In this document: positions 1 through 64,000 of the stretch, piece after piece
How positions within the stretch are numbered: the stretch's first letter is position 1
How the letters are laid out: every line of letters begins with the position of its first letter
IMG/VR virus record: IMGVR_UViG_3300032770_000020
Coordinates: 3,284-67,283 of that record
DNA length: 64,000 nucleotides
Strand: one strand, 5' to 3'
Source: a virus
Notes under the pieces: model-generated
Seen by the model: the letters and a program-made list of their open reading frames with translations, nothing else
Told to the model about the DNA's origin: nothing
Databases searched by the model: none
Translations under genes and position numbers: made by a program

Positions 1-1
1 C

Positions 2-346
2 CCGAGCGGGCCTGAGCTCGGGAGCTCGATCAACTACGTCGCCGCGGCGGGCGCAATCCACGACATCAACCCCGCGGGATTCGGCGCCGGCGTGGGCGCG
101 ATCATCGTCACCAACGGCGGAGGGGCGACAAGCTGCTCAGGCCTGGCGGCCGGCTCCGAGGGCCAGACCGTGCGCGTGACGTACGCGGACACGGGCAGCT
201 TCACGCTTCAGAGCCTCAACGGTGGGAGCGCGGCCGCCAACCGGTTCGAGGGGTTCGCAGACCAGACGCTGCTCAAGGGGATGAGCGTGCTGCTCCAGTA
301 CCGCGGGGCGCTCAACGGTGGCAACGGCGCATGGGGAATGGCATGA
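2..346 (+). CDS. Virion/tail structural protein, 5'-truncated by window edge
   Basis: Frame is open from base 2 to TGA 344-346; G/A/S/T-rich beta-type sequence; ATGA overlap with next gene. Confidence 0.7.
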   Translation, partial: PSGPELGSSINYVAAAGAIHDINPAGFGAGVGAIIVTNGGGATSCSGLAAGSEGQTVRVTYADTGSFTLQSLNGGSAAANRFEGFADQTLLKGMSVLLQYRGALNGGNGAWGMA

Positions 347-2943
347 CACGCAGGCTCCTGGTTGCACTCGTCGCACTCGCGCTCGCCGCGCCGGCGCATG
401 CCCAGCTCTACAACCTCTTCGGGCCATCCAACGGGATCCTGAAGGGGAGCACCACGACGCCGCAGACCTCAGCGGCTAGCGCCACGGACGTCGTGAACCT
501 CTTCTGCCTGGTAGGCAGCGGCACCAAGTACCTCGGGGACGATGGGCTCTGTCACACCGCTGGCGGCACGGGGACGGTGACGACCACCGGGTCTCCCGCC
601 AGCGGCAACCTCGTCGAGTTCTCGGGCGCCACGTCGATCACCAACGGCGACCTGAGCGGGGACTGCACCACGAGTGGCACGCTTGCGATCACGTGCACCA
701 AGACGGGCGGCGTGGCCTTCGCGGCCTCCGCCACGACCAATACGACGAACGCGGCGAATATCTCCTCGGGGACGCTCCCCGCGGGGCGCATGCCTGCGCT
801 GACGGGTGATTGCACGACCACCGCCGGCGCCGTCGCGACGACCTGCCTGAAGACCAACGGGGTTGCCTTTGCCGCGAGCGCGACCACCGACACCACCAAT
901 GCCTCGAATATCTCGAGCGGGACGCTCGGGAGCGGGCGCCTTCCCAATCCAACCGCATCAACCTTGGGAGGCGTTGAGTCGATCACGGCGGTCTCGCATG
1001 AGTTCCTGACGTCGATCAGCACGTCGGGGGTGCCGGCCCAGGCTCAGCCGGCCGCGGGAGATGTCTCGGGGTTGGCGGCGTCGGCCACCACTGATACGAC
1101 GAATGCCTCGAACATCACGAGCGGCACCCTCGGTGCTGGCCGGATGCCTCTGGGGATCACGGCCACTCCCTCGAGCGGGCAAATCCTGGTCGGAAACTCC
1201 GGGGGTACGGCCTACGCCGCCAATTCCCTCGGCGGTGACTGCACGCTGAGCTCCTCCGGCAGCATCACGTGCACCAAGACTAACGGCACATCGTTCGCGG
1301 CGTCCGCTACCAGCGATACCACGAATGCCGGAAACATCACGTCTGGCACTCTCGCGGCGTCCCGCGGAGGTACCGGCGAGGCTGGCACGATCACCGGGAT
1401 CCTGAAGGGCAACGGCACGTCCGCCGTTACCGCGGCCGCGGCGTCCGACGTGACGGGCCTGTTCACCGGCTGCTCAGGCACGCAGTACCTTGGGGCGGAC
1501 GGGGCATGCCACACGGCAGGCGGCACCGTGACGACCACCGGGTCCCCCGCGAGCGGGAACCTGGCTGAGTTCTCTGGGGCCACGAGTATCACGAACGGCA
1601 ACCTCAGCGGGGACTGCACGACCTCTGGGACCCTGGCGATCACCTGCACCAAGACCAGCGGAGTCGCGTTCGCAGCCTCTGCGACCACCGACACGACCAA
1701 TGCGTCGAACATCGCCAGCGGGACCCTCGGGGCCGGGAGGATGCCGCTCGGGATCACCGCGACTCCGTCCGCCGGGCAGATTCTGGTCGGTAACTCTGGG
1801 GGCACCGCCTACGCCGCGAACACAGTGGGCGGTGACTGCACGCTCTCCTCGGCGGCGAGCCTAACCTGCACCAAGACCAACGGGACCGCTTTCGGCACGT
1901 TCGCCACGCAGAACTACGCCACGCCACCGGCGATCGGTGGGACGACGCCCAACACCGGGGCGTTCACTACGCTCACGGTCACGCCGCCCGCGAACACCTA
2001 CGGCGAGACCCTCACCGGCTCATCGACCTCGGGGCAGTCGTTCGGCGAGCTCATAAAAGCCGGCACCAACAGCAGCGACGTTGCCGTCGAGGTAAACAAT
2101 CAGGCCAACACGGAGACCTTCCTGCAGATCAACGGGGATGGCTCCGGCACGATTGGAAATGGCGCGTCGGCTGGGGCGCCTACGATCCAATTTTTAAGCA
2201 ACGGGCGAGTCCTCGTCAGCCAATTCACAGCGAACGATGGCCTCACCGTTAGCGCCACCTCCGGATCCTATGTACCGGAGGAAATCCTTGGCAGCGTGAA
2301 TACCGGCGGAAGCTACGGTCTTGCGATTGTCGCCGGCACCAACAGCAGCGACTACCCGCTGAACATCACCAGCCGCGGCGGCACGCAGTATTTCGAGATA
2401 TTCGGCGACGGCGGCACCGTCCTCGGGTCAGCCACCGGGGGCGACAAGGGCGTTGGGACGAGCAACGCCGTGGGCGTCTATGTGAACGGAGTCGCGGTCG
2501 CCCTGAGCGGGCAGAGCGCCTTCCGCACCACGGCCTACACCAACGCGACGACCAGCTATACCTCGGTCCTCGCGCTGCCGTCCGCCGCGGCGTCCACGAC
2601 GCTGAGGGGACAGTGCGACGTCATCTGGGAGGACAGCAGCACCTCAGGGACGCCGACCTTCGCGATGCAGCTGAGCGCGACGCCCACCGACTTGTGGGTC
2701 ATCGCCAACTACCAGAACGGCGCCTACGTGGTGCCGACTTACACCACGATCGCCAACACCACTCAGACCGCCATCACTGGCGCGCTGGTGACCACGACCG
2801 CGACGACCAACTACCTCGTCCACATCTCGTTCACGCTGCAGAACTCGACCACCGCAAACACCCTCACCCTCTACGCGAAGTCGGACGCGACGAGCCACAC
2901 GGTAACCGTCCAGCCCGGAACCTCCTGTGGGTGGCTGCCGTGA
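343..2943 (+). CDS. Repeat-rich tail fibre-like protein with N-terminal Sec signal peptide
   Basis: ATG 343 in ATGA overlap; MTRRLLVALVALALAAPAHA|Q signal; repeats GDCTTSGTLAITCTKT and ASATTDTTNASNITSGTL. Confidence 0.8.
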   Translation: MTRRLLVALVALALAAPAHAQLYNLFGPSNGILKGSTTTPQTSAASATDVVNLFCLVGSGTKYLGDDGLCHTAGGTGTVTTTGSPASGNLVEFSGATSITNGDLSGDCTTSGTLAITCTKTGGVAFAASATTNTTNAANISSGTLPAGRMPALTGDCTTTAGAVATTCLKTNGVAFAASATTDTTNASNISSGTLGSGRLPNPTASTLGGVESITAVSHEFLTSISTSGVPAQAQPAAGDVSGLAASATTDTTNASNITSGTLGAGRMPLGITATPSSGQILVGNSGGTAYAANSLGGDCTLSSSGSITCTKTNGTSFAASATSDTTNAGNITSGTLAASRGGTGEAGTITGILKGNGTSAVTAAAASDVTGLFTGCSGTQYLGADGACHTAGGTVTTTGSPASGNLAEFSGATSITNGNLSGDCTTSGTLAITCTKTSGVAFAASATTDTTNASNIASGTLGAGRMPLGITATPSAGQILVGNSGGTAYAANTVGGDCTLSSAASLTCTKTNGTAFGTFATQNYATPPAIGGTTPNTGAFTTLTVTPPANTYGETLTGSSTSGQSFGELIKAGTNSSDVAVEVNNQANTETFLQINGDGSGTIGNGASAGAPTIQFLSNGRVLVSQFTANDGLTVSATSGSYVPEEILGSVNTGGSYGLAIVAGTNSSDYPLNITSRGGTQYFEIFGDGGTVLGSATGGDKGVGTSNAVGVYVNGVAVALSGQSAFRTTAYTNATTSYTSVLALPSAAASTTLRGQCDVIWEDSSTSGTPTFAMQLSATPTDLWVIANYQNGAYVVPTYTTIANTTQTAITGALVTTTATTNYLVHISFTLQNSTTANTLTLYAKSDATSHTVTVQPGTSCGWLP

Positions 2944-2978
2944 ATCGGGTACATTAGGCGCACCCAAAGGAGACCACC

Positions 2979-3593
2979 GTGTCAATCGTCCAGGTCCAAC
3001 TCGCCAACGGCCTCCCGCGCGCGCGGTCCCAGGGGCAGCAGAACCTCCTCGGCGAACGACTGGGCGAGCTCCCGGTCTCAGAGTGGCTGCCGCGCCTCTA
3101 CGCGATGGGCTGGTCGGGGGCCATCTTCTCGGCTGCCAACCAGGCGGCACAGGCCGTGTCCGTCGCGCTCGCCGCGGCCTACACCGGAATCGGCATCTAC
3201 AACCCGCCGAACTCAGGCGTGAACCTGGTGCCCCTCAAGGTGAAATTCGCCCTCTCGCTCGCGCCCGCCGCGATCGCGCCGATCGGGCTCATCGCATCGT
3301 GGGGATCCGCAGGAGCAGCCTCGGGGCTCACCAAGCTCACCACGCAGAGCGGCATCATCGGCAACCAGGCGGCCGGCGCCGGCATCCCGGTATCAGGGGC
3401 GGCGCTCGCGCCGAACCCCACGTGGGTCGAGATGCTCGAGGACGGCTTCACCGCCGCGGCTCTCCCTGGACCGCGCGGGCCCTACTACATGGACGGTCAC
3501 CTCTGCGTCGCGCCCGGAGGTTTCCTCGGGGTCGGCGCGCTCACGGCGGTGACCGGACTCGGATCAATCTTCTGGGCGGAGCTACCGATTTGA
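2979..3593 (+). CDS. Hypothetical virion protein
   Basis: RBS AAAGGAGACCACC before GTG; strong GC3 bias; tail-block context. Confidence 0.75.
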   Translation: MSIVQVQLANGLPRARSQGQQNLLGERLGELPVSEWLPRLYAMGWSGAIFSAANQAAQAVSVALAAAYTGIGIYNPPNSGVNLVPLKVKFALSLAPAAIAPIGLIASWGSAGAASGLTKLTTQSGIIGNQAAGAGIPVSGAALAPNPTWVEMLEDGFTAAALPGPRGPYYMDGHLCVAPGGFLGVGALTAVTGLGSIFWAELPI

Positions 3594-4066
3594 AGACCAA
3601 GGCGCAGGTGAGGCCCGCGACGGCCATGGACTCCGTCAACATCGTGCGGCTGCTCAAGACTCAGTTCGCCGAGTCAGCGGCTCGGCTCGTCGCACCGTTC
3701 GACGACCAGCGGGTGCTCGAGTACGTCACGCTCACCCTGGCGAACTGCTTCGCCATCGTGGTCGAGTCGAGCGGCCGCCTGCTCGGCAGCGCTGCCATGG
3801 CGCCGGTCAGGCTCCCCTGGTGCGGCGTCGTGGTGATGGGCGAGGCCTGGTTCGCCGTGGTGCCCGCCTACCGGGACAAGGGCGTGCCGGATCAGCTGCT
3901 GAGCGCGATCGCCGCCTTCCTCGATGCGCAGGGCCTGCCGGCCATCCACGGCACCAACCTCCTGGCGCCTGAGGGCTTCGACGACCTGCTCTCGAGCCGC
4001 AAGGACCTGGTCATCGGCCGCACGAGCTACGTGCGGGTCGCTGCGCGCAAGGAGGCCGCCGCTTGA
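3590..4066 (+). CDS. GNAT-family acetyltransferase-like protein
   Basis: TTGA overlap start; VRPATAMD N-terminus and WFAVVPAYRDKGV motif A; the upstream part of track ORF 2927..4066 is a shadow. Confidence 0.75.
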   Translation: MKTKAQVRPATAMDSVNIVRLLKTQFAESAARLVAPFDDQRVLEYVTLTLANCFAIVVESSGRLLGSAAMAPVRLPWCGVVVMGEAWFAVVPAYRDKGVPDQLLSAIAAFLDAQGLPAIHGTNLLAPEGFDDLLSSRKDLVIGRTSYVRVAARKEAAA

Positions 4067-4590
4067 TCGAGTTCATGGTGCTGGCCATGCCGCGCTCAGG
4101 CACCGGCTGGTGCGCCAACTGGCTCACCACCGACCGTACCTTGTGCCTGCACGACCCGCTATGGAAGCACCATTACAGCGAGCTCGACAACGTGCGCAGC
4201 CCCGGCCGGCGCCTCGGCGTGTCCTGCACCGGGCTCGCGATGTTCCCCGACTTCCTGGCCTCGCACCGCGCGCGCAAGGTCATCCTGCACAGGCCGATCG
4301 CCGAGGTGAACGAGTCCGGGAGGGCCCTGGGGCTCGACCCGATCCCCACCCACTGGGACTCGCTCCTCGACAGCATCACGGGCTTCCACGCCAGCTGGAC
4401 CGACGTGTTCAAGCCCGAGACGGCGCGGCCCATCTACGAGTTCCTGCTCCAGCGGTCCTTCGACGAGCAGCGCCACGCCATGCTGACCGGGCTCAACGTG
4501 CAGATCGCCTTCGAGCGCGTGAAGCCTGACCCGCGCGTCGCGCGCCGGTTCTTCGAGGAGTTCCGGCGGGCAGGGGAGCGGCTGCAGTGA
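4063..4590 (+). CDS. Sulfotransferase-like P-loop protein
   Basis: FMVLAMPRSGTGW...CLHDP resembles the 5'-PSB PAPS-binding loop. Confidence 0.6.
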   Translation: MIEFMVLAMPRSGTGWCANWLTTDRTLCLHDPLWKHHYSELDNVRSPGRRLGVSCTGLAMFPDFLASHRARKVILHRPIAEVNESGRALGLDPIPTHWDSLLDSITGFHASWTDVFKPETARPIYEFLLQRSFDEQRHAMLTGLNVQIAFERVKPDPRVARRFFEEFRRAGERLQ

Positions 4591-5198
4591 AGTACCTGCG
4601 CCCCCTCATCCCGGCACTCGAGGTCGAGCCGATCCTCCAGGACCTCGAGGATGCCCCGCACGTGTGGAACGTACACAACCTGCGTACCACGACTTACGGC
4701 GGGGAGCACAGCCAGGTGTCCGACGTCTGGGTGCGCTACCGGCCGCACCAGGACCTGCTCGAGCTCCAGCAGATCGACCCGGGCCACGCGGTGCAGCGCT
4801 TCGTGGGCGAGCCGCACGACAGCGTCTGGTATCCGCAGTCCGACCACCTGCCGCGCCTCAAGGAGCTCGTCTTCGAGCTCATGCGCCACTTCGAGGTCGA
4901 GCGCCTGGGCGGGATCCTGATCACGCGCGTCCCGCCGGGCGGTGAGGTGAAGCCGCACGTCGATGGCGGCTGGCACGCCGGCTACTACGAGAAGCTCGCG
5001 GTGCAGCTCAAGAGCGCGCCCGAGCAGGCCTTCTGTTTCGAGGATGGGGAGTTCGCCTGTCCTCCTGGTACCGTGTACACGTTCGACAACTCCAAGAAGC
5101 ACTGGGTCTACAACCGAAGCGATGAGGAGCGGATGACGCTCTTCATCTGTGTGAAGCGAGACGCGCGGAAACCACCGCTGGTCGCTTCAGGAGGGTAG
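4587..5198 (+). CDS. Aspartyl/asparaginyl beta-hydroxylase-like 2OG-Fe(II) oxygenase
   Basis: VKPHVD (HxD) ... FDNSKKHWVYNRSDEERMTLFI (distal His and Arg). Confidence 0.85.
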   Translation: MKYLRPLIPALEVEPILQDLEDAPHVWNVHNLRTTTYGGEHSQVSDVWVRYRPHQDLLELQQIDPGHAVQRFVGEPHDSVWYPQSDHLPRLKELVFELMRHFEVERLGGILITRVPPGGEVKPHVDGGWHAGYYEKLAVQLKSAPEQAFCFEDGEFACPPGTVYTFDNSKKHWVYNRSDEERMTLFICVKRDARKPPLVASGG

Positions 5199-5202
5199 AG
5201 CC

Positions 5203-6210
5203 ATGCCTTGGGGCGTAGCAGCGGCCGGCGTCGCGGCGGCTGGGTCTATCTATTCCGCCAACAAGAACGCCAACACGGTCAGCCAGGCCTCGCAGCAGAG
5301 CCCTGCGGTCCAGAACGCCACCGACCAGGCGCTCACCCAGGGCGAGGCGATCGCCAACCAGCCGTTCACGCCCTACACGGGCCAGGTGGTCGCGCCCCTC
5401 ACTGCCAACCAGCAGATGGCGTCCGGGCTCGCGCAGACCGGCGGCACGCAGGCCCAGAGCTACCTCACCTCCGCTGGGCAGGAGCTCTCGGGCATCAAGC
5501 AGTACAACGACGCGGACCTCAAGTCCTACATGGACCCCTACGTCTCGAGCGTGCTCACCCCGCAGCTCAACGAGGCGAACATCCAGTACCAGCAGGCGAA
5601 CGCGGCGCTGCTCAACAGCAAGGCGGGCGCCTTCGGTGGAGACCGCTCGGCGCTCACGGCCGGCCAGAACACCTACAACTACCAGCAGACGACCGCGGCT
5701 GATATCGGCAACGCCTACTCGAACGCCTACACCAACGCCCAGACGGCCTTCTTCAATGACCAGAACAAGCAGATCCAGACCGCCAACGCGCTCGCGAACG
5801 TGGGCGGGGACGTCAGCAAGCTCAACACCCAGCAGATCCAGGACCTCATGGCGACCGGGGGCCTGCAGCAGGCGGTGCAGCAGGGCCAGCTCGACTTCAA
5901 CCTCCAGCAGTTCCTGACCGCGCGCGGCTGGTCCACGCAGCAGCTGCAGCCGCTCCTCAACTCGATCGCGGCCGCAAAGGGCGTGGCGCAGACCTCGACG
6001 ACCACCGGGCCGCAGTCGGGCATCGCGGGCGAGGCCATCGGCGCCGCGGCGACCATCGCCGGCGCCTACTTCACCGGCGGGCAGTCGATCAACCCGGCTG
6101 CGAATGCGCAGGCGATCAACAACGAGGACTACACGGGGCAGGCGACCTCCTACCTCGACCAGCAGAACATCGGCAGCGACTTCAACTACAGCGCGCTGCC
6201 CACGGGTTAG
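5203..6210 (+). CDS. Probable internal virion / DNA ejection (pilot) protein
   Basis: Q/A/N-rich; N-terminal AAAGVAAAGSIY; PYTGQVVAPLT and YMDPYV motifs typical of podovirus pilot proteins; position. Confidence 0.7.
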   Translation: MPWGVAAAGVAAAGSIYSANKNANTVSQASQQSPAVQNATDQALTQGEAIANQPFTPYTGQVVAPLTANQQMASGLAQTGGTQAQSYLTSAGQELSGIKQYNDADLKSYMDPYVSSVLTPQLNEANIQYQQANAALLNSKAGAFGGDRSALTAGQNTYNYQQTTAADIGNAYSNAYTNAQTAFFNDQNKQIQTANALANVGGDVSKLNTQQIQDLMATGGLQQAVQQGQLDFNLQQFLTARGWSTQQLQPLLNSIAAAKGVAQTSTTTGPQSGIAGEAIGAAATIAGAYFTGGQSINPAANAQAINNEDYTGQATSYLDQQNIGSDFNYSALPTG

Positions 6211-6222
6211 CAGGAGACCACC

Positions 6223-7806
6223 ATGGCATTCGGTGCAGCACCGTCCCAAGGAGCGCCCAGCTCGTCCCCGATGGACGACTACATGCGCACCTACGGCGAG
6301 CGGCTCCAGTCCATGCTCGCCGGGGAGGCAGGAGGCGGCGCGCTCGGCGGCGGGGCGCCGGTCGTCGCGAGCGGCTTCACGGACAACGGGCAGATTCCGC
6401 CAGACCAGGGGCTCGGGCCCGACCTCTACCGCAACCTCGGCGTCCCCTCGACCGCTGGCGGCGGTGGACCGTCGGCACCCCAGGGAGGCGCTCCTCCGCC
6501 TCCGCAGGGCCAGCAGAGCGCCCCGGGCGCGGCTCCTGGGGGTGACCAGGGCGGCGGCGCTGGCGGCAAGGGCGTCAGCTTCAGGGACATCTGGAACGCC
6601 CAGGACAAGTCCACGCGGCAGCAGTACCTCGACAAGCTCCAGGACAACCTCAAGGCCGCCAACCAGTCGATCGACGGCGCCTACAAGCAGATGATGGACC
6701 AGCTCGGCGGCCGTCCGGATCCCAGCCTCTCCAAGCAGGAGAAGGGCATGCTCCTCATGGAGTTCGGGATGCGCATGATGCAGCACTCCTCCGGCCGCTA
6801 CGGCTACGGCCAGGACACTGGCGCAGCGCTCGGCGCCGCGGGCGTCGAGACGCTGGGGAGCATGCGCAACCTCCAGCTCCAGAAGCTCTCGAGGCAGCAG
6901 CGCTACGACCAGATGCAGCAGCAGCTCGCGATCGCCCAGGGGCGCGAGAAGACGAACCTCGCCGCGCGGTCCGCCCTCGAGACTGGGCGCGACATCCGCG
7001 CCTTCGGCCAGCAGGACACCATGCTCGCGCGCGAGGGCATGCGGCAGGAGGGCGCCGGCGAGCGCCAGGAGTCGCGCAACAGCGCGGCCGACCGGCGCTC
7101 CCAGCTCGCCCAGCAGGGCATCGTCAGGACGTTCGTAGACGACTCAGGCTCGGAGATCGGCGTTACCCGCAGCGGGAGGACCGTCAACCTGGGGAAAGCC
7201 GCGCCCGGCTCGAGCGGGATGGGCGGGAAGGGCGGCAAGGGCTTCGCCTCGGAGGCGAACTACCGCATGTACATGGACACGTACGGGAAGGACGAGAACG
7301 GGCAGCCGCTCGAGGGACCCGCGCTCGAGCAGGTCAAGAAGGACGCGCTCACCTACGCCTCGAACCCGCACGCCTTCACCCTCACCGACGCCCAGAAGCG
7401 CCAGATGGCGGAGAGGTCGGCCGACAACTACATCCGCTCGAACCAGCTCTCCTTCGCCGGGATGAACGACGAGGAGATCGCTGCCAAGCGCACCCAGTTC
7501 GCCGAGGAGACCTACCAGCGCCTGAAGCGCAACGGCACCGCTGCGCCCAACGCGGGCGCGAACGTGCCGCCGCGGCCGGGCAGCGGGCTTGCGTCCCCCG
7601 GTGGCGCCCCAGCGAAGCCCGCCGGCAGGCCTGCGACCACTCCACCGCCCGGGTCGCCCACGCCCAACCAGAAGCAGATGCACGCGCTCAAGAGCGACCC
7701 CGCGCGCATCGCGCCGTTTTTCGTCAAGAAGTTCGGCTGGCTGCCGCCTGAGTACCACAAGTACCTGAACCAGACGGGGATCCAGCCGCAGAGCGCCCTG
7801 CACTGA
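6223..7806 (+). CDS. Probable internal virion / ejection protein
   Basis: RBS AGGAGACCACC-ATG; helical with G/P-rich linkers; lies between pilot and giant protein. Confidence 0.65.
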   Translation: MAFGAAPSQGAPSSSPMDDYMRTYGERLQSMLAGEAGGGALGGGAPVVASGFTDNGQIPPDQGLGPDLYRNLGVPSTAGGGGPSAPQGGAPPPPQGQQSAPGAAPGGDQGGGAGGKGVSFRDIWNAQDKSTRQQYLDKLQDNLKAANQSIDGAYKQMMDQLGGRPDPSLSKQEKGMLLMEFGMRMMQHSSGRYGYGQDTGAALGAAGVETLGSMRNLQLQKLSRQQRYDQMQQQLAIAQGREKTNLAARSALETGRDIRAFGQQDTMLAREGMRQEGAGERQESRNSAADRRSQLAQQGIVRTFVDDSGSEIGVTRSGRTVNLGKAAPGSSGMGGKGGKGFASEANYRMYMDTYGKDENGQPLEGPALEQVKKDALTYASNPHAFTLTDAQKRQMAERSADNYIRSNQLSFAGMNDEEIAAKRTQFAEETYQRLKRNGTAAPNAGANVPPRPGSGLASPGGAPAKPAGRPATTPPPGSPTPNQKQMHALKSDPARIAPFFVKKFGWLPPEYHKYLNQTGIQPQSALH

Positions 7807-7812
7807 GGCTCC

Positions 7813-10800
7813 GTGGCCGACGACACCAACCCACTCGACCAGCTGGACGAGCAGCCGCAGGCTGAAGCGAACCCGCTGGACGCCCTCGATGAGTCGCCAG
7901 GGCCCATGCCGGCGACCGCGGCGGCGGTCGACCAGGTGCCGGACCAGACCATCCCCGAGGTCACGGTCACGGGCCACAGGCCTGCTGCGTCGTGGTCCGA
8001 CGTCCTGGGGTCGGTTCTCCCGACCATCGGCGCGCGCATCGAGTCGAAGCTGGCGGGCCTGCAGGAGTTCAAGGGCAAGAGCGAGTACGCGGACGCCCGG
8101 AAGACCTTCTGGCAGTCGATGATCCTCCCAGGAGCCGTGCGCGAGGCCAAGGACGCCGGTATCGCGCTCACCGACCACCCGGACGTCGTGGACAACGCCA
8201 AGCGCCTCGGGATCCGCCCAGACGTATTCGCGCGGGACTGGCCCGAGTACGTGAACATGAAGCCGGACGACCTGGCGGCGCTCCAGAAGGAGCAGGTCGA
8301 GAAGATGCGCGAGGGCCAGGAGCAGGCCCAGACCGGCGGAGGCCGTCGGAAACTGGCCGCCCAGGTGAGCGCCGACGTCAGGCCCGCCATGGGCGGCGAC
8401 TGGACGCCCAAGTCGATCGTCTTCGACTCCCTCACCGGGGTGCCGGACCTCCTGGTGGGCACCGCTGGCACGGTCGCCGGCGGCCCCGTGGTAGGCCTCG
8501 CGGCCATGGGATCGAGCATCGCCCCGGAGGAGTGGTCGGCCGCCAAGAACGCCGGCGCCGACGACCGCACCGCGGCGACCTACGCCACGCTCTCCAGCCT
8601 CGCCCAGGCGGCCCCCGAGATCCCCGTGCTCAAGATCATCGAGGGCGGCAGCACGGGCCGCAGCGTGCTCAGGAAGCTCGTAGGCGACACCGTGGCGCAG
8701 TCCGCGGTCGGCAAGGTGGCTGGCACTGCGGCCACCCAGGGCGTGTCCCAGGCGCTCATCCAGAGCCTCCAGGAGGGCGTCGACGCTGGGATTCTGGACG
8801 AGCAGACCAGCCTCAAGGACGCCCTTTCCAGAATCGGCCGCGCCGGGCTGATCGGGACGGCCATGGGCGTGCCGCTTGGCGGCGTGCACGCGGTGACCGG
8901 GCGCGAGCCGCGCGCGCCGGGGGAGCCCAAGCCCACGGTCCTGAATGAGCCAGGGACCACCGAGCAGCCGGAGCCGCGGGCTGGGGCAAATATCCAACCC
9001 GCGGCGACGCAACCCACTGAATCTGCTAAGGCAGCCCCGGCTGATACCCAAGAAAAGACGCGAGCAGCACTAGAGGCTCTCCAGGACAAGACCATCTCGC
9101 CTGCGCAGATGGAGCACCTCGAGGACCAGGGTCTCGCGCGCCGCAATGACCTCGGGGAGCCGATGATTCTCCCGGCCGGCCGGCGGGCGCTAGTCGCTTT
9201 CCAGAACCAGCCACAGGGAGAGCCAGGTAGCGCCAGGGAGACGCAGGCAGAGGAAAAGACCCCCGTAAAAAACCCCGTTTCGACGGGGGATGAATTGCTC
9301 GACCGCATCGGGAACGACGAGGGCCTTCGGGCCGAGCTCGAGCGCATGAAGGGCGAGACCGGCTGGGCCGAGGTCGGCGGCCGCATTATCCGGACCCCCG
9401 GGTCGGACGAGAGCAAGCCCGACACCATCACGCGCACCAAGTGGATCCCGAATGCGGAGTGGTGGCCCGGTCGGCCGAAGGGCCTCACCGAGGACCAGGT
9501 GCACCTGGCGGTCGACAAGGCGCTGAACGGCGAGGAGCTCGGCAAGCGCGAGCGCTCCATGATCGAGCATATGGTCGGCGCGGCGGACGACAGGGTCGCC
9601 GCCGGCAACGAGGACTTCACCAGGCACCTCGAGGAGGCGCGCGCCGACACGGAGTCCAACCCCACCGAGGCGCAGAAGAAGGCGGGTAATTATGCGAAAG
9701 GTGAGGTCCAGTTCGCTCCGGGCCTGACCTTCACCATGGAGAATCCCAAGGGCTCGACGCGGTCGGGCACAGGCCCCGAGGGCCCCTGGGAGAGAACCAT
9801 GCAGCACGACTACGGCTACCTGAACCGCTCCACCGGCGCGGACGGCGACCACGTGGACGCCTTCCTGACTGGCAAGCCCGACACCGGCAAGGCCTTCGTG
9901 GTCAACCAGGTGGACCCGCAGACCGGACGCTTTGACGAGACAAAGTCAGTACTGGGCGCGCGCACCGCAGCGGAGGCGCGCGAGACGTATCTAGCAAACT
10001 ACCCGCGGGGTTGGAAAGGACTCGGCTCGGTGGCACAGTTGAGCACCGATGCCTACCGTGACTGGCTCCGCTCAGGCGACCACTCCAAGCCGCTCGTACC
10101 CGGAGCGCCAGGAGCGCCACGGGAAACGGTACTGGCCGGAGTACCAGCTCTGGCTGCAGATGAAGGGACGCTGTCTCAACCCGAGAAACAGGCGCTACAG
10201 CGACTACGGCGGGAGGGGAATCAGAATCTGCCCGAGGTGGCTGACCAGCTTCAACGCATTCATCAGCGACTTGGGCCGGAGGCCTTCGCCGCAAATGAGT
10301 CTGGAGCGGAAGGACAACAACGGGCACTACGAGCCGGGCAACGTGGTGTGGCTGCCGAAGCGGGACCAATCTCGGAACAGGCGGAACTGCCCGCCGGTGG
10401 AGCACATGGGCAGGAAACAGCTGGCCGTAGATTGGGACCGGGAGCTCGGGCTGAAGAGGGGCACGGTCTCGAGGTGGCGCCGGGCGGGGAAGAGCGTCGC
10501 GGAGCTGCTCGCCGCGAGGACGTAGAGCGCCGCAAAGCCGTCGCCGCGATGTCCCCTGAGGAGATGCGGCAGACCCTCCTCACCCACGAGCTCACAGGCC
10601 TGCCAAACCGGCGCGCGTACGATGAGGCGCCGAAGCTCTCCCACCAGGTGGCCGTGGACGTGGACTCCCTCAAGTGGGTCAACGATACGATGGGCCACGA
10701 GCACGGGGACGAGCTGCTCAAGACCGTCGCCGCGGCGCTGAAGGAGCAGACCGGCCACGCCTTCCACATCTCGGGGGACGAGTTCGTGGTGCAGGCCCGG

Positions 10801-13800
10801 AGCGAGCAGGAGGCCCACGACGTCATGCGCGAGGTGGCCGATGCCCTGGGCGGCTCCCGCATCGAGGCCACCCACCCGGACGGCCGAACCGTCGAGCTCG
10901 CTGGACTCGGACTCAGTTATGGCGTAGGAAGAAGCCTCCGTGAAGCCGACCGCAACCTCAGCGTCCACAAAGCCGATCGCGAAGCCCGCGGTGAGCGTGC
11001 TGCCCGGGGGGAGAAGCCTCCAGGAGCGCTTGAGCGCGCGGGGCGTGGGCAAAGGCTGGAAGCTGAAAGTGCGGTTGCCGAGCCGCGCGTAGAGACCGAC
11101 CGTGTCCGAGAAGACCAAGCCACCTACACCGCCGCCCAGCCGGTACCCGCAGAAGGAGGAAATCTTTCTGTTGGGGAACGTGCCCGCGGCTCTCGGGACG
11201 TACAGTCCGGCGCCAACCTACAGCTCTTTACGTCGGACCAGGCCCCAGCTGCGTCTCGTTCGATCACCGGAACGCGAGTCGGACTAGCCGAGACCGGGCG
11301 GTTCTCGTCCGGCATCAAGCAGGTGAAGCGATGGCAGGACGCCGCGCACATCTTCGCCCCGCTGCGTAAGTCCCCCCAGGAGCACATCATGGCCCTGGTA
11401 GTGGACGCCAAGGGCCGGCCACTCGCGGTGCTGCGCCACCAGATCGGGAACCAGACCGGCGCCGGCGTGGTGCCGCACATCCTCATCGGCGCGATCGGCA
11501 AGGTCGAGGGCGCGGCGGGCGTCTGGTTCGGACACAACCACCCGTCTGGGGTCACTGAGCAGAGCGGGGCCGACGAGAGCATCACCAACCAGCTGCACGA
11601 TTACATGCGCGGCAGCGGCATCGACCCGCTCGGTATGGTCGTGGTCACCCCCGGTGGCATGAAGGCGTCGTTCTACCACCCGGCAATCCACGGCGGCGGT
11701 GGCTCCGAGGAGGGCCGCACGACCGCGGCGGCGCGCGGCAAGCGCACATCCGTGCCTGTCATGGAGCGCCGGTTCACCCGGATCCCGTCCGGGGAGCGTG
11801 CCGTGCTCGACTCACCCGACAAGGCCAAGGAAGCGGTCGAGAAGTCAGGGCTCAAGTCGGGGGTAATGTTCCTCGACAACCGCCACAAGCTCGTCGCGAC
11901 GCTGCCGATGGACCCCAAGGAAATGGGCCCGCTGCGCACCGGCGACACGCGGTCCGGGATCATGCACGTGCTCCGCGCCGCAGAGGACGCCAACGCGACC
12001 TCAGCCATCACGTTCGGCGCCGAGAAGGACAGCGCCATCATCTCGAACCTCGGCAACATGCTGAACCAGACGGGGCTGCGCCTCCTCGACACGATGCTCA
12101 AGGGGAAGGACGGGGCGTTTTTCTCGCTGGGGAGTGGCCTGGTGTCGGACCGCAACTTCTACGCCATGCGCGAGTCGCCAGCCGGGCCGTTCGAGTTGCC
12201 CGCGGAGCACCGCGCCTCGATCGAGCAGGCCGTGCGCGCCTCCATCCGGGACTCAGGGATGCGCGCCGCGCCCGACTTCCCGCACGTCGAGGTGCACGCG
12301 GACTACACCACGCTGCCGCGCGACCTGCGCAACCAGGTCATACAGGACCGCGCCGAGCGCACCGCCGGCGCCGTCTACGACCCGGAGACCGGCCATATCC
12401 ACATGATCGCCGAGAACCTCGGCGGCCCGCGGGAGGCCACGGAGACGCTCTGGCACGAGGCCGTGGGGCACCACGGGCTCAGGCTGATCATGGACGCCGA
12501 CCGGTACGCGGACGTCATGGACGGCGTCTGGAACGCGATGCCGGACCGGGTGCGGCAGACGGCCGACAGGAATGGGCTAGATGTCGGTCAACTAGCACAG
12601 CGCCGGCTCGCCGCGGAAGAGGTCATCGCCTACGCCGCCGGGCGGCATCTCGCGGGCGCGACAATCGACAAGCAGGTACGGCCCTTCTGGCAGCGCGCGC
12701 TCACCGCGGTCAAGGCCTTCGTGGCGCGGTTGACCGGCAAGCCCTTCACGGATGACGCGGCGATCGCGAGCCTCATCCAGGAGTCGAAGCGGGCACTTGA
12801 GGGAGGCGCTGGGCGTCTCAAAGCGCTAGCTGACCATGACCTGGCAATCACCTCGAGGTCCCCGCTTGATATGCGCAGCGCCGAGGAGCGCGAGCAGGCC
12901 GAGATAGCTCGCGAGCTCAAGGAGAGCGGTTACGACGTTCAGTTCGGCCCAGAGGGAGTCTCGATCGTCGAGCCCGGGGAAGACGGGTCATCCTTTGTGC
13001 ACCCGGCCGCCGACCCGTCAGGCCTTCCGGAAGCGATCCAGGCACCGGTCGCACGCCTGAACGAGCTCAACGTTCAGATCAGGGAAGCCTACGGTGACCG
13101 CTGGGCCGAGCGGGCGTCACTGTCGCGGGAACTGCCGCGCTACTGGAAGAAGCCGAGCCAGCAGACCCTAGGGCTCCAGCACGGCCAGGGCCCGGGCTGG
13201 TACGAGCGCATCCGGAGCGCCGTCGAGTACCTGCACTCGAACCCCGTGACCAAGGACCTGCGGAAGCTCATCAACCCGACCAAGCTCTCGGAGGAGTCGA
13301 AGCGCACCGCAGTGATCGCGCGCGCCGCGCTCGGGAACCTCGCGCACCAGACCTTCGAGACCCAGGAGGCGCTCGAGCAATTCTCCCGCCAGATCGACCG
13401 CTTAGCTCCCGAGGAGCAGCTCGAGATGATGGACGCCATCGAGCATGGCGTGCCGCAGCCGAACGCGGACCTCCAGCCGGTGGCGGATGCGCTACGGAAG
13501 CAGCTCGACACCTGGCGGGACAAGGTCCGGGGCCTCGGCACCGGCGCGTTGGATAACTTCATCGAGAACTACTTCCCGCACTACTGGACGCAGCCGGGTC
13601 AGGCGCAGCGCATGGTGGCGACGATCATGGGACGACGGCCGCTCCGGGGACCTGCGTCCTTCCTCAAGATGCGCACGATCCCCACCATCAAGGAGGGCAT
13701 GGACGCTGGCCTCACCCCGCTCACGATCAACCCGCTCGTGATGACGCTCCTCAAGGTGCGCGAGATGCAGCGCTTCGTATCGGGCGTCAAGATGATGCAG

Positions 13801-15702
13801 TCCTTCAAGGATGCGGGCCTCGCGCAGTTCCTCCCGGCCACCAAGCCCATGCCCGACGGCTGGGCCGAGATCAAGGACAACATCGCCAAGGTCAGGCAAT
13901 GGTCGGAAGAAGAGCAGGGCTTCATCGAGCGCGGCCGCTACATCATGCCGGAGGACGCCGCGCGGTTGATCAATAACCACGTCGGCCGGTCAGTCCTCAC
14001 CGAGTTCACGCCGACCCACGTGCTGCGCCTGGGCGGGAACCTGCTCAACGCCATGCAGCTCGGCTTCTCGGCCTTCCACCTCGGGTTCACCACGCTGGAC
14101 GCCAGCATCTCGAAGAACGCGCTCGGCCTCGAGCAGCTCATCCGCGGCGAGGTCGGGCGCGCCGCCGCGTCCTTCGCCCAGGGCATGACGCCGGCGGGCG
14201 CGGTCCTCAACGTGCGCCGCGGCTACCAGCTGTTGAAGGCCTACGCGGACCCCTCGGGCGCGACACCGGAGATGGCCAAGATCGTGAGCGCCCTAGAGGC
14301 CGCGGGCGGCCGCGTGGCGATGGACCGCTACTACATGGCCATCAGCGGGGTGAGCCCATTCCGCGGCGTCGGGATCCGCTCCCTCGCCGGCGACGTACGC
14401 GAGGCCCTCAAGGGCCCGGAGCCGATCAAGGGCGCGGCGCGCGCGGTGGCGAACTTCCCCGCGGAGTACGCGCTCAGCGCCTACCGCGAACTCCAGGGCA
14501 TGGTCCACACGATGCCGCTCCTGCAGGTCCCGTTCGAGGTGGCCGGCCGGCTGGTGCGGGCCTCGACGTCCTGGATCATGGAGCACCTGGTGCCCATGCA
14601 GAAGCTCGGGGTCTTCAGCGACATGGCGCAGGACTACCTCAGGCGCAACCCCACGGCGACCTCCGACCAGGTCGCGCGCGCGATGCAGTCGGCCTGGGAC
14701 TCGGTGGACAACCGCCTGGGCGAGATGGTCTACGACAACGTCTTCTGGAATCGCACCTTCAAGGACGCGAACCACCTGGCGGTGCGCGCCGTGGGCTGGA
14801 ACCTCGGCACCATCCGGGAGATTGGCGGGGCTCCGATCGACGCGCTCAAGGCCGTCGACAAGCTCGCGCGCGAGGGCAAGATCACCGCGGACGACATCGG
14901 CCACAAGATTCCGTACGTGGTCGCGATGACAATGACCACGGCGATGCTCGGGGCGACGATCAACTATATGTTCACCGGCCAGGGCCCGCAGGAGCTCAAG
15001 GACTACTTCTTCCCGCGCACCGGCGGCATGACGAGCCACGGGACGCCGCAGCGGCTCTCGCTGCCGTCCTACGTGAAGGACGTCTACGAGTACTCCCAGC
15101 GGCCGGGCACGACCATCGCCAACAAGCTGAACCCCATCTTCAGCGTGCTCTCGGACATCTGGCGCAACGAGGACTACTTCGGCAACCCCATCTCGGAGCC
15201 TGAGGCCTCGGGCCTCACCCAGTTCGGCCAGCGGGCGGCCTTCGCGGCGCGCGAAGCGACGCCGTTCTCCATCCAAGGGCGCTCGCACATTGAGGGCTCG
15301 GACACCGAGGGCGTGTCGGGTGCCATCAAGCGCACGCTACCCTTCATCGGCGTGACGCCGGCGCCCGGATACGTGACCTCGCCGGACCAGCTCGAGCGCC
15401 GCGAGCGCTACGAGGCCGAGGACAAGTACTCGCGCGAGCTCCGCTACAAGCTGAATCGCGCCATGGCGACCCACGACCAGGACGCCATCAAGTCCCTGAC
15501 GGACCAGTACACCCAGTCGCGCCGGCGCGTGAAGGAGCTCCAGGTCGAGCTCCAGAAGGACAAGGCCAAGTCCGCGGCCGCGCGCCGCCAGAACGTCATC
15601 TCGATGCGCCAGCAGGGATTCCCGGCCACCGCCGGGCTCGTCGCATCTCTCCCGCTCGAGCCGGACCGGGCCGCGCGCGAGTACTTCAGGTCCATGGCAT
15701 GA
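7813..15702 (+). CDS. Giant (2629 aa) polyvalent ejection-type protein: inorganic-pyrophosphatase-like, GGDEF, JAB/RadC (x2), zincin-like metallopeptidase and helical C-terminal domains
   Basis: PTEAQKKAGNY...DYGY...GADGDHVD (~9660-10090); LTGLPNRR...DVDSLKWVNDTMGHEHGD...SGDEF (~10575-10980); HNHPSG-x4-SxxD (~11330-11670); WHEAVGHHG (12451-12477). Confidence 0.9.
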   Translation: MADDTNPLDQLDEQPQAEANPLDALDESPGPMPATAAAVDQVPDQTIPEVTVTGHRPAASWSDVLGSVLPTIGARIESKLAGLQEFKGKSEYADARKTFWQSMILPGAVREAKDAGIALTDHPDVVDNAKRLGIRPDVFARDWPEYVNMKPDDLAALQKEQVEKMREGQEQAQTGGGRRKLAAQVSADVRPAMGGDWTPKSIVFDSLTGVPDLLVGTAGTVAGGPVVGLAAMGSSIAPEEWSAAKNAGADDRTAATYATLSSLAQAAPEIPVLKIIEGGSTGRSVLRKLVGDTVAQSAVGKVAGTAATQGVSQALIQSLQEGVDAGILDEQTSLKDALSRIGRAGLIGTAMGVPLGGVHAVTGREPRAPGEPKPTVLNEPGTTEQPEPRAGANIQPAATQPTESAKAAPADTQEKTRAALEALQDKTISPAQMEHLEDQGLARRNDLGEPMILPAGRRALVAFQNQPQGEPGSARETQAEEKTPVKNPVSTGDELLDRIGNDEGLRAELERMKGETGWAEVGGRIIRTPGSDESKPDTITRTKWIPNAEWWPGRPKGLTEDQVHLAVDKALNGEELGKRERSMIEHMVGAADDRVAAGNEDFTRHLEEARADTESNPTEAQKKAGNYAKGEVQFAPGLTFTMENPKGSTRSGTGPEGPWERTMQHDYGYLNRSTGADGDHVDAFLTGKPDTGKAFVVNQVDPQTGRFDETKSVLGARTAAEARETYLANYPRGWKGLGSVAQLSTDAYRDWLRSGDHSKPLVPGAPGAPRETVLAGVPALAADEGTLSQPEKQALQRLRREGNQNLPEVADQLQRIHQRLGPEAFAANESGAEGQQRALRAGQRGVAAEAGPISEQAELPAGGAHGQETAGRRLGPGARAEEGHGLEVAPGGEERRGAARREDVERRKAVAAMSPEEMRQTLLTHELTGLPNRRAYDEAPKLSHQVAVDVDSLKWVNDTMGHEHGDELLKTVAAALKEQTGHAFHISGDEFVVQARSEQEAHDVMREVADALGGSRIEATHPDGRTVELAGLGLSYGVGRSLREADRNLSVHKADREARGERAARGEKPPGALERAGRGQRLEAESAVAEPRVETDRVREDQATYTAAQPVPAEGGNLSVGERARGSRDVQSGANLQLFTSDQAPAASRSITGTRVGLAETGRFSSGIKQVKRWQDAAHIFAPLRKSPQEHIMALVVDAKGRPLAVLRHQIGNQTGAGVVPHILIGAIGKVEGAAGVWFGHNHPSGVTEQSGADESITNQLHDYMRGSGIDPLGMVVVTPGGMKASFYHPAIHGGGGSEEGRTTAAARGKRTSVPVMERRFTRIPSGERAVLDSPDKAKEAVEKSGLKSGVMFLDNRHKLVATLPMDPKEMGPLRTGDTRSGIMHVLRAAEDANATSAITFGAEKDSAIISNLGNMLNQTGLRLLDTMLKGKDGAFFSLGSGLVSDRNFYAMRESPAGPFELPAEHRASIEQAVRASIRDSGMRAAPDFPHVEVHADYTTLPRDLRNQVIQDRAERTAGAVYDPETGHIHMIAENLGGPREATETLWHEAVGHHGLRLIMDADRYADVMDGVWNAMPDRVRQTADRNGLDVGQLAQRRLAAEEVIAYAAGRHLAGATIDKQVRPFWQRALTAVKAFVARLTGKPFTDDAAIASLIQESKRALEGGAGRLKALADHDLAITSRSPLDMRSAEEREQAEIARELKESGYDVQFGPEGVSIVEPGEDGSSFVHPAADPSGLPEAIQAPVARLNELNVQIREAYGDRWAERASLSRELPRYWKKPSQQTLGLQHGQGPGWYERIRSAVEYLHSNPVTKDLRKLINPTKLSEESKRTAVIARAALGNLAHQTFETQEALEQFSRQIDRLAPEEQLEMMDAIEHGVPQPNADLQPVADALRKQLDTWRDKVRGLGTGALDNFIENYFPHYWTQPGQAQRMVATIMGRRPLRGPASFLKMRTIPTIKEGMDAGLTPLTINPLVMTLLKVREMQRFVSGVKMMQSFKDAGLAQFLPATKPMPDGWAEIKDNIAKVRQWSEEEQGFIERGRYIMPEDAARLINNHVGRSVLTEFTPTHVLRLGGNLLNAMQLGFSAFHLGFTTLDASISKNALGLEQLIRGEVGRAAASFAQGMTPAGAVLNVRRGYQLLKAYADPSGATPEMAKIVSALEAAGGRVAMDRYYMAISGVSPFRGVGIRSLAGDVREALKGPEPIKGAARAVANFPAEYALSAYRELQGMVHTMPLLQVPFEVAGRLVRASTSWIMEHLVPMQKLGVFSDMAQDYLRRNPTATSDQVARAMQSAWDSVDNRLGEMVYDNVFWNRTFKDANHLAVRAVGWNLGTIREIGGAPIDALKAVDKLAREGKITADDIGHKIPYVVAMTMTTAMLGATINYMFTGQGPQELKDYFFPRTGGMTSHGTPQRLSLPSYVKDVYEYSQRPGTTIANKLNPIFSVLSDIWRNEDYFGNPISEPEASGLTQFGQRAAFAAREATPFSIQGRSHIEGSDTEGVSGAIKRTLPFIGVTPAPGYVTSPDQLERRERYEAEDKYSRELRYKLNRAMATHDQDAIKSLTDQYTQSRRRVKELQVELQKDKAKSAAARRQNVISMRQQGFPATAGLVASLPLEPDRAAREYFRSMA
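9267..9288 (-). terminator. Intragenic antisense rho-independent terminator-like hairpin
   Basis: Minus strand reads CCCCGT-CGAA-ACGGGG-TTTTTT. Confidence 0.45.
10049..10525 (+). mobile_element. HNH-type homing endonuclease gene nested in the +1 frame of the giant gene
   Basis: EYQLWLQMKGRCLNP...YGGRGIRICPRW...F..F..DLG.RP...SLERKDNNGHYEPGN..W...Q.RN.R plus C-terminal HTH; aligns by eye with HNH 26987..27442; GC3 bias moves to this frame. Confidence 0.85.
10940..11092 (+). CDS. Candidate nested +1-frame small basic protein (50 aa)
   Basis: GTG after TAGGAAGAAG; hand count 44/50 codons G/C-ending versus 31/50 in the host frame. Confidence 0.4.
   Translation: MKPTATSASTKPIAKPAVSVLPGGRSLQERLSARGVGKGWKLKVRLPSRA
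11102..11287 (+). CDS. Candidate nested +1-frame small protein (61 aa)
   Basis: AGAGACCGACC-GTG matches the phage's recurrent GAGACC-N3-4-start motif; host frame is low-complexity here. Confidence 0.35.
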   Translation: MSEKTKPPTPPPSRYPQKEEIFLLGNVPAALGTYSPAPTYSSLRRTRPQLRLVRSPERESD

Positions 15703-15833
15703 CCACCGCCGACGTCATAGCCAGCGTCGCCGGGGTCGCTTCGGCGGTCGGCCTGGTAGTCCACTGCTTCCTCGACAAGCTGAGGTTCCGGCAGGTGTGG
15801 CGAAACATCGGACGTCCCAAACGCAGGAGGTAG
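15699..15833 (+). CDS. Small single-TM protein with basic tail (holin/antiholin-like)
   Basis: MTTADVIASVAGVASAVGLVVHCFLDKLRFRQVWRNIGRPKRRR; ATGA overlap; directly before the endolysin. Confidence 0.55.
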   Translation: MTTADVIASVAGVASAVGLVVHCFLDKLRFRQVWRNIGRPKRRR

Positions 15834-15837
15834 GCAC

Positions 15838-16281
15838 ATGCAGCTCAGCCAGCACTTCTCTCTCGAGGAGCTTACGTTCTCCCAAGTGGCCGCGCGCACC
15901 GGCATCGACAACACCCCGTCCGATGAGGTGGTAGCGAACCTCACGCGCCTGTGCAACCTCCTGCTCGAGCCCGCGCGCGCCATGCTCGAGGTGCCGGTCC
16001 ACGTGGACAGCGGCTACCGCTCGACCGTCGTCAACGCCGCTGTGGGGGGCGCCAGGGACAGTGCCCACATGAGCGGCCGCGCCGCGGACACCGTGTTCCT
16101 CGGGATCCCCCTCGAGGAGGCCTTCGACAAGCTGCGCGCCAGCGACCTCCCCTTCGACCAGATCATCTTCGAGTGCCGTGCGTGGATACACCTGGCGATC
16201 GCCCCGGAAGGCGTCCAGCCGCGCAGGGAGGCTCTGACCGCGACCGGGCACGCCGGCGCGTGGCATTACCAGCCCGCATGA
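15838..16281 (+). CDS. Endolysin, peptidase M15A family
   Basis: LSQHFSLEE, SGYRS..VN..VGGA..SAH..GRAAD, DQIIFE..WIH. Confidence 0.9.
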   Translation: MQLSQHFSLEELTFSQVAARTGIDNTPSDEVVANLTRLCNLLLEPARAMLEVPVHVDSGYRSTVVNAAVGGARDSAHMSGRAADTVFLGIPLEEAFDKLRASDLPFDQIIFECRAWIHLAIAPEGVQPRREALTATGHAGAWHYQPA

Positions 16282-16290
16282 GGTGCCCAG

Positions 16291-16755
16291 GTGGAAGATG
16301 AAGTCCGAGTCAAGCAGCTCCCCCTCGCCCTTCGGCTATTCGTGGATGTCATCATGCTCAGAAGCACCCCGCTGACCGCCGTGTTCTGGAGCGCGTTCCT
16401 GATCGTGACGTGCTTCAACATCGCCTACGCCTGGAACTTCCTGCCGTCCTGGATCCCCATCGAGGCAGGGTTCGTGCGCATGGCGGACGAGCGGCGCAAC
16501 GACGCCCTACGCGAGGCCCGCGTCGCGCAGCTAGAGCAGAAGACCGACACGCGCATCACGGACGTGCAGAACAAGGTGGACTGGCAGCTGAAGCTCCTCC
16601 TGGTGCGGGAGATTCGGGATGCCAACACCGCGCTCTGCCACTCCCGAAGCGCCGGCGAGCGCGACAGTCTCCAGGGTTACATCGACCAGCTGATCCAGGA
16701 GTACACTCGCGTCACCGGAAACACCCTGCCCCAGCCACCGTGCCCAAGGAGTTGA
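16291..16755 (+). CDS. Membrane-anchored coiled-coil protein of the lysis cassette (possible spanin-like)
   Basis: One TM segment followed by coiled coil with two Cys. Confidence 0.55.
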   Translation: MEDEVRVKQLPLALRLFVDVIMLRSTPLTAVFWSAFLIVTCFNIAYAWNFLPSWIPIEAGFVRMADERRNDALREARVAQLEQKTDTRITDVQNKVDWQLKLLLVREIRDANTALCHSRSAGERDSLQGYIDQLIQEYTRVTGNTLPQPPCPRS

Positions 16756-16759
16756 TTCC

Positions 16760-17329
16760 ATGAGCGTACTCACCACACTCCTCTCGGGCCTCGGGTCACT
16801 CACCAAGCAGGTGCTCGGCACCTACGCCCCCACGCTGCTCAAGGCCGCCGGCGGCCCGTTCGGGGCGCTGGCAGGCACCGCGCTCCAGGCCATCTTCGGC
16901 ACGACCGACCCGTCGGGCCTCGAGACCGCGATGGCCAGCATGACGCCCGACCAGGTCGTGGCGCTCAAGAAGGCCGAGTTCGACCTGCAGGCCAAGCTCA
17001 AGGAGCTCGGCATCAACGAGGAGGACCTCTACCTCAAGGACGTGCAGGACGCGCGCGCCATGCAGGTGGCCACCAAGGACCCAACCGTGGCCCGCCTGGC
17101 CTGGACCGTCGTCGGCGGGTTCATCGCAGTGAGCGCCGCGCAGCTGGTGGGCCTCGTCCTGTACCCCGATGCGGTGCAGAAGATCCCGCCCCAGGGCTGG
17201 CTGCTGATCGGGAACATCTCCGGCTACCTGGCCAATGAGGCCAAGCAGGCCGCCGCTTTCTACTTCGGGTCCAGCGCCGGCTCCCAGGCGAAGGACGCCA
17301 CCCTCGCCGATCTCGCCAAATCAACCTAG
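16760..17329 (+). CDS. Holin-like membrane protein
   Basis: D.QDAR.MQ, two hydrophobic segments and FYFGSSAGSQAKD C-terminal motif. Confidence 0.7.
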   Translation: MSVLTTLLSGLGSLTKQVLGTYAPTLLKAAGGPFGALAGTALQAIFGTTDPSGLETAMASMTPDQVVALKKAEFDLQAKLKELGINEEDLYLKDVQDARAMQVATKDPTVARLAWTVVGGFIAVSAAQLVGLVLYPDAVQKIPPQGWLLIGNISGYLANEAKQAAAFYFGSSAGSQAKDATLADLAKST

Positions 17330-17340
17330 GAGCCCATCGA

Positions 17341-17670
17341 ATGCCCCCGACCACCCAGAACGCGGCCGTCACGCTCGCCTACGCCGATACGCCAGGTTTC
17401 CCCGCCGGCTCGGTCGTCGACCACGTCTTCGTCATGGCCACGGCCAGCAACCCCGCCAACAGCCCGCCGCCGCAGATCGTCGCGCCCGGCACCGACAGCG
17501 TCACGTTCGATGACCTGGCGCCGGACACCTACCAGATTTCCGCCCAGGCCTTCCCGGTCACCGGGCCCGGATTCGGGCAGTCGGCGACCACCAGCATCAC
17601 GATCGCGGCCGTCGGGCCCGTGACCGTGTCCCTGTCGCTCCCGGCCTCGGTGTCCGCCACCCAGCCGTGA
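17341..17670 (+). CDS. Small Ig/FN3-like beta protein
   Basis: SVTFDDLAPDTYQISAQA FN3-like motif; RBS TAGGAG. Confidence 0.6.
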   Translation: MPPTTQNAAVTLAYADTPGFPAGSVVDHVFVMATASNPANSPPPQIVAPGTDSVTFDDLAPDTYQISAQAFPVTGPGFGQSATTSITIAAVGPVTVSLSLPASVSATQP

Positions 17671-17697
17671 GCTGGCGCTTCTGGCGCTGGCGATTTC

Positions 17698-17731
17698 ACC
17701 GGAGGCGGAGGGTCACACTCCGCCTGCCGGT
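17698..17731 (+). terminator. Strong intergenic hairpin
   Basis: ACCGG-AGGCGGAG / CTCCGCCT-G-CCGGT; poor U-tract. Confidence 0.4.
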
Positions 17732-17752
17732 TCGCATCCACGCGAGGCAACC

Positions 17753-18292
17753 ATGACCTGGCTGAAGGCGTTCCTCCTGCTGCCCATCTTCTGGCCGGTG
17801 CTCCTATTCGCCCTGTTGCCGAAGCTCGGGGCCGCGGCGACGCCACGCTACGTGCTGGCGCAGCTGCTCTCCTGGTGGGCCACCGCGATCGGCTGGGGTC
17901 TGCTCATCTACCCGTGCTGGAAGCAGCTGTGGAAGGCGGACGCCACCAGCACGAACACGGTGGTCACGGACCGCACCACGGTCGATCGGTGGACCTGGGA
18001 CTGGCTGAATCCTGTCTGGGGCAACCCGGAGGACGGGGTGAGCGGGGCTTACGCCGTCATCCGCGACGCGACGGGCAAGGAAGTCCCGGGCGGCTACATG
18101 CCGTTCCGGGACCCCAGGTGGCGGGCTTACTGCTGGAGCGCGCTGCGCAACAGCTCAGACGGCCTCAAGTACATCCTCGAGTGGCCCACCGGGCCGCTGG
18201 TCGTCCTGACCATCCTCGGGCGCCAGGTGCGCTTCGGCTGGCTGCCGATGCCCCAGATCAAGGGCTCCCCGAGGGTGCCAGTCCTGGGCTAG
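17753..18292 (+). CDS. Trp-rich membrane protein
   Basis: Two N-terminal TM segments; WGNPEDG and WSALRN motifs. Confidence 0.7.
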   Translation: MTWLKAFLLLPIFWPVLLFALLPKLGAAATPRYVLAQLLSWWATAIGWGLLIYPCWKQLWKADATSTNTVVTDRTTVDRWTWDWLNPVWGNPEDGVSGAYAVIRDATGKEVPGGYMPFRDPRWRAYCWSALRNSSDGLKYILEWPTGPLVVLTILGRQVRFGWLPMPQIKGSPRVPVLG

Positions 18293-18489
18293 CGCGGCCC
18301 TCTGGCCAGCGCCTCGATCGCCCTCCCGTAGCGACGCGCCACCTTGAGCAGCTGCTTGCGACGCTGCCGGCGCTCCCACTCTGTCGGGGCCGGGGTCTTC
18401 ATCGACTCGGCCACGTAGAGAAGCTCGTCGACAGCTTCCTCGAGACTCTCGATCGTGCGCGTGCGGTCCGGGCTATTCGTCGTCTTCAC
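18289..18489 (-). CDS. Hypothetical protein (66 aa)
   Basis: GTG overlapping the end of the upstream gene; helical. Confidence 0.5.
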   Translation of the reverse strand: MKTTNSPDRTRTIESLEEAVDELLYVAESMKTPAPTEWERRQRRKQLLKVARRYGRAIEALARGPR

Positions 18490-19129
18490 CGTCGTCCTCC
18501 TCGTCCTCGTCGTCCTGGCCAGGGATCGGGCCGAGGTCATCGACGCCCTCAGGCACGCGCGCGCGGCCGGTGGTAGTGCCCGGGAGCTCAGGCTGCTGCG
18601 CGTCGTCGTCATCCTCGTCGGCCTTCTCAGCCGGGCGGTCCTTGTCGAGCAGCTCCTCCTGGACGGACTTGCACTTGAAGCGGCAAATCTGGAGCTCGAC
18701 GTTGTCGCAGATGGCCTGCAGGTAGCGCCCTGGGTGAATCTGGGCCTTGCAGGTGAGCGAGAGCGAGCCGTCCTCGATCGAGACGTGCAGCACCGGGTCC
18801 TTGATCTTCACGTCCTTGAACTCGAGCTCGTACTCCTTGGCGCGCGGGCCGCTCGTCCCGTAGATGATCGTGAGGTTCACGCCCTCGGGCTTGCGGTAGA
18901 TTTTGAGGGGGCACAGCACGAACACCCGCAGGTGCTTGTCCCTGAAGAGGAAGTCGGAGAAGAGCGGGCCGTCATCCTCCGCGGGCACCAGCATGTCGAG
19001 CTCGGCGTGGCGCACCGGGAAGGTCATCGGCAGGTCGATCGCCTTGACCTTATCGTCGGGCCCGGCGAACTCGTTGCGGTTGTTGAAGGTGCCGAACTGG
19101 CACTTACGGACGCTGAAGTTAAAGCGCAT
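18473..19129 (-). CDS. Hypothetical protein with acidic tail
   Basis: RBS GAGAGGTCTCC-ATG (MRFNFSVRK...); GC3 bias. Confidence 0.75.
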   Translation of the reverse strand: MRFNFSVRKCQFGTFNNRNEFAGPDDKVKAIDLPMTFPVRHAELDMLVPAEDDGPLFSDFLFRDKHLRVFVLCPLKIYRKPEGVNLTIIYGTSGPRAKEYELEFKDVKIKDPVLHVSIEDGSLSLTCKAQIHPGRYLQAICDNVELQICRFKCKSVQEELLDKDRPAEKADEDDDDAQQPELPGTTTGRARVPEGVDDLGPIPGQDDEDEEDDGEDDE

Positions 19130-19140
19130 GGAGACCTCTC

Positions 19141-19644
19141 TCAGTTGGAAGGCATGGACTGGGTGATCGCGCGCAGCATCTTCTCCTGCGCGCTCGCGGT
19201 GGTGGTGATCATCATGACCAGCGCCTTCGCCACGTCGAAGGGCAGGTCGGCGCGCAGCGCGCAGCCCAAGGTAATGCCGAACGCCTGGCACATGGCGTAG
19301 ATGGCCCGGATGGGGGCGACGCCCTGGCTCACGGCGTGGTTGAACGTGTCCAGGTAGTCCTGGACCATGAGCTCGTATTCGCTGTTGAGCTCGACCTGGT
19401 TGAGGCGCGCGCCGCGGAGGTTGCCCAGGTTGACCAGCACGTCCTCGTCGGTCTTCTGGAGCTTCTGGAAGGACTCCTGGCGCCGCTCGTCCTCCTCGAT
19501 TAGCCGGTTGATGTACTCACCATCGAGGGCCGCCTGCTTGTGAGCGCCGCGGCCGGTGTACTCGGTGGGCAGGGCGACCACCCAACCGGCGCCCTTGCCG
19601 CCCAGCTTGGCGATCTTGATACGCAGACCCTTCGTGTGCTCCAT
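19141..19644 (-). CDS. Hypothetical protein
   Basis: RBS GAGGGTCTC-ATG (MEHTKGL...). Confidence 0.75.
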   Translation of the reverse strand: MEHTKGLRIKIAKLGGKGAGWVVALPTEYTGRGAHKQAALDGEYINRLIEEDERRQESFQKLQKTDEDVLVNLGNLRGARLNQVELNSEYELMVQDYLDTFNHAVSQGVAPIRAIYAMCQAFGITLGCALRADLPFDVAKALVMMITTTASAQEKMLRAITQSMPSN

Positions 19645-19657
19645 GAGACCCTCGTTG

Positions 19658-19777
19658 TGGGCGCGTCCGGGGAGTTGCACCCCGGCGTGGGCTATCCCGC
19701 TGCGTGGGAACACTGCCGAATCGCCCGACGGGCGCATCGACTACCACGCAGCCCGGCTGCTGCTTCGGCACCGCGCC
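19658..19777 (-). ncRNA. Candidate tRNA-like structured RNA with internal pseudoknot
   Basis: Acceptor-like GGCGCG/CGCGCC-CA; T-arm CCGGGG-TGCAACT-CCCCGG; crossing helices of 7 and 9 bp. Confidence 0.55.
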
Positions 19778-19781
19778 GCAA

Positions 19782-20033
19782 TTACTGCATGTAGACCCTG
19801 AGGACCGACCGGCCGCTGCGCAGCTTGACCTTGCGCACCGAGAACTTCGTGCCGTACTTCTTCTGCGCCCGGCTCGCCGCGGTGCGAATCGCGGTGTGCT
19901 GCGTGAGGTCGTCGCACTGGAAGTACTCCCCGGACTTAAGGCCGCTGAAGGGCCAGCGCTCGCGCCTGGGAGGTGCCCCGTCTCCCAGTGTGACGTTGCT
20001 CACGGTGACGCCGTTGTCTTTGTTCTCGACCAT
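19782..20033 (-). CDS. Small basic DNA-binding-type phage protein
   Basis: RWPFSGLKSGEYF...KFSVRK...LRVY pattern. Confidence 0.7.
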   Translation of the reverse strand: MVENKDNGVTVSNVTLGDGAPPRRERWPFSGLKSGEYFQCDDLTQHTAIRTAASRAQKKYGTKFSVRKVKLRSGRSVLRVYMQ

Positions 20034-20035
20034 GG

Positions 20036-20776
20036 TTACCTCTGGCGCAGGCCTTCCTGCTTCTCGACCCGGATGCCGTTGTAGACGCCCTCAACCTTCA
20101 CGCCGCGGGCAATGCCGTTGAGCTCGGCCTGGCGCCACTCGATGACGGTGACCGGGATCTTCCCGTCGATGATGGCCTTCAGGACCGCCATGGGCTCGGC
20201 GACCCTCCCCACCCAGGTCTCGGCCACGTGGGTCGAGCGCCCGAAGGTGTTGCTCCCCATGACCTTCGCCGGCGCGCGGCGCGCGGGAGCGGCGGTGGCG
20301 GCATCCAGAATCGCGTCCGCCGAGGCCGTGTGGCCGGCGGCCGCCTCGCTCTCGGCGAGCTCGAGGGCGGCTTTCTCCTGTGCCTCCCGGACCTTGCGCT
20401 CGGCCTCCTCCCGCCTAGCCTGGGCGGCCTTCTGGTAGGCGAGCATGCGGTCGCTCATGGCGAACTTGGCCCGCTTGTAGCGCTCCTGGATGGGCAGGAA
20501 GAGCGACTGGATGAACTTCGCGTAGTCGTCCACCGGGCCCTTCACGGCCTTCCTGAAGTCCTCGAGCTGCCTTATCCGCTGGTCGCAGATCGAGAGGTAG
20601 TCGGACCCCCTGCCGTAGGCCTCGTCCGAGTCGATGACCGCGCGCTCGAGTTGCTCCTCGAGCTCGGTGGCATCTCCCTTGAAGGGCTCGAGCGCCGGCA
20701 CCAGGTGCAGCGCCTCCACGATGGAGACGCCTGGAGCCATCTGAACGCCGTTGGGAACAGAGACCTGTTTGTCCAT
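20036..20776 (-). CDS. Coiled-coil phage protein of the recombination module
   Basis: ATG 20776 (MDKQVS); LEDFRKAVKGPVD, A/E-rich coil, GIRVEKQ terminus. Confidence 0.7.
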   Translation of the reverse strand: MDKQVSVPNGVQMAPGVSIVEALHLVPALEPFKGDATELEEQLERAVIDSDEAYGRGSDYLSICDQRIRQLEDFRKAVKGPVDDYAKFIQSLFLPIQERYKRAKFAMSDRMLAYQKAAQARREEAERKVREAQEKAALELAESEAAAGHTASADAILDAATAAPARRAPAKVMGSNTFGRSTHVAETWVGRVAEPMAVLKAIIDGKIPVTVIEWRQAELNGIARGVKVEGVYNGIRVEKQEGLRQR

Positions 20777-20796
20777 TTTGTGGTCCTCAGGAAGTA

Positions 20797-21489
20797 TCAG
20801 AAAAGTCTCGGGATGGACTTGGCTGGGGCTGACGGCGAGCGGTGCTCGCTCAGCGCCTTCATGAACTCGTTGCAGCGGTTGTACATGGACAGGATGTATG
20901 GCTCGTCCCGCTGGACCCGCACGATCACCGTGCGCATCTTCCAGTGCGGAGCGTCCGGGTGGTAGCTGATGAAAAGCGCCGACGGCGCCCCGTAACAGGC
21001 AATCTCGCACTGGACCTGCGGCTTGTGCTCCGCGGGCATCTGCTGGGTCCGGTAGACCTCCATGTGCTTCTCGAGCACGAGCGGGCACTTAATCTCGCCC
21101 GGTAGCCCAGGGTAGGGAACCGCCGGCGCCGGCGGGTCGTAGAGCGCGTAGAAGTCAGCCGAGCAGCCCATGAACGGGAACTCTGGGTGCTCCATGAAGC
21201 CGAGGAGCTGGAAGTCGAACCCGAGCTCGAGCTCCGCGTTCGAGCGGGCGATCGGCTCGTATCTGCGGCCGTGGGCGATCGCGGGGACGAAGTCGAGGTC
21301 GGGCTCAGGCACGCGCTCGGCCAGCGCCTCGAGGCGGAGCTTGTCGGCGAGCGTCTTCCACGCGCGCGCCCCACCGTCCATGATGATGTGCATGCGGCTG
21401 CCGGTGATCTTGCCGCGGCGAGCCATGTGCCACTCAAGCGTGTGCTGGTGCGGGTTCTGTCCTGGAACCGGAGTCGCAGCGCCGAGCAC
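20797..21489 (-). CDS. YqaJ / lambda-exonuclease family 5'-3' exonuclease
   Basis: EWHMARRGKITGS, HGRRYEPIAR, GCSAD, EIKCP, QVQ motifs; next to RecT. Confidence 0.9.
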   Translation of the reverse strand: MLGAATPVPGQNPHQHTLEWHMARRGKITGSRMHIIMDGGARAWKTLADKLRLEALAERVPEPDLDFVPAIAHGRRYEPIARSNAELELGFDFQLLGFMEHPEFPFMGCSADFYALYDPPAPAVPYPGLPGEIKCPLVLEKHMEVYRTQQMPAEHKPQVQCEIACYGAPSALFISYHPDAPHWKMRTVIVRVQRDEPYILSMYNRCNEFMKALSEHRSPSAPAKSIPRLF

Positions 21490-21491
21490 GG

Positions 21492-22556
21492 CTACTTCTT
21501 CTCGTCGGCGCCCTTGGGGTGGCGCTTCGCGTCCTCGGCCTTCGCCGCGGCGATGCGCTCGAGGATCTCCTTGAAGCGGCTGGCCGGGACCTCGGACAGC
21601 GCCTCGACCCCGTAGGCGCCGCATATCTTGCCCAGGTACTTGTTCACGTCCCGGACGTGCAGCTCGCTCGCCTTGCCCTCGATCTCTGTGCACTGCTCGA
21701 GCGACAGCTTCGGGGCATCGACCTCGGTGGCCTCGCCCTCGATCGTGGTGCCGCCCTCGGCCTTGTGGTCGAGGTCCACGGCAGTCTGGAAGCGCTGCCA
21801 CTGGGTCGATCCGTAGACGCCCTCCTCCCAGCGCTTCGACGCGCGCTTGAGGGCTGATTTCTTGGCCTGCTCATCGAACCACTTCACCCAGGGGGAGCTC
21901 GCGCGGATGTTCCCGTCGCGGTCCTTGTAGCTGTCGGACTGGTCGCGCATGCGGTAGATGTCGGCCGCCGGCACCCACTCGACCTTGCGCTCCGAGCTCT
22001 GCGGCATCTTGGCGCACACCCACACCCCGACGAACGGATTCTCCTCCGTGCCGCGCGGGACCATGACGTTGACCTGGTGGCTGAACGTGTCGCCGTCCGA
22101 GCTTCTGCCCATGGTGAACGAGTCGGCCTTGTAGACCACGTCGGTGCCGATGTCGTGGATCCCCGCCTGGGTGGCTAGGTACACGAGCCCGCGGTACATG
22201 GCGAGGAAGTGAGCCTCCCAGACCTTCTGGTCGCCGTTCCAGCGGGCGATGATCTTGCAGTGCTGCTTGATCGGGTTGAGCGTCAGGCCCACGTGCGCGA
22301 TGTTGCGCATGGCCGCGGCGAGGGTCTCGGGCACCACCTGGCGCATGCGCTCGTCGGCCATCACCAGGTCGCGAGCGAACGTGAGCTCTGCGTCCCAGCT
22401 TAGCGGCACGGCGTTGGTCTTGGTCACGTTGTCGAACGTCGCGCGCGCCACGGTAAGGTGGTGCGTCACCTCGTTCAGGGTGAAGAGTTTCGGGCCCTGC
22501 GGCCGCGCCTGGGTCTGCTGCTGCCGCCGCTGGGGCTGCGCCTGCTGTTCTGCCAT
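21492..22556 (-). CDS. recT: RecT-family single-strand annealing protein
   Basis: GLTLNP, MYRGLV.LA, VVYKAD.F, SPWVKWFDEQAKKSALKRASKRW. Confidence 0.9.
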   Translation of the reverse strand: MAEQQAQPQRRQQQTQARPQGPKLFTLNEVTHHLTVARATFDNVTKTNAVPLSWDAELTFARDLVMADERMRQVVPETLAAAMRNIAHVGLTLNPIKQHCKIIARWNGDQKVWEAHFLAMYRGLVYLATQAGIHDIGTDVVYKADSFTMGRSSDGDTFSHQVNVMVPRGTEENPFVGVWVCAKMPQSSERKVEWVPAADIYRMRDQSDSYKDRDGNIRASSPWVKWFDEQAKKSALKRASKRWEEGVYGSTQWQRFQTAVDLDHKAEGGTTIEGEATEVDAPKLSLEQCTEIEGKASELHVRDVNKYLGKICGAYGVEALSEVPASRFKEILERIAAAKAEDAKRHPKGADEKK

Positions 22557-22559
22557 GGG

Positions 22560-23264
22560 TTAAAGCCTCTTCTGTCGTTCGCGGCGCGCCGCGGTGATTA
22601 CTTCGGGCTCCATCGACTGCTTGAGCATCCAGTCGAGGTAGTCGGTGGGGACGTCGGTGTAGAGCATCCCGGGCTTGCCGTCCTTCGGGCCGTACTTGCC
22701 GAAGGTCAGCCGGCGCGGGATCCGCGCCTCCTCAGAGCGCTCCCAGAGGTCGTAGAAGCTCGAGACCTCCGGCATGTCGTGCAGGATCTCCTTGAGGAGG
22801 AGGAAAGTCAGCCCGCAGTCGTGGCTCGCGCTGTGGGCCGATTTCGCGAGGTTTCGCGCGTCCGCGGGCTCGTAGAAGTAGTACATCAGCGCGCCGAGCG
22901 AGTGGGAGTCGGCGTCCTCGTACAGGAAGCGCGCGAGCGCGAGCGTGCAGATGCGGCGGATCCCTGGCTGCGACCCCAGCACCTTCCAGTCGAAGTCGAC
23001 GTTGTGGCCGATCAGGTAGTCCGCATCGAAGGCGTGCTGCGCCGGACTCGGCCTGCAGTCGGCCAAGTCGGCCTCGATGATGTGGTGCGCGGCCATGGCG
23101 CCTGGCGCGATGGGCTTGGATGGCTTGAACCGCTGGACCGCGTAGGCCCCGGAGGTGAGCTCCTCGCCCCACGTGAACGCCCGGCTGTAGCCGAGCTCAA
23201 TGACCTGCGGCTCGTCGAGACCTGTGGTCTCAGTATCGACGATCACCGCGCGCGCTTGCTGCAT
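22560..23264 (-). CDS. DnaQ/DEDDh 3'-5' exonuclease (ExoX-like)
   Basis: IVDTETTG, GHNVDFD, ICTL.LAR, AHSA..D, C-terminal FGKY...DVP.DYL.W. Confidence 0.9.
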   Translation of the reverse strand: MQQARAVIVDTETTGLDEPQVIELGYSRAFTWGEELTSGAYAVQRFKPSKPIAPGAMAAHHIIEADLADCRPSPAQHAFDADYLIGHNVDFDWKVLGSQPGIRRICTLALARFLYEDADSHSLGALMYYFYEPADARNLAKSAHSASHDCGLTFLLLKEILHDMPEVSSFYDLWERSEEARIPRRLTFGKYGPKDGKPGMLYTDVPTDYLDWMLKQSMEPEVITAARRERQKRL

Positions 23265-23290
23265 GGTGAGACCTCGTTGGCGTTGTGACG

Positions 23291-23341
23291 CACATGCTGC
23301 ACCTTGTTGCATGTTGTTGCAAGGGGCGTATGATGCGCTCC
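23291..23341. promoter_or_regulatory. Divergent promoter pair overlapped by a 10-bp periodic GCAAC array
   Basis: Plus: TTGCAT(23307)-16-TATGAT(23329); minus: TTGCAA-17-CAGCAT; minus reads GCAACAACAT GCAACAAGGT GCAGC. Confidence 0.6.
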
Positions 23342-23530
23342 ATGCCCGGGGTCACCCACCCGACCGAGTTCACCTTCGCGCAGCTGGTGCGGCTGAGGTA
23401 CCTGGCTGCCCAGGACGCGCTCGAGAACCCGACGCCCCAGGCGGAGAATCTCAAGCGCAAGCTCACGGAGTACCTGAGCCAGGTGCGCGGCGCCCCGCTT
23501 CCGGAAGTCGTGACGCTGCGCACCGCCTAG
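23342..23530 (+). CDS. Small helical protein, possibly leaderless
   Basis: ATG lies 7 nt after the TATGAT -10 box; no SD; GC3 bias. Confidence 0.55.
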   Translation: MPGVTHPTEFTFAQLVRLRYLAAQDALENPTPQAENLKRKLTEYLSQVRGAPLPEVVTLRTA

Positions 23531-23572
23531 CGTTATCATCCGCGCGTCCGCCCTCTGACCGAGGAGACGACC

Positions 23573-23773
23573 GTGGCCAAACTGACGCCCACCGCGCGCT
23601 CGAAGCTATCCGCGAAGACCTTCGCGTTGCCCGGGCGGCGCTACCCGATCCCCGACGCATCCCATGCCCGCAATGCCCTTGCCAGGGCAGCCCAGCACGC
23701 GACGCCGTCGGAGGAGGCGACCATCAAGCGGAAGGTCCACGCGAAGTTCCCTGGGATCGACCAGGGCGGTTAG
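23573..23773 (+). CDS. Small basic phage protein (DUF6582-like)
   Basis: FALPGRRYPIPDASHARNALAR; RBS GAGGAG. Confidence 0.75.
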   Translation: MAKLTPTARSKLSAKTFALPGRRYPIPDASHARNALARAAQHATPSEEATIKRKVHAKFPGIDQGG

Positions 23774-23801
23774 CTCATCCAATCACGTCTAGGAGCTCAC
23801 C

Positions 23802-24101
23802 ATGAAAGGCCATTACCCGAACCTCGGTCCGAAGCCGCCCGCGGGCGACTCACCGCATCGACACCGATCCTCCCACCACTCCGACTCCTCGGGCGCCCAC
23901 GTCAGGGGCACCCATCACCACCTCTCAAACGCCCACCACACGGCCGATGCCGAGGGTGGCGAGGCGGAGGACCACGAGCTCCAGATGGGCGAGCACATGC
24001 CCGAGCCCGGCCCCTCGATGAAGAGGCCGCGCCACGGTAGCGTCGACCGCAGCGAGTCGATGCCCGGTGGAGCAATGGAAGAGGCCGGCGAGGACGAGTA
24101 G
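23802..24101 (+). CDS. His-rich disordered small protein
   Basis: RBS TAGGAG; H-rich N-half and acidic C-half. Confidence 0.65.
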   Translation: MKGHYPNLGPKPPAGDSPHRHRSSHHSDSSGAHVRGTHHHLSNAHHTADAEGGEAEDHELQMGEHMPEPGPSMKRPRHGSVDRSESMPGGAMEEAGEDE

Positions 24102-24111
24102 CCAGCCGACC

Positions 24112-24133
24112 GCCGGGCCCTTCGGGGCCCGGC
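24112..24133 (+). terminator. GC hairpin with UUCG tetraloop
   Basis: GCCGGGCCC-TTCG-GGGCCCGGC; no U-tract. Confidence 0.45.
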
Positions 24134-24142
24134 TACCTCCCC

Positions 24143-24343
24143 ATGTCCAGGTACCACTTCCGCCTGCACTGCGATCAGCGGATGGCCGAGAAGGTCGTCG
24201 AGATGTGCAGCGGCAACACCCACCACCACTTCACCTGCCACGCCTGCGGCTATCAGGAGCGCGAGGTGCGTACCCGTAGTGGGTCGCTCATCTCCTGGCG
24301 CAACCTATCGCGTCTTGCCCGTGAGGCTCAGCCGAGGGTATAA
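24143..24343 (+). CDS. Small Cys/His (zinc-ribbon-like) protein
   Basis: CHACGY motif. Confidence 0.5.
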   Translation: MSRYHFRLHCDQRMAEKVVEMCSGNTHHHFTCHACGYQEREVRTRSGSLISWRNLSRLAREAQPRV

Positions 24344-24345
24344 AG

Positions 24346-24375
24346 CAACGCCCCCGTTTTGAGGCGGGGGCGTTG
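24346..24375. terminator. 11-bp stem hairpin
   Basis: CAACGCCCCCG-N8-CGGGGGCGTTG directly after a stop codon. Confidence 0.55.
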
Positions 24376-24460
24376 ACGTGCCTACAGGGAGGATGGCACG
24401 AGAGCACGCGGGGAGGTCTTCTGGCGAAGGGCTTCCTGGTGCGACCGGAATGGTACCCCT

Positions 24461-24498
24461 GTTCCGTTGTTGCATCAAGTTGCGGGTTGTTACAACCC
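24461..24498. promoter_or_regulatory. Second GCAAC 10-bp array with palindrome
   Basis: Minus reads GTAACAACCC GCAACTTGAT GCAACAACGG; GGGTTGT-T-ACAACCC palindrome at 24484-24498. Confidence 0.55.
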
Positions 24499-24502
24499 TG
24501 CT

Positions 24503-24835
24503 TCCTCCCCGCGAACTCTCGGCCCTCCATCCCAGTCGGCCCGTCGGTGGCCGAGATGACCTCCGGTGCGGGGTAAGCGCGAGCTCACCCGCAAGAAGCC
24601 AGGGACTGAAAGTGCGCCCTGGGGGAAACCACACTCGCGGGCTGAACGCTATCGGGCGGCCCAAAACAAGAAGGTCCGAGCCTATGAGGCGAGTTCCCGA
24701 TGCCGCCCCTGGCCAGCTGCGCCGCTAAGGCCATCCCACTGGCGCCCGGGTCCGCGGTCCGCTGGCGTCAAGAACCAGAGGACGCCAGCAGCCCGCAGAC
24801 GTTTCACTCAGGCAGTCGCGAGAGTTTGTCGAGGA
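24503..24835 (+). ncRNA. Candidate ~330-nt structured RNA or origin element
   Basis: Closing helix 24503-24521/24819-24835 with G-U pairs; several nested helices and GNRA loops; no credible ORF. Confidence 0.55.
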
Positions 24836-24841
24836 CCCCCC

Positions 24842-24872
24842 TTGCGCAACAGGGTGCAACAAGGTGTAACAT
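24842..24872 (+). promoter_or_regulatory. Promoter with third GCAAC 10-bp array
   Basis: TTGC GCAACAGGGT GCAACAAGGT GTAACAT; -10-like TAACAT upstream of 24903. Confidence 0.6.
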
Positions 24873-24902
24873 CGGCCCGACGAACAAGCAAAAGGGTCTC
24901 AC

Positions 24903-25241
24903 GTGATACGCACCATCATCGACATCGCGTCTGGAATCCTAGCGATTCTCGGCATGCTCGCTTTCGGAATCATGATCGCCTACCTGGTCTCCGGGTGCTC
25001 CTCGATCGAGCCCGACGCCGTGCGCGTGGAGGCGGCCCACAACTCCCACCTGCTGCAGCACAGTCCCTGGCTCACGGACTGGTCGCGCGATCAGCCCGGA
25101 TTCGATACCGTTGGTCTCGACGTCCACTGGCAGCGCGGCCGCGCAGCGCTGGACGTCGGCGAGTACTACACACCGGAGTGCCTCGACGGGCAGCACGAGG
25201 TGTTCGAGGGCCGCGTGAGCTACGAGCTCTGGCACAAGTGA
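24903..25241 (+). CDS. Predicted lipoprotein / membrane protein
   Basis: Hydrophobic N-terminus ending in LVSG|C lipobox; beta-rich body. Confidence 0.65.
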   Translation: MIRTIIDIASGILAILGMLAFGIMIAYLVSGCSSIEPDAVRVEAAHNSHLLQHSPWLTDWSRDQPGFDTVGLDVHWQRGRAALDVGEYYTPECLDGQHEVFEGRVSYELWHK

Positions 25242-25375
25242 CCACGCCAATCTGCCACAAGTGCGGGCGCCAGACGCTGATGGCGAAGTGTCCTGGCTGC
25301 GGGCACTGGATCCACGGCTGCAAGAAGTGCGGCGGCGGCGCGAAGCCAGCGAAGAAGGGAGGGCGCCATGGGTGA
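25238..25375 (+). CDS. Small zinc-ribbon protein
   Basis: CHKC, CPGC, CKKC; GTGA overlap. Confidence 0.6.
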   Translation: MTTPICHKCGRQTLMAKCPGCGHWIHGCKKCGGGAKPAKKGGRHG

Positions 25376-26135
25376 GGGAACCGCGATCGAGTGGTGTGAC
25401 TATACGTTCAACCCCTGGTTGGGTTGCACCAAGGTCTCTCCAGGCTGCGATCACTGCTACGCCGAAACCTGGGCGAATCGTACTGGCCACAAAGGCCTAT
25501 GGGGTACGGGCGCCCACCGTCTGTTTGGCGACGCTCACTGGCGCGCGCCGCTCCTCTGGAGCGAGAGGGCCAGGAATCTTGAGCGGAAGCCGCGCGTGTT
25601 CTGCGCCTCCATGGCTGACGTCTTCGACAACGAGGCACCGAGCCGCGAGCGCGACCGGCTGTGGCGCCTGATAGAGGCGACACCTCACCTCAGTTGGCTG
25701 ATCCTGACCAAGCGCATCGGGAATGCCGCGAGGATGCTGCCAGCTGCGTGGAGCCCGCTGGGAGTCAGGCGCACGCACCAGAACGTGTGGCTCGGCATCA
25801 GCGTCGTAAACCAGGAGGAAGCCGAGCGCGACATCCCGAAGCTCGCAGAGATACCTGCTGTCGTCAGGTTCCTGTCATGCGAGCCGCTGCTCGAGGCTAT
25901 AGACCTGCGCAGGGTGAACGCGGCGCAGTTCGTGGACTGGATCATAGTTGGAGGTGAGAGCGGCCATCACGCGAGGCCGATGGACCACACCTGGGCGCTG
26001 GACCTGCTTAACTGGTCCGCGTGCAACGACGCTCGGTTTTTCATGAAGCAGCTGTCGCAAGCCGACCGGCCGCACACGTTCAAGCGCTTCGCCGACTTCC
26101 CGCGCGAGCTCCAGCGGCGGGAGTGGCCACGGTGA
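25368..26135 (+). CDS. Phage Gp37/Gp68 (DUF5131) family protein
   Basis: IEWCDYTFNPWLGCTKVSPGCDHCYAE, FCASMADVF, LTKR, SCEPLL, WIIVGGESG. Confidence 0.9.
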   Translation: MGEGTAIEWCDYTFNPWLGCTKVSPGCDHCYAETWANRTGHKGLWGTGAHRLFGDAHWRAPLLWSERARNLERKPRVFCASMADVFDNEAPSRERDRLWRLIEATPHLSWLILTKRIGNAARMLPAAWSPLGVRRTHQNVWLGISVVNQEEAERDIPKLAEIPAVVRFLSCEPLLEAIDLRRVNAAQFVDWIIVGGESGHHARPMDHTWALDLLNWSACNDARFFMKQLSQADRPHTFKRFADFPRELQRREWPR

Positions 26136-26609
26136 CCGACAGGCCTGCGCTGCGCTACCACGGCGGGAAGTTCCGCCTGGCGACCTGGTTGATGAAGCTC
26201 TTCCCGGAGCACCGCACCTACGTGGAGCCGTTCGGCGGCGGCGCCGGCGTGCTGCTGCGCAAGCCCCGGAGCGCAGACCGCCGATGAGGAAGCTCACCCA
26301 CAGCGCCCCGTCCCGCAGCAGCGCCCGCACTACGTCGACCCGCCGTATCTTTTCGGCACCAGAGACCGCGCCTCGAAGCACATCCACCGCTATTACCGGC
26401 ACGAGATGACGGACTGGGAGCACGAGCAGCTGTGCGCATGCCTGCGGAATCTCCGCGGCAAAGTCGTGCTGAGCGGATACGAGAACGGGCTCTATAGGAA
26501 CGCGCTGGGAGACTGGACGACGCGCTCGCATTCGACGGTCGGTGGCAGCAACCGCGGCTCGGTCAGGCGCACCGAGGTCGTGTGGATGAACCGGGCATGC
26601 GCAGCCTGA
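26132..26609 (+). pseudogene. dam: Disrupted DNA adenine methyltransferase (D12/Dam class)
   Basis: N-fragment LRYHGGK...YVEPFGGGAGV stops at 26287; C-fragment HYVDPPY...VVLSGY...TEVVWMN in another frame; middle is missing. Confidence 0.85.
26270..26327. repeat. 58-bp perfect inverted repeat, copy 1 (partner 27690-27747)
   Basis: Exact reverse complement checked base by base. Confidence 0.95.
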
Positions 26610-26884
26610 AGGACCGCGCCGCCTACAAGAGCGCCTGGTATCGCGCGCACCGCGATCGCCAGCGCGAGCTCAACACCGAGTGGAAACGGGCCCGCGCGCG
26701 CCGACGCTGGGCGCGCTGGCTGATCAACGAACTGAGGCTCCATTGGAGCCGGGAGAGCGACCATGCAGAGGCAACCTGTCGAGTCGAGCAACATCAAGTC
26801 CGTGGGCTGGGACGACAAGACCAAGACCCTCGAGATCGAGTTCAAGGGCGGCGGCATCTACCAGTACACGGGACCGCCGGCTGA
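26597..26884 (+). CDS. Possible small Arg-rich protein overlapping the KTSC gene
   Basis: MRSLKDRAAYKSAWYRAHRDRQRE; the C-terminal part is an off-frame read of KTSC. Confidence 0.35.
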   Translation: MRSLKDRAAYKSAWYRAHRDRQRELNTEWKRARARRRWARWLINELRLHWSRESDHAEATCRVEQHQVRGLGRQDQDPRDRVQGRRHLPVHGTAG

Positions 26885-26984
26885 GCAGCGCTACAAAGAG
26901 TTGCTCGCCGCCGAGTCCAAGGGGAAATATTTCACGGCCCACATAAGGCGTGACCCTCAGTTGGTGGTCAAGCGGATCTCCTAG
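26763..26984 (+). CDS. KTSC domain protein
   Basis: VESSNIKSVGWD...LEIEFKGG.IYQY...SKGKYF...IR. Confidence 0.9.
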   Translation: MQRQPVESSNIKSVGWDDKTKTLEIEFKGGGIYQYTGPPAEQRYKELLAAESKGKYFTAHIRRDPQLVVKRIS

Positions 26985-26986
26985 CC

Positions 26987-27442
26987 ATGCGGACGGTGCA
27001 TGGACACGCCCGCGCGGGCGCGAAGACGCGCGAGTACCGAGCGTGGTGCAACATGATCCAACGCTGCACCAACCCAAGGGCTACGTATTACCGCGCCTAC
27101 GGCGGCCGCGGCATCCGCGTCTGCGAGCGCTGGCTTCACTTCGAGAATTTCCTCTCGGACATGGGCCCATGCAGGCCGCACTTCTCGCTGGAGCGCAAGG
27201 ACACCAACGGCGACTACGAGCCGGGTAATTGCCGTTGGGCGACCCGAGCCGAGCAGGCCAGAAATTCCCGATCCAACCGGCTGCTGACCCATGCCGGGAA
27301 GACCCTCTGCCTGGTTGACTGGGCTGCGGAGGTCGGTATCTCCGAGAAGGTGATTTCGGACAGGTTGCGTCTAGGCTGGGCCGTTCCGCGCGCGCTCACG
27401 GAGCCGCTGCACTACCGCGGGCAGAAGGACTGGCATGCGTGA
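26987..27442 (+). mobile_element. Free-standing HNH homing endonuclease
   Basis: EYRAWCNMIQRC.NP...YGGRGIRVCERW..FENF..DMG...SLERKDTNGDYEPGNCRWAT..EQARN. Confidence 0.9.
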
Positions 27443-27848
27443 GCCCCGCCCGCAGCAGCGGATGCCTTACGGTGGCAAGCGCCTCTACCAGGCGCTGCGC
27501 CGCGACTACGAGCCCGTGCTGATCGACGTGTTCGTGTCGGAGCAGGCGGTCCGGGGGCGCCTGTTCGCCCCGAACGCCCTCGGCTTCAGCCGGGAGTTCG
27601 ACCCAATGCTGTACTTCTGGCCCGTGGAGGCCCAGCACGTGGTCGTACACCTGTGGGAGGAGAGCCCTGACCTGGTCGAGAGGCTCAGCCGGGCGCTGCT
27701 GCGGGACGGGGCGCTGTGGGTGAGCTTCCTCATCGGCGGTCTGCGCTATAGGATCGAATCGCGAGGCGACGTGCATGCTTTCTGGCGAAGGCGCTACGGG
27801 ACCGAACCCCCCATGGGTCCTGTGGCAACACCAACAGGAGGGGGCTGA
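27435..27848 (+). CDS. Hypothetical protein
   Basis: GC3 bias; overlaps both neighbours. Confidence 0.65.
   Translation: MREPRPQQRMPYGGKRLYQALRRDYEPVLIDVFVSEQAVRGRLFAPNALGFSREFDPMLYFWPVEAQHVVVHLWEESPDLVERLSRALLRDGALWVSFLIGGLRYRIESRGDVHAFWRRRYGTEPPMGPVATPTGGG
27690..27747. repeat. 58-bp perfect inverted repeat, copy 2 (in coding frame of 27435..27848)
   Basis: Reverse complement of 26270-26327. Confidence 0.95.
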
Positions 27849-29325
27849 TGCGATTGACGCCGCACCGGAGCGGCGCATCGTTGCGTGCGCACCGACGGGC
27901 AGCGGCAAGACCCTGCTCGGCATGGAGCTCGCCAGGCGCACGATCGGCCGCGGAGGCCGAGTCACGATCATGGCCCCGCGCCACGAGCTCATCCAGCAGT
28001 TCATCGAGCGCATGGATGTCTGGGCGGCGGGCGCGTACGGAATCATCTCCGCCGGCTTCAAGCGCCGGCAGAACCTCTACGCGGCGCTCCAGCTCGCGTC
28101 TGTGGACACTCTGGTCTCGCGCGTGGTCAAGCGTCGCAACCTGGCTCTCCCGCTGGCGGACCTTGTGATCTGCGACGAGGTGCACCTGTACCAGACGGCC
28201 CACCGCGCGGCGCTGCTCGGCATGTTCCCAGACGCGCGCATCGTCGGCCTCACGGCCACCCCAGGGCGATACGACGGGCGGCCGCTCGGCATGACGTTCG
28301 AGCGGCTCATCGAGATCGAGACCGTGAAGGGCCTCATCGAGAAGGGCTACCTGGTGCCCCCGCTCTACTACGCGCCGTCGGTCCCGGACCTGCGCAAGGT
28401 CCGCACGGTCGCCGGCGACTACAACCGCAAGCAGCTCGAGGAGCGCATGGAGCCGCTGCTCGGGGACATCATCGAGCACTGGCTGAAGCTCGCGTGCACC
28501 AGGCGCACGGTCGTCTTCGCCACCGGCGTCGGCCAGTCCGTCTACCTGGCGGAGCGCTTCCGCGCGGTCGGCGTGACGGCGGAGCATTGCGACGGCACCG
28601 CCGACCAGGTGCATCGCGAGGCCATCTTCGAGCGCTTCCGCACGGGCGAGACGCAGGTGCTGTGCAACGTGGACCTGGCCACCTACGGCTTCGACCTGCC
28701 TGACCTGTCGTGCGTGGTGCTCGCGCGGCCTACGCTCTCGGTGGTCCGCTACCTGCAGATGGTCGGTCGAGGCCTGCGCGCCGCCGATGGAAAGACCGAC
28801 TGCCTGGTGCTCGACCACGCCGGCAATGTGCGGCGGCACGGGTACGCGGAGGAGGAGCGGCACTGGTCGCTGGACGGCCGCCGCAAGATCCCAGGCAAGG
28901 CGCTCGAGCTCGCGCCGTGCAAGAGCGGCGAGGTCGAGAAGAAGAAGCTCCGCCTGCGCTGCCCGCGCTGCAAGCTGGTGTTCGCCGGCGCGCTCACGTG
29001 CCCGGGGTGCCAATACTACTTCGAGCGCACCGCCCGATCCTTCAGGGTCGTGGACGGCGAGCTCATCCGCATGCGCGAGCCCGAGCCACGCGACCTGGCG
29101 GAGCGCGTCGAGTTCTACCGCGAGCTCTTGGGCTACGCGGAGCAGAAGGGCTACAAGGCCGGCTGGGCGGCCCATGCCTACGAATCCAAGTACCGCGAGC
29201 TCCCGCCGCGTGACTGGGCGCGCCAGGGCGCCGCGGTGCCTAGCCCGAAGACGTACGGGTACGTGAAGTTTCTGACGATCCGCCGCGCGCGGTCGCGGCA
29301 CAAACAACAGGAGGTCTCGCAATGA
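27775..29325 (+). CDS. SF2 DExH helicase with C-terminal zinc finger
   Basis: APTGSGKT, DEVH, GLTATP, QMVGRGLR, LDHAGN, CPRC...CPGC. Confidence 0.95.
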   Translation: MLSGEGATGPNPPWVLWQHQQEGADAIDAAPERRIVACAPTGSGKTLLGMELARRTIGRGGRVTIMAPRHELIQQFIERMDVWAAGAYGIISAGFKRRQNLYAALQLASVDTLVSRVVKRRNLALPLADLVICDEVHLYQTAHRAALLGMFPDARIVGLTATPGRYDGRPLGMTFERLIEIETVKGLIEKGYLVPPLYYAPSVPDLRKVRTVAGDYNRKQLEERMEPLLGDIIEHWLKLACTRRTVVFATGVGQSVYLAERFRAVGVTAEHCDGTADQVHREAIFERFRTGETQVLCNVDLATYGFDLPDLSCVVLARPTLSVVRYLQMVGRGLRAADGKTDCLVLDHAGNVRRHGYAEEERHWSLDGRRKIPGKALELAPCKSGEVEKKKLRLRCPRCKLVFAGALTCPGCQYYFERTARSFRVVDGELIRMREPEPRDLAERVEFYRELLGYAEQKGYKAGWAAHAYESKYRELPPRDWARQGAAVPSPKTYGYVKFLTIRRARSRHKQQEVSQ

Positions 29326-29762
29326 GCGGTGGCGAATCGGTCGGGGAACTCGTCCCGATACTCAACCAGGTGGCCGAACGGCTGCGCGTGCAGGGAAACT
29401 ACGGCCCCGGGTGGTCGGACGTGGCGGACGCGACGGCGGTGACCCAGGCAGCGGAGGCGCTCCAAGCTCTGGACGCCGGCGTCCGCAAAGCGATATCCGA
29501 GTGCGAGGCCTGCGGCGGGTCGGGGTTCGACGTGATCGACGACGGGCATGGGGACATCGACAAGGATCCCTGCCAGTTCTGCTGGGACCTGCGCGAGCTG
29601 ATCCACGACACCACCAACTACACGCTGAAACCGCTCGAGGAGGCCGCGGCGGCGGAGCCATTCAGCCGCGAGGTGCGGGCGCCGCGCGCGCACTGCGCGA
29701 AGAGCGAGTACTGCTTCCTCCACGATGGTCACGAGGGCGCATGCGATGAAATTCCATTTTAG
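29322..29762 (+). CDS. Hypothetical Cys-rich protein
   Basis: CEACGGSG...PCQFC; RBS GGAGGT. Confidence 0.65.
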   Translation: MSGGESVGELVPILNQVAERLRVQGNYGPGWSDVADATAVTQAAEALQALDAGVRKAISECEACGGSGFDVIDDGHGDIDKDPCQFCWDLRELIHDTTNYTLKPLEEAAAAEPFSREVRAPRAHCAKSEYCFLHDGHEGACDEIPF

Positions 29763-29771
29763 GAGGCGCCC

Positions 29772-30215
29772 ATGAGGATGGCTTACCTGCGTGCGCGCGC
29801 AGACGCCGGAGACCGTGGGTCCCACGCGCCTGATGTGGTGGCTCGGATACGTACGCTTTACGAGGCCGGCAGCAGCCAGCGACAAATCGCCGCACAGATC
29901 GGCTGCAGCCGAGGCGCGATCGCGTACATCATGACGTTGAACCAGATCGTGGCCCGGCGCCCTGAGGAGCGCCAGTACCCGCGAGGCGCACAGCATGCCA
30001 ACTGGAAGGGCGACGGGGCCTGCTACGAGCGCCTGCACCAGAGGGTCGTCGAAGCGCGTGGCGCCCCGAAGAGGTGCGAGGGCTGCGGTCTCGCCGACCC
30101 GCGGAGGCACTACGACTGGGCAAACCTGACCGGCAGGTACGGGGACCCGATGGATTATCGGCGGCTCTGCCGCCCGTGCCACAGGCGTTACGACGCAAGC
30201 CGGAGGGCCAGATGA
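29772..30215 (+). CDS. HTH + HNH-like endonuclease
   Basis: SQRQIAAQIGCSRG HTH; NWKGD..Y..LH..V...RG.P..CE.CG...WAN...Y..LCR.CH..YD. Confidence 0.8.
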   Translation: MRMAYLRARADAGDRGSHAPDVVARIRTLYEAGSSQRQIAAQIGCSRGAIAYIMTLNQIVARRPEERQYPRGAQHANWKGDGACYERLHQRVVEARGAPKRCEGCGLADPRRHYDWANLTGRYGDPMDYRRLCRPCHRRYDASRRAR

Positions 30216-31024
30216 TCGATTCGATCATTGCCTGGCAGGGCGAGGTGGAAATACTGTCGGCCTCCTGGTCGCTGACCGATGGGCGCCGTGTAGAGCTCAG
30301 GCTGTGCGGGTCGCCCTACGACAGGCAACACCCCTTCAAGAGATTCCAGCAGAAACGGAATGGACACGTGGGGACGAGGTTCAAGGCCTCGTTCGCTCGT
30401 ACCAGTACGGGAGAAGTGCTGTCGACGATGGAGCTGATGCTGTGTTCTTGGAAGGACTCCTCCAGCATCGGCCAGTCGGTTATCTTCTGGCTCGACGATG
30501 AGCCCGACGTCCACCCATTCTGCGGCTGCGCGCCGCGCAAGGCGCAGGTCCCAGGCGATATGTTCGCCGTGGTCCTGGTGGAGTTGACCGATGACGACAG
30601 GCCCGTGGACCAGCACCGAGAACGACGAGTTGCGGGCGATGGCGGACACCCTGGCGAGCCACCCCGAGCTGGTGAAGCCCGAGGAAGTGGACCAGGCGAT
30701 AGCGGAGATCCGGGACCAGATCACGAACCTCGAGGAGCTGCTGGCGATCAGCCGGAGAGTCCTCGGACTGCTGGAGGCTCGAAAAGGCGCCTGTCGAGCT
30801 CCGCCCACCTCCTCCTGACGAGCCCGATGTTCACGCAATACCTCAAGGAGACCAAGCCCAACCTGGTGAAGTCGTGGACACCGGACGTCGCGCGCAACTA
30901 CGCCAAGCAGCTGATCAAGGTCGAGTCGCTCTCGGACCTAGACCGCGACCGCGGCGCCGTGGAACGCTACGAGAACCTCATCCGCCGCCCGTACGACCGC
31001 TGGGCGCACCAGGACCCCCGCTAA
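30212..31024 (+). CDS. Two-domain phage protein with disordered linker
   Basis: ATG 30212; ordered N-domain ending VLVELTDDDRPV; ordered C-domain ...ESLSDLDRD..A...Y...IRRPY..W. Confidence 0.75.
   Translation: MIDSIIAWQGEVEILSASWSLTDGRRVELRLCGSPYDRQHPFKRFQQKRNGHVGTRFKASFARTSTGEVLSTMELMLCSWKDSSSIGQSVIFWLDDEPDVHPFCGCAPRKAQVPGDMFAVVLVELTDDDRPVDQHRERRVAGDGGHPGEPPRAGEARGSGPGDSGDPGPDHEPRGAAGDQPESPRTAGGSKRRLSSSAHLLLTSPMFTQYLKETKPNLVKSWTPDVARNYAKQLIKVESLSDLDRDRGAVERYENLIRRPYDRWAHQDPR
30591..30818 (+). CDS. Nested +1-frame helical protein (75 aa)
   Basis: GGAG 7 nt before ATG; hand count 57 of first 62 codons G/C-ending; amphipathic heptads. Confidence 0.65.
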   Translation: MTTGPWTSTENDELRAMADTLASHPELVKPEEVDQAIAEIRDQITNLEELLAISRRVLGLLEARKGACRAPPTSS

Positions 31025-31036
31025 CCGGAGACCGCC

Positions 31037-31234
31037 GTGGACGTCAACATAGTCGAGCTCGACCGCTACATCACCTTCTGCCGCGAGCAGGCGCTGCGCC
31101 TGAGGCGGGAGCACGCTCACAAGACCTGGGCGCAGCACCAGGCGGAAACCTTCACGGACATCGAGAAGTTCCTGCTCGAGGTGCGGCGCGACCACCAGAT
31201 GCGTGGGCCCGGCGGCGCGAGGATCGACGAGTGA
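31037..31234 (+). CDS. Hypothetical protein
   Basis: GGAGACCGCC-GTG. Confidence 0.65.
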   Translation: MDVNIVELDRYITFCREQALRLRREHAHKTWAQHQAETFTDIEKFLLEVRRDHQMRGPGGARIDE

Positions 31235-31716
31235 GCCCGCACAACCAACCCTCAAAACAGCAGGTCTCTTGTGTTGTCTGCCATCAGCCAATCACTGAGA
31301 CTCGCCCCGGTACGTGGGGCATTGCACTCAGCAACGCGAAGCATCTTGAGTGTCAGCACATCCACGGCGAACTGGTGGCGGCTGGGTGCGGGCTACACGC
31401 TAACAGCCAGAATCCAGACTTCCGCCCTGGTCAGGAAGCCGTAGCGCGGTGGGCAAACTTAATGCTGCGGGGCGCCGACGAGATCGAGCGGCTGACGATG
31501 GAACGCGATGCTTGCCTGCGCCGGCTCAGCGAGAACGATGAGGAGATCGAGCGGCTGCGCGCGGCACTGGACCGGCTTGTCCGTGCCTGCGACGACTACG
31601 TGGTTGACAAGATGCCGGGCGCTGTTTGGGACGAGGAAGTCGAGCGCGCACGAGCATCCATTGAAGCCGCACCACGGGACGAGACGACAGCAGCTACGGA
31701 GTCAAAATGCCCCTGA
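31231..31716 (+). CDS. Hypothetical protein with EIERL coiled-coil
   Basis: GTGA overlap; lower-GC 5' half; ADEIERL/EEIERLRA repeats. Confidence 0.6.
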   Translation: MSPHNQPSKQQVSCVVCHQPITETRPGTWGIALSNAKHLECQHIHGELVAAGCGLHANSQNPDFRPGQEAVARWANLMLRGADEIERLTMERDACLRRLSENDEEIERLRAALDRLVRACDDYVVDKMPGAVWDEEVERARASIEAAPRDETTAATESKCP

Positions 31717-32015
31717 AAGATCATGCCGCGCGCGAGGCTCTCGCGCAGAAGTATGGATGGCACATCATGGGATGGGCCGTCGATCTGGACAATCCGGCCG
31801 GGATTTCGCTGGAGTCGAATTACGATCACATGCGATTCCTGCGGTTCCAGCACCGGGATTCGCTGGCGCAGTGGGAGAAGGTTCTCAAGGCTACGCCGAA
31901 CAAGAAGCCGAAGTACGCCAAGCCAAAGCCGGCAGCGCGCACCTTCGATGATGTGGTGGCGGAGAACAAGAAGCTCCGCGCCGAGCTGGCGAAGCTCAAG
32001 AAAGCGAAGCGGTGA
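31707..32015 (+). CDS. Hypothetical protein
   Basis: RBS GGAG; basic C-terminal coil. Confidence 0.65.
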   Translation: MPLKDHAAREALAQKYGWHIMGWAVDLDNPAGISLESNYDHMRFLRFQHRDSLAQWEKVLKATPNKKPKYAKPKPAARTFDDVVAENKKLRAELAKLKKAKR

Positions 32016-32224
32016 AGACTGGAGACAAGATCGTGTGGACGGCGCGCCCGAGCGGCGAGCGTTTCAATGGCCGGTTCGTGCGTCTGAGCCAGAAGGGCCG
32101 CGCCGAGATCGAGGTATGGATTCCTGATCGACCGCCGCTACGAAGCGGTCACACGCACAGGACGTGGGTGAAAGTCGAGAATATCGAAGCCGTACAACCG
32201 GAGAACGGGGAACGACCTCGATGA
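32012..32224 (+). CDS. Small SH3/KOW-like beta protein
   Basis: MKTGDKIVW...WVKVENIE. Confidence 0.6.
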   Translation: MKTGDKIVWTARPSGERFNGRFVRLSQKGRAEIEVWIPDRPPLRSGHTHRTWVKVENIEAVQPENGERPR

Positions 32225-32553
32225 CCGTAGAGCCTGGCGTCCGCGTCCGCGACATGCCCGACGAGGCCTTCGGGGCGCTCCTCAAGGCTATCGGGCCGGA
32301 GGTCGGGCGTCTTGCGAACCGCGGCGACCCGCTGGCGATCGCCGTCATGGCCCGCTACGTCTACGCCCACAACCACCAGAACGACCCCCAGGCGCTCCTC
32401 GAGGTGCGCACCGCGGTCGAGGACTACGTGAACCGGGACCTTCGCATCGCTGAGGTCAACGACCTCGGGAGCAAGTTCGGCCACATGGTCGAGGGCGAGG
32501 ACAAGGACCCGCCGCCGCGCATCTTCGTGCCTGGGAGCGGGAGCGAGCAGTGA
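32221..32553 (+). CDS. Hypothetical protein
   Basis: ATG 32221 in ATGA overlap; strong GC3. Confidence 0.65.
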   Translation: MTVEPGVRVRDMPDEAFGALLKAIGPEVGRLANRGDPLAIAVMARYVYAHNHQNDPQALLEVRTAVEDYVNRDLRIAEVNDLGSKFGHMVEGEDKDPPPRIFVPGSGSEQ

Positions 32554-33050
32554 TTGAGCTCACGGCTCGCTGCCTGCAGCCGACCACTTGCCCCTTCAGC
32601 CGCTCAACCTTCTGCGAGAATCCAGGCTGCGCCGTCGCGGCTGACGAGGTGACCTTGCCATGCTCCGTTACAGATCACGAAAAGAGGCTGAGGCGGCTCT
32701 CCTGCGTAGTGTCCGACCGGACGCCCGTGACGCTGCACCACACGAGGGGAGGGTCGATTTCGGAGAGCCTGTTCGGAGGGCCCGGCGCCGGCCAGAAGCA
32801 GAACCCAGCCCTCCAGATACCGCTGCACGCCGATTACCACGTGGGGACGTACGGGATCGACGCGCGGATCGGAAGCAGCGTGCGGGACTGGGAGAGGAGG
32901 TTCGGGGAGCAGACCGACCATTTGAGCTCGACCTCGCGCCTTCTGAGGTACAGCGTGTGGACCCTCGCCTGGTCGTGGGCCAGCCCCTTACAGCGTCGTC
33001 GCGTCGAGTTCTTCTTAGCGGAGCACCGTTCGCGCTCGCTCCCAGCGTGA
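32550..33050 (+). CDS. Ref/DUF968-like HNH-fold nuclease
   Basis: LSCVVS....TLHH..GG...GQK.....IPL...YH....GI...WERRFG.Q. Confidence 0.65.
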   Translation: MIELTARCLQPTTCPFSRSTFCENPGCAVAADEVTLPCSVTDHEKRLRRLSCVVSDRTPVTLHHTRGGSISESLFGGPGAGQKQNPALQIPLHADYHVGTYGIDARIGSSVRDWERRFGEQTDHLSSTSRLLRYSVWTLAWSWASPLQRRRVEFFLAEHRSRSLPA

Positions 33051-33502
33051 ACCGCTACTGGGGTACGAGGGTCGTCACCTCGGAAAAACTGGGGCGACCG
33101 ATCTCTGTGACCTACGTCACCCACGCCGGGAAGGCCTATCAGGAGCTGATCGCGAAGACGCTGCTGGAGATGGGCGCTTGGTACCGCTCGGCCAATCCCC
33201 TGCTCCTGCGGCTGCTGATCTGCCCAGACAGCGAGAGGCAGCAGGACATCGACAACCGATGCAAGGTCGCGATCGACAGCTTGATGAACGGGAATCTATT
33301 CCTGGACGACTCCCAGATCGAGACCTTGGAGGTGCGCCGTGGGCCTACAATTAGGCCTGCCGTGATGTTCGTCTGGGCCGAAGAGTTCGTGCCTGATAGG
33401 CGGGAGAACCTCGCGTGGATAAAGAATGGCGACCCTTCACTGAGTCCGAGCGACAGACCCTCCGCGACGAATATGAGCGGCACGCCAACTCCGGTCGCGT
33501 AG
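32957..33502 (+). CDS. rusA: RusA-family Holliday junction resolvase (start uncertain)
   Basis: PSVNRYW, QDIDNRCK...DSL, DDSQI. Confidence 0.85.
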   Translation: MDPRLVVGQPLTASSRRVLLSGAPFALAPSVNRYWGTRVVTSEKLGRPISVTYVTHAGKAYQELIAKTLLEMGAWYRSANPLLLRLLICPDSERQQDIDNRCKVAIDSLMNGNLFLDDSQIETLEVRRGPTIRPAVMFVWAEEFVPDRRENLAWIKNGDPSLSPSDRPSATNMSGTPTPVA

Positions 33503-34146
33503 CGGACCTCGCCGCGAGGCTGGGGCGCACGCGGCAGTTCCTTTGCCGAAAGGCGCGCGAGCTAGGACTCACGCGGCATGGTCGGGCGCGACCATACGAT
33601 GCCACGTGGAAGTACCTGAGCCGTGAGGGCGCGGAAGCGATCTGGGAAGACTTCAAGCTCAGCCGGCTGGGGATGAAGCGCTACTGCGCGGACAGGGGCT
33701 ACGATGACCTCGGCTTCAGCCGCAAGATGCGGGAGTTCTTCGAGGACGAGTACGAGGCCGTCATCGAGTCGAAAGCTCCGCGGAGCAGCCTCTATAGGCT
33801 CGGGCGCCAAGTTGAGTACTCGGCCTGCCGCGAACTGCGCGCCGCAGGGTTTTTCGCGCTGCGTTCGCCAGCCTCGAAGAGTCCGCTGGACGTAGTCGCG
33901 GTGCGCCCCGGGGTCGTGCTGTTCGTCCAGTGCAAGCGGGCCCTCGACCTGCAGGTCAGCGAGTGGAATGCCCTATTCGACCTCGCGGACAAGTGCGGGG
34001 CCACCGCCGTCCTGGCAGGCAGAGAGCGGGAACGGGGACTGACCTATTTCGTGCTCACTGACCGCAAGGACGGGAGCAAAAGGCCGCAGCCGATGCGGCG
34101 CGCTACGGTAGCCGAGCTTGCGGGCATCAAAGCCCGATCGGCTTGA
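33415..34146 (+). CDS. HTH-containing PD-(D/E)XK nuclease, Hjc-like
   Basis: N-terminal W..FTESE..L...LA.RLGRT; GRQVEY..L..GF..LRSPASKSPLDVVA...FVQCK. Confidence 0.75.
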   Translation: MDKEWRPFTESERQTLRDEYERHANSGRVADLAARLGRTRQFLCRKARELGLTRHGRARPYDATWKYLSREGAEAIWEDFKLSRLGMKRYCADRGYDDLGFSRKMREFFEDEYEAVIESKAPRSSLYRLGRQVEYSACRELRAAGFFALRSPASKSPLDVVAVRPGVVLFVQCKRALDLQVSEWNALFDLADKCGATAVLAGRERERGLTYFVLTDRKDGSKRPQPMRRATVAELAGIKARSA

Positions 34147-34438
34147 CGCCGGGGAGCTCGTACACGTGGTAGACCGCGTGCTTGCGCCCGACCTCGACGT
34201 GAGTGCTGCCGATGTAGCAGGAGCCGCTCGGGGCGCTGGCGCCCGCCATGAGCACCACGAACTCCCGGCTGTGCTTCACGTCGATGGCGCGCGTGGTGTC
34301 GTCCACGTCGGTCTCGGCGAATAGGTCCGGGCCTCGATCGCCGGGCGCGACGCACAGGATGCGCGCGCGGCGCTGGAGGCTGACGACCTGGGTGTCGGTG
34401 CTGCAGTTGAGGGAGTGCTTGCTGATCTGCCGTGCCAT
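34127..34438 (-). CDS. Small phage protein, lone minus-strand gene
   Basis: RBS AAAAGGGGTCTC; YIGS...VYHVYE pattern. Confidence 0.7.
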   Translation of the reverse strand: MARQISKHSLNCSTDTQVVSLQRRARILCVAPGDRGPDLFAETDVDDTTRAIDVKHSREFVVLMAGASAPSGSCYIGSTHVEVGRKHAVYHVYELPGVKPIGL

Positions 34439-34478
34439 GATGAGACCCCTTTTGCGTTGGGAGCAAGCAGACTAGGCC

Positions 34479-35279
34479 ATGGCGAAACAGCCCGCAACAA
34501 CGAGTAACAAGCCTATCGACCTGACGTACGGGTTCCCGGGGGCCCTCCCGCGTGCCGGCACGAGCGGGGACACCGCCAAGCTGCTCGAGTTCTTCCAGCT
34601 GTACGCCCAGGGCGTCAGCGTCGCGGACGCCACCAGGAAGGTCGGGTTCTCCACGAAATGGGCCCGGCAGTACTCCTATCGGTGGCTCAAGAAGTACGCC
34701 GACTACGTGACCTGGCTCCAGGCGCACGTCGCCCAGGTGAACGCCCAGCAGCTGGCGCTCGAGCAGTCGGACGTCCTGCGGCAGATCGGCCTGATCGCGA
34801 TGGCCAACGACTACGACTACTTGGTCTTCGAGCGCGAGGGCGGCAAGGTCAGCGTGCGCTTCAAGGAGCTCCACGAGCTCACGCGCGAGCAGATGACAGC
34901 GATCGAGGTGGTCCGCGGCCCCAACGGCAAGCCCAAGGGCTGGAAGTGGCGGGACCGCGACGGCAAGCTCTTCGAGCTCGGCAAGCACCTCGGCATGTTC
35001 AACGAGAAGGTCATCCTCGAGCACCGCCACCGCCACTTGCATGTCACCGCGGACCTGTCCAAAGTGCCGCTCAAGGCGCTCGAAGCCCTCGAGACCGAGT
35101 TCGATCGGCTGCTGGCGCATGAGGAGCCGGCCAATGCCCAAGGCAGACTACCCGCAGTACGAGGCGATAAAGGCCAAAATGGTGGCGGAGGGCAAGCCGC
35201 TGGCGGCGGCCAAGACGTCGGCGGCCAGAATCACCAACAGCCGGGGCGGTCGCGTGCCGCCAAGCCATCCACGCGCTGA
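34479..35279 (+). CDS. terS: Terminase small subunit
   Basis: A.RKVGFS.K.A HTH, DVLRQIGLIA, ELGKHLGMF; upstream of terL. Confidence 0.8.
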   Translation: MAKQPATTSNKPIDLTYGFPGALPRAGTSGDTAKLLEFFQLYAQGVSVADATRKVGFSTKWARQYSYRWLKKYADYVTWLQAHVAQVNAQQLALEQSDVLRQIGLIAMANDYDYLVFEREGGKVSVRFKELHELTREQMTAIEVVRGPNGKPKGWKWRDRDGKLFELGKHLGMFNEKVILEHRHRHLHVTADLSKVPLKALEALETEFDRLLAHEEPANAQGRLPAVRGDKGQNGGGGQAAGGGQDVGGQNHQQPGRSRAAKPSTR

Positions 35280-35295
35280 GAGACGCCAGCCATAG
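35134..35295 (+). CDS. Small basic protein overlapping the terS 3' end in +1 frame
   Basis: GAGGAG RBS; MPKADYPQYEAIKAKMVAEGKPLAAAKTSAARITN. Confidence 0.6.
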   Translation: MPKADYPQYEAIKAKMVAEGKPLAAAKTSAARITNSRGGRVPPSHPRAERRQP

Positions 35296-35317
35296 TCCTG
35301 GTGTAGTCTCGCGACCC

Positions 35318-35716
35318 ATGGAAGCCGAAACCCCCACGCCCCAGGTTGCCATGCTCGAGCGGCTGCTCGCGGCGGCCAAGTCGGGCGATGTGGTCGACGT
35401 CGTGGTCGCGTTCACCACCAAGGACGACCGCGACGGCGTGCAGGCCTCTCCGATGAGCGTCATCAAGCTCAACCACCTCTGGCGCCTGTTCGACGAGCGC
35501 GTGCGCGGTGCCTACCGCGAGGTGCGCCAGCGTGCGAGCGCGGCGCGCGCGCCGACCGCCGGGGTCTCCGCCACGCAGCCGAAGGCCAAGAGCGCAGCCG
35601 CGGCGCGGATCCCGCGCGTCGTGCGGCGCGCCATCGCCAAGAAGGCTCGGAAGATGGCCGAGCGGGCCGCAGCTGCTCAGCCCACGCCGCCCAAGGCACC
35701 CGCCGCGACCAACTAG
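35318..35716 (+). CDS. Hypothetical protein
   Basis: GC3 bias; A/K-rich tail. Confidence 0.65.
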   Translation: MEAETPTPQVAMLERLLAAAKSGDVVDVVVAFTTKDDRDGVQASPMSVIKLNHLWRLFDERVRGAYREVRQRASAARAPTAGVSATQPKAKSAAAARIPRVVRRAIAKKARKMAERAAAAQPTPPKAPAATN

Positions 35717-35724
35717 GAGCCACC

Positions 35725-36117
35725 ATGCCCAGCCGGTCAATCCGTGATGCCATGCAAAACCCGATGGCCGCGACGCGGCCGCAGAACCCCCGAGTCGGCC
35801 GCCCCGGCGTGCAGCGACCGCATGGCACCCCGCGCGTGGGTGCGAGGCTCCCGACCATGCAAGGACGCCCGTTTCAGGGACCTGCCCCCGCGGCGCGCCC
35901 TCCCGTGCAGATGGGTGGACCAGCAAACCCCCAGGCGCCACCCAACCCCATGGCATCGGCACAGGGCCCGCTGCCCGCAGGCCTCCAGGCGCCCAACGCG
36001 CGCGTCAATACACCCCAGCTTCCAGCCCCAGCCGCTGGCGGTTCCGCGCCGACCGCGCTGAACATGCCTCCGCTGCAGGGGCGCCCGGCACCGATCGCTG
36101 GCGGCCGCTTCGGCTGA
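35725..36117 (+). CDS. Pro-rich disordered protein
   Basis: TAGGAGCCACC-ATG. Confidence 0.6.
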   Translation: MPSRSIRDAMQNPMAATRPQNPRVGRPGVQRPHGTPRVGARLPTMQGRPFQGPAPAARPPVQMGGPANPQAPPNPMASAQGPLPAGLQAPNARVNTPQLPAPAAGGSAPTALNMPPLQGRPAPIAGGRFG

Positions 36118-36121
36118 GCCA

Positions 36122-36301
36122 ATGGGTCGCTCCGGCAAGGACCTGCGCCGCGAGCTCGCGCCCGTGACTGGCGTGCCGACCGACGACCACGCGCTGCTGC
36201 GCGCCGCAGTCCCAGCGGACGCGCCGGCGCCACTCGCTCAGACCATCAAGACTCGCGCCCAGCAGCTGCGCGCGGGCAACCCCAGGAGACAGCCGCTATG
36301 A
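36122..36301 (+). CDS. Hypothetical protein (59 aa)
   Basis: Fills the gap; ATGA overlap with next gene. Confidence 0.45.
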   Translation: MGRSGKDLRRELAPVTGVPTDDHALLRAAVPADAPAPLAQTIKTRAQQLRAGNPRRQPL

Positions 36302-36771
36302 CCGGAGAGGCAGAGACCACCCAGGCCCAGGCCGACGCGAACACCGCGATCGCGCAGGGCGATCCAGCCGCGCAGCAGACCTCGCAGCCGGACCCCGCAC
36401 CCCAGAGCGCCGCGGCCGCCGCACAGGCTGAGGGGGCTGCCGCGGAGGCGGGGGCGCCTGCCGGCGATGGCGTGTCGCTGACGTCGGCGTCCAATCCCGG
36501 CGCGCAGGGCATCGACCCGGCCGCGCTCGAGGAGACCGAGATCGAGGTGAAGGTGCCCGCATTCGAGGACAGCGACCATCCGGGCTCCCCGATCGGCGAG
36601 GAAATCATGCAACGGCTGCGCTACTTCGAGAACCTGGCGGCCCACATGAAGGCGCACATCCACTCGCTGAAGGGCGTGCTGGGACGGCACGGCATCGCGG
36701 CTCCGCGCATGCCGCATTTCCCGCCGCTCCGCAGCGTGCTCGGGCACCACGACGCGAACGACCACACCTAG
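36298..36771 (+). CDS. Hypothetical Ala-rich protein
   Basis: RBS AGGAG. Confidence 0.65.
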   Translation: MTGEAETTQAQADANTAIAQGDPAAQQTSQPDPAPQSAAAAAQAEGAAAEAGAPAGDGVSLTSASNPGAQGIDPAALEETEIEVKVPAFEDSDHPGSPIGEEIMQRLRYFENLAAHMKAHIHSLKGVLGRHGIAAPRMPHFPPLRSVLGHHDANDHT

Positions 36772-36814
36772 GGCTACATCAGAGGGGGGCGAAAGAGCGC
36801 AAGCGGTTCGGGTA

Positions 36815-36994
36815 GGGGCGCGCCTGGCTAGCGCGCAGCGACCAGGTAGCCTCTGGTTCCCGAGAGGCTCCGCCGGCTCGAGCTCCCAAACACAGAGCGC
36901 CCCGCCGCGGTCGGTAGGACCTGGGGCACGGAGACAAAGTCCCCTCGAGGCCGGCGCGGCACCAGCCTCGAGGGGCGGCAGCGCCTTCGGGCGC
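36815..36994 (+). other. Structured intergenic region before terL
   Basis: GGGGCGC/GCGCCCC enclosing two hairpins; 10-bp CCCCTCGAGG stem; C(UUCG)G hairpin. Confidence 0.45.
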
Positions 36995-37001
36995 GGGGTA
37001 T

Positions 37002-38636
37002 ATGCAGCAGATCGAGCTCACGCCTGTTCAGCGGGCTGAGCGCCAGTACACCGCAGTCACCGCGGAAACCTGCCGGCGCTCGCTCCGCAAGTTCCTGAAG
37101 CGCGTCTGGCCGGTGGTCGACCCCAAACCGTACGTCGAGGCCTGGCACATCGACGCCATCTGCGACCACCTGGCGTACGTCGCGCTCGGCGACATCCAGA
37201 ACCTGATGATCAACATTCCCCCGCGCATGACCAAGAGCTCGGTGGTCAGCGTGGCGTTCCCGGCCTGGGTGTGGACGGACATGCCCGAGATTCAGTTCCT
37301 GGCGGCGTCTTACCAGCAGGACCTGGCCAACGGCGACGCCATCAAGATGCGCCGCATCATCGAGTCGCCCTGGTACCGCGCGCGCTACCCGCAGGTGGTC
37401 CTCCTCAGCGACCAGAACCGGGTGGACGACTTCCGCAATAACCACGGCGGCTACCGGCAGACCACCTCCACCGGCGGCGTAACGACCGGTCTGGGCGGGG
37501 ACTGGCAGCTGCTGGATGACCCACACAACGCGGCCACCATCGAATCCGATGCCGTACGCAAGGGAGCGGTCTTCTGGCACGACAACGCCTGGCGCTCCCG
37601 CGTCAACGACCCCAACAAGGCCCGCCGCGTGTACGTGGGCCAGCGCACCCATGACGGAGACATCTTCGGCCACGTCCTGGCAGTCGAGGGCAAGCGCTGG
37701 GTCCACCTCAACCTCCCCATGGAGTTCGACGGCGCCAGGCGCTGCACCACCCACCGCAATCGGGGGGATGGCCCCATCGGCTCGCCCATCTTCGTGGACC
37801 CCAGGCAGAAGGCCAACAGCCTCCTGTGCCCCGCGCGCTTCGATGAGCACACCGCCGAGCGGGAAAAGGCCGCTACCAGCCAGAGGACCTGGAACGGCCA
37901 GTACCAGCAGCAGCCCGAGGGCGCCGGCGGGGTCATCCTCAAGAGGAAATGGTGGCGGAAGTGGGAGCATCCGCCGTGGCACCCGCAGTATCGGACCGCC
38001 GAGAAGGAGATGCCGGAGTTCCTGGCGGTGCTTCAGGCCTACGACACGGCTTTCGAGGACAGCGAGCAGGACAGCTACACCGTCCGGACGACCTGGGGCC
38101 TGTTCGAGCACGCGGACGTGCTCAGGCGCCCGGGCAAGGCCAAAGGCAGCGAGGTGGTGATCGAGCTCGAGCCCAAGATCCACGCCATGATCCTCGAGCG
38201 CAAGAAGTGGCGGCCGTCCTTCGGCGCCCTGGTGGACGATGCCGTCGATGCCTTCAACCAGTGGGAACCCGACCGGGTGCTGGTCGAGAAGAAGGCCTCG
38301 GGCCACTCGCTGGTCCAGGAGCTGCGACGCAAGGGCATCCCGGTGAGGGCCATCAAGATCCAGGGCGACCTGGTCTACCGCGCGCACTTGGCGAGCCTGC
38401 CGCTCGAGAAGGGCAGCATCTGGTACCTCGAGCGCAACTGGGCGATGGACCTGATCGAGGAGTGCGCCAAGTTCCCGAACGTGGACTTCAACGACCAGGT
38501 GGCGAGCTGCGTCATCGCGTGGATGTACATGCGCCGCTACATGGACCTGCAGATCGAGGACGACGACGACACCGAGGAGCTCGAGCTCTTCAACCCGCGA
38601 ATCCTGCGCAACCAGAGGGCTGGCTACTATGGCTAA
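37002..38636 (+). CDS. terL: Terminase large subunit
   Basis: INIPPRMTKS Walker A, LLDDPH Walker B, GQYQQQP, AYDTA, VEKKASG, DQV. Confidence 0.95.
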   Translation: MQQIELTPVQRAERQYTAVTAETCRRSLRKFLKRVWPVVDPKPYVEAWHIDAICDHLAYVALGDIQNLMINIPPRMTKSSVVSVAFPAWVWTDMPEIQFLAASYQQDLANGDAIKMRRIIESPWYRARYPQVVLLSDQNRVDDFRNNHGGYRQTTSTGGVTTGLGGDWQLLDDPHNAATIESDAVRKGAVFWHDNAWRSRVNDPNKARRVYVGQRTHDGDIFGHVLAVEGKRWVHLNLPMEFDGARRCTTHRNRGDGPIGSPIFVDPRQKANSLLCPARFDEHTAEREKAATSQRTWNGQYQQQPEGAGGVILKRKWWRKWEHPPWHPQYRTAEKEMPEFLAVLQAYDTAFEDSEQDSYTVRTTWGLFEHADVLRRPGKAKGSEVVIELEPKIHAMILERKKWRPSFGALVDDAVDAFNQWEPDRVLVEKKASGHSLVQELRRKGIPVRAIKIQGDLVYRAHLASLPLEKGSIWYLERNWAMDLIEECAKFPNVDFNDQVASCVIAWMYMRRYMDLQIEDDDDTEELELFNPRILRNQRAGYYG

Positions 38637-39120
38637 CAAGTCGGAAATGACCGTGGACGTGCAGCAGGCGCTCGACTCCCAGCCGCACCACTCCGCTGGG
38701 CTCACTGCATTGGTCGGCAGGCTGTTTCACTGCATGTACGGGCCGGAGCGCGCCTACTTCGAGTTTCCGTACGATCGGCTGGGGCCGGAGCACGTCGTGG
38801 TGCGCATCGTGTACTCGACCTGGGGATACACCGCTCCGAGGGGCCCAGACGCCGAGCGGCTCATCTGCTGCGCGCTGTGGGAGGACTTCAAGCGCGCCTA
38901 CAGCCATCTCGCCAACGTCGGGTACTGGAATTCGGTGCTCTTTTGGCGGCTCAGCCCGGAGCTCGTGTGGTCGCAGTCAGACGACCGGGTAAAGGTGCGC
39001 ACGCGGTTGGCGATACCGGGTCTCCGCCTCGATAGCTACGAGGGGTTCTGGCCGGAGGGTGGCCAATGCCCGAATCTTGGAGTAGCGTCCGCCGCACAAT
39101 CACAAGCGGAGGTCCCATGA
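38629..39120 (+). CDS. Hypothetical protein
   Basis: Overlap with terL stop; globular composition. Confidence 0.6.
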   Translation: MANKSEMTVDVQQALDSQPHHSAGLTALVGRLFHCMYGPERAYFEFPYDRLGPEHVVVRIVYSTWGYTAPRGPDAERLICCALWEDFKRAYSHLANVGYWNSVLFWRLSPELVWSQSDDRVKVRTRLAIPGLRLDSYEGFWPEGGQCPNLGVASAAQSQAEVP

Positions 39121-39431
39121 ACCCGATCAGAACTCTCGACCTGCCTCAGTGGCGCTGCCACAAGGTCGTGGGGGCATTCAAGATCGGCGGGATCGAGCTC
39201 TCGACACGCAAGGGCATGATCCAGGTCTACGAGGTGTCCGACGCGCCGCGGGAGCAGGTGCCTTACGCGGTCGTGCCCCGAGAGGCCTTCCGCGCTCGAA
39301 CGCCGGACAACTCGCGTCCGCTGGGCTTCCCCGACGAGTACGTCGGCGGCTACCTGGTGCAGTACGAGGACGGCTACCTGTCCTGGTCGCCGGCCGAGGC
39401 GTTCGAGAAGGGCTATACGAGGATCGAGTGA
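39117..39431 (+). CDS. Conserved-type small phage protein
   Basis: CHKVV.A..I...GGYLVQYEDGYLSWSPAEAFEKGY. Confidence 0.8.
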   Translation: MNPIRTLDLPQWRCHKVVGAFKIGGIELSTRKGMIQVYEVSDAPREQVPYAVVPREAFRARTPDNSRPLGFPDEYVGGYLVQYEDGYLSWSPAEAFEKGYTRIE

Positions 39432-39688
39432 CCGCAGCCTGGTTCGTCACCGTGGTGGGGATTGCCACCGCAGTGGTGGTGGTCACCGACGTCCTGGTGC
39501 TGGTCGTGGTCACGCTGATCTCGCGCCGCCCGCGCAGGCCTCCGCCGCCCGAGCTATTCCTGCCCGACGGCTGGCGCACCTGGCACTCGGACGGACGCGG
39601 GTACAGCCGCCAGTACCGCTGGCACCACGGCCGCTGGCGCGAGATACCAGGCCAGCGGGTGCCGGAGGCGGAGCTCGACGAGTCGTGA
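39428..39688 (+). CDS. Small membrane protein
   Basis: GTGA overlap; N-terminal TM. Confidence 0.55.
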   Translation: MTAAWFVTVVGIATAVVVVTDVLVLVVVTLISRRPRRPPPPELFLPDGWRTWHSDGRGYSRQYRWHHGRWREIPGQRVPEAELDES

Positions 39689-39960
39689 GCGTGCTATTCG
39701 CCTTCGGGCAGATGTTGCACGTGACGCTGATCGACCATATCCTCGGCCCCGTGCCGACCACGCAGACTCCGGGGAGCCAGTTGCGCGTCACCAAGACAGC
39801 CCGCGGCGCGGAAGTGTTCGAGGGCGCACCCTGTAAGCGCGGCACGACGCTCAAGTACCTGTCGACCCGGAGCTGCGTGAAATGCGCGCGCGACGCTGCC
39901 GCCCGGCAGCTCGAGCGCAGGCGGCAAGCCCGAGCAGCTTCCAAGGGAGTTCAGCCATGA
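39685..39960 (+). CDS. Small Cys-containing basic protein
   Basis: F.G.PCKRG...Y....SCVKC. Confidence 0.55.
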   Translation: MSVLFAFGQMLHVTLIDHILGPVPTTQTPGSQLRVTKTARGAEVFEGAPCKRGTTLKYLSTRSCVKCARDAAARQLERRRQARAASKGVQP

Positions 39961-40442
39961 CCAAGAGACTTTCCACCGCGCTGGGAATCGCGTCGCTCTG
40001 CACCGCGTTCGCCATCGCCGTTCTCTGCGTGACCGCACTGACACCGATACGCCACGCGCCGACAATCACGCCGGCCCACGCGGCGCCAGCGTCGGAGGCG
40101 CCGGAGCCGGCTCACCAGACCCTCGCGGAGGGCCAAATGCTGGTGGGTAGCCAAGTCATCGCCGGCGACTGTGTCTATCCGGATGAGACAGCCGCGGCGG
40201 CTGAGCAGCCTCCGTGCCAGATTCACCCGGGGTCCTTGATCACCTTCCCGAGGTTCGCGACCGGTACGGTGACGACCGTCGAGCCCGCCAAACCGCCGAT
40301 AGGCACGGTGACCATCCACTCGAGCGACCCCGACCACCCACTGCGGTGTCCACGCCAGACCGAAGGCACGATGACCTGCGTCGAGATGGCCGACGGCTCG
40401 CTGCTCTGGAGCACGGGGCCACTACCACCGCCGATCAGCTGA
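39957..40442 (+). CDS. Secreted/membrane-anchored protein
   Basis: ATGA overlap; hydrophobic N-terminus; paired Cys. Confidence 0.55.
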   Translation: MTKRLSTALGIASLCTAFAIAVLCVTALTPIRHAPTITPAHAAPASEAPEPAHQTLAEGQMLVGSQVIAGDCVYPDETAAAAEQPPCQIHPGSLITFPRFATGTVTTVEPAKPPIGTVTIHSSDPDHPLRCPRQTEGTMTCVEMADGSLLWSTGPLPPPIS

Positions 40443-40705
40443 TGCGCGAGGGACCTGTCACGGTCCTGGTGAGCTGCGCCCTGGTGATGATCGTGCTGTG
40501 CGTGCTCGTCATCTCGATTGCAGGGTGCTGCTCGCCACCTCCCGCGCGCGCCGCGGTGGACTACCGCTGCGACGACCCGAACTGGTGCAACCGCATGACC
40601 TGCACGGCGGCGCCTGGCGAGTACCCGGTGTGCCAGACCACGGCCATGGCGTGCATGCGGCCGGCGACCTGTCCGAACGTGGAGCTCAGGAGCGGCAGGT
40701 GGTGA
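40442..40705 (+). CDS. Cys-rich lipoprotein-like miniprotein
   Basis: TGATG overlap; hydrophobic segment then IAG|CC; six further Cys. Confidence 0.55.
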   Translation: MREGPVTVLVSCALVMIVLCVLVISIAGCCSPPPARAAVDYRCDDPNWCNRMTCTAAPGEYPVCQTTAMACMRPATCPNVELRSGRW

Positions 40706-40842
40706 TCGTCCCGCACCGGCTGAACGGGTGGGTCGAGCCGTACGCCGTGCGGGCGGCGTACGAGCAGTGGCTTATCGGGCGCACGCAGCCGTCGGTCTAC
40801 GCCACCTCCGCGCGCGGCCCCCAGCTGCCGGCGTGCCCATAG
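40702..40842 (+). CDS. Hypothetical protein (46 aa)
   Basis: GTGA overlap. Confidence 0.4.
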   Translation: MIVPHRLNGWVEPYAVRAAYEQWLIGRTQPSVYATSARGPQLPACP

Positions 40843-41039
40843 GCTTCGCTCCGCCCGCGCTCCTTGCCGCCCTGCTCCGCGAGCTCGGGCCCATCCCAGG
40901 CCACGACTTCGCGATGTCCGCGCGCTGCCACTTCTGCGGCGTAACCCAGGAGGAGGTCGAGAACAACCTGGCGCCGAAGCACTGCCTGATGCGCCGCAAG
41001 TTCGAGCGCGACCAGCAGCCGCGCGGAGGGATGCCGTGA
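40833..41039 (+). CDS. Small zinc-finger-like protein
   Basis: HDF....CHFCG...C. Confidence 0.45.
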   Translation: MPIGFAPPALLAALLRELGPIPGHDFAMSARCHFCGVTQEEVENNLAPKHCLMRRKFERDQQPRGGMP

Positions 41040-41344
41040 GCGCCTTTAGCACCCCCATCAAGTACTCGTTCAGCAACGTCTGGGCGGTGGTCATCCTGCG
41101 CTCGCTCGACGTCTTCTGGGCCTGCGTCATCTGGCGCGACTACGACATCACCATCTCGAGTTACACCGGGCTCGAGCTCCGGAAGCCCAAGCCGCAGCTG
41201 TGGGCGCGCGTGCTCGGGTGGGTGCTGAACCACATCCAGAAGGACCACTGCGAGGGCGCGATCGCCGCCGACATCGAGCGCGCGCGGGACGCCCTGACAA
41301 TCCTCGGCGTCGAGGACGAGGCCTCCAAGGACGGCCCTCCGTAG
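41036..41344 (+). CDS. Phage protein
   Basis: TISS..G......WA..L...L..I.KDHC..A motif. Confidence 0.7.
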   Translation: MSAFSTPIKYSFSNVWAVVILRSLDVFWACVIWRDYDITISSYTGLELRKPKPQLWARVLGWVLNHIQKDHCEGAIAADIERARDALTILGVEDEASKDGPP

Positions 41345-41441
41345 CGCGGGCGACGCGCTAACGCTACACTCCGCGCCATCCGCAGCCGCACCGTAGTGCC
41401 TGCTGCACCAACTGGAGGGCCTCAGGGCCCCAGGAATTGGT

Positions 41442-44072
41442 GTGCCAGGCGAAGTGATCCAGCTGCGTCCGACCCAGCCCGTCAACTACAAGGCGGCCGG
41501 CAGCCAGTTCACCCAGAATCCCGACGGTACCGAGCTCGTCAACTTCGGCGGCCCGGAGATGGGCAGCGAAATCTCGGGCCTGAGCTCGGACGAGCGCCCC
41601 GACCAAGGGTCTTTCAGCGAGAACCTGGCCGAGAACATGACGCCCGGGCAGCGCCACAACCTGGCCGGGAAGCTCTGCGAGTACTGCCGCGTCGACCTCG
41701 ACAGCCGCAAGGACTGGGAGGAGCTCACGCGCCAGGCGCTGACGCTGATGGGCGTGGTCAAGCTCGACGTCGCGCGCCTGCCGTTCCTGGGCGCCGCCGC
41801 GGTCCAGCACCCCGTGATCGCCGAGGCGGTGGTGCAGTTCAACTCCAACGCCATCGAGGAGTTCTTTCCGCCCACGGGGCCCGTGAAGGGCGATCCGCTA
41901 GGGGACGTCACCGAGGACATCGAGGACGCGGCCGAGCGTGCGTCCCAGTACATGAACTACTACCTCACGGTGGAGGACACGGGGTACTACGCGGACAAGG
42001 ACCAGTCGCTTTTCTACCTGCCACTGGCGGGCTCCATCTTCACCAAGGCGTGGCTCGACCCCCGCGATCAGCTCCCGCGCGCCAGGTACGTGAAGGCGGA
42101 CGACTTCATCGCCCCCTACTTCGCGCGCGACCTCGAGAACTGCAAGCGCTACGCCCACCGCTACTGGCTCGAGGGCGGGGAAATCGCCAAGGCCATGGCG
42201 CTCGGCGAGTTCATGCAGATCAACCTGCCGCGCCCGGGCCTGGAATACGGCGACACCGAGCGCATGGACCAGCAGGCCGACCGCACCACGCAGTCGCTGC
42301 ACGAGGACGATGAGCTCTACGAGATCCTCGAGTACCACATCGACCTCAACCTGCCGGACGGCGTGGACGAGTTCGACGACGGCGGTCTTGAGCTCCCCTA
42401 CATCGTGGTCTGCGACAAGACCACCAACGAGATCCTGTCCATCCGGCGCAATTGGAAGCAGGAGGACGAGAACCGCAAGAAGCGCGTGTGGTTCGCCCAC
42501 TACAAGTTCCTGCCGGGCCTGGGCTTCTACGGGTGGGGCTTCCTGCACGTCATAGGCTCCCTGGCGGACGCGATCAGCGGCAGCTTGCGCGCACAGCTTG
42601 ATTCGGCGCTGTTCGCGACCGTCCAGGGAGGCTTCCGTGCCAAGGACGGCGTCAAGAAGGGCGGCTCAATCGCCATCCAGCCCGGCGTCTACAAGGACAT
42701 CGACGCGAGCACGGAGGAGCTCCAGAAGACCTTCTACACGCCGCCGTACAAGGAGCCGTCCGCCGCCCTGACGCAGCTCTTCGAGGCCATGGTGTCGGAT
42801 GCCCGCAGGTTTGCCTCGCTCACCGAGGTGCTGGTAGGCCAGGCCGACAACAAGGCGCCCGTCGGGACCACCCTCGCGCTCATCGAGCAGTCGATGAAGC
42901 TCTTCACCGCGGTGCACAAGCGCATCTTCGCCGCGGCGCGCGAGGAGTTCCGGATGCTGCGCGAGCTCATCCACGACTTCTCGCCGGCGCCGCAGTACCC
43001 ATACCACATGGAGGGCCAGCGCCAGGTCGCGTTGAAGCAGGATTTCGGCGACCACGTGTCGTTCGTGCCGGTGGCGGACCCGAACATCATCTCGGACGTG
43101 CAGCGCATCGCGCTCGCCCAGGCGGTGCTCGAGGTGGTCGAGAAGAACCCGCAGCTCTACGGCCCGGAGCAGCAGGTCGAGGCCCACGCGCGCTTCCTCA
43201 AGGCGCTCAAGGTCCCCGACTGGCAGAAGCTCGCGCCGAAGCTCCCGCAGCCGACCTACATGGACCCGGTGGGCGAGAACGCGATGATGATGACCGGGAA
43301 GCCCGTGCGCGCGTACCCGGGGCAGCGCCACGACATGCACCACCAGGTGCACCAGTTCCAGATCGAGCAGGCGCGCAACACGCTGCCGCCCGATCAGTTC
43401 CAGCACGTCTACATGGTTCTCGCCTCCCACATGCGCGAGCACCAGGTGCTCCAGGAGATGGAGCAGATCAGCGCGACCATGAAGCAGTCCCACGGCGTCC
43501 CACTTCCCCCCACCGACATCTACGGGACGAACCAGGACCAGGACCCCAAGGTCGAGATGGCCATTTCCATCCTGGCCGCACAGTCGTTGCCGCCCGTGCC
43601 ACAGGCCATGCCGGGATCCGCGGCCGCGCTCGCCCAGGGCCAGCAGCCCGGAGACCCGCAGCAGCAGGTCCAGCAGGACATCCAGGCGTCCCAGGCCAAG
43701 ATCCAGGCCTCCATCCAGGGCAAGCAGGCGGAGTCGCAGGCCAGGATCGAGCGCGACACCCACCAGTTCGTGGCCGACTACAAGCAGCGCGAGCTCGAGC
43801 ACGCGCAGCGGCTTCGGCAGCTTGAGGAGGAGCACCAGGCCCGGATGCGCCAGATCGACCAGGACACGGCGACGTCCATCCTGCGCAAGCACGCCGAGCA
43901 CACGGTCGAGCAGCGCCACCAGCGCGTCATCCACCTCTCGGCACTCGCCCGCGGGCGCGAGGAGCACGAGCAGGGCCTCCGAAACAGCCGGCAGACCACC
44001 CGTGAGTCGCTGGCGTCCAAGCGCGCCGCCCGTAAGGCGCTCAACGGCCATGGCCGCAAGAAGGCCGCATGA
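41442..44072 (+). CDS. Portal protein with long Q-rich C-terminal coil
   Basis: D..SRKDWEE, GAA.V.HP.IAEAVVQF, GPVK, FLPGLGFYG.G, APVGTTLALIE. Confidence 0.9.
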   Translation: MPGEVIQLRPTQPVNYKAAGSQFTQNPDGTELVNFGGPEMGSEISGLSSDERPDQGSFSENLAENMTPGQRHNLAGKLCEYCRVDLDSRKDWEELTRQALTLMGVVKLDVARLPFLGAAAVQHPVIAEAVVQFNSNAIEEFFPPTGPVKGDPLGDVTEDIEDAAERASQYMNYYLTVEDTGYYADKDQSLFYLPLAGSIFTKAWLDPRDQLPRARYVKADDFIAPYFARDLENCKRYAHRYWLEGGEIAKAMALGEFMQINLPRPGLEYGDTERMDQQADRTTQSLHEDDELYEILEYHIDLNLPDGVDEFDDGGLELPYIVVCDKTTNEILSIRRNWKQEDENRKKRVWFAHYKFLPGLGFYGWGFLHVIGSLADAISGSLRAQLDSALFATVQGGFRAKDGVKKGGSIAIQPGVYKDIDASTEELQKTFYTPPYKEPSAALTQLFEAMVSDARRFASLTEVLVGQADNKAPVGTTLALIEQSMKLFTAVHKRIFAAAREEFRMLRELIHDFSPAPQYPYHMEGQRQVALKQDFGDHVSFVPVADPNIISDVQRIALAQAVLEVVEKNPQLYGPEQQVEAHARFLKALKVPDWQKLAPKLPQPTYMDPVGENAMMMTGKPVRAYPGQRHDMHHQVHQFQIEQARNTLPPDQFQHVYMVLASHMREHQVLQEMEQISATMKQSHGVPLPPTDIYGTNQDQDPKVEMAISILAAQSLPPVPQAMPGSAAALAQGQQPGDPQQQVQQDIQASQAKIQASIQGKQAESQARIERDTHQFVADYKQRELEHAQRLRQLEEEHQARMRQIDQDTATSILRKHAEHTVEQRHQRVIHLSALARGREEHEQGLRNSRQTTRESLASKRAARKALNGHGRKKAA

Positions 44073-44281
44073 CCGTCCGCGAGCTCGAGCAGGGCGTGAT
44101 CGGCGGCTTTGCCAGCGAGGGCGATGCGCTCTCGTTCTGGGCACGGTTGCGCGATCGCGAGCGCTACGCGGTCTACGAGGTGAACATCGGCTTCACCCAC
44201 GGCGCGCCGGCGCAACGCCCGGTGTGCTGGCTGGTGCTCACGCGCGGCGTCACGCAGCCCAAGCTGGAGGGCACCACGTGA
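44069..44281 (+). CDS. Hypothetical protein
   Basis: ATGA overlap. Confidence 0.55.
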   Translation: MTVRELEQGVIGGFASEGDALSFWARLRDRERYAVYEVNIGFTHGAPAQRPVCWLVLTRGVTQPKLEGTT

Positions 44282-44565
44282 TCGCCCGCCCCGCCGTGCG
44301 CAACCAGGTCCGCCCAGGCCTGCACAAGGTCGTGCAGTCAGGCGGCAACCACGTGCAGAAGGCGCGCGCGTTCCTCTTCTCGCGCCACCCCAACGGCTTC
44401 GGCATCCCGCCGGCGAAGTTCGCCGCGGCGAGCCAGGAGACCGGGGCGTCGTTCGACCAGCTGATGCAGTTCATCTCCCGCATGTACGCCGGAGGTGCGC
44501 AGTCGTCCCTATTCCGCGGCCAGGACATATCCGCCGCCGCAGGCAACCAAGGAGCCACGCAATGA
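44278..44565 (+). CDS. Hypothetical protein
   Basis: GGAGG RBS, GTGA overlap (MIARPAVRNQ...). Confidence 0.6.
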   Translation: MIARPAVRNQVRPGLHKVVQSGGNHVQKARAFLFSRHPNGFGIPPAKFAAASQETGASFDQLMQFISRMYAGGAQSSLFRGQDISAAAGNQGATQ

Positions 44566-44942
44566 CCCGTGCAGCGACCGATCGCCCCACAGGGGCCAAT
44601 GGCCTCGAGCGTCCGAAGGCGGGCGGCGAGCATTCAGACGCCCTCGAGTCGGGCATGCCGCACGACGCCGCGAGCGAAGGCGCCGGCAGCTCCGACAAGG
44701 GCACGGGCTACAAGCCCGCCGGGGGCGAGACCAGCGAGGAGCGCGGCAACTACGGGTCGGTCGAGACCGGCAACGCCAAGGGCGCCGCCGGTGCGATGCC
44801 GAGCACCAGCCGCATCAACGGCGCGCGCGGGACGGTCGGCGACGGCCGCGGCTCGTCCGGCAAGTACAGCGGCACGATGGGCTCGGGCTCCAAGGGCGAG
44901 CCGAGCGTGTCCCGCTGCAAGGGCGCGATGGGACAGGTTTGA
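44562..44942 (+). CDS. Gly/Ser-rich disordered protein
   Basis: AAGGAG RBS. Confidence 0.6.
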   Translation: MTRAATDRPTGANGLERPKAGGEHSDALESGMPHDAASEGAGSSDKGTGYKPAGGETSEERGNYGSVETGNAKGAAGAMPSTSRINGARGTVGDGRGSSGKYSGTMGSGSKGEPSVSRCKGAMGQV

Positions 44943-45211
44943 GCACCCTCCCGCTCCACCTGCAGGTCCTGCGCGCGATGAAGCGCCGCCTCGAGGAGAG
45001 GCAGCGGGACCTGCAGGTCAGGGTGGGCAAGGGGCTCGAGGACCGCGAGTACCAGCGCCACGTCGGCCGGATAGCCGAGATCGACGTGGGGCTGAAAGCG
45101 GTCGAGGAGTTGATGGCGGGTGGGTTGAACCTGATCGAGGACGAGGAGCAGACGGTACGTGAGCAAGCAAGAGAACGCCGCGCGCAGCAGCGCCGTCAGA
45201 CAGGCCATTAG
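44939..45211 (+). CDS. Small coiled-coil head-module protein
   Basis: TTGA overlap; EYQRHVGRI..I motif upstream of GroES-like gene. Confidence 0.6.
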   Translation: MSTLPLHLQVLRAMKRRLEERQRDLQVRVGKGLEDREYQRHVGRIAEIDVGLKAVEELMAGGLNLIEDEEQTVREQARERRAQQRRQTGH

Positions 45212-45620
45212 CAACATGGAGGCCGGGAGACCGGCCATCGAGCCCGAGCTCAAGCCGGTCACCGCGGAGCTGCTCGAGCGCCTGGGCCACGCGCTGCTCT
45301 GGAACATCGTGGTCGAGCCGTACATCCCGAAGCAGCGCGGCCTCCTGGTGAAGGCGCCCATCAGCATGGACGCCGAGCGAATCCTGTCGCAGGTCGGCCG
45401 CATCGTGCTGATCGGCTGCTTCGCCTGGCGGAGCAAGACCGCCTCAGGCCTCGACCTCGCCGAGGAGGTGCACAAGCCGAAGGTCGGCGATTACGTGCTG
45501 CACGAGCAGTACGCGGGCACCGAAATTCACCTCACCACTGGACACATGCTCCGGATCATCACCGAGACGGAGTGCAAGCTCGCGGTCAAAGACCCCGAGC
45601 TCATCAGGGCCTGGCTGTAG
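45159..45620 (+). CDS. GroES-like co-chaperonin
   Basis: IVVEP, VGRIVLIG, KVGDYVL...YAGTEI, LRII.E.E....V.DP. Confidence 0.8.
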   Translation: MSKQENAARSSAVRQAISNMEAGRPAIEPELKPVTAELLERLGHALLWNIVVEPYIPKQRGLLVKAPISMDAERILSQVGRIVLIGCFAWRSKTASGLDLAEEVHKPKVGDYVLHEQYAGTEIHLTTGHMLRIITETECKLAVKDPELIRAWL

Positions 45621-45661
45621 GCCCACAACAGCGTACGCACTGCGTGCGCGGGAGAGCGTAG

Positions 45662-47020
45662 ATGGCTGGTAAGAAGCGACGGAATGTGAAGACCCACCCG
45701 CTGGTGCGGGGGGAGCGGGACGCTGCGGACGACTTCATGCCGCCCGACCGTCCCGACGTGGCCGCGGCGAGCGAGACGGAGCCTGATGGCACCGCCGAGG
45801 TCATCGACGTCCTGGGCGATGCGCGCCCGGGAGCCGTAGCGACCCGTGACGCCGATGGAGACGACGCCGGCGCCGGCGACGACGCGCCCGCCAGCCAGGT
45901 GATGCGCCGGGAAGAGCCCGCGGAGCCCGCGCCGGCGCGGCGCCAGGAGCGTGACGACCGTGCCGTGGCGCGCCAGCGCGCGCGCGCCGCGGATGACGGC
46001 GACGATGACGACCGCGGCTACTCCGCCAGGGTGCAGAAGCGCATCCGGCGCGAGCGGGCCATCGTCAACCGCGAGCGGGCCCTGCGTGAGCAGACCGAGC
46101 GGCAGCTGGCCGAGGAGCGCACCGCCCGGCAGGAGCTCGCCGACCGGGTGCTCCAGATCGAGCGCACCAGCACCAAGGTCGCCGCCGACCAGGACGTGAA
46201 GGCGCTCAAGGCACAGATCGAGGCGCTCATCCCGCAGATTGCGGCCGCGACCGAGGCGGGCGAGACCCAGAAGGCACTGACGCTGCAGATCAAGCTGGGC
46301 GAGCTCCAGGGCGACCTCAAGGTCAAGGAGTACGACCTCACGCTCAGGGCTCAGAACGCCCGCATCGTCGAGGAGAACGAGCGCAAGGCCAAGCAGGAGC
46401 GCGAGGCGGCCGCGGCGCGCGCGGCAGCTGGCGGTGGCGACACGCTCACCGCCGAGCAGAAGGAGCGGGCGACCGACTTCACGCGCGCGAACCGGCGCTG
46501 GTGGCGGCGCGACAAGGAGGCCAAGGAGGTCGCGCTCGCAATCGACCGGGAGATCATGGGCGAGATCTCGGACGGGGAGCTCGACTTCGAGCCCTACTCG
46601 GACGAGCACATCGAGGAGCTCGCCGAGCGCCTGCACGAGGAGTTCCCGGAGCTCGAGATTCGAGACCTCGAGCGCGAGCCCTTCGAGTTCGACGACCAGG
46701 ACGACGGTGACGGTGATAGAGGCGGCGCCCGTGGCGATCGCCGAGGAGCACGTGTGGACAACAGTCAGCGGGGCGCGCGGCGCCAGATGAACGGTAACCG
46801 GGCTCCGACCGGGCGTCTTGGCCAGCAGCGTCAGACCGACAACGAGGTCGAGATGGCGCGCCAGGGGAGGGTCCGCCTCACGGAGGCCGACTTCAAGGAG
46901 ATGCGCATTTTCAAGATGGACCCCAACAACCCCGAGCACAAGAAGGCATTCGCCCAGCAGCGCGCCAGGACCATCCTCGAGCGCGCCCAGCAGGCTGATG
47001 ACCAGAGAGGAGCACGCTAA
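45662..47020 (+). CDS. Capsid scaffolding protein
   Basis: Acidic N-terminus, YSARVQKRI, long coiled coil, VRLT near C-terminus; position before capsid. Confidence 0.75.
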   Translation: MAGKKRRNVKTHPLVRGERDAADDFMPPDRPDVAAASETEPDGTAEVIDVLGDARPGAVATRDADGDDAGAGDDAPASQVMRREEPAEPAPARRQERDDRAVARQRARAADDGDDDDRGYSARVQKRIRRERAIVNRERALREQTERQLAEERTARQELADRVLQIERTSTKVAADQDVKALKAQIEALIPQIAAATEAGETQKALTLQIKLGELQGDLKVKEYDLTLRAQNARIVEENERKAKQEREAAAARAAAGGGDTLTAEQKERATDFTRANRRWWRRDKEAKEVALAIDREIMGEISDGELDFEPYSDEHIEELAERLHEEFPELEIRDLEREPFEFDDQDDGDGDRGGARGDRRGARVDNSQRGARRQMNGNRAPTGRLGQQRQTDNEVEMARQGRVRLTEADFKEMRIFKMDPNNPEHKKAFAQQRARTILERAQQADDQRGAR

Positions 47021-47716
47021 ATGGCCGGCCCACGCAAGAATGCCCCGCGCGAGCGCGTCGAGGGCGAGCTCATGGCTCCCGAGGTCCTCGAGGCCCGCGT
47101 CCGTCGCGCCGAGGCCCAGCGCGGCCAGGCGGCCGAAACCAAGCGCCAGAAGCGCACCCCCATCACGCGGCAGGTGGCCGGGCTCGACAACGACGCCCAC
47201 CACAACCGCAACGAATCTGCTCGTCAGGCCGACGCTCGAGAAATCGTCGACCGTGACAGTGAGATGCCCACCGTGTGGCGACAGCCGCAGCGCCTTGATG
47301 CCCCGCCTCCTCGGCCTGGGTACAGGAATCGCTGGGTGAGCCTGCGGACGGACAACACCGAAGATGCCGAGCACCTGGAAGAGATGCTCGACGAGGGTTG
47401 GCGCCCCGTTAAACGCTCGAGAGTGCGACGGGTGCATGAACTGACGGCCAGCTCCCATGGGAAGTACGGGCAGTACTACGTCAAGCGCGGGTTGATCCTC
47501 ATGGAGATCCCGGAGCGCATCGCCGTCCAGCGAGACCGCTTCTACCGGGACCAGACACGGGCCCAGAACAAGGGCGTCGACCGGAATATGTTCAAGGTCG
47601 ATAACCGCTACATGCCGCTGCTGAAGCCTGAGCGTCGGACTCAGGTCAGCACGCGCGCGCGGCGCGGGCGCCTAGAGGTTGCTGGGGACGAGGGATTCGA
47701 TGCCGCGGAGGCCTGA
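47021..47716 (+). CDS. Conserved head-module protein
   Basis: W..P..LDAPPPRPGY..RWV...EGW.PV...GLILMEIP. Confidence 0.75.
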   Translation: MAGPRKNAPRERVEGELMAPEVLEARVRRAEAQRGQAAETKRQKRTPITRQVAGLDNDAHHNRNESARQADAREIVDRDSEMPTVWRQPQRLDAPPPRPGYRNRWVSLRTDNTEDAEHLEEMLDEGWRPVKRSRVRRVHELTASSHGKYGQYYVKRGLILMEIPERIAVQRDRFYRDQTRAQNKGVDRNMFKVDNRYMPLLKPERRTQVSTRARRGRLEVAGDEGFDAAEA

Positions 47717-47761
47717 GGGCCCCTGGTGACTCACCACTGAACCCAACCAAAGGACCATTCC

Positions 47762-48343
47762 ATGGCAAACGTAAATGCCCCGAACGGCTTCCGGGTCGCA
47801 AAGCACCTCACGGGTGGCATTGCGGTCCGCCGCCGTCGGTACTACATCGCCGGCGGGTACGCGGCCAACATCGCCCAGGGCGATATGGTCGAGCTCGTCG
47901 TCGGTGGGCCGAAGACCATCCAGCGCCCGGGCGCGGCGACCGATCGCCTGCTCGGGGTTTTCGATGGCTGCTACTACCTGGACCCCAACCAGTCGCAGCC
48001 GCAGTACAACCGCCTCTGGCCCACCGGCCAGGCCATCGTCGCGGGGAGCCAGGCGCAGGCCTGGGTGCACGATGACCCCAAGGCGCTCTTCGAGGCGCAG
48101 ATGTCGCTCGCGTTCGCGAACACGTACATCGGCGCGCTCGCCAACCTGGTGATCGGGGCTGAGAACCTGCTCACCAAGACCAGCGCGGACGCGGTCGATT
48201 CGACCACCGCCGCGGCCAACTCGGGCGCGAACCTGCGCATCGACGACCTGGTCAACCGGCCCGACGTTTCAGTCGGCAACTACGCCCGCGTAATTGTGGC
48301 GATCGCGCTGCACTACTACGGCGGCCTGATGACGGGCGTCTAG
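47762..48343 (+). CDS. Capsid decoration/cement-like protein
   Basis: MANVNAPNGF, I..GD.V, GVF.GC.Y, V.DDP...FE.Q; directly before MCP. Confidence 0.7.
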   Translation: MANVNAPNGFRVAKHLTGGIAVRRRRYYIAGGYAANIAQGDMVELVVGGPKTIQRPGAATDRLLGVFDGCYYLDPNQSQPQYNRLWPTGQAIVAGSQAQAWVHDDPKALFEAQMSLAFANTYIGALANLVIGAENLLTKTSADAVDSTTAAANSGANLRIDDLVNRPDVSVGNYARVIVAIALHYYGGLMTGV

Positions 48344-48385
48344 CCCCCACCAGCTAACCGGCACCACACACAAGGAATCGCGAAC

Positions 48386-49288
48386 ATGATGAATCGGAGC
48401 GACTTCCGCCGGCAGCTTCAGGAGGGCCTGAACGCTGTTTTCGGCATGGAGTACGACCGCTACCAGGAAGAGTGGCGGGACATTTTCGACGTGGAGACGT
48501 CGCAGAAGGCCTACGAGGAGGACGTGCTGATGTACGGCCTCGGCGCAGCGCCGGTCAAGGACGAGGGCGACTCGATCCAGTACGACGAGGGCGCGGAGAG
48601 CTACACGGCGCGGTACAACCACGAGACGATCGCGCTGGGCTTTGCCATCACCGAGGAAGCGGAAGAGGACGGCCTCTACGGCTCGATCGGGCAGAAGATG
48701 AGCCGCGCGTTGAGCCGCAGCTTCCTGCAGACCAAGGAGGTCAAGGGAGCGAACGTGCTGAACAACGGCACCTCGGCGAGCTACCCCGGTGGCGATGGCG
48801 TGGCGCTCTTCTCGACCGCCCACCCGCTGGCCAACGGCTCGGTGCTCTCGAACGTGCTGGCCACCCCGGCTGACCTGGCCGAGGCCTCGATGGAGGCGCT
48901 CGCCATCCAGATCAGCGCGTGGACCGACGAGCGGGGCATCCCGATCAAGCCGGACATCGTGCGGCTGATCATCGCGACGAACCTCCAGTTCATCGCGACC
49001 CGCCTGACCATGACCCCCTACCAGCCCGACACCGGCGACAACAACATCAACGCGATGTTCAAGCTGGGGACGATCCGGGAAGGGTTCACGGTCAACCACC
49101 GCCTCACCGACCCGCGCTTCTGGGCGTTCAAGACGAACGTGCCGGACGGCCTCAAGCACTTCGTGCGCAAGGCCATCTCGGGCGGCGTCGAGGGCGACTT
49201 CGAGACCGGCAACATGCGCTACAAGAAGCGCGAGCGGTACAGCTTCGGCTGGACCGACTGGAGGGGCGCCGCGTCCGGCGGAGTCTGA
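48386..49288 (+). CDS. Major capsid protein (Mu gpT-like HK97 fold)
   Basis: GLNAVFG.EY, YNHETIALGFAITEEA.ED.LY, GDGVALFSTAHPL, GDFETGNMRYK.RERYSFGWTDWRG. Confidence 0.92.
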   Translation: MMNRSDFRRQLQEGLNAVFGMEYDRYQEEWRDIFDVETSQKAYEEDVLMYGLGAAPVKDEGDSIQYDEGAESYTARYNHETIALGFAITEEAEEDGLYGSIGQKMSRALSRSFLQTKEVKGANVLNNGTSASYPGGDGVALFSTAHPLANGSVLSNVLATPADLAEASMEALAIQISAWTDERGIPIKPDIVRLIIATNLQFIATRLTMTPYQPDTGDNNINAMFKLGTIREGFTVNHRLTDPRFWAFKTNVPDGLKHFVRKAISGGVEGDFETGNMRYKKRERYSFGWTDWRGAASGGV

Positions 49289-49337
49289 AGGAGCGAAGCG
49301 GCGGCGCGCGAAAGAGACCTAGTGCGTCGCTTACCTG

Positions 49338-49368
49338 GCCGGGCGGACTCACCTCCGCCCGGCATTTT
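49338..49368 (+). terminator. Rho-independent terminator after MCP
   Basis: GCCGGGCGGA-N6-TCCGCCCGGC-ATTTT. Confidence 0.7.
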
Positions 49369-49421
49369 CCTAGGGTCTAACTGACGCGGTAGCCAACCCG
49401 CGGCTCAAAGGAGCCTGTCAC

Positions 49422-50105
49422 ATGACCACTCGACACACGATTTCCCGCGCTGACACGCTGTACTCGCAGCGCGCTTACTACCCGCCGGCGAACCCGCTGC
49501 CGGGCCTGCCGATCAGCCCCACCAACTACGTCAACTTCGGCGCGATTGCGGCGGCCTCTGCCAACGCCATCTGCACGAACCAGGCGTCCGGCGCCGGCAA
49601 CGCGCTCAACATCAACGGCGCCCTCGCGGCCGCGGGTGTCGCCACCATCCCCACGCCGCGCAACGTCGTGGCTGCCTGGACCACGGCGGCGCAGATCACC
49701 GTCACCGGCACGGATTACTACGGCCAGCCGCAGACCGAGCAGTCGGGCGGCGGCGTCACCGCCTTCACCGGCAAGAAGGCCTTCGCCACGATCACCGCCG
49801 TCACCTTCTCGGTCGCGGTCACCGCGGCCACCGTCGGAACCGGCGTCAAGATCGGCCTGCCGTACCTGGTAGGCGTCAACGGCATCCTGGACGCGCTCAC
49901 CGACAGCCTCCCCGACGTGGGCTACACCCTCGTCGTGGGCGACCAGACGAGCCCGGCGACGTCCACCACGGGTGACGTGCGCGGGACCATCGCCGCGACC
50001 ACGGCGCCCAACGGGGCGCACCAGTACGCGGTCAACCTGGTGGTCTACGACCGCACGGGCGGCGTCGACCAGAAGTCGGGTGCCTACGGCGTAACCCCGG
50101 CTTAA
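49422..50105 (+). CDS. Virion structural protein
   Basis: TPRNV, GTDYYGQ, GKKAF, ATSTTGDVRGT. Confidence 0.75.
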   Translation: MTTRHTISRADTLYSQRAYYPPANPLPGLPISPTNYVNFGAIAAASANAICTNQASGAGNALNINGALAAAGVATIPTPRNVVAAWTTAAQITVTGTDYYGQPQTEQSGGGVTAFTGKKAFATITAVTFSVAVTAATVGTGVKIGLPYLVGVNGILDALTDSLPDVGYTLVVGDQTSPATSTTGDVRGTIAATTAPNGAHQYAVNLVVYDRTGGVDQKSGAYGVTPA

Positions 50106-50115
50106 GGAGTCCCAC

Positions 50116-50676
50116 ATGCGTACCGAAGTCGTGGTGTCGCTGGCGGCACTGGGCGCGAGCGCCTGGGTCCCGGTGAACTACCACCAGCGGAACTTCAAGC
50201 TGAGCCTCGCGGCCACCATGGACAACGGCGCCGCGCTTGGGACGGGCACCTGGAAGATCCAGCTCACCGACGACGACCCGAACCTGTCGCTGCCGATCAC
50301 ACCCACCAGCATCACGCGCGCCGCGGCCGTCGCGACCGTCGTGCAGCCTGGGCATGGTCTGCGGACCGGGGACTGCGTCATCGTCTTCGGGAGCGGGGAT
50401 CCGGTGAACCTCGACACCCAGGGCTCCGACGTGACCGTGGTCGACGCCAACACGTACACCTACGCGGTGCCGAACGCAGGCCTCCTGGCGGCGCTTCCCA
50501 CCGTGAGGCTGATCACGCTGAGGGTGCTCGACCACGCGACCATGACGGGGCTCACGGTGGCGACCTACGGAAGCCTCGAGGACCCGGTGCGCGCGGTACG
50601 TTCGCGCGTGACCGTGGCCGGGGCGGGGAATCTGCGGCTGGTGGTGACCCAGGCGCAGGGCGGAACGGGCGGATAG
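50116..50676 (+). CDS. Virion structural protein with beta-barrel insertion
   Basis: SITRAAAVATV..PGHGL.TGD.V....VTVVDANTYTY. Confidence 0.7.
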   Translation: MRTEVVVSLAALGASAWVPVNYHQRNFKLSLAATMDNGAALGTGTWKIQLTDDDPNLSLPITPTSITRAAAVATVVQPGHGLRTGDCVIVFGSGDPVNLDTQGSDVTVVDANTYTYAVPNAGLLAALPTVRLITLRVLDHATMTGLTVATYGSLEDPVRAVRSRVTVAGAGNLRLVVTQAQGGTGG

Positions 50677-50693
50677 CCCGAAGGGGGAGCGAC

Positions 50694-53600
50694 GTGATGC
50701 GGAAAGTCGTAATCGCCTTGATGCTCGCGGCGCTCCCCGCGCTCGCCTGCGCCCAGAAGGTCTCGACCCTGCCAGCGGCGACCACGCCGCTCGGCGGGAA
50801 CGAGGTCATGCCGTGCGTCCAGTCGGGCGCGTCCTTCGGCTGCAAGGCCTCCTCGATCGGCCTGGCGGGCGTTTCCCTGATCACGGGCGACTGCACGGCT
50901 ACCGGAGCCGGCGTCATCACGTGCATCTCGACCAACGGGGTGCCGTTCGGCACCTTCGCGACACAGAGCTATGCCAGCCCGCCAGCGATCGGCGGGACGA
51001 CCGCTAACTCCGGGCGCTTCTCCTCGCTCACAGACACCGGCATCACGGGCCTCAACCAGTGCCTGCACGCCAACAGCTCGGGCGTCATCTCGGGAACCGG
51101 CAGCGATTGCGGCTCCGGTGGTGGTGGCGTCACGGCCACGGGCTCGCCGGTAAGCGGAAACCTGACCAAGTGGTCCGGCAGCAACACCATCACCAATGGC
51201 GACCTGGCGGGCGACTGCACGACCTCGGGGACGCTTTCGATCACGTGCCTTAAGACCAACGGCAGCAACTTCGTCGCGAGCGCCACGACCGATACCACCA
51301 ACGCGAGCAACATCACGAGCGGCACCCTGGGCGCTGGGCGCATGCCGCTCGGCATCACGGCCACGCCGAGCTCCGGCCAGCTCCTCATCGGGAACGCCGG
51401 CGGGACCGCCTACGCTGCCAATAGCCTCAGCGGCGACTGCACGATCACCTCCGCGGGCGCGATCACGTGCCTCAAGGTCAACGGCGTGTCGTTCGCGACG
51501 TCGGCTACCACCGACACCACCAACGCCTCGAACATCACCTCGGGGACGCTGGGAGCGGCCAGGATGCCACTAGGCATCACGGCGACCCCATCGGCAGGGC
51601 AGCTGCTGATCGGAAACGCCGGGGGTACGGCGTACGCCGCAAACAGCATGACTGGGGACTGCGCCATCACCTCGGCCGGCGCCGTCACCTGTACCAAGAC
51701 GAGCGGGACGTCCTTCGGGACGTTCGCGACCCAGAATTACGCCACGCCCCCGACCATCGGAGGCACTACGCCGGCGCCCGGCTTCTTCACCACGCTCTCG
51801 GCGACGGGGGCCCTCACGACCAATGTCACCGGCGGCGGCATTCAGTGCCTGCACGCCAGCAACACCGGCGTCGTGACCGGGACCGGGAGCGACTGCGGAT
51901 CGGGTGGCGGGGCCGTGTCGTCGATATCCGGCGACGGTACGCTGATCACCAATTCGAGCTCGAGTGGCGCGGTCACTCTCACCCTGGGCAACACGGGCCT
52001 CGCGTACGGGGTCTGGGGAGGGATCACGGGCTCGAGCGCCGCCCCTGCCTACCACTCGCTCTCGAGCTACCCCGGGGCAGCCTTCCCGACGCTCAATCAG
52101 AGCACCACGGGCAACGCCGCGACTGCCACGGCGCTCGCCGCGACGCCCAGCCAGTGCTCCGGCACGCAGCTCGCGAACGGCATCGCGGCGTCCGGGAACG
52201 CGAACTGCACGGCCACCATCAACGCCAGCGAGGCGAATGGCGCCGCTTTCCCTGCGGGCGCCGCCCTGGTGGGCACCAATGGCTCGAGCCAGGTGACCGC
52301 AGTCACCCTGGCGAACGGCCTGGCTGAGTCGAGCGGGGTGCTCGGCACCACCTACACCATCCGCAGCGTGTCGGGCACCACGGACACGATCGCCTCGACC
52401 GACTGCGCCTACGGGGTCAATTACACGAGCTCGAGTTCGGTTGCGATCACTCTCCCGCAGGCTACTGGCAGCTTCGCCGTGTGCACGGTTGAGATCCAGA
52501 ACACCGGGACCGGCACGGACACCGTCACGCCGACCACCAGCACGATCAACGGCGCCTCGAGCCTCCCGATTCCGCCAGGGCGGTTCTGCTCGATCGTCGC
52601 CGTGAGCGGCAACTACCTGGTCAACGGATGCAACGCGGTCACGCCAGCTACCAACCTGGCGGCCGGCGGAGTGGGAGGGGTCACCGGGACCACCGGCGTG
52701 GGCAACGGTGGGACCGGGATCGCGAATCCCACGGCCCACAACCTGCTGATCGGCAACGGCTCGAGCACCATGAACCAGCTCGCGCCGTCCTCGACGTCGG
52801 GCGAGGCTCTGGTATCCAACGGCTCCTCGTCCGACCCCGGCTACGCGACGACCCTCCCGGGGGTCACGTCGGTCAACGGGACGACCATCGCGGCGTCCGC
52901 TGGGACTGCGCCAGGCTCGACGGGCGCCTTCACCGCCGGGGACTGCCTCAAGGTCGGCTCGACCAGCCCGCTCGAGATTCAGGACCAGGGCGCGGCCTGC
53001 GGCTCCGGTGGCAGCGGAATCACCCAGCTGACCGGGGACGTCACGGCGGGCCCGGGATCCGGGTCCCAGGCTGCCAGTGTGGTCAAGGTGAACGGCGCGG
53101 CGGTGGCCGCGAGCGCGAATCTCCTCGCCAGCAACTCGTCCAGCCAGATCGTGAGCGCGAGCCTCACGCAGTACGACCTGTTTTCCGGCGGGGCCTCAAA
53201 CGCGCTCAACCAGATCGCGCCGAGTTCCACTGCCGGCCAGGTGCTCATATCGAACGGGAGCTCGTCCCAGCCCGGCTATTCGGCCAGCGCCGCGGGCCTG
53301 ACGAGCGCCAACGGCACGAACATACCGGCGTCCGCGACCCTCCTGGTGAGCGGTGGCGCTCTTGGGACGCCGAGCTCCGGGACCGCGACGAATCTGACCG
53401 GGCTTCCAGTCGGAGGTATCGCCTCGATCGGAGCCAATACCGTCGTAGCGAACGCGACCGGCTCCAGCGCCTCTCCCACGGCCGTAGCGGTCTCGTCCCT
53501 GACGATGTCGCAGCTGCAGGCCGCCACCACGTTCACCGTGTCCGGGACCGGCTGCACGCCCTCGGCGCACACCGGGACGGCATTCGCCGGTACTGTCACC

Positions 53601-53828
53601 CTCGCGAGCGGGCCCTGCACCTCGATCACCGTCACCATGAACGGGGCGACGGGATTCACCGCGACCACCGGCTACCACTGCAACGTGGGCGACCGGACCA
53701 CCCAGAACGCCGGGACCTGGATCCCCATGTGGGGCGAGAGCGCGACGTCGACCAGCACGGCGACCATACCCATACCGGCGGCGGCGGGCGTGACCGACGT
53801 CATCTCGTTCCAGTGCACGCCGTACTGA
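50694..53828 (+). CDS. Repeat-rich tail fibre-like protein with Sec signal peptide
   Basis: MRKVVIALMLAALPALACA|Q; shares Cys-paired repeats with 343..2943. Confidence 0.8.
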   Translation: MMRKVVIALMLAALPALACAQKVSTLPAATTPLGGNEVMPCVQSGASFGCKASSIGLAGVSLITGDCTATGAGVITCISTNGVPFGTFATQSYASPPAIGGTTANSGRFSSLTDTGITGLNQCLHANSSGVISGTGSDCGSGGGGVTATGSPVSGNLTKWSGSNTITNGDLAGDCTTSGTLSITCLKTNGSNFVASATTDTTNASNITSGTLGAGRMPLGITATPSSGQLLIGNAGGTAYAANSLSGDCTITSAGAITCLKVNGVSFATSATTDTTNASNITSGTLGAARMPLGITATPSAGQLLIGNAGGTAYAANSMTGDCAITSAGAVTCTKTSGTSFGTFATQNYATPPTIGGTTPAPGFFTTLSATGALTTNVTGGGIQCLHASNTGVVTGTGSDCGSGGGAVSSISGDGTLITNSSSSGAVTLTLGNTGLAYGVWGGITGSSAAPAYHSLSSYPGAAFPTLNQSTTGNAATATALAATPSQCSGTQLANGIAASGNANCTATINASEANGAAFPAGAALVGTNGSSQVTAVTLANGLAESSGVLGTTYTIRSVSGTTDTIASTDCAYGVNYTSSSSVAITLPQATGSFAVCTVEIQNTGTGTDTVTPTTSTINGASSLPIPPGRFCSIVAVSGNYLVNGCNAVTPATNLAAGGVGGVTGTTGVGNGGTGIANPTAHNLLIGNGSSTMNQLAPSSTSGEALVSNGSSSDPGYATTLPGVTSVNGTTIAASAGTAPGSTGAFTAGDCLKVGSTSPLEIQDQGAACGSGGSGITQLTGDVTAGPGSGSQAASVVKVNGAAVAASANLLASNSSSQIVSASLTQYDLFSGGASNALNQIAPSSTAGQVLISNGSSSQPGYSASAAGLTSANGTNIPASATLLVSGGALGTPSSGTATNLTGLPVGGIASIGANTVVANATGSSASPTAVAVSSLTMSQLQAATTFTVSGTGCTPSAHTGTAFAGTVTLASGPCTSITVTMNGATGFTATTGYHCNVGDRTTQNAGTWIPMWGESATSTSTATIPIPAAAGVTDVISFQCTPY

Positions 53829-53829
53829 C

Positions 53830-56088
53830 ATGAGCCTCATCACACGCCGCGGGTTCCTAGGCCTCCTCGCCGCGCTGTGCCTGTCTGGCATCGCGCAGGG
53901 CGCCATCACGCGCGTCGGCGTCGTCACGGCGAGCGCCACCACCTGCACCTTCACCACCCACCAAGCGGGCGACTTCCTGGTCGTGTGGGCGGTGCGCGGA
54001 GGGTCCACGACCGCTCCGACGCTCCCATCCGGGTACGTCAGCATCCTCACCAAGAGCAACAGCACGGCCACCACGCTCGCCGGAAGGCTGGGCTTCAAGG
54101 TCGCGACGACCACCAACGACTCGAGCGGCACCTGGACAAACGCCTCCGAGCTCGTCTGCGCGGTCTACCGACCATCCTCTGGCAACACGATCCTCTTCGG
54201 GCAGTTCGCCTCGAGCAGCTCGACCACCGCGACAGTCACCTTCCCTGCGCTGAGCCCCATGGGGGACTCAAGCAGCGGAAACTCATGGGCGCTCGGGCTC
54301 GTCGGGGCCAGCAACACCACCCAGGCGATCGGCACCGCCCCGAGCGGAATGACCAATGAGGCGCTGGTCACCGGGGCGAGCTACCAGGCTGCGCTCCATG
54401 ACACGAACGCAGGCGTCTCTTCCTGGTCTAGCACCACTGCCAACGTCACGAGCACCGGAAGCACCATCTCCGCGACCATCGAGATGGTCCTCCTGCCGAA
54501 CACCGCCCCGACCAACGTCTATTCGTACATCGGCGGCGGCACGAACTGGTCCGGCAAGGGGGCGGTGGCGAGCACCACCTACAAGCTGCCTTTCCCGAAG
54601 GTCAGCGGCACTGGCAACACCGTCGTCTTCGGCTTCACGACGACCGGCGGCATCTCGGTCTCGAGCGTCAGCGGCTCCTGCAACGGCAGCTACGGGTCAC
54701 CTGTGGTCACGGCCACCGGCGGCAACCTCGACAGCCGCATGTACGTGCTGCCGAACATCACGTCCTGCGCGAGCCCCGAGCTCATCACCGTAACCTTGGG
54801 GACGGCTGAAAGCGTCTTCTCGTACTTCATCCTCGAGCTCAACGGGGTGACGACCTCGGCCTTCACGGCCACGAGCGGCACCACCATCCAGAGCCGCGCG
54901 AACTCGACGACCCAGAACACCGGGAGCATGACGCCCCCGAACAACAACGCCACGGGCGGCAACATCGTCGTCTCCTGGCACCAGAAGTCCGACACCACGC
55001 CGACCACCACCACGACGGAAATCTTTGCTGGGGCCAACTTCGTACCGCTGACGCTCAACAACGCGTACGGCTTCACCGACGGCAACCCTTACGCCGTGCA
55101 GCTACAGGTGCAGGGGACCAGCGCGGCGCTGACGCCCGGAATCGTCTCGGTAGCAGACGCCGCTGATAACTGGAACAGCCTCGCCGTCGCGATCAAGGTC
55201 GCGAGCGGGTCAGGCACGGCGCCGCCAGCTGGCATCCAGGTCAACGACATCCTGCACATGACCACAGGGCAGTTCCCCGGGAGCGGCACCTACCGCATGC
55301 GGGTGCCCTTCTATGGGAATGCTCGGGTTGTCGCCTGCACTGACCCGAATCTCAACACGCTCACCGCCACCGACAGCGAGGGCAACAGCTGGACGGCCGT
55401 CTCAACCAGCGGCATCTTCTACTTCGGCAACGCGAGTGCGAACCCGAACCTCGAGGTCTACATCACCGGGGGAGGCGGCGACTCGAACGTCTCCTGGCGC
55501 ACGGTCGATGTGTCGGGCGCTGCAACGAGCCCGTTCGACGTCGGCGCCCTGATTGCCGACGGCAGCACGGGCACGACCTACACGCCGAGCGCCAAGCCCT
55601 CGCCCACCGTAGCGAATGACCTTGTCATCGAGAACGTCGGGCTCGGACAGGGACCGGGAACCGCCGTCACCGCACCTGCTGGGGCAATTTGGGACTTGGC
55701 GACCTACACGGGAGAGACCGACATCGACGGCATCGAGAACGCCGACATCATGGCGCACTACAAGGCCAGTTCGACTGGCTCCATCACCTTCACCTACACC
55801 GTCGCGAATTCGACGAGCAGCTCGGGCGGCTACATTGCGCTCAAGCAGGCGACGGGCGGGACCTGCACCCACAATGGCTACACCAATGGCGGGGCGAGCG
55901 CGCTGCCGAATGGCACGAGCGGCTCCTATGTCGGAAAGTCCGGGAGCTTCGTGACGCCAGACTGCTCGACCATCCAGTACTGGCAGCCGGCGCTCGGTAA
56001 CTTCGGGACCACCTCCATCTGGGTGCCACCATCGGAGCGCGAGGCCGCCAACGACGGTCGGTACCGCAAGGCCGCGGGGATGCCGTGA
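53830..56088 (+). CDS. Beta-rich virion-type protein with twin-arginine (Tat)-like signal
   Basis: MSLITRRGFLGLLAALCLSGIAQG|A; S/T/G-rich repeated domains. Confidence 0.75.
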   Translation: MSLITRRGFLGLLAALCLSGIAQGAITRVGVVTASATTCTFTTHQAGDFLVVWAVRGGSTTAPTLPSGYVSILTKSNSTATTLAGRLGFKVATTTNDSSGTWTNASELVCAVYRPSSGNTILFGQFASSSSTTATVTFPALSPMGDSSSGNSWALGLVGASNTTQAIGTAPSGMTNEALVTGASYQAALHDTNAGVSSWSSTTANVTSTGSTISATIEMVLLPNTAPTNVYSYIGGGTNWSGKGAVASTTYKLPFPKVSGTGNTVVFGFTTTGGISVSSVSGSCNGSYGSPVVTATGGNLDSRMYVLPNITSCASPELITVTLGTAESVFSYFILELNGVTTSAFTATSGTTIQSRANSTTQNTGSMTPPNNNATGGNIVVSWHQKSDTTPTTTTTEIFAGANFVPLTLNNAYGFTDGNPYAVQLQVQGTSAALTPGIVSVADAADNWNSLAVAIKVASGSGTAPPAGIQVNDILHMTTGQFPGSGTYRMRVPFYGNARVVACTDPNLNTLTATDSEGNSWTAVSTSGIFYFGNASANPNLEVYITGGGGDSNVSWRTVDVSGAATSPFDVGALIADGSTGTTYTPSAKPSPTVANDLVIENVGLGQGPGTAVTAPAGAIWDLATYTGETDIDGIENADIMAHYKASSTGSITFTYTVANSTSSSGGYIALKQATGGTCTHNGYTNGGASALPNGTSGSYVGKSGSFVTPDCSTIQYWQPALGNFGTTSIWVPPSEREAANDGRYRKAAGMP

Positions 56089-58466
56089 GGAGCGTCCTCG
56101 CCATCCTGCTAACCCTCGCCGTCACCGCGCCCTGCGAGGCGCGTCACGGGCGTGGCGGCCCCGCAGCGGCGCTCCTTCTGCTGCCGGCCGTCAACAACAT
56201 CGCCACCAACTGGCAGAACGCGGGCCTGCAGCCCGTCGGAGGTATCCCGACGAGGAGTACGCAGTGCGGTTCCACGGTAAGCCCCAGCGGCCTCACGCCG
56301 CCGACCAGCGGGGACGATGCCTCGCTCATCCAGGCAGCGATCAACGCCTGCACCGCTGGCCAGGTCGTGCAGCTGGCCTCGGGCACCTTCAACATCGCCA
56401 TGTCGGAGGTGATCGTCCTCGGCAAAGGGGTGAGTCTGCGCGGCACGGGCTCCTGTACCAACGGCTCGACGCCGTACTGCTCGACCGCCATCGTGGTCTA
56501 CAACGGCATGCTGGCGTGGACCGGCGGCCAGTGTGGTGTCGATACCTCGCACGAAGTCGCCTGCACGTCTAACGCCGCGATCGAGGTGCAGCCCTCGGCC
56601 GCCGCTAACCAGTTCGACTTCGGGTGGTCCGGCAGCATGGGCCATTGCGGGCTCCTTTCGTCGGCCATTGGCTGCGGAACCCCGGTAGATGCGGACGCGG
56701 CGCAAGGCGCGACCACGATTCAGGTGGCGAGCACCACCGGTTTCTCGGTCGGCACCTGGGCGCTGATCGACGAGGCCTCGGGCGCCACCTGGCAGAACGA
56801 TCCGGTGGGCCCGAACCTGCGCGGCCAGGTCTGGGCGGCGCCGGATTGGCTGAGCGCCTCCCCGAGCCCGGCCACCGGCCGTGTGCAGTGGGACAAGTAC
56901 GGGAACGGCACCGGAGACATGGGCACCGGCGATTACCCGTACAACAACCCCCACGTCATCCAGTCGCTCTACGATCGCGCCACCTCGGAGATCCACGTCG
57001 TCACGGCAGTGGGAGCGGGACCGTGCCCGGGCACCAACTGCACGCTCACCTTCGACGACCCTGTCACGGTCGCCTTCCGCAAGAGCGGCGCCACGACGTT
57101 CACCGGTTCGACTTCCGGCACCACGCTCACCACCAGCGGGGATAACTGCACCACCACCGTGGGACAGATTGTCGGGGACGCCACCGACACGCTGCTCGAT
57201 GGGACCTATGTAACCGCGGTCAACTCCTGCTCGGGCGGCGCTGGCAACTACACGATCAGCCGCTCGCAGACCGTCTCGAGCGAGACCATGTATGGAGGGG
57301 CGCACCAGGCGCACGTCTACTTCCCGACCAAGCAGAACGGTACCGCGATGGCCTTCATCAGCCAGGCGGGGGTCGAGAACCTCACCATCTCGAGGCCGAC
57401 GAGCGGGGGCATCAACTTTCAGTTCTGCGCCTACTGCTGGGCTAAGAACGTCGAGATCGTCAACTGGGGCGGCGGGGCGGTGAATTTCAGCTACACCGTG
57501 CGCGACCAGTTCGACACCTCCTTCGCCAATAACTGCGCCTACAGCGTGAACAATGGCGGGGAGTACCCGCTCGGCATCCAGGACGCCTCGACCGAGATCT
57601 ACATCGTCAACAGCATCACCAGGCTGTGCGGCAAGGGCATGGTTGGCAAGGCCGCGGCGGCCGCCGTGGTGGCCTACAACTACGTGGACGATTCGTTCTA
57701 CGACTACTGGTCGGCGATCGGCAACTATTGGGAGGACATGAGCGTTAACGGCTCGCACTTCGCTGGCACGCACCACTTCCTCTTCGAGGGCAACTGGGGC
57801 AGCAATTGCGACAACGACGATACCCACGGCAACGCGATGTATCACGTCTACTTCCGCAACGACTGCACCGCGCTGCGCACGCCCTTCACCGACCCCAGCA
57901 TGGTGGCCAACGGACAGAGCGCGAACGCCGCGGTGAATGATGCGGCTGGCACCGGCTGGGAAGTGACCACCGGCCAGCCTGGCTCGGCCGACACCCCAGG
58001 GGTCCTGCGCGCGGCAGGCCCGATGCTGCACAACTACTGGCTGGCCTACGTGGGCAACGTGCTCGGGACCTCCGGCACCACCACGGCGGGGAACGGCTGG
58101 ACGTACTCGGGCGACTACAGCTCGAGCAAGCACATCTGGATGCCGGGCTGGAATTCGGACTCCAACAACCCGACGAAGAGCGACCCGAACATCAATGGCG
58201 TGTCGGCCACCTACCTGTTCAAGAGCGGCAACTTCGACTTCCTCAACGGCTCGATCACGGATTGGGCCTCGGGCTATTCGCAGACGCTGCCTAACTCGCT
58301 CTACCTTACGTCGACGCCTGCGTTCTTCAGTGCTGGCAGTTGCACGTATCCGTGGCCTTGGATCACGCCGACGGCTTCGCCATACGTGAAGACCAACAGC
58401 TGCTCGGGCTCCGGCCTGCCCGCGCAGGCCCGCTGGAACGCGGGCACGCCGTTCGTCCAACCGTAG
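56085..58466 (+). CDS. Pectate-lyase-like beta-helix (tailspike/depolymerase-like) with signal peptide
   Basis: MRSVLAILLTLAVTAPCEA|R; DDASLIQAAINAC..GQVV.L..GTF; GVENLTI; C..CW.KNVE. Confidence 0.75.
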   Translation: MRSVLAILLTLAVTAPCEARHGRGGPAAALLLLPAVNNIATNWQNAGLQPVGGIPTRSTQCGSTVSPSGLTPPTSGDDASLIQAAINACTAGQVVQLASGTFNIAMSEVIVLGKGVSLRGTGSCTNGSTPYCSTAIVVYNGMLAWTGGQCGVDTSHEVACTSNAAIEVQPSAAANQFDFGWSGSMGHCGLLSSAIGCGTPVDADAAQGATTIQVASTTGFSVGTWALIDEASGATWQNDPVGPNLRGQVWAAPDWLSASPSPATGRVQWDKYGNGTGDMGTGDYPYNNPHVIQSLYDRATSEIHVVTAVGAGPCPGTNCTLTFDDPVTVAFRKSGATTFTGSTSGTTLTTSGDNCTTTVGQIVGDATDTLLDGTYVTAVNSCSGGAGNYTISRSQTVSSETMYGGAHQAHVYFPTKQNGTAMAFISQAGVENLTISRPTSGGINFQFCAYCWAKNVEIVNWGGGAVNFSYTVRDQFDTSFANNCAYSVNNGGEYPLGIQDASTEIYIVNSITRLCGKGMVGKAAAAAVVAYNYVDDSFYDYWSAIGNYWEDMSVNGSHFAGTHHFLFEGNWGSNCDNDDTHGNAMYHVYFRNDCTALRTPFTDPSMVANGQSANAAVNDAAGTGWEVTTGQPGSADTPGVLRAAGPMLHNYWLAYVGNVLGTSGTTTAGNGWTYSGDYSSSKHIWMPGWNSDSNNPTKSDPNINGVSATYLFKSGNFDFLNGSITDWASGYSQTLPNSLYLTSTPAFFSAGSCTYPWPWITPTASPYVKTNSCSGSGLPAQARWNAGTPFVQP

Positions 58467-58475
58467 GGGCAAAGC

Positions 58476-59216
58476 ATGGGAACGTCAGGCACCTACAACT
58501 ACGGCTCGCTCGTCCGGGAGCTCTTCGACGAGGGCTTCGAGCGCGCTGGGATAGACCTGGTGGCGATCGGGACCTACCACCTCAAGGGCGCGTTCCGCTC
58601 GCTGCGCCTCATGCTGAACTCGGAGTGGTCGACTCTCGGCATCCGGCAGTGGCAGATCATGGAGGCGCAGACGCACACGGTCTCGGTGGGCGAGACCAAC
58701 TTCCTGCTCCCGGTGGGGATGCTGGACATCACCGAGGCGGTGCTGCGCCGGCAGGGCGCTGGCGTCACCCCGGCGGACGTCGAGATGTACCCGATCACGC
58801 GCCAGGAATACATGATGATCACCAACAAGCTGATCAAGGGGCGGCCGGATCGCTACTTCGTGGACCGGCAGTTCGGGCAGAAGGTGGTCTACTACTGGCA
58901 GGCGGGCTCGAACACCACCGACCAGATCATCTACAACGGCTTCCACCAGAATCAGGACGTGGCGGACAACCTCGCCGCGAACCTCGACATCCCAACTTAT
59001 GCGAACGAGGCGCTGGTGGCAGGCCTCGCGGCGAAGTTCGCCCTCAAGTGGAACTTCCCTAAGTACCAGGCGCTGATGGAGTATTACGCCGGCCCGCAGT
59101 GGTCGCAGAACCCGCTCAACCCCGGCGGCGTCCTGGGGATGCTGCGGACCGAGGACCGCGAGCGCGGTGACATCACCACCTACCCGGCCTTCGAGCCGCG
59201 GACTGGCAGGCGCTGA
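58476..59216 (+). CDS. Head-tail adaptor protein
   Basis: TSGTY, E.FERAG, RSL.LML.EW..LG...W, I.R.EY..I.NK...GRP..YF. Confidence 0.75.
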   Translation: MGTSGTYNYGSLVRELFDEGFERAGIDLVAIGTYHLKGAFRSLRLMLNSEWSTLGIRQWQIMEAQTHTVSVGETNFLLPVGMLDITEAVLRRQGAGVTPADVEMYPITRQEYMMITNKLIKGRPDRYFVDRQFGQKVVYYWQAGSNTTDQIIYNGFHQNQDVADNLAANLDIPTYANEALVAGLAAKFALKWNFPKYQALMEYYAGPQWSQNPLNPGGVLGMLRTEDRERGDITTYPAFEPRTGRR

Positions 59217-59488
59217 TGCTCGAGGGAAAGAAGCTCGAGGACGAGACCGCCGAGACGCTGTGGGCCTCATACGCCGAGACGCAGCTCCCGCCGGTGAGCG
59301 AGACCGGCGAGTTCATCCGCGAGGAGCTCCGCAAGGCCTTCTACGCCGGTGGGTGGACCATGCTCGCGCTCGAGCAGCGGCTGCGGCGTGACACGGCTGA
59401 GCGCAGCACCGCTCTGCTCGACCGCCACCGCGAAGAGACAGAGGCCTTCCTGCGCAGCGTCGGCGCTGCCGGCCAGCAGCCGCACTGA
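59216..59488 (+). CDS. Hypothetical protein
   Basis: ELRKAFYAG motif; TGATG overlaps on both sides. Confidence 0.65.
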   Translation: MLEGKKLEDETAETLWASYAETQLPPVSETGEFIREELRKAFYAGGWTMLALEQRLRRDTAERSTALLDRHREETEAFLRSVGAAGQQPH

Positions 59489-61077
59489 TGGCCAAGCAGT
59501 ACGCAGTCGGCGCGCGCGCCTGGGGCATCTGCGGCCGCTCGGGCCGGAAGATGCTGCTCAAGGACATGGTGTTCGATGGGCGCTACCCAAACATGCGCGT
59601 CGACCCGGACTGGTACGAGGCCAGGCACCCGCAGGAGACGCTCCCGCGCGTCGAGGACCCGGTCGCGCTCTACCGGCCGTCGCCCGAGGTCATCGCCGCG
59701 CCCACGGCGCCAGAGCTCTCCATCGACATCGTAGGCGGCTCGCCCCAGCTCACGTGGACCCCGGCCGACTCGGACATCACCGAGATCGCGAGTTACGACA
59801 TCTACCGCGGGCTGAACGGCGCGACGCCGACGCTGCTCCTCTCCTGCGCCGTCGAGCGGGACTTCCTCGGCGGCATCATCGGGGTCGACGACTGCACGCT
59901 CGCGATCCTGCCGGAGCACCCGGGCGACCCGTGGACCAATGTGGTCGAGGATTGCCCGATCATCTACCTCGATGCTGGCGAGTCGCAGCCACTCCTCAAC
60001 GAGAACGGGCAGCCGCTGCTTAACGAGGACGGCCAGCCGCTCATGAGCGAGGGCGGCCCGCTGCCGCCTGGCGCGTACTGCTACTACATCATCGCGAACC
60101 CGATGGGGAACAACATCTCGACCGCGCAGGGCCCTCCATCCGCGCCCTCGAACACGGTCTGCGTGACCATCTCCTCGGCGCTCGACTGGACCTTCCGCGG
60201 TGACATCGCCGGCGCGAACGCCATCTACGGCGTGGCGACCGACGGCGCGGGCCTCACGCTCCTCGTCGATGGCGCTGGACACGTCTACGCCTCGACGGAC
60301 GGTGGCCACACCTGGGCGCTGCGCTCGAGCATCCCGGGCGGTCTGCTGCCTTCCTACGGCAACCTCCAGTACGGGGATGGCGTGTGGATTTTCGGGGCCT
60401 ACGGCACCGACGTCGCGCGCTCGACCGATGGCGGGAACACATGGTCCACGATCGCCACCGGCATCGCGAGTGCGGGCCAAGGCTGGGTGGGGACAGACGG
60501 CGCCGGAAACTGGGTCCTCTGGGGCAACACCGGCCCGGTCACGAACAATTACGCCCACTCCTCGGACGGCGGCGCCACCTGGTCGATGTCCGGGACCTTC
60601 GACAACGGCGGGGTCGATACGCCGCCATTCTGGGACGGGGCTCAGTGGGTCGCGCTGGTGCTGAACGCCGCCCAGACGGACACCGTGATCGCGACTTCCG
60701 CGGACGGTGCGACCTGGGTGGCGAGCCTCCCGTCCCACGGGCTGGATGTCATCGGCTTCATCGGCGGCCTTTACGTGGGCGCGGACGGCAGCGGCGCGCG
60801 CAGCTCGAACACGGCGGATGGCCTCGCGTCGGCGAATCCCGTCGGCGTGCCCGGAATGGGCAACCCTGAGGCGATCGTCGGCACGGCGGGGCTGTACTTC
60901 ATCTTCGACAACGCCGGGCAGGTGTTCAACTCGCCGGACTTCCAGAACTGGTTCCAGGGCGTCGCCAACCTCGCGGGCGGCGAGTCCGTGGCGCGCGCGG
61001 GGAACGTCGCCTATGACGCCGCCAACGCCTCCTACATCGCCGGCGGCAACGCTGGGTCAGTGATTACCTACCCATGA
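59488..61077 (+). CDS. Tail protein: conserved N-terminal module + FN3-like + Asp-box (BNR) propeller
   Basis: AWGICGRSG...HPQ...DP.AL.RP; LTW....Y.IYRG; STDGGHTW, STDGGNTW, SSDGGATW, SADGATW. Confidence 0.75.
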   Translation: MAKQYAVGARAWGICGRSGRKMLLKDMVFDGRYPNMRVDPDWYEARHPQETLPRVEDPVALYRPSPEVIAAPTAPELSIDIVGGSPQLTWTPADSDITEIASYDIYRGLNGATPTLLLSCAVERDFLGGIIGVDDCTLAILPEHPGDPWTNVVEDCPIIYLDAGESQPLLNENGQPLLNEDGQPLMSEGGPLPPGAYCYYIIANPMGNNISTAQGPPSAPSNTVCVTISSALDWTFRGDIAGANAIYGVATDGAGLTLLVDGAGHVYASTDGGHTWALRSSIPGGLLPSYGNLQYGDGVWIFGAYGTDVARSTDGGNTWSTIATGIASAGQGWVGTDGAGNWVLWGNTGPVTNNYAHSSDGGATWSMSGTFDNGGVDTPPFWDGAQWVALVLNAAQTDTVIATSADGATWVASLPSHGLDVIGFIGGLYVGADGSGARSSNTADGLASANPVGVPGMGNPEAIVGTAGLYFIFDNAGQVFNSPDFQNWFQGVANLAGGESVARAGNVAYDAANASYIAGGNAGSVITYP

Positions 61078-61742
61078 TCCCCTACTGGACCTACACGACC
61101 CTCGCCCAGGCCCTCCAGGACTGGCCGGTGCACAGCTCCTCCAAGTACCTGGCGAACCTGCCGAACATCATCGGCCTGGGGGAGCGCAGGCTCTGGGGCG
61201 ACCTCAACGTCGAGGAGTACGACGTCGACGACACCACCACGGTGCAGTCGGTCATCGGCACCCCGCAGATCGCCAAGCCGGCCGATTCGCTCCAGGTGCG
61301 AAACGCGGGGCTCATCATCGCTGGCGTCTACATCCCCCTCGAGCAGCGTTCGCTCGACTACTGCAAGCTCTTCGCAGCAGGCGTCGGCGCCAACGCCCAG
61401 CCGCAGTTCTGGGCCGAGCTCAACTACCTGCAGATATACGCCGCTCCGACCCCAGACCAGGCCTACCAGATGGCCTTCCACTACATGGGGACGCCGGCGG
61501 AATCGCTCATGCCCACCGCGCCGAACGCGACGACCTGGCTCTCGCGCGTGGGCCCCGATGCGCTGCTCGCCGCCTGCCTGGCGGAGGCCGAGCACTACAT
61601 CAAGGCGGACGACCGCTACCAGGACATGGTCAACAAGTACACCCAGGAGCTCCTGCCGCGGCTGCGCGCGGAGGTCCGGCGGTCCATCCGCGCTGGCGAC
61701 CCGGGCCCGCTGCGCGCCGCACCTGCGCCCGCGGAGGGATAG
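61074..61742 (+). CDS. Tail/adaptor structural protein
   Basis: TY.TL.....W, I.L.E.RL..DL, APTPD..Y, TTWLS...PD.LL.ACL.EA. Confidence 0.75.
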   Translation: MIPYWTYTTLAQALQDWPVHSSSKYLANLPNIIGLGERRLWGDLNVEEYDVDDTTTVQSVIGTPQIAKPADSLQVRNAGLIIAGVYIPLEQRSLDYCKLFAAGVGANAQPQFWAELNYLQIYAAPTPDQAYQMAFHYMGTPAESLMPTAPNATTWLSRVGPDALLAACLAEAEHYIKADDRYQDMVNKYTQELLPRLRAEVRRSIRAGDPGPLRAAPAPAEG

Positions 61743-61745
61743 CCC

Positions 61746-63356
61746 ATGCCGGCCGACTCATACAGCGCGCGACTCCGGCTCCGGCTCCAGGCCACCGGCG
61801 GGAACACGAACACCTGGGGGTCGCTGCTCAACACGGCGGACATCCAACTGCTCGAGGACTCGGTCTGCGGCATGGCCACGATCATCGTGGCGGCCGGGGA
61901 CGTCACGCTGTCGGCGAACAACGGCGCCACCGACCAAGCGCGCATGGCGATCCTCAACCTCACCGGCGTCCCCACCGGCCCGAAGAACATCAACGTCCCC
62001 GGGGTGAGCAAGAACTACACCGTCATCAACGCCACGGGGCAGGTGATGACCGTGCAGGTCTTCGGGGCTGGCGGCGCGACGGTAGCCATCCAGCCGGGCA
62101 CCGCGCAGCTCGTCTACTGCGACGGCACGAACGTGGCGACCCCATCGGCTTTGGCGGCCGGGACCGTGGCAGACTCGGCTGAGCTCGGGGGCATCCCCGC
62201 GGCGAGCTACGCGCGCCTCGATATCTCGAACCTCTTCCTGGCGGCAGGGGCCTGGCAGTTCAACAACCTGGTCGACGGCGCGACGATCACCGCCAACCTG
62301 ATGCTGTCGAACAACCACTACGTGCAGCTCGGGGGCAATCGCGCGCTGGTCCTCAACAATCCGGAGGACGGCCAGCGGCTCGAACTCTGGATTTCCCAGG
62401 ACGCCACCGGCGGCCGCACGCTCACGTGGCCCGCGAATGTGCGCTTCGAGGCGGGGAGCTCTGGGATGCTCTCAGGCACGGCCAACGCGCTGGACCGCTT
62501 CCAGCTCACCTACAACCTCGCCCAGAACGTCTACATCGCGAGGCAGGGCCTCCAGTCCGCCGGCGCCGGTACCGTCGGAATCGTCATCGACAGCAACGAG
62601 GTGGCGCTCGACCTCTACACGCGCGCGGGCTCCCCTGCGGGCGCCGTGGTGGTCAACGTCACGGTAAACGCCGGCGTCACGATCACTGCGCCGGACGTCG
62701 GCACGCCGGCGATCGACATGAGGGGGTTCGCAGCCGGCTCGACCATCAACCTGGTCAACCTCGGCTACATCCTCGGCAAGGGCGGCCGCGGCGGAGACGG
62801 CGGAGAGATAGGCCAGGGCGGCAGCACCGCGACCGACTACTCGGCGGGCAAGCCGGGCATCAACGGCGGCACGGCGCTCCTCGCGCCGGGCGTAGGCATC
62901 ACCGTCAACATCACCAACGCCAACGGCTACATCTGGGGCGGCGGCGGCGGTGGTGGTGGCGGCGGCGCTGCCATGGCTGGCGGTGGCGGCCAGTGCGGAA
63001 ACGGCGGCGGCGGTGGCGGCGGCGCTGGCGGCGGAGATGCGGGGCTCGGCGGGACCTCCTGCAACACCGTCGGGAACAATGGCGCGAATGGCACCCCGGG
63101 AAGCACCGGCAGGCTGGGGGCTCTCGGAGCGGGCGGCGCCGGCAAGGGGACCACCCAGACCGCTGGCACTGGCACCGGCGGGGCCGGTGGCGACTGGGGA
63201 TCCGGTGGCCAGGCGGGCGTCGCGGCGACGGGCGGCGGCAACGTCGTCCCCCCGGGCACCTCGACCTCTGGCGGCAAGGCCATCGACCTGAACGGCGGGG
63301 CGGTCAACCTCCTCTCCGGCGGCGGCGGCCCGAACATCAAGGGATTAATCGCGTGA
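61746..63356 (+). CDS. Tail fibre with polyglycine (gp38-adhesin-like) receptor-binding tip
   Basis: N-terminal L.LQATG.N..TWG anchor; C-terminal G.I.GKGG.GG, YIWGGGGGGGGG, GGKAI. Confidence 0.8.
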   Translation: MPADSYSARLRLRLQATGGNTNTWGSLLNTADIQLLEDSVCGMATIIVAAGDVTLSANNGATDQARMAILNLTGVPTGPKNINVPGVSKNYTVINATGQVMTVQVFGAGGATVAIQPGTAQLVYCDGTNVATPSALAAGTVADSAELGGIPAASYARLDISNLFLAAGAWQFNNLVDGATITANLMLSNNHYVQLGGNRALVLNNPEDGQRLELWISQDATGGRTLTWPANVRFEAGSSGMLSGTANALDRFQLTYNLAQNVYIARQGLQSAGAGTVGIVIDSNEVALDLYTRAGSPAGAVVVNVTVNAGVTITAPDVGTPAIDMRGFAAGSTINLVNLGYILGKGGRGGDGGEIGQGGSTATDYSAGKPGINGGTALLAPGVGITVNITNANGYIWGGGGGGGGGGAAMAGGGGQCGNGGGGGGGAGGGDAGLGGTSCNTVGNNGANGTPGSTGRLGALGAGGAGKGTTQTAGTGTGGAGGDWGSGGQAGVAATGGGNVVPPGTSTSGGKAIDLNGGAVNLLSGGGGPNIKGLIA

Positions 63357-63877
63357 AAATCAGAGAGTTGCAGAAGGGTCGGCGCAAGGAGACGCAGGAT
63401 CAGATCGACGCCAGTTTGGCGGATCGCACGCCGCAGGAGTGGGCATTCCTCGCCGGGTTCATCGACGGAGAGGGCTGTATCGCCGTCTACGAGAACAAGG
63501 GTCGGTCTGGCTACATGCAGGTCAGCTTCAGCATTCGGGCCGCGAACTGCGACCCGCGCATCATCGAGTGGCTGAAGGACCGCTTCGGCGGCGGCACCAC
63601 CAAGAGAGGCGGCGCGCGGGCTGGCAGTGGGCGCTGGCGTGAGGCTTACACGTGGTACGCGCTGAATCGCCGTGCGGCCACGATCATGCGAGCCATCAGG
63701 CCGTACACAGTGATCAAGGGCGAGCAGATCGACTTGGCGCTGAAGTTCAGAGAGACCTACGGGGCGGCACGCGACCCGGTCACCGGAAGGAACGGCTCAG
63801 TGCCAACGCACGTGCGCGCGGCCCGCGCAGTGCTGCTGGCGGACATTAAAGCCCTGAAACACCGAAGCTTCAACTGA
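63353..63877 (+). mobile_element. Single-motif LAGLIDADG homing endonuclease, free-standing
   Basis: WAFLAGFIDGEGCI, I..L...FGG, Y.W, IRPY.VIK.EQ; GTGA overlap. Confidence 0.88.
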
Positions 63878-63878
63878 C

Positions 63879-64000
63879 ATGGCAGGACCGCGACAAGCCA
63901 ACCCGATCGACCTCAACATGCAGCCCGGGCTCTTCATGCAGAGCACCGTGCGGCTCGCGCTCGGTCGCTACACGGACGGCGACAACGTGCGCTGGTACCG
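63879..64000 (+). CDS. Tail stabilisation/nozzle protein, N-terminus (truncated)
   Basis: MAGPRQANPIDLNMQPG....ST.....RYTDGDNVRW. Confidence 0.6.
   Translation, partial: MAGPRQANPIDLNMQPGLFMQSTVRLALGRYTDGDNVRWY

Follow-up and report, generated by a model that had tools for sequence, protein, structure and literature searches.

Embedded genes are known in phages, but few have been documented in large dsDNA phages outside lysis cassettes. Gene E of phiX174, which lies within gene D, is a case of overprinted overlapping viral genes, and in Bacillus subtilis the gene for a small regulatory peptide, comS, is embedded out of frame in the large multidomain gene srfA. In phage lambda, Rz1 is embedded in the +1 frame of Rz, both genes are translated and Rz1 is the proline-rich, unstructured partner (PMC6139136). 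Viral overprinting places two frames over one stretch, with one product disordered or unusual in composition, and codon usage can tell which of the overlapping frames fits the genome (PMC3744397, PMC8227390 and PMC7017920). Here we describe a 75-aa ORF (30591..30818, + strand) wholly inside a larger, host ORF (30212..31024, + strand; "host" denotes the enclosing ORF throughout), which on the sequence comparisons given below is a well-supported candidate for an embedded gene in a new protein-family pair. As in lambda Rz/Rz1, the candidate small gene would be enclosed in full by a larger gene of a dsDNA phage, on the same strand and in the +1 frame, whereas comS/srfA is alike in layout alone, being bacterial and having another host protein.

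The window, by which we mean the whole 64-kb stretch of DNA analysed, was drawn from a virus record of 67,283 bases and has a G+C content of 67.5%. The host ORF starts with ATG, comprises 270 aa plus stop and encodes a two-domain protein in the replication module. Just upstream lies a DNA helicase gene (27775..29325; phrog_16, E=1.3e-94), and the host ATG shares the sequence ATGA with the TGA of the preceding HTH plus HNH endonuclease gene (29772..30215, + strand; phrog_8446, E=2.2e-11), in whose product the HTH_7 match (E=1.3e-4) is under Pfam's cut-off. A promoter and terminator scan of 29000-32500 found none on the + strand. An AlphaFold2 model of the host protein, built from a 36-row alignment, consists of a beta-rich N-terminal domain (residues 1-143, 30212..30640, + strand; pLDDT block means 86-96), a linker rich in G, A, P, R, D and E that is predicted to be disordered (residues ~145-188, 30644..30775, + strand) and a helical C-terminal domain (residues 190-270, 30779..31021, + strand; block means 91-98). 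Over residues 141-190 the ten-residue pLDDT block means are 52, 40, 39, 44 and 51, and values below 50 occur at residues 145-172, 174-178 and 180-182. The sequence-only reading from which we started had noticed, by a string at host residue 142, two ordered domains joined by an off-frame-looking linker, and this is borne out by the AlphaFold2 domains and by the host-frame codon pattern described below.

That reading had also considered that the host ORF might really be two separate genes, and here the relatives are informative. The PHROG profile phrog_19763 (161 positions) matches host residues 73-138 on profile positions 10-75 (E=7.6e-18), and the 65-aa C-terminal piece of the host protein matches positions 114-160 of the same profile, so that a single profile spans both domains; phrog_10379 also matches the C-terminal helical domain (E=1.9e-07). 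By tblastn, 22 Burkholderia and Ralstonia phage records match the host protein, and its homologue is annotated as one CDS in Ralstonia phage Hyacinthe (157 aa) and in Burkholderia phage JC1 (158 aa), where dnaB lies a few genes upstream of it or the gene for an ssDNA-binding protein two genes upstream. Short-linker versions of the kind with which the sequence-only reading had proposed a comparison therefore exist as single CDSs in these two phages. Because one PHROG spans both domains and cultured phages carry single CDSs, 30212..31024 is, as judged from its relatives, one real two-domain gene with short-linker relatives. Protein searches returned 47 homologues, 42 of which have 226-291 aa and 49-69% identity, the other 5 being shorter and more distant. 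In the 40 of the 47 that could be parsed by anchors the linker lengths are bimodal, with 12-23 residues in 5 proteins, 56-74 residues in 35 and none intermediate. Both domains are well conserved among the homologues, and the linker is barely alignable and varies in sequence and length. Pfam gave no family for the host protein, a DNA search of the phage collection with 30100-31100 gave no match and a profile scan of genome contigs with the host alignment gave no relative. With the host model as query, Foldseek returned no PDB structure at E<=0.001, and VIA-align returned generic beta-barrels for the N-domain (Z up to 6.9) and NinB and a Sak complex for the C-domain (Z 5.2-5.8), both within the tool's stated noise range.

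The embedded ORF comprises 75 aa plus a TGA in the +1 frame relative to the host. Its ATG is preceded at 7 nt by a Shine-Dalgarno-like GGAG (30580..30583, + strand) formed by the codons of a conserved host V-E pair, and a +1-frame TGA (30585..30587, + strand) one codon before the ATG shuts the +1 frame upstream. The nested stop codon (30816..30818, + strand) is contained in CTC CTG ACG, which in the host frame encodes L-L-T where the conserved C-domain begins. Nested codons ending in G or C number 57 in the first 62 and 64 in all 75, and the ORF, its GGAG at 7 nt and its 57 of 62 G/C-ending codons are all present in the sequence just as first noticed. AlphaFold2 (8-row alignment) places helices at residues 6-23 and 30-68 of the product with a mean pLDDT of 82.6, a figure that may in part reflect the method's liking for helices; the ESM Atlas model is weaker (pLDDT 0.63, pTM 0.35), with a best feature score of 0.76 and structure matches that are generic helical only. 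The predicted product is thus a helix-loop-helix, with a net charge of about -5 and a sole Cys at residue 68 of 75. The maximal 19-residue Kyte-Doolittle mean is 0.73 for the host protein and 0.69 for the nested protein, which predicts no transmembrane helix in either, and a complex prediction combining host N-domain, host C-domain and nested protein scored 0.01.

An open +1 frame is by itself uninformative at this locus, and it is the codon signature that constitutes real evidence. When the host peptide was kept and its codons were redrawn from this genome's usage (n=5000), the +1 frame stayed open in 81% of the synonymous recodings of the linker; +1 stops cannot form because T is nearly absent from codon position 2 of the hydrophilic linker. 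The same recodings have A or T at the host third positions of 30590-30817 at a mean frequency of 0.10 and a maximum of 0.24, compared to 0.50 in the actual sequence. The flipped signature, as delimited by third-position A/T and codon log-odds, has a core of 57 host codons (30614..30784, + strand), in which A or T occupies 0.65 of the host third positions, as opposed to 0.14 in the domains on either side (Fisher p=1.3e-13). In the confident genes of this genome the GC1/2/3 values are about 0.6-0.69/0.39-0.57/0.82-0.95; the linker shows an off-frame pattern in the host frame (0.86/0.64/0.50, with GC3 at ~0.4-0.5 in the core) and the pattern of a normal gene in the +1 frame (0.65/0.49/0.85), and host-frame values are 0.56/0.46/0.81 over the N-domain (30212-30589) and 0.62/0.41/0.94 over the C-domain (30818-31021). 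Codon log-odds, trained on 23 genes that also supplied 181 true in-frame windows for comparison, are -0.96 for the host frame in the core, lower than in all 181, and +0.73 for the +1 frame, at the 42nd percentile of the true in-frame windows, with +0.48 and +0.80 for the host frame in the flanking domains. A scan of the whole window for internal frame flips found only two that are clearly internal, this linker and 10045-11205.

We then turned to relatives for which DNA is available. Scans of viral and metagenome sequences yielded 25 loci, including 8 long-linker sequences (the window among them) that fall into 6 lineages: the window; L005/L006/L009 with L007 and L010; L001; L017; L003 (on the same contig as L016); and L008. 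In 8/8 long-linker loci the core is free of stops in both the host and the +1 frame, the openness of the latter being expected from host composition (81%); +1 stops in close homologues, which the sequence-only reading had named as evidence against an embedded gene, were looked for and number zero in these loci. The +2 frame of the core has stops in 8/8 loci, and every frame apart from the host, +1 and wobble-sharing antisense ones has stops in at least 7/8. An antisense gene was rejected as an explanation, the wobble-sharing antisense frame having stops in 3/8 loci (L001, L007, L008). A or T occupies the host third position at 0.54-0.73 of core codons versus 0.12-0.37 in the domains in all 8 loci (Fisher p 1.3e-13 to 4.8e-4), and in the short linkers of the high-GC relatives L002, L012 and L014 the host GC3 stays at 0.81-0.93. 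At conserved four-fold codons in the domains, the third base is identical between lineages in 0.33-0.50 of cases versus 0.29-0.38 expected from base frequencies. The lineages are therefore near saturation at four-fold sites, and an unselected signature should have decayed.

The signals flanking the core are shared to different degrees. Every long-linker locus has its +1 ATG within the host DD[DE] motif, where the ATG takes one of two adjacent positions and requires the minority Asp codon GAT, which is used for 16/57 Asp codons elsewhere in these genes; the rough chance expectation for such an ATG is about 0.5 per lineage. All long-linker loci carry GTGGAG (the host V-E codons) or a weaker variant 4-10 nt upstream of the +1 ATG, with varying strength of the Shine-Dalgarno sequence (weak in L001, at 4-nt spacing in L003). 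Because the host motif is also present in short-linker relatives, the Shine-Dalgarno sequence and part of the ATG context are not independent evidence. The window, L005, L007 and L010 have the junction stop; L001, L003, L008 and L017 (4/6 lineages) lack it, and in these the +1 ORF extends for ~40-50 codons over the host C-domain as an S/R/K-rich tail and reaches 109-129 aa in total. Upstream of the ATG, the +1 frame is open for ~40 codons in L005, L007 and L010, and +1 stops occur within three codons of the ATG in L001, L003 and L008.

At the protein level the +1 peptides are L/E/R-rich, and in 7/8 loci their helical hydrophobic moment exceeds that of residue shuffles (z 1.3-2.8), the exception being L003, whose peptide has no amphipathic signal (z=-0.9). 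The combined p for amphipathic periodicity over the 6 lineages is 0.0017, and the host-frame linker peptides have hydrophobic-moment z values from -1.8 to 1.5. The +1 peptides of relatives diverge fast, with 16-31% identity to that of the window. Measured against shuffles, the +1 frame nevertheless shows higher similarity than the host frame in the pairs L001-L017 (z=10.4 versus 1.7), window-L010 (5.9 versus 1.1), L001-L008 (2.8 versus 0.2) and window-L005 (2.6 versus 0.5), whereas window-L008 shows the opposite (4.2 in the host frame, -0.6 in +1), and the remaining distant pairs are non-significant in both frames. Site classes, countable in L005, L007 and L010 only, are NN 4, NS 6, SN 5 and SS 0 (out of 269, 147, 158 and 5 possible changes); their direction fits constraint in both frames, with counts that are far too small to carry weight. 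Global frame identity and codon-position counts on divergent pairs are skewed by low complexity, by conserved host flanks and by saturation. Among the sequencing runs listed for this DNA none is of RNA; one may be the source sample and another carries short identical pieces, and contigs aligned to the DNA show no variants.

Searches for the 75-aa protein outside this context, where the sequence-only reading had suggested that it might be found as a free-standing gene, returned none by tblastn, protein, profile or viral-contig search. Pfam and PHROGs gave no family below E=0.07, with no nuclease and no spanin among them, and PHROGs gave no match at E<=0.1 for the nested ORFs from 5 relatives. 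tblastn against phages gave no match and a word-based protein search returned only the query itself, and among 37 pattern-matched stretches in a viral-contig scan there were zero relatives. A phmmer search of the 1978 ORFs in all six frames of the window and of every locus recovered the same nested partners only and no paralogue. An exhaustive profile search of 1.84 billion representatives returned only the public entries P0048, P0049, P0050 and P0051, of which P0050 and P0051 (eukaryotic coiled-coil or repeat proteins) were judged spurious from their sequences. P0048 is the exact 75-aa ORF, on record from the same contig together with the 65-aa C-terminal piece (30827..31021; P0053), and the L005 group has its 69-aa nested ORF recorded as P0049 and P0052, the latter on 10 contigs. 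The 270-aa and 316-aa host forms are absent from the public protein collection for this contig. The expectation that standard gene callers would miss the nested ORF is thus reversed, since it is the full-length host form that is missing. Because the public calls hold the small ORF and a C-terminal stub in place of the full-length host, there may be database fragmentation, and protein families like that of the host may be fragmented in databases more widely.

We conclude that 30591..30818 is probably dual-coding, a candidate embedded gene that would be translated, with the host linker as its passenger, a reading that draws on codon usage and conservation across the lineages. Ribosomes starting at ATG 30212 would make the 270-aa protein, with its beta-rich N-domain, disordered spacer and helical C-domain, and a second set of ribosomes would start internally at ATG 30591 on the same mRNA. 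This ATG lies within the conserved host motif V-E-L-x-D-D, whose GTGGAG codons would supply the Shine-Dalgarno sequence, and the internally started ribosomes would make the acidic 75-aa helix-loop-helix protein and terminate at the TGA inside the host L-L-T codons. Within the overlap core, it is the nested frame that would bear the constraint and the normal codon usage, and the host frame would be a passenger that need only be stop-free and hydrophilic. Since the linker consists mostly of four-fold codons (Gly, Ala, Pro, Arg), the third positions of the host, these being the second positions of the nested frame, can change silently for the host, and the nested wobble position pushes host first positions to G/C, which explains why G, A, P, R, D and E abound in the linker. 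With low confidence, we would guess that the small protein is a partner or regulator in the replication module.

An explanation without any second protein, which we consider unlikely, is that it is the mRNA or the speed of translation that is under selection, the +1 ORF being a by-product; rare A/T-ending codons may slow the ribosome between the two domains, or they may avoid very stable GC-rich RNA structure. It would account for an open +1 frame (expected in 81% of recodings), for a +1 sequence that is poorly conserved between lineages and for a Shine-Dalgarno sequence that derives from a host-conserved motif, and the small site-class counts leave room for it. It predicts neither the amphipathic periodicity (combined p=0.0017) nor the retention of a start codon in 6/6 lineages, nor the stronger residual similarity in the +1 than in the host frame, nor the full in-frame codon log-odds of the +1 frame. 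Moreover, high-GC relatives keep a GC3 of 0.81-0.93 in their short linkers, and the only two clearly internal frame flips in the window are the linker and the HNH insertion (see below), which also argues against an effect on mRNA or speed.

The linker might instead be a relic, a small gene or gene fragment inserted once and still read through by the host, with a +1 ORF that is no more expressed or selected; we regard this, too, as improbable, and slightly more so. Insertion has a precedent in this genome (HNH, 10049..10525), the linker lengths are bimodal, the C-terminus of the +1 ORF is unconserved and read-through would be easy, in that the host frame stays open in 42% of cases when the 75-aa ORF is recoded synonymously. 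A dead frame, however, should have drifted to host-frame GC3, and although four-fold sites are near saturation, 6/6 lineages retain the +1 codon signature, the ATG and the open frame.

Recoding, by which the +1 segment would be reached through a frameshift to give a fusion of N-domain and helix, or N-domain, helix and C-domain after a second shift, is very unlikely. It would suit a helical segment that lies exactly between the two domains and a +1 frame that is open for ~40 codons before the ATG in L005, L007 and L010. Frameshifting is unlikely because the host ORF has no X XXY YYZ heptamer (zero instances of this class of site) and because the nested ATG of the window has a +1 TGA one codon ahead of it; there are likewise +1 stops within three codons of the ATG in L001, L003 and L008, an ATG with a Shine-Dalgarno sequence is present, and we know of no precedent for a double frameshift. 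Three separate genes, one for the N-domain, one for the 75-aa protein and one for a 65-aa C-domain protein from ATG 30827, are hardly credible even though public entries for this contig include P0048 (75 aa) and P0053 (65 aa) and lack the 270-aa ORF, because the host frame is stop-free from 30212 to 31024 as well as in 8/8 long-linker loci and the Met at 30827 is unconserved, and one PHROG profile and the single CDSs of cultured phages join both domains.

The second internal frame flip of the window bears on how the embedded ORF may have arisen. A nested HNH endonuclease gene (10049..10525; phrog_3377, E=6.8e-39) lies in the +1 frame of 7813..15702, a 2629-aa ORF for which the precomputed Pfam list gives PF00990, PF04002 and PF18823, and a free-standing paralogue of this nested gene is found at 26987..27442 (E=4.7e-50). 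In P0055, the nearest homologue of the 2629-aa protein, the HNH segment is absent and its flanks are contiguous: residues 1-207 and 322-533 of the compared stretch align to P0055 residues 595-801 and 788-993. Given these contiguous flanks, the HNH segment is a recent insertion that is read through by the host frame. The sequence-only reading had held that a nested-in-linker layout recurs in this phage as a general way to acquire genes; the recurrence stands, given the HNH gene at 10049..10525, and acquisition of the 75-aa ORF is no more than plausible, the searches above having returned no free-standing homologue.

The 75-aa ORF itself is compatible with insertion as well as with de novo overprinting, because its start and stop lie in host-conserved sequence and no donor was found. 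Given the HNH precedent in the same genome, an insertion origin is plausible. We consider it somewhat likelier that the ancestor of the long-linker clade received a single insertion of ~40-50 codons, read by the host out of frame, than that an expanded linker was overprinted de novo; the bimodal linker lengths fit a single event. A broader and more doubtful possibility is that disordered linkers in high-GC phages may act as landing pads, with out-of-frame cargo read through as a stop-free G/A/P/R-rich spacer. If so, the host protein would survive the insertion, so that the cargo can be kept, and two stages would be seen here, a recent HNH insertion and an old, domesticated 75-aa cargo fixed in a clade. 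Mobile genes would then have a third way to reside inside essential genes, by insertion that involves neither intron nor intein and leaves the gene unsplit, and many "low-complexity linkers" of high-GC viral proteins would be read-through cargo. The 75-aa and HNH cases together suggest that the open alternative frames of high-GC DNA may permit gene-into-gene insertion without breakage.

How does the candidate gene compare to the described systems? A two-component spanin was rejected, as there is no transmembrane segment, no lipobox Cys and no spanin match in Pfam or PHROGs. Unlike lambda Rz/Rz1, the pair lies in no lysis cassette, its host protein has no transmembrane segment and its nested protein no lipoprotein signal; the roles also differ, the nested protein being here the ordered, helical one by prediction and the host segment the disordered one. 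The likeness to a homing endonuclease insertion, as in the HNH gene at 10049..10525, is that a cargo ORF lies in a linker, in the +1 frame, with the host reading through, and that the apparent cargo ATG is within a host-conserved flank in both cases. In contrast to a homing endonuclease, however, the 75-aa protein has no nuclease or other family match, and unlike the HNH segment, which is absent from the nearest homologue of its host, it is old and clade-wide. Compared to overprinted viral genes, finally, the overlap is limited to the interdomain spacer of a modular protein, it is the embedded frame that has the genome-like codon usage, and the pair is conserved over about 40 divergent homologues from large high-GC dsDNA phages. 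A clade of about 40 homologues appears to keep a second gene in the spacer of a replication-module protein.

The 2629-aa polyvalent-type protein encoded by ORF 7813..15702 carries within it, in the +1 frame, an HNH endonuclease gene (10049..10525, plus strand; phrog_3377, E=6.8e-39), and the frame of the larger ORF itself runs without a stop across the nested gene. In P0055, the nearest homologue of this large protein, the HNH segment is missing and the two flanks run together. As the phrog_3377 match begins only at residue 22 of the nested ORF, its apparent ATG is placed in the flank that is conserved as part of the host protein. The same PHROG is matched by a free-standing HNH endonuclease gene (26987..27442, plus strand; E=4.7e-50), and the HTH and HNH gene at 29772..30215 (plus strand) brings the count of HNH-type genes in the window to no fewer than three.

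In the frame-flip scan, the host-frame GC3 of ORF 7813..15702 was also low beyond the HNH ORF, over 10526..11205 (plus strand). This stretch reaches into the part of the ORF that aligns with the GGDEF region of the homologue (labelled PF00990 from a precomputed list), and it is overlapped by a minus-strand ORF, 10327..11118, with a GC3 of 0.81.

For the 75-aa ORF (30591..30818, plus strand) nested in the linker of the two-domain host ORF (30212..31024, plus strand), we found that in four separate lineages of homologous long-linker loci the nested frame has no stop at the junction of linker and C-domain (L001, 1880-2266; L003, 1877-2245; L008, 1880-2227; L017, 49-375). In all four it extends for some 40-50 further codons across the conserved C-domain of the host, giving a tail that is rich in S, R and K and strongly basic. 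The public gene calls for the contig of the window contain the nested ORF together with a C-terminal stub of 65 aa (30827..31021), and the full 270-aa host ORF is absent from them, so that a conserved two-domain protein is split up in databases.

Further downstream, the small-terminase-like gene (34479..35279, plus strand; phrog_51, E=8.2e-12) shows a fall of in-frame GC3 over its last ~60 codons (35076..35267), with a +1-type signature, which may stem from overlap with another gene or from an incorrect stop-to-stop frame.

In structural comparison the C-terminal helical domain of the host protein (30779..31021) scored Z=5.2 against NinB of lambda and Z=5.8 against one chain of the Sak-Stl complex of 80alpha. 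These weak resemblances lie within the noise range of the tool; they would fit the position of the host gene in a replication/recombination module.

Follow-up and report, generated by a model that had tools for sequence, protein, structure and literature searches.

Export leaders and paired cysteines on fibre-, lectin- and depolymerase-like late genes of an uncultured soil podovirus

Background

Why would a tailed phage put export leaders on large proteins that are encoded among its head and tail genes? Textbook assembly of tailed phages makes no provision for virion-type proteins that fold outside the cytoplasm, and our literature search found no paper describing leader-bearing, cysteine-paired fibre or depolymerase genes among phage particle genes. 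The question is raised by the 67-kb podovirus genome of an uncultured soil phage, most of which is covered by the 64,000-nt stretch analysed here (the window). Its export signals and paired cysteines suggest host-surface gear that is very probably folded outside the cytoplasm.

Results

In this genome the capsid genes are followed by three closely packed late genes (1043, 752 and 793 aa) and these by a tail adaptor. The major capsid protein (48386..49288, + strand; PF25209, E 2e-12) is ~50% identical to the capsid proteins of Planktothrix phage Pag-Yong1, Roseobacter phages CRP-901/902 and pelagiphage HTVC023P, and 3' of its gene lies a terminator-like hairpin (49338..49363, + strand; a 10-bp stem with 9 GC pairs, then ATTTTCC). 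Two small head-module genes of 227 and 186 aa (49422..50676, + strand), for which family searches gave no informative match, are 77% and 51% identical to ORFs of L068 and are kept in a close relative, directly 5' of the variable slot. Downstream of the three late genes lie a cysteine-free, 246-aa homologue of tail (portal) adaptors (58476..59216, + strand; 37% identity to the CRP-902 gp54 'tail adaptor', E 1e-37, and 34% to the Pag-Yong1 'portal-adaptor protein'), an SU10-type adaptor-like tail protein of 222 aa (61074..61742, + strand; PF24175, E 1.7e-14; phrog_2941) and a leaderless conventional tail fibre of 536 aa with 4 Cys (61746..63356, + strand), which matches five tail-fibre PHROGs (best E 1.4e-7) and is 57-61% identical over 397 aa in the relatives L067 and L068.

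The genes of this late run are separated by 18, 1, -4 and 9 nt, and the + strand holds no promoter- or terminator-like site from 49364 to 60882, the next terminator-like site being at 60883. Because such flanking sites are lacking and the gaps do not exceed 18 nt, expression looks late and lytic. A lysis cassette (15699..16755, + strand) comprises a 44-aa ORF with one TM segment (15699-15833), which is holin-like by its sequence, a leaderless M15 endolysin (15838-16281; PF08291, E 1.5e-19; phrog_894) and, possibly as an i-spanin, a protein of 154 aa in which a coiled-coil-like part follows an N-terminal TM segment (16291-16755).

Gene 1 (P0001/P0205, 1043 aa, fibre-like; 50697..53828, + strand, ATG, with an alternative GTG at 50694) opens with the Sec-type leader MRKVVIALMLAALPALACA, followed by Q (residues 1-19, 50697-50753), and GGGGGAG stands 8 nt 5' of the ATG. 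Gene 2 (P0002, 752 aa; 53830..56088, + strand) bears the Tat-like leader MSLITRRGFLGLLAALCLSGIAQG, followed by A (residues 1-24, 53830-53901), which includes T-R-R-G-F-L and has a c-region without a basic residue; the Tat HMM TIGR01409 scores 15.9 bits, just below its cut-off of 16.7. Gene 3 (P0003, 793 aa, beta-helix; 56085..58466, + strand) starts with a GTG that overlaps the stop of gene 2 and has the Sec-type leader MRSVLAILLTLAVTAPCEA, followed by R (residues 1-19, 56085-56141). The fourth gene (P0208, 866 aa, fibre-like; 343..2943, + strand) is joined by an ATGA overlap to the stop of an upstream 126-aa tail-module gene and carries the Sec-type leader MTRRLLVALVALALAAPAHA, followed by Q (residues 1-20, 343-402). 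All four leaders possess a charged n-region, a hydrophobic core of 10-15 residues and small residues at -3 and -1, and no outer-membrane anchor, autotransporter or lipobox was found in the four proteins. Leaders were called by a strict but crude home-made rule and by inspection by eye; the rule flags nine of the 234 six-frame ORFs of at least 100 aa, four of them being these genes, and at its background of ~2% the chance of three adjacent matches is ~1e-5.

The first-pass annotation had described export signals on three consecutive large genes and on a fourth at 343, a Tat-consensus leader on gene 2 and a fibre at 61746 without a signal, and our analysis agrees throughout, the N-terminus of that fibre being not hydrophobic. 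Two doubts that it had raised, over conservation of the signals and over true starts further downstream, are eased: close homologues keep their leaders, and no start codon lies downstream where the leaderless relatives begin. As read from sequence, the leaders are add-ons set exactly before the N-terminus of leaderless relatives. Of 81 P0002 homologues, 57 have their N-terminus no more than a few residues away from the predicted cleavage site (34 found by pattern, a further 23 by eye) and about 20 bear leaders of their own, such as 'MISRRALLAGL' of P0030. Likewise, phage DSL-LC05 encodes a leaderless 205-aa protein that begins with the mature N-terminus of P0001 (69% over 26 aa) and has I and V in place of Cys40 and Cys49.

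The slots themselves are variable. A relative with a 90% identical capsid protein (G001) carries a different leader-bearing protein of 889 aa and 16 Cys in the three-gene slot, and a leaderless collagen-like fibre of 301 aa in the slot of P0208. Some P0001 homologues lie on contigs of more than 90 kb, and P0208 has no match in PHROG or Pfam. No relatives of P0001, P0003 or P0208 were found in GenBank phages, so that nothing here is tied to a cultured system.

The mature P0001, P0002, P0003 and P0208 contain 26, 7, 20 and 16 Cys, and neighbouring Cys form 13 pairs in P0001, 10 in P0003 and 8 in P0208; as controls, the capsid protein (300 residues), the adaptor (246) and three internal proteins (335, 527 and 2629) have none. 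A GD-C-x9-C repeat occurs in four copies in P0001 and is common to P0208. The 120 listed proteins (query included) yielded 90 copies of the fibre repeat, of which 57 have both Cys, 33 have neither and none has a single one. Leader-bearing proteins hold 54 of the 57 double-Cys repeats, and the other three belong to two N-terminally incomplete proteins and to one with a late leader seen by eye, while the leaderless, cysteine-free P0315 and P0321 have A/G...V at the repeat Cys positions. In P0002 the 7 Cys are unpaired and not conserved, so the earlier claim of paired cysteines in these leader-bearing proteins stands for the three Sec-type proteins P0001, P0003 and P0208 and fails for Tat-type P0002.

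P0003 belongs to a large family (1311 cluster representatives at E≤1e-3, 210 at E≤1e-30), mostly leader-bearing, Cys-rich beta-helix proteins of soil bacteria, in which at least 12 Cys are invariant or nearly so (36 sequences). A leader was flagged in 81 of the 119 listed homologues, about half of the rest being truncated gene calls as judged by eye, and the closest homologues (P0086, P0131, P0164) retain it. P0003 is modelled as a right-handed beta-helix, and the PDB entries that match it best are capsule depolymerases and tailspikes of phages (7w1c at E 9e-9, then 7vul, 4ru4 and 9k4a, up to 6e-7), at a middling pLDDT of 70, TM-scores of only 0.25-0.3 and ~11% identity. P0003 aligns with cellular homologues from its mature N-terminus on and has no extra or docking domain. 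In a quick tree viral and cellular copies interleave, and those closest to P0003 are chromosomal ones from Alphaproteobacteria MAGs (aLRT 99). The surroundings of the cellular members are not of phage type, and some members are paired with leader-bearing proteins homologous to the C-terminal domains of P0002: such a pair adjoins polysaccharide chain-length-type genes in L022 (read from N-termini) and, in our own reading, pseudopilin-like genes in L029, and the pairing also occurs in L024, which holds family copies in tandem. On the viral side, homologues are present in 14 IMG/VR contigs, at least eight of them with a plain N-terminal leader by eye, and adjoin P0002-family genes within structural modules; one of these contigs, from a contractile-tailed phage (its tail sheath at E 4e-111), contains a run of ~8 leader-bearing ORFs. 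In P0002 three domains of beta-sandwich type (26-223, 230-460, 470-673) precede a disordered tail; a structure search found no convincing PDB relative, and its N-domain is also found in bacterial surface proteins.

Discussion

The best explanation of this locus, to which we assign a probability of roughly 0.5, is one of late genes whose exported products form a glycan-directed set, with fibres that dock at lysis. The genes would be transcribed together with the phage head and tail genes, and their products would leave the cytoplasm. The host would be a diderm, probably an alphaproteobacterium, in whose periplasm P0001, P0003 and P0208 would fold and their 13, 10 and 8 Cys pairs could turn into disulfides; P0002, whose family normally folds in the cytoplasm, has a Tat-like leader, the route for ready-folded cargo. 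The set, with two trimeric-fibre-like proteins, a lectin-like one and a depolymerase-like enzyme, may be aimed at host surface glycans, and its genes occupy slots whose content is exchanged between close relatives, as is the case for receptor-binding genes. The products would become available at release, when the holin lets the endolysin, itself leaderless, through the inner membrane and the envelope then breaks. Our committed guesses are that the fibres dock onto finished particles when cytoplasm and periplasm mix, and that P0003, which lacks a docking module, works chiefly in free form as an enzyme stabilised by disulfides.

The leaders and their add-on nature, the covariation of the Cys, the relations of the families and the place of the genes in the operon are observed, whereas actual export, disulfides, glycan targets and docking are what we infer. 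Export and oxidative folding of the four proteins, as proposed in the first-pass annotation, is highly probable, since the leaders are conserved in close homologues and set before leaderless N-termini, and since the Cys pairs co-vary with leader presence. That at least one of the four joins the particle, a step which that annotation placed at or after lysis, has about an even chance.

On the other hand, the four proteins might be exported and oxidatively folded and yet never be part of the particle, a less probable but serious alternative. Set free at lysis, or before it via a host secretion system, they would act as unattached enzymes, lectins and fibres on debris and on cells nearby, where stripping or binding of exopolysaccharide and receptors would help progeny to escape and to reach new hosts. 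The evidence on docking divides between these two explanations. P0003 is a plain full-length orthologue of cellular secreted proteins without an added domain for docking, viral and cellular copies interleave in its tree, its pairing with P0002 C-domains, with leaders, recurs in bacterial chromosomes, the P0002 N-domain is shared with bacterial surface proteins, some P0001 homologues lie on contigs of more than 90 kb, and the phage already owns a conventional leaderless fibre, all of which favours free factors. Conversely, P0001 and P0208 have kept N-terminal modules and repeats that phage fibres without leaders also have, the slot in which P0208 stands, translationally coupled, is filled by a leaderless fibre in a close relative, and the genes are packed into a structural operon without signals of their own; moreover, the GenBank record of Cellulophaga phage phi18:3 lists leader-bearing proteins as MS/MS virion proteins. 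The fibre modules and gene slots common to leaderless phage fibres speak for docking.

A role in conversion or exclusion, akin to the adhesins or exclusion factors that the first-pass annotation offered as its alternative, is improbable; the products would then be displayed in the envelope of an infected or lysogenic cell and would mask receptors or serve as adhesins in the manner of lambda Lom/Bor, T5 Llp or Streptococcus mitis PblA/PblB. The leaders would direct the proteins to the envelope, the slot content varies between close relatives as that of morons does, and leader-bearing, phage-fibre-like cell-surface adhesins exist in the MAT fibres of Bdellovibrio (PMC10769870). However, Sec or Tat alone reach just the diderm periplasm and nothing in the four proteins would anchor or carry them further, neither sizes of 750-1040 aa nor a depolymerase-like enzyme match the exclusion proteins that are known, and an adhesin or exclusion role fits poorly with the tight late-operon packing and the lack of promoter- or terminator-like sites at the gene borders.

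Finally, that the hydrophobic N-termini are mis-called starts, inner-membrane assembly anchors or chance products is already disfavoured and very improbable: GTG codons are involved in the starts of genes 1 and 3, high-GC DNA yields Ala/Leu/Val-rich reading frames and the Tat HMM stays under its cut-off, but no start codon exists at the start of the leaderless relatives, upstream genes stop 1-18 nt before the leaders, leaders occur in the closest homologues and most of two families, the leader-rule background is low and Cys pairs track leaders.

Comparison with known systems

Export-signal morons in or beside tail-fibre regions are familiar from lambda (lom and bor), T5 (llp) and phi80 (cor). 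They encode small outer-membrane proteins or lipoproteins with their own expression signals and function in exclusion or serum resistance, in contrast to the fibre, lectin and enzyme genes of 750-1040 aa described here, which have no such signals.

The Klebsiella K1 lyase (7w1c) and the proteins of phage P560 (7vul), LKA1 (gp49, 4ru4) and K64-1 (S2-4, 9k4a) resemble P0003 in being phage-encoded beta-helix proteins of similar size. Virion-borne depolymerases and tailspikes of this kind fold in the cytoplasm, possess N-terminal particle-binding domains and, to our knowledge, have no leader, whereas P0003 bears a leader and 20 Cys and lacks an additional N-domain. It also resembles the cellular family from soil Alphaproteobacteria, Acidobacteriaceae, Myxococcota and Bdellovibrionota, which is 45-75% identical along almost the whole protein and shares its conserved cysteines, with Sec or lipoprotein leaders and, in some members, PF13229 Beta_helix; the source names give no shown function for any member. 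Unlike P0003, these genes are chromosomal and often stand in tandem arrays or are fused to Ig-like/chitobiase-C domains.

Phage phi18:3 (NC_021794, Pachyviridae) is a cultured podovirus (~71 kb) that likewise has three adjacent large leader-bearing genes, with the Sec-type leaders MKNKITIIMILMSISFGYSQ (gp085), MKKTIYILSILLLTISGVSAQ (gp086) and MKHTFSIVLFFILSIGLNAQ (gp087). Its GenBank record annotates the three products as virion, structural or tail proteins 'based on experimental MS/MS proteomics analysis'; this virion precedent rests on GenBank notes, and MS/MS can also detect co-purifying proteins. In contrast to our phage, phi18:3 has a Bacteroidota host, no Tat-type leader and 0, 1 and 3 Cys in the three proteins, thus no disulfide signature. 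Between the two phages tblastn gave no match at 1e-3 (43 kb compared), and in the texts consulted we found no discussion of the gp085-gp087 leaders.

The MAT (mosaic adhesive trimer) fibres of Bdellovibrio bacteriovorus are described as long, phage-tail-fibre-like trimers with swappable tips that act outside the cytoplasm and in which a signal peptide precedes a conserved domain at the N-terminus (Caulton et al. 2024, PMC10769870). An S74 domain was not found here by domain search. The MAT fibres are cell-encoded and displayed on the predator surface, while the genes of our phage sit in a late operon; they show that leader-bearing phage-like fibres can serve on cells, which speaks against docking.

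Organization of the structural operon

Four genes for proteins with an N-terminal export signal (leader) are borne by the phage itself and not by a cell: P0001 (50697-53828, 1043 aa, fibre-like), P0002 (53830-56088, 752 aa), P0003 (56085-58466, 793 aa, beta-helix) and P0208 (343-2943, 866 aa, fibre-like). The IMG/VR virus record of 67,283 bp, of which the window comprises bases 3284-67283, is rated 100% complete; the window has a G+C content of about 68% and contains no tRNA genes. The phage encodes a large terminase (PF17289), a portal (phrog_1216), a major capsid protein (48386-49288, PF25209) with about 50% identity to those of Planktothrix phage Pag-Yong1, Roseobacter phages CRP-901/902 and pelagiphage HTVC023P, an SU10-type adaptor-like protein (PF24175), a leaderless tail fibre (61746-63356) and, likewise in the window, ejection-type proteins and a leaderless M15 endolysin. 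A 246-aa protein (58476-59216) is homologous to the annotated adaptor of the capsid-related phages Pag-Yong1 and CRP-902, in which the capsid-adaptor interval holds two to four small genes, whereas here it holds genes of 1043, 752 and 793 codons.

The gaps at the borders of these three genes measure 18, 1, -4 and 9 nt; gene 1 has a strong ribosome-binding site, the GTG start of gene 3 overlaps the preceding stop codon, and the P0208 gene shares an ATGA overlap with the tail-module gene upstream. A strong terminator-like hairpin (49338-49363, + strand) lies directly 3' of the major capsid gene, where it probably adjusts, as an attenuator, how strongly capsid is expressed relative to tail. Crude consensus scans found no promoter-like site in 47500-63990 and no further terminator-like site on the + strand in 49364-60882, the next one being at 60883. 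Judged from the sequence, genes 1-3 are co-transcribed with the head and tail genes. They occupy a slot of the structural operon that is filled by fibres in relatives. In a close relative (phage G001, capsid protein 90% identical) the capsid-adaptor slot contains a different leader-bearing protein (889 aa, 16 Cys), and the position of P0208 is taken by a leaderless collagen-like fibre; because the content differs between close relatives, the slots turn over like receptor-binding genes.

Several other genes of this genome deserve mention. A leaderless, collagen-like (G-x-y) protein of 124 aa is encoded in the tail module (locus L076, 2057-2431 in genome coordinates, outside the window), and in G001 a collagen-like fibre of 301 aa is encoded two genes further on. 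A 2629-aa internal-type protein without cysteines (7813-15702, + strand) combines InPase (PF18823, E 5e-43), GGDEF (E 7e-10) and RadC-like JAB (E 5e-14) domains with an HExxH motif recognised by eye, and looks like a polyvalent protein, which may be injected with the DNA. Two small enzyme-like genes, both kept in G001, are found at 4063-5198 (+ strand), after the gene of the leader-bearing fibre and before those for ejection: the first, with a PRSGT motif, hits a 'hydrolase' family of PHROGs (phrog_10855, E 1.5e-47), and the second encodes a cupin of the Asp/Asn beta-hydroxylase-like kind (PF05118, E 8e-9). Asp/Asn beta-hydroxylases modify cysteine-rich EGF domains in eukaryotes, and by this analogy a tie between the cupin and the cysteine-rich fibres is conceivable. 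In the early region, a 112-aa ORF (24903-25241, + strand) has an N-terminal hydrophobic segment with a lipobox-like end (LVSGC), and is possibly a membrane or lipoprotein gene.

Sec-type and Tat-like leaders

The first-pass annotation had read export signals at the N-termini of the three consecutive genes in 50694-58466, and these N-termini read as described. Sec-type leaders are present in P0001 (MRK-VVIALMLAALPAL-ACA/Q, the slash marking predicted cleavage), P0003 (MR-SVLAILLTLAVTAP-CEA/R) and P0208 (MTRR-LLVALVALALAAP-AHA/Q); each fits the definition of such a signal, in which a positively charged n-region precedes an uncharged hydrophobic stretch of some 7-15 residues, with small amino acids at -3 and -1 no more than about 35 residues into the protein. 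A strict home-made leader rule flagged nine of 234 six-frame ORFs of at least 100 aa, and four of the nine are P0001, P0002, P0003 and P0208. Conservation of the signals, which had been proposed as a check, is borne out among the homologues listed: a leader was flagged in 98 of 119 for P0001 and, as Sec or lipoprotein type, in 81 of 119 for P0003, about half of the remaining P0003 homologues being truncated gene calls by eye. The mature parts align without the leader, and the nearest P0003 homologues retain it.

The Tat signal claimed for P0002 stood in part. Residues 5-11 (T-R-R-G-F-L-G) follow the motif S/T-R-R-x-F-L-K ahead of a hydrophobic core, but against TIGR01409 the first 60 aa reach 15.9 bits and the full-length protein 12.5, below the curated cut-off of 16.7, and the test for Tat-signal families (TIGR01409, PF10518) gave no Pfam match in P0002 at E<=0.01; the leader is therefore called Tat-like only. 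As expected of a Tat cargo able to fold in the cytoplasm, 57 of 81 P0002 homologues lack a leader and start at this very domain boundary, within a few residues of the predicted cleavage site (34 by the pattern M-[AS]-I-[ST]-[RL]-[VI]-G, 23 by eye), and about 20 of the 81 have leaders of their own, some twin-arginine. The P0002 gene has no start codon at the position where the leaderless homologues start. A similar case for P0001 is found in phage DSL-LC05, where the neighbour of a tailspike gene encodes a leaderless protein of 205 aa that opens with the P0001 mature N-terminus (69% over a short stretch of 26 aa) and has Ile and Val at the positions of Cys40 and Cys49. That the leaders are real is backed in three ways: they are add-ons, the P0003 family is large and mostly leader-bearing, and the cysteines act as export-requiring pairs.

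Paired cysteines

The mature proteins contain 26 (P0001), 7 (P0002), 20 (P0003) and 16 (P0208) cysteines, whereas none occurs in the capsid protein, in the adaptor or in any of three internal proteins, including that of 2629 aa. The cysteine pairs of the first-pass annotation are found in P0001, P0003 and P0208 (13, 10 and 8 neighbouring pairs, respectively) and not in P0002, whose cysteines are unpaired and not conserved. In the P0002 family leader-bearing and leaderless proteins have similar cysteine densities (1.00 and 0.82 per 100 aa, respectively), and pattern and density fit the Tat route for a cargo capable of cytoplasmic folding.

The fibre repeat GD-x-(9)-x-xK..G occurs 90 times in 120 listed proteins (query included): both positions are Cys in 57 repeats and non-Cys in 33, and mixed repeats do not occur. 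Leader-bearing proteins account for 54 of the 57 double-Cys repeats, the other three belonging to two N-terminally incomplete proteins and one late-leader protein. The leaderless homologues P0315 and P0321, which are devoid of cysteine, have A/G and V exactly at the repeat Cys positions.

The beta-helix protein and its family

The AF2 model of P0003 (pLDDT 70, pTM 0.75) is a right-handed parallel beta-helix, and in the PDB Foldseek matches it best to capsule depolymerases and tailspikes of phages (7w1c, E 9e-9, probability 1.0; also 7vul, 4ru4 and 9k4a), with TM-scores to depolymerases of only 0.25-0.3. PF13229 is found on some homologues and is absent from P0003; numerous D, E, H, R and Y positions of the family alignment do not vary, without an assignable active site. 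From the fold match P0003 is predicted to be depolymerase-like. No N-terminal particle-binding domain was found, as nothing precedes the helix that cellular homologues lack: the mature N-terminus aligns with theirs, N42, W43, G47, G52, G53 and C61 being invariant, and the first helical coil lies near residue 78.

Among 1.84 billion sequences the family numbers 1311 representatives when the limit is E<=1e-3, and 210 of them pass E<=1e-30; the matches listed have 45-75% identity over nearly the full length and about 19-22 Cys, of which 12 are invariant or nearly so in a 36-row alignment. Viral relatives occur on 14 IMG/VR contigs of several phage types, with a plain N-terminal leader in at least eight by eye, inside structural modules and adjoining P0002-family genes with or without leaders. 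Bacterial members were found at 48 soil-MAG loci (Alphaproteobacteria, Acidobacteriaceae, Myxococcota, Bdellovibrionota, Gammaproteobacteria), on contigs of up to 2.6 Mb, often in tandem and sometimes beside leader-bearing homologues of the P0002 C-terminal domains; no neighbour there resembled the phage proteins used for comparison, a small set by which prophages may go unrecognised. In a quick tree of 53 rows, confined to hits covering query residues 420-770, viral and cellular copies are interleaved with at least five label changes forced, and this phage's copy groups with three alphaproteobacterial copies (aLRT 99). End branches of that tree measure 0.3-0.9 in viral and 0.003-0.3 in most cellular copies, which suggests that the family may change faster in phages. 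Homologues of P0003 and of the two C-terminal domains of P0002 adjoin in phages and in chromosomes (L022 5098-15669, L029 7032-12571, L008, L011, L012, L014, L016), at L029 with an almost identical leader, and from this arrangement the pair looks like a conserved two-protein unit.

Fibre-like and lectin-like proteins

Besides the depolymerase-like P0003, the architectures are fibre-like in P0001 and P0208 and lectin-like in P0002. The two fibre-like proteins are composed of repeats common to leaderless phage-type fibres (59% identity to P0321 over 75 aa), and share both repeats and an N-terminal module with phage fibres. A complex prediction of three copies of the P0208 mature N-terminal 150 aa with the conserved 126-aa protein encoded upstream scored 0.00, which in a run without controls gives no verdict. 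At its mature N-terminus P0208 weakly resembles the start of the leaderless G001 fibre, a similarity that was dropped as too short.

The P0002 model (pLDDT 82) consists of three beta-sandwich domains and a disordered tail; Foldseek returned low-probability beta-sandwich matches only and no convincing solved relative. Its first domain is a module of about 200 aa that also occurs as stand-alone viral proteins and within bacterial surface proteins. Two homologues of this domain, P0070 and P0071, have prepilin-type N-termini (KGFTLL..., RGFSLVEIL...), so the beta-sandwich module is fused to pilin-like leaders too.

In tblastn against 50,697 GenBank phage records P0002 matched three records, by the N-terminal domain only, and P0003, P0001 and P0208 matched none, a search in which the low-complexity filter may hide fibre repeats. 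For P0001, P0002 and P0003 a PDB-chain sequence search gave nothing usable, Pfam gave no family, S74 included, and PHROGs gave two families of unknown function only; P0001 alone found no relative in the IMG/VR related-locus search. One of the 14 viral contigs with P0003 relatives, that of a contractile-tailed phage (L009 1235-16344 on a 106.8-kb contig; tail sheath, E 4e-111), has about eight consecutive leader-bearing ORFs, among them a 2177-aa fibre with 30 Cys and a 691-aa protein with a Tat-type SRRGFLGG (TIGR01409 12.8 bits).

Proposed assembly in two compartments and its alternatives

Tailed-phage particles are taught to be products of the reducing cytoplasm. Export and oxidative folding of the leader-bearing products is very probable. 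Sec cargoes would reach the periplasm of a diderm host and there fold and acquire disulfides, the Tat-like P0002 would cross already folded, and a holin would give the leaderless M15 endolysin passage through the inner membrane, upon which all products would become available; an i-spanin-like protein, recognised by reading of the sequence, is encoded directly after the endolysin. Whether a product then joins the particle is, for at least one of them, close to an even bet. A bolder reading, with a probability of roughly 0.4, is that heads and tails are assembled in the cytoplasm, while the parts for host recognition (fibres, lectin and depolymerase) travel by Sec or Tat, are disulfide-bonded in the periplasm and are mounted on the particle only during the brief period that follows the holin breach. 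Such assembly would be common among soil phages, whatever their several tail types, and would exchange parts freely with host secreted proteins.

In favour of mounting, the mature N-termini coincide with those of leaderless phage proteins, the slot is equivalent, and MS/MS notes on Cellulophaga phage phi18:3 point the same way. These observations also speak against the main alternative, that the products are purely free proteins which are never on the particle. This alternative is somewhat less probable. Against mounting, P0003 has no docking module and has plain cellular orthologues, the phage already possesses a conventional fibre, and the leader-bearing MAT fibres of Bdellovibrio are a cellular precedent. 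Exclusion or conversion factors are improbable, since phage morons of the lom/bor type have their own promoter and terminator and are expressed outside the late operon, whereas here promoter-like and + strand terminator-like sites are missing from the scanned intervals and the gaps are at most 18 nt. Chance or mis-called starts as a source of the hydrophobic N-termini were considered and dropped, and an artefact is most improbable.

If the outermost parts of the particle, those that define host range, can come from the export and disulfide machinery of the host, Sec, Tat, DsbA and signal peptidase would be host determinants of phage infectivity, and cytoplasmic expression screens would miss or mis-express the receptor-binding proteins of many uncultured soil phages. 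Secreted modules that bind or cut glycans would form a common stock for phages and bacteria, and disulfide-stabilised phage depolymerases would be attractive as robust enzymes. Even the modest reading, that of free enzymes matured in the periplasm, would add a class of late phage products that annotation pipelines now label hypothetical.

Comparison with known systems

A full-text literature search that included the Cellulophaga phages returned no account of leader-bearing fibres or spikes of tailed phages, although supplements such as virion proteome tables might hold one; in the accessible text of PMC5026251 signal peptides are mentioned in the methods only. According to notes in its GenBank record, three leader-bearing proteins of the cultured phage phi18:3 are virion or tail proteins detected by MS/MS. 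The proteins of the present phage gave no tblastn hit in 43 kb of phi18:3, which is unrelated in sequence; as a precedent known from the record notes, it is the only support for presence on purified particles. The MAT fibres of Bdellovibrio, as far as described in the accessible text (PMC10769870), are a cellular use of leader-bearing, phage-like fibres: a signal peptide is followed by a conserved N-domain of about 130 aa and an S74 or other tip, and the genes are cell-encoded. The proteins studied here have a leader, and their genes are phage-borne.

Virion depolymerases and tailspikes possess an N-terminal particle-binding domain, which P0003 lacks. Virion tail fibres are made and assembled in the cytoplasm without a leader, whereas all four proteins here bear one, and this is the core of the finding. 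What is established is a variant of known phage receptor-binding and depolymerase genes together with phage-encoded exported proteins; two-compartment assembly, by contrast, would be categorically new.
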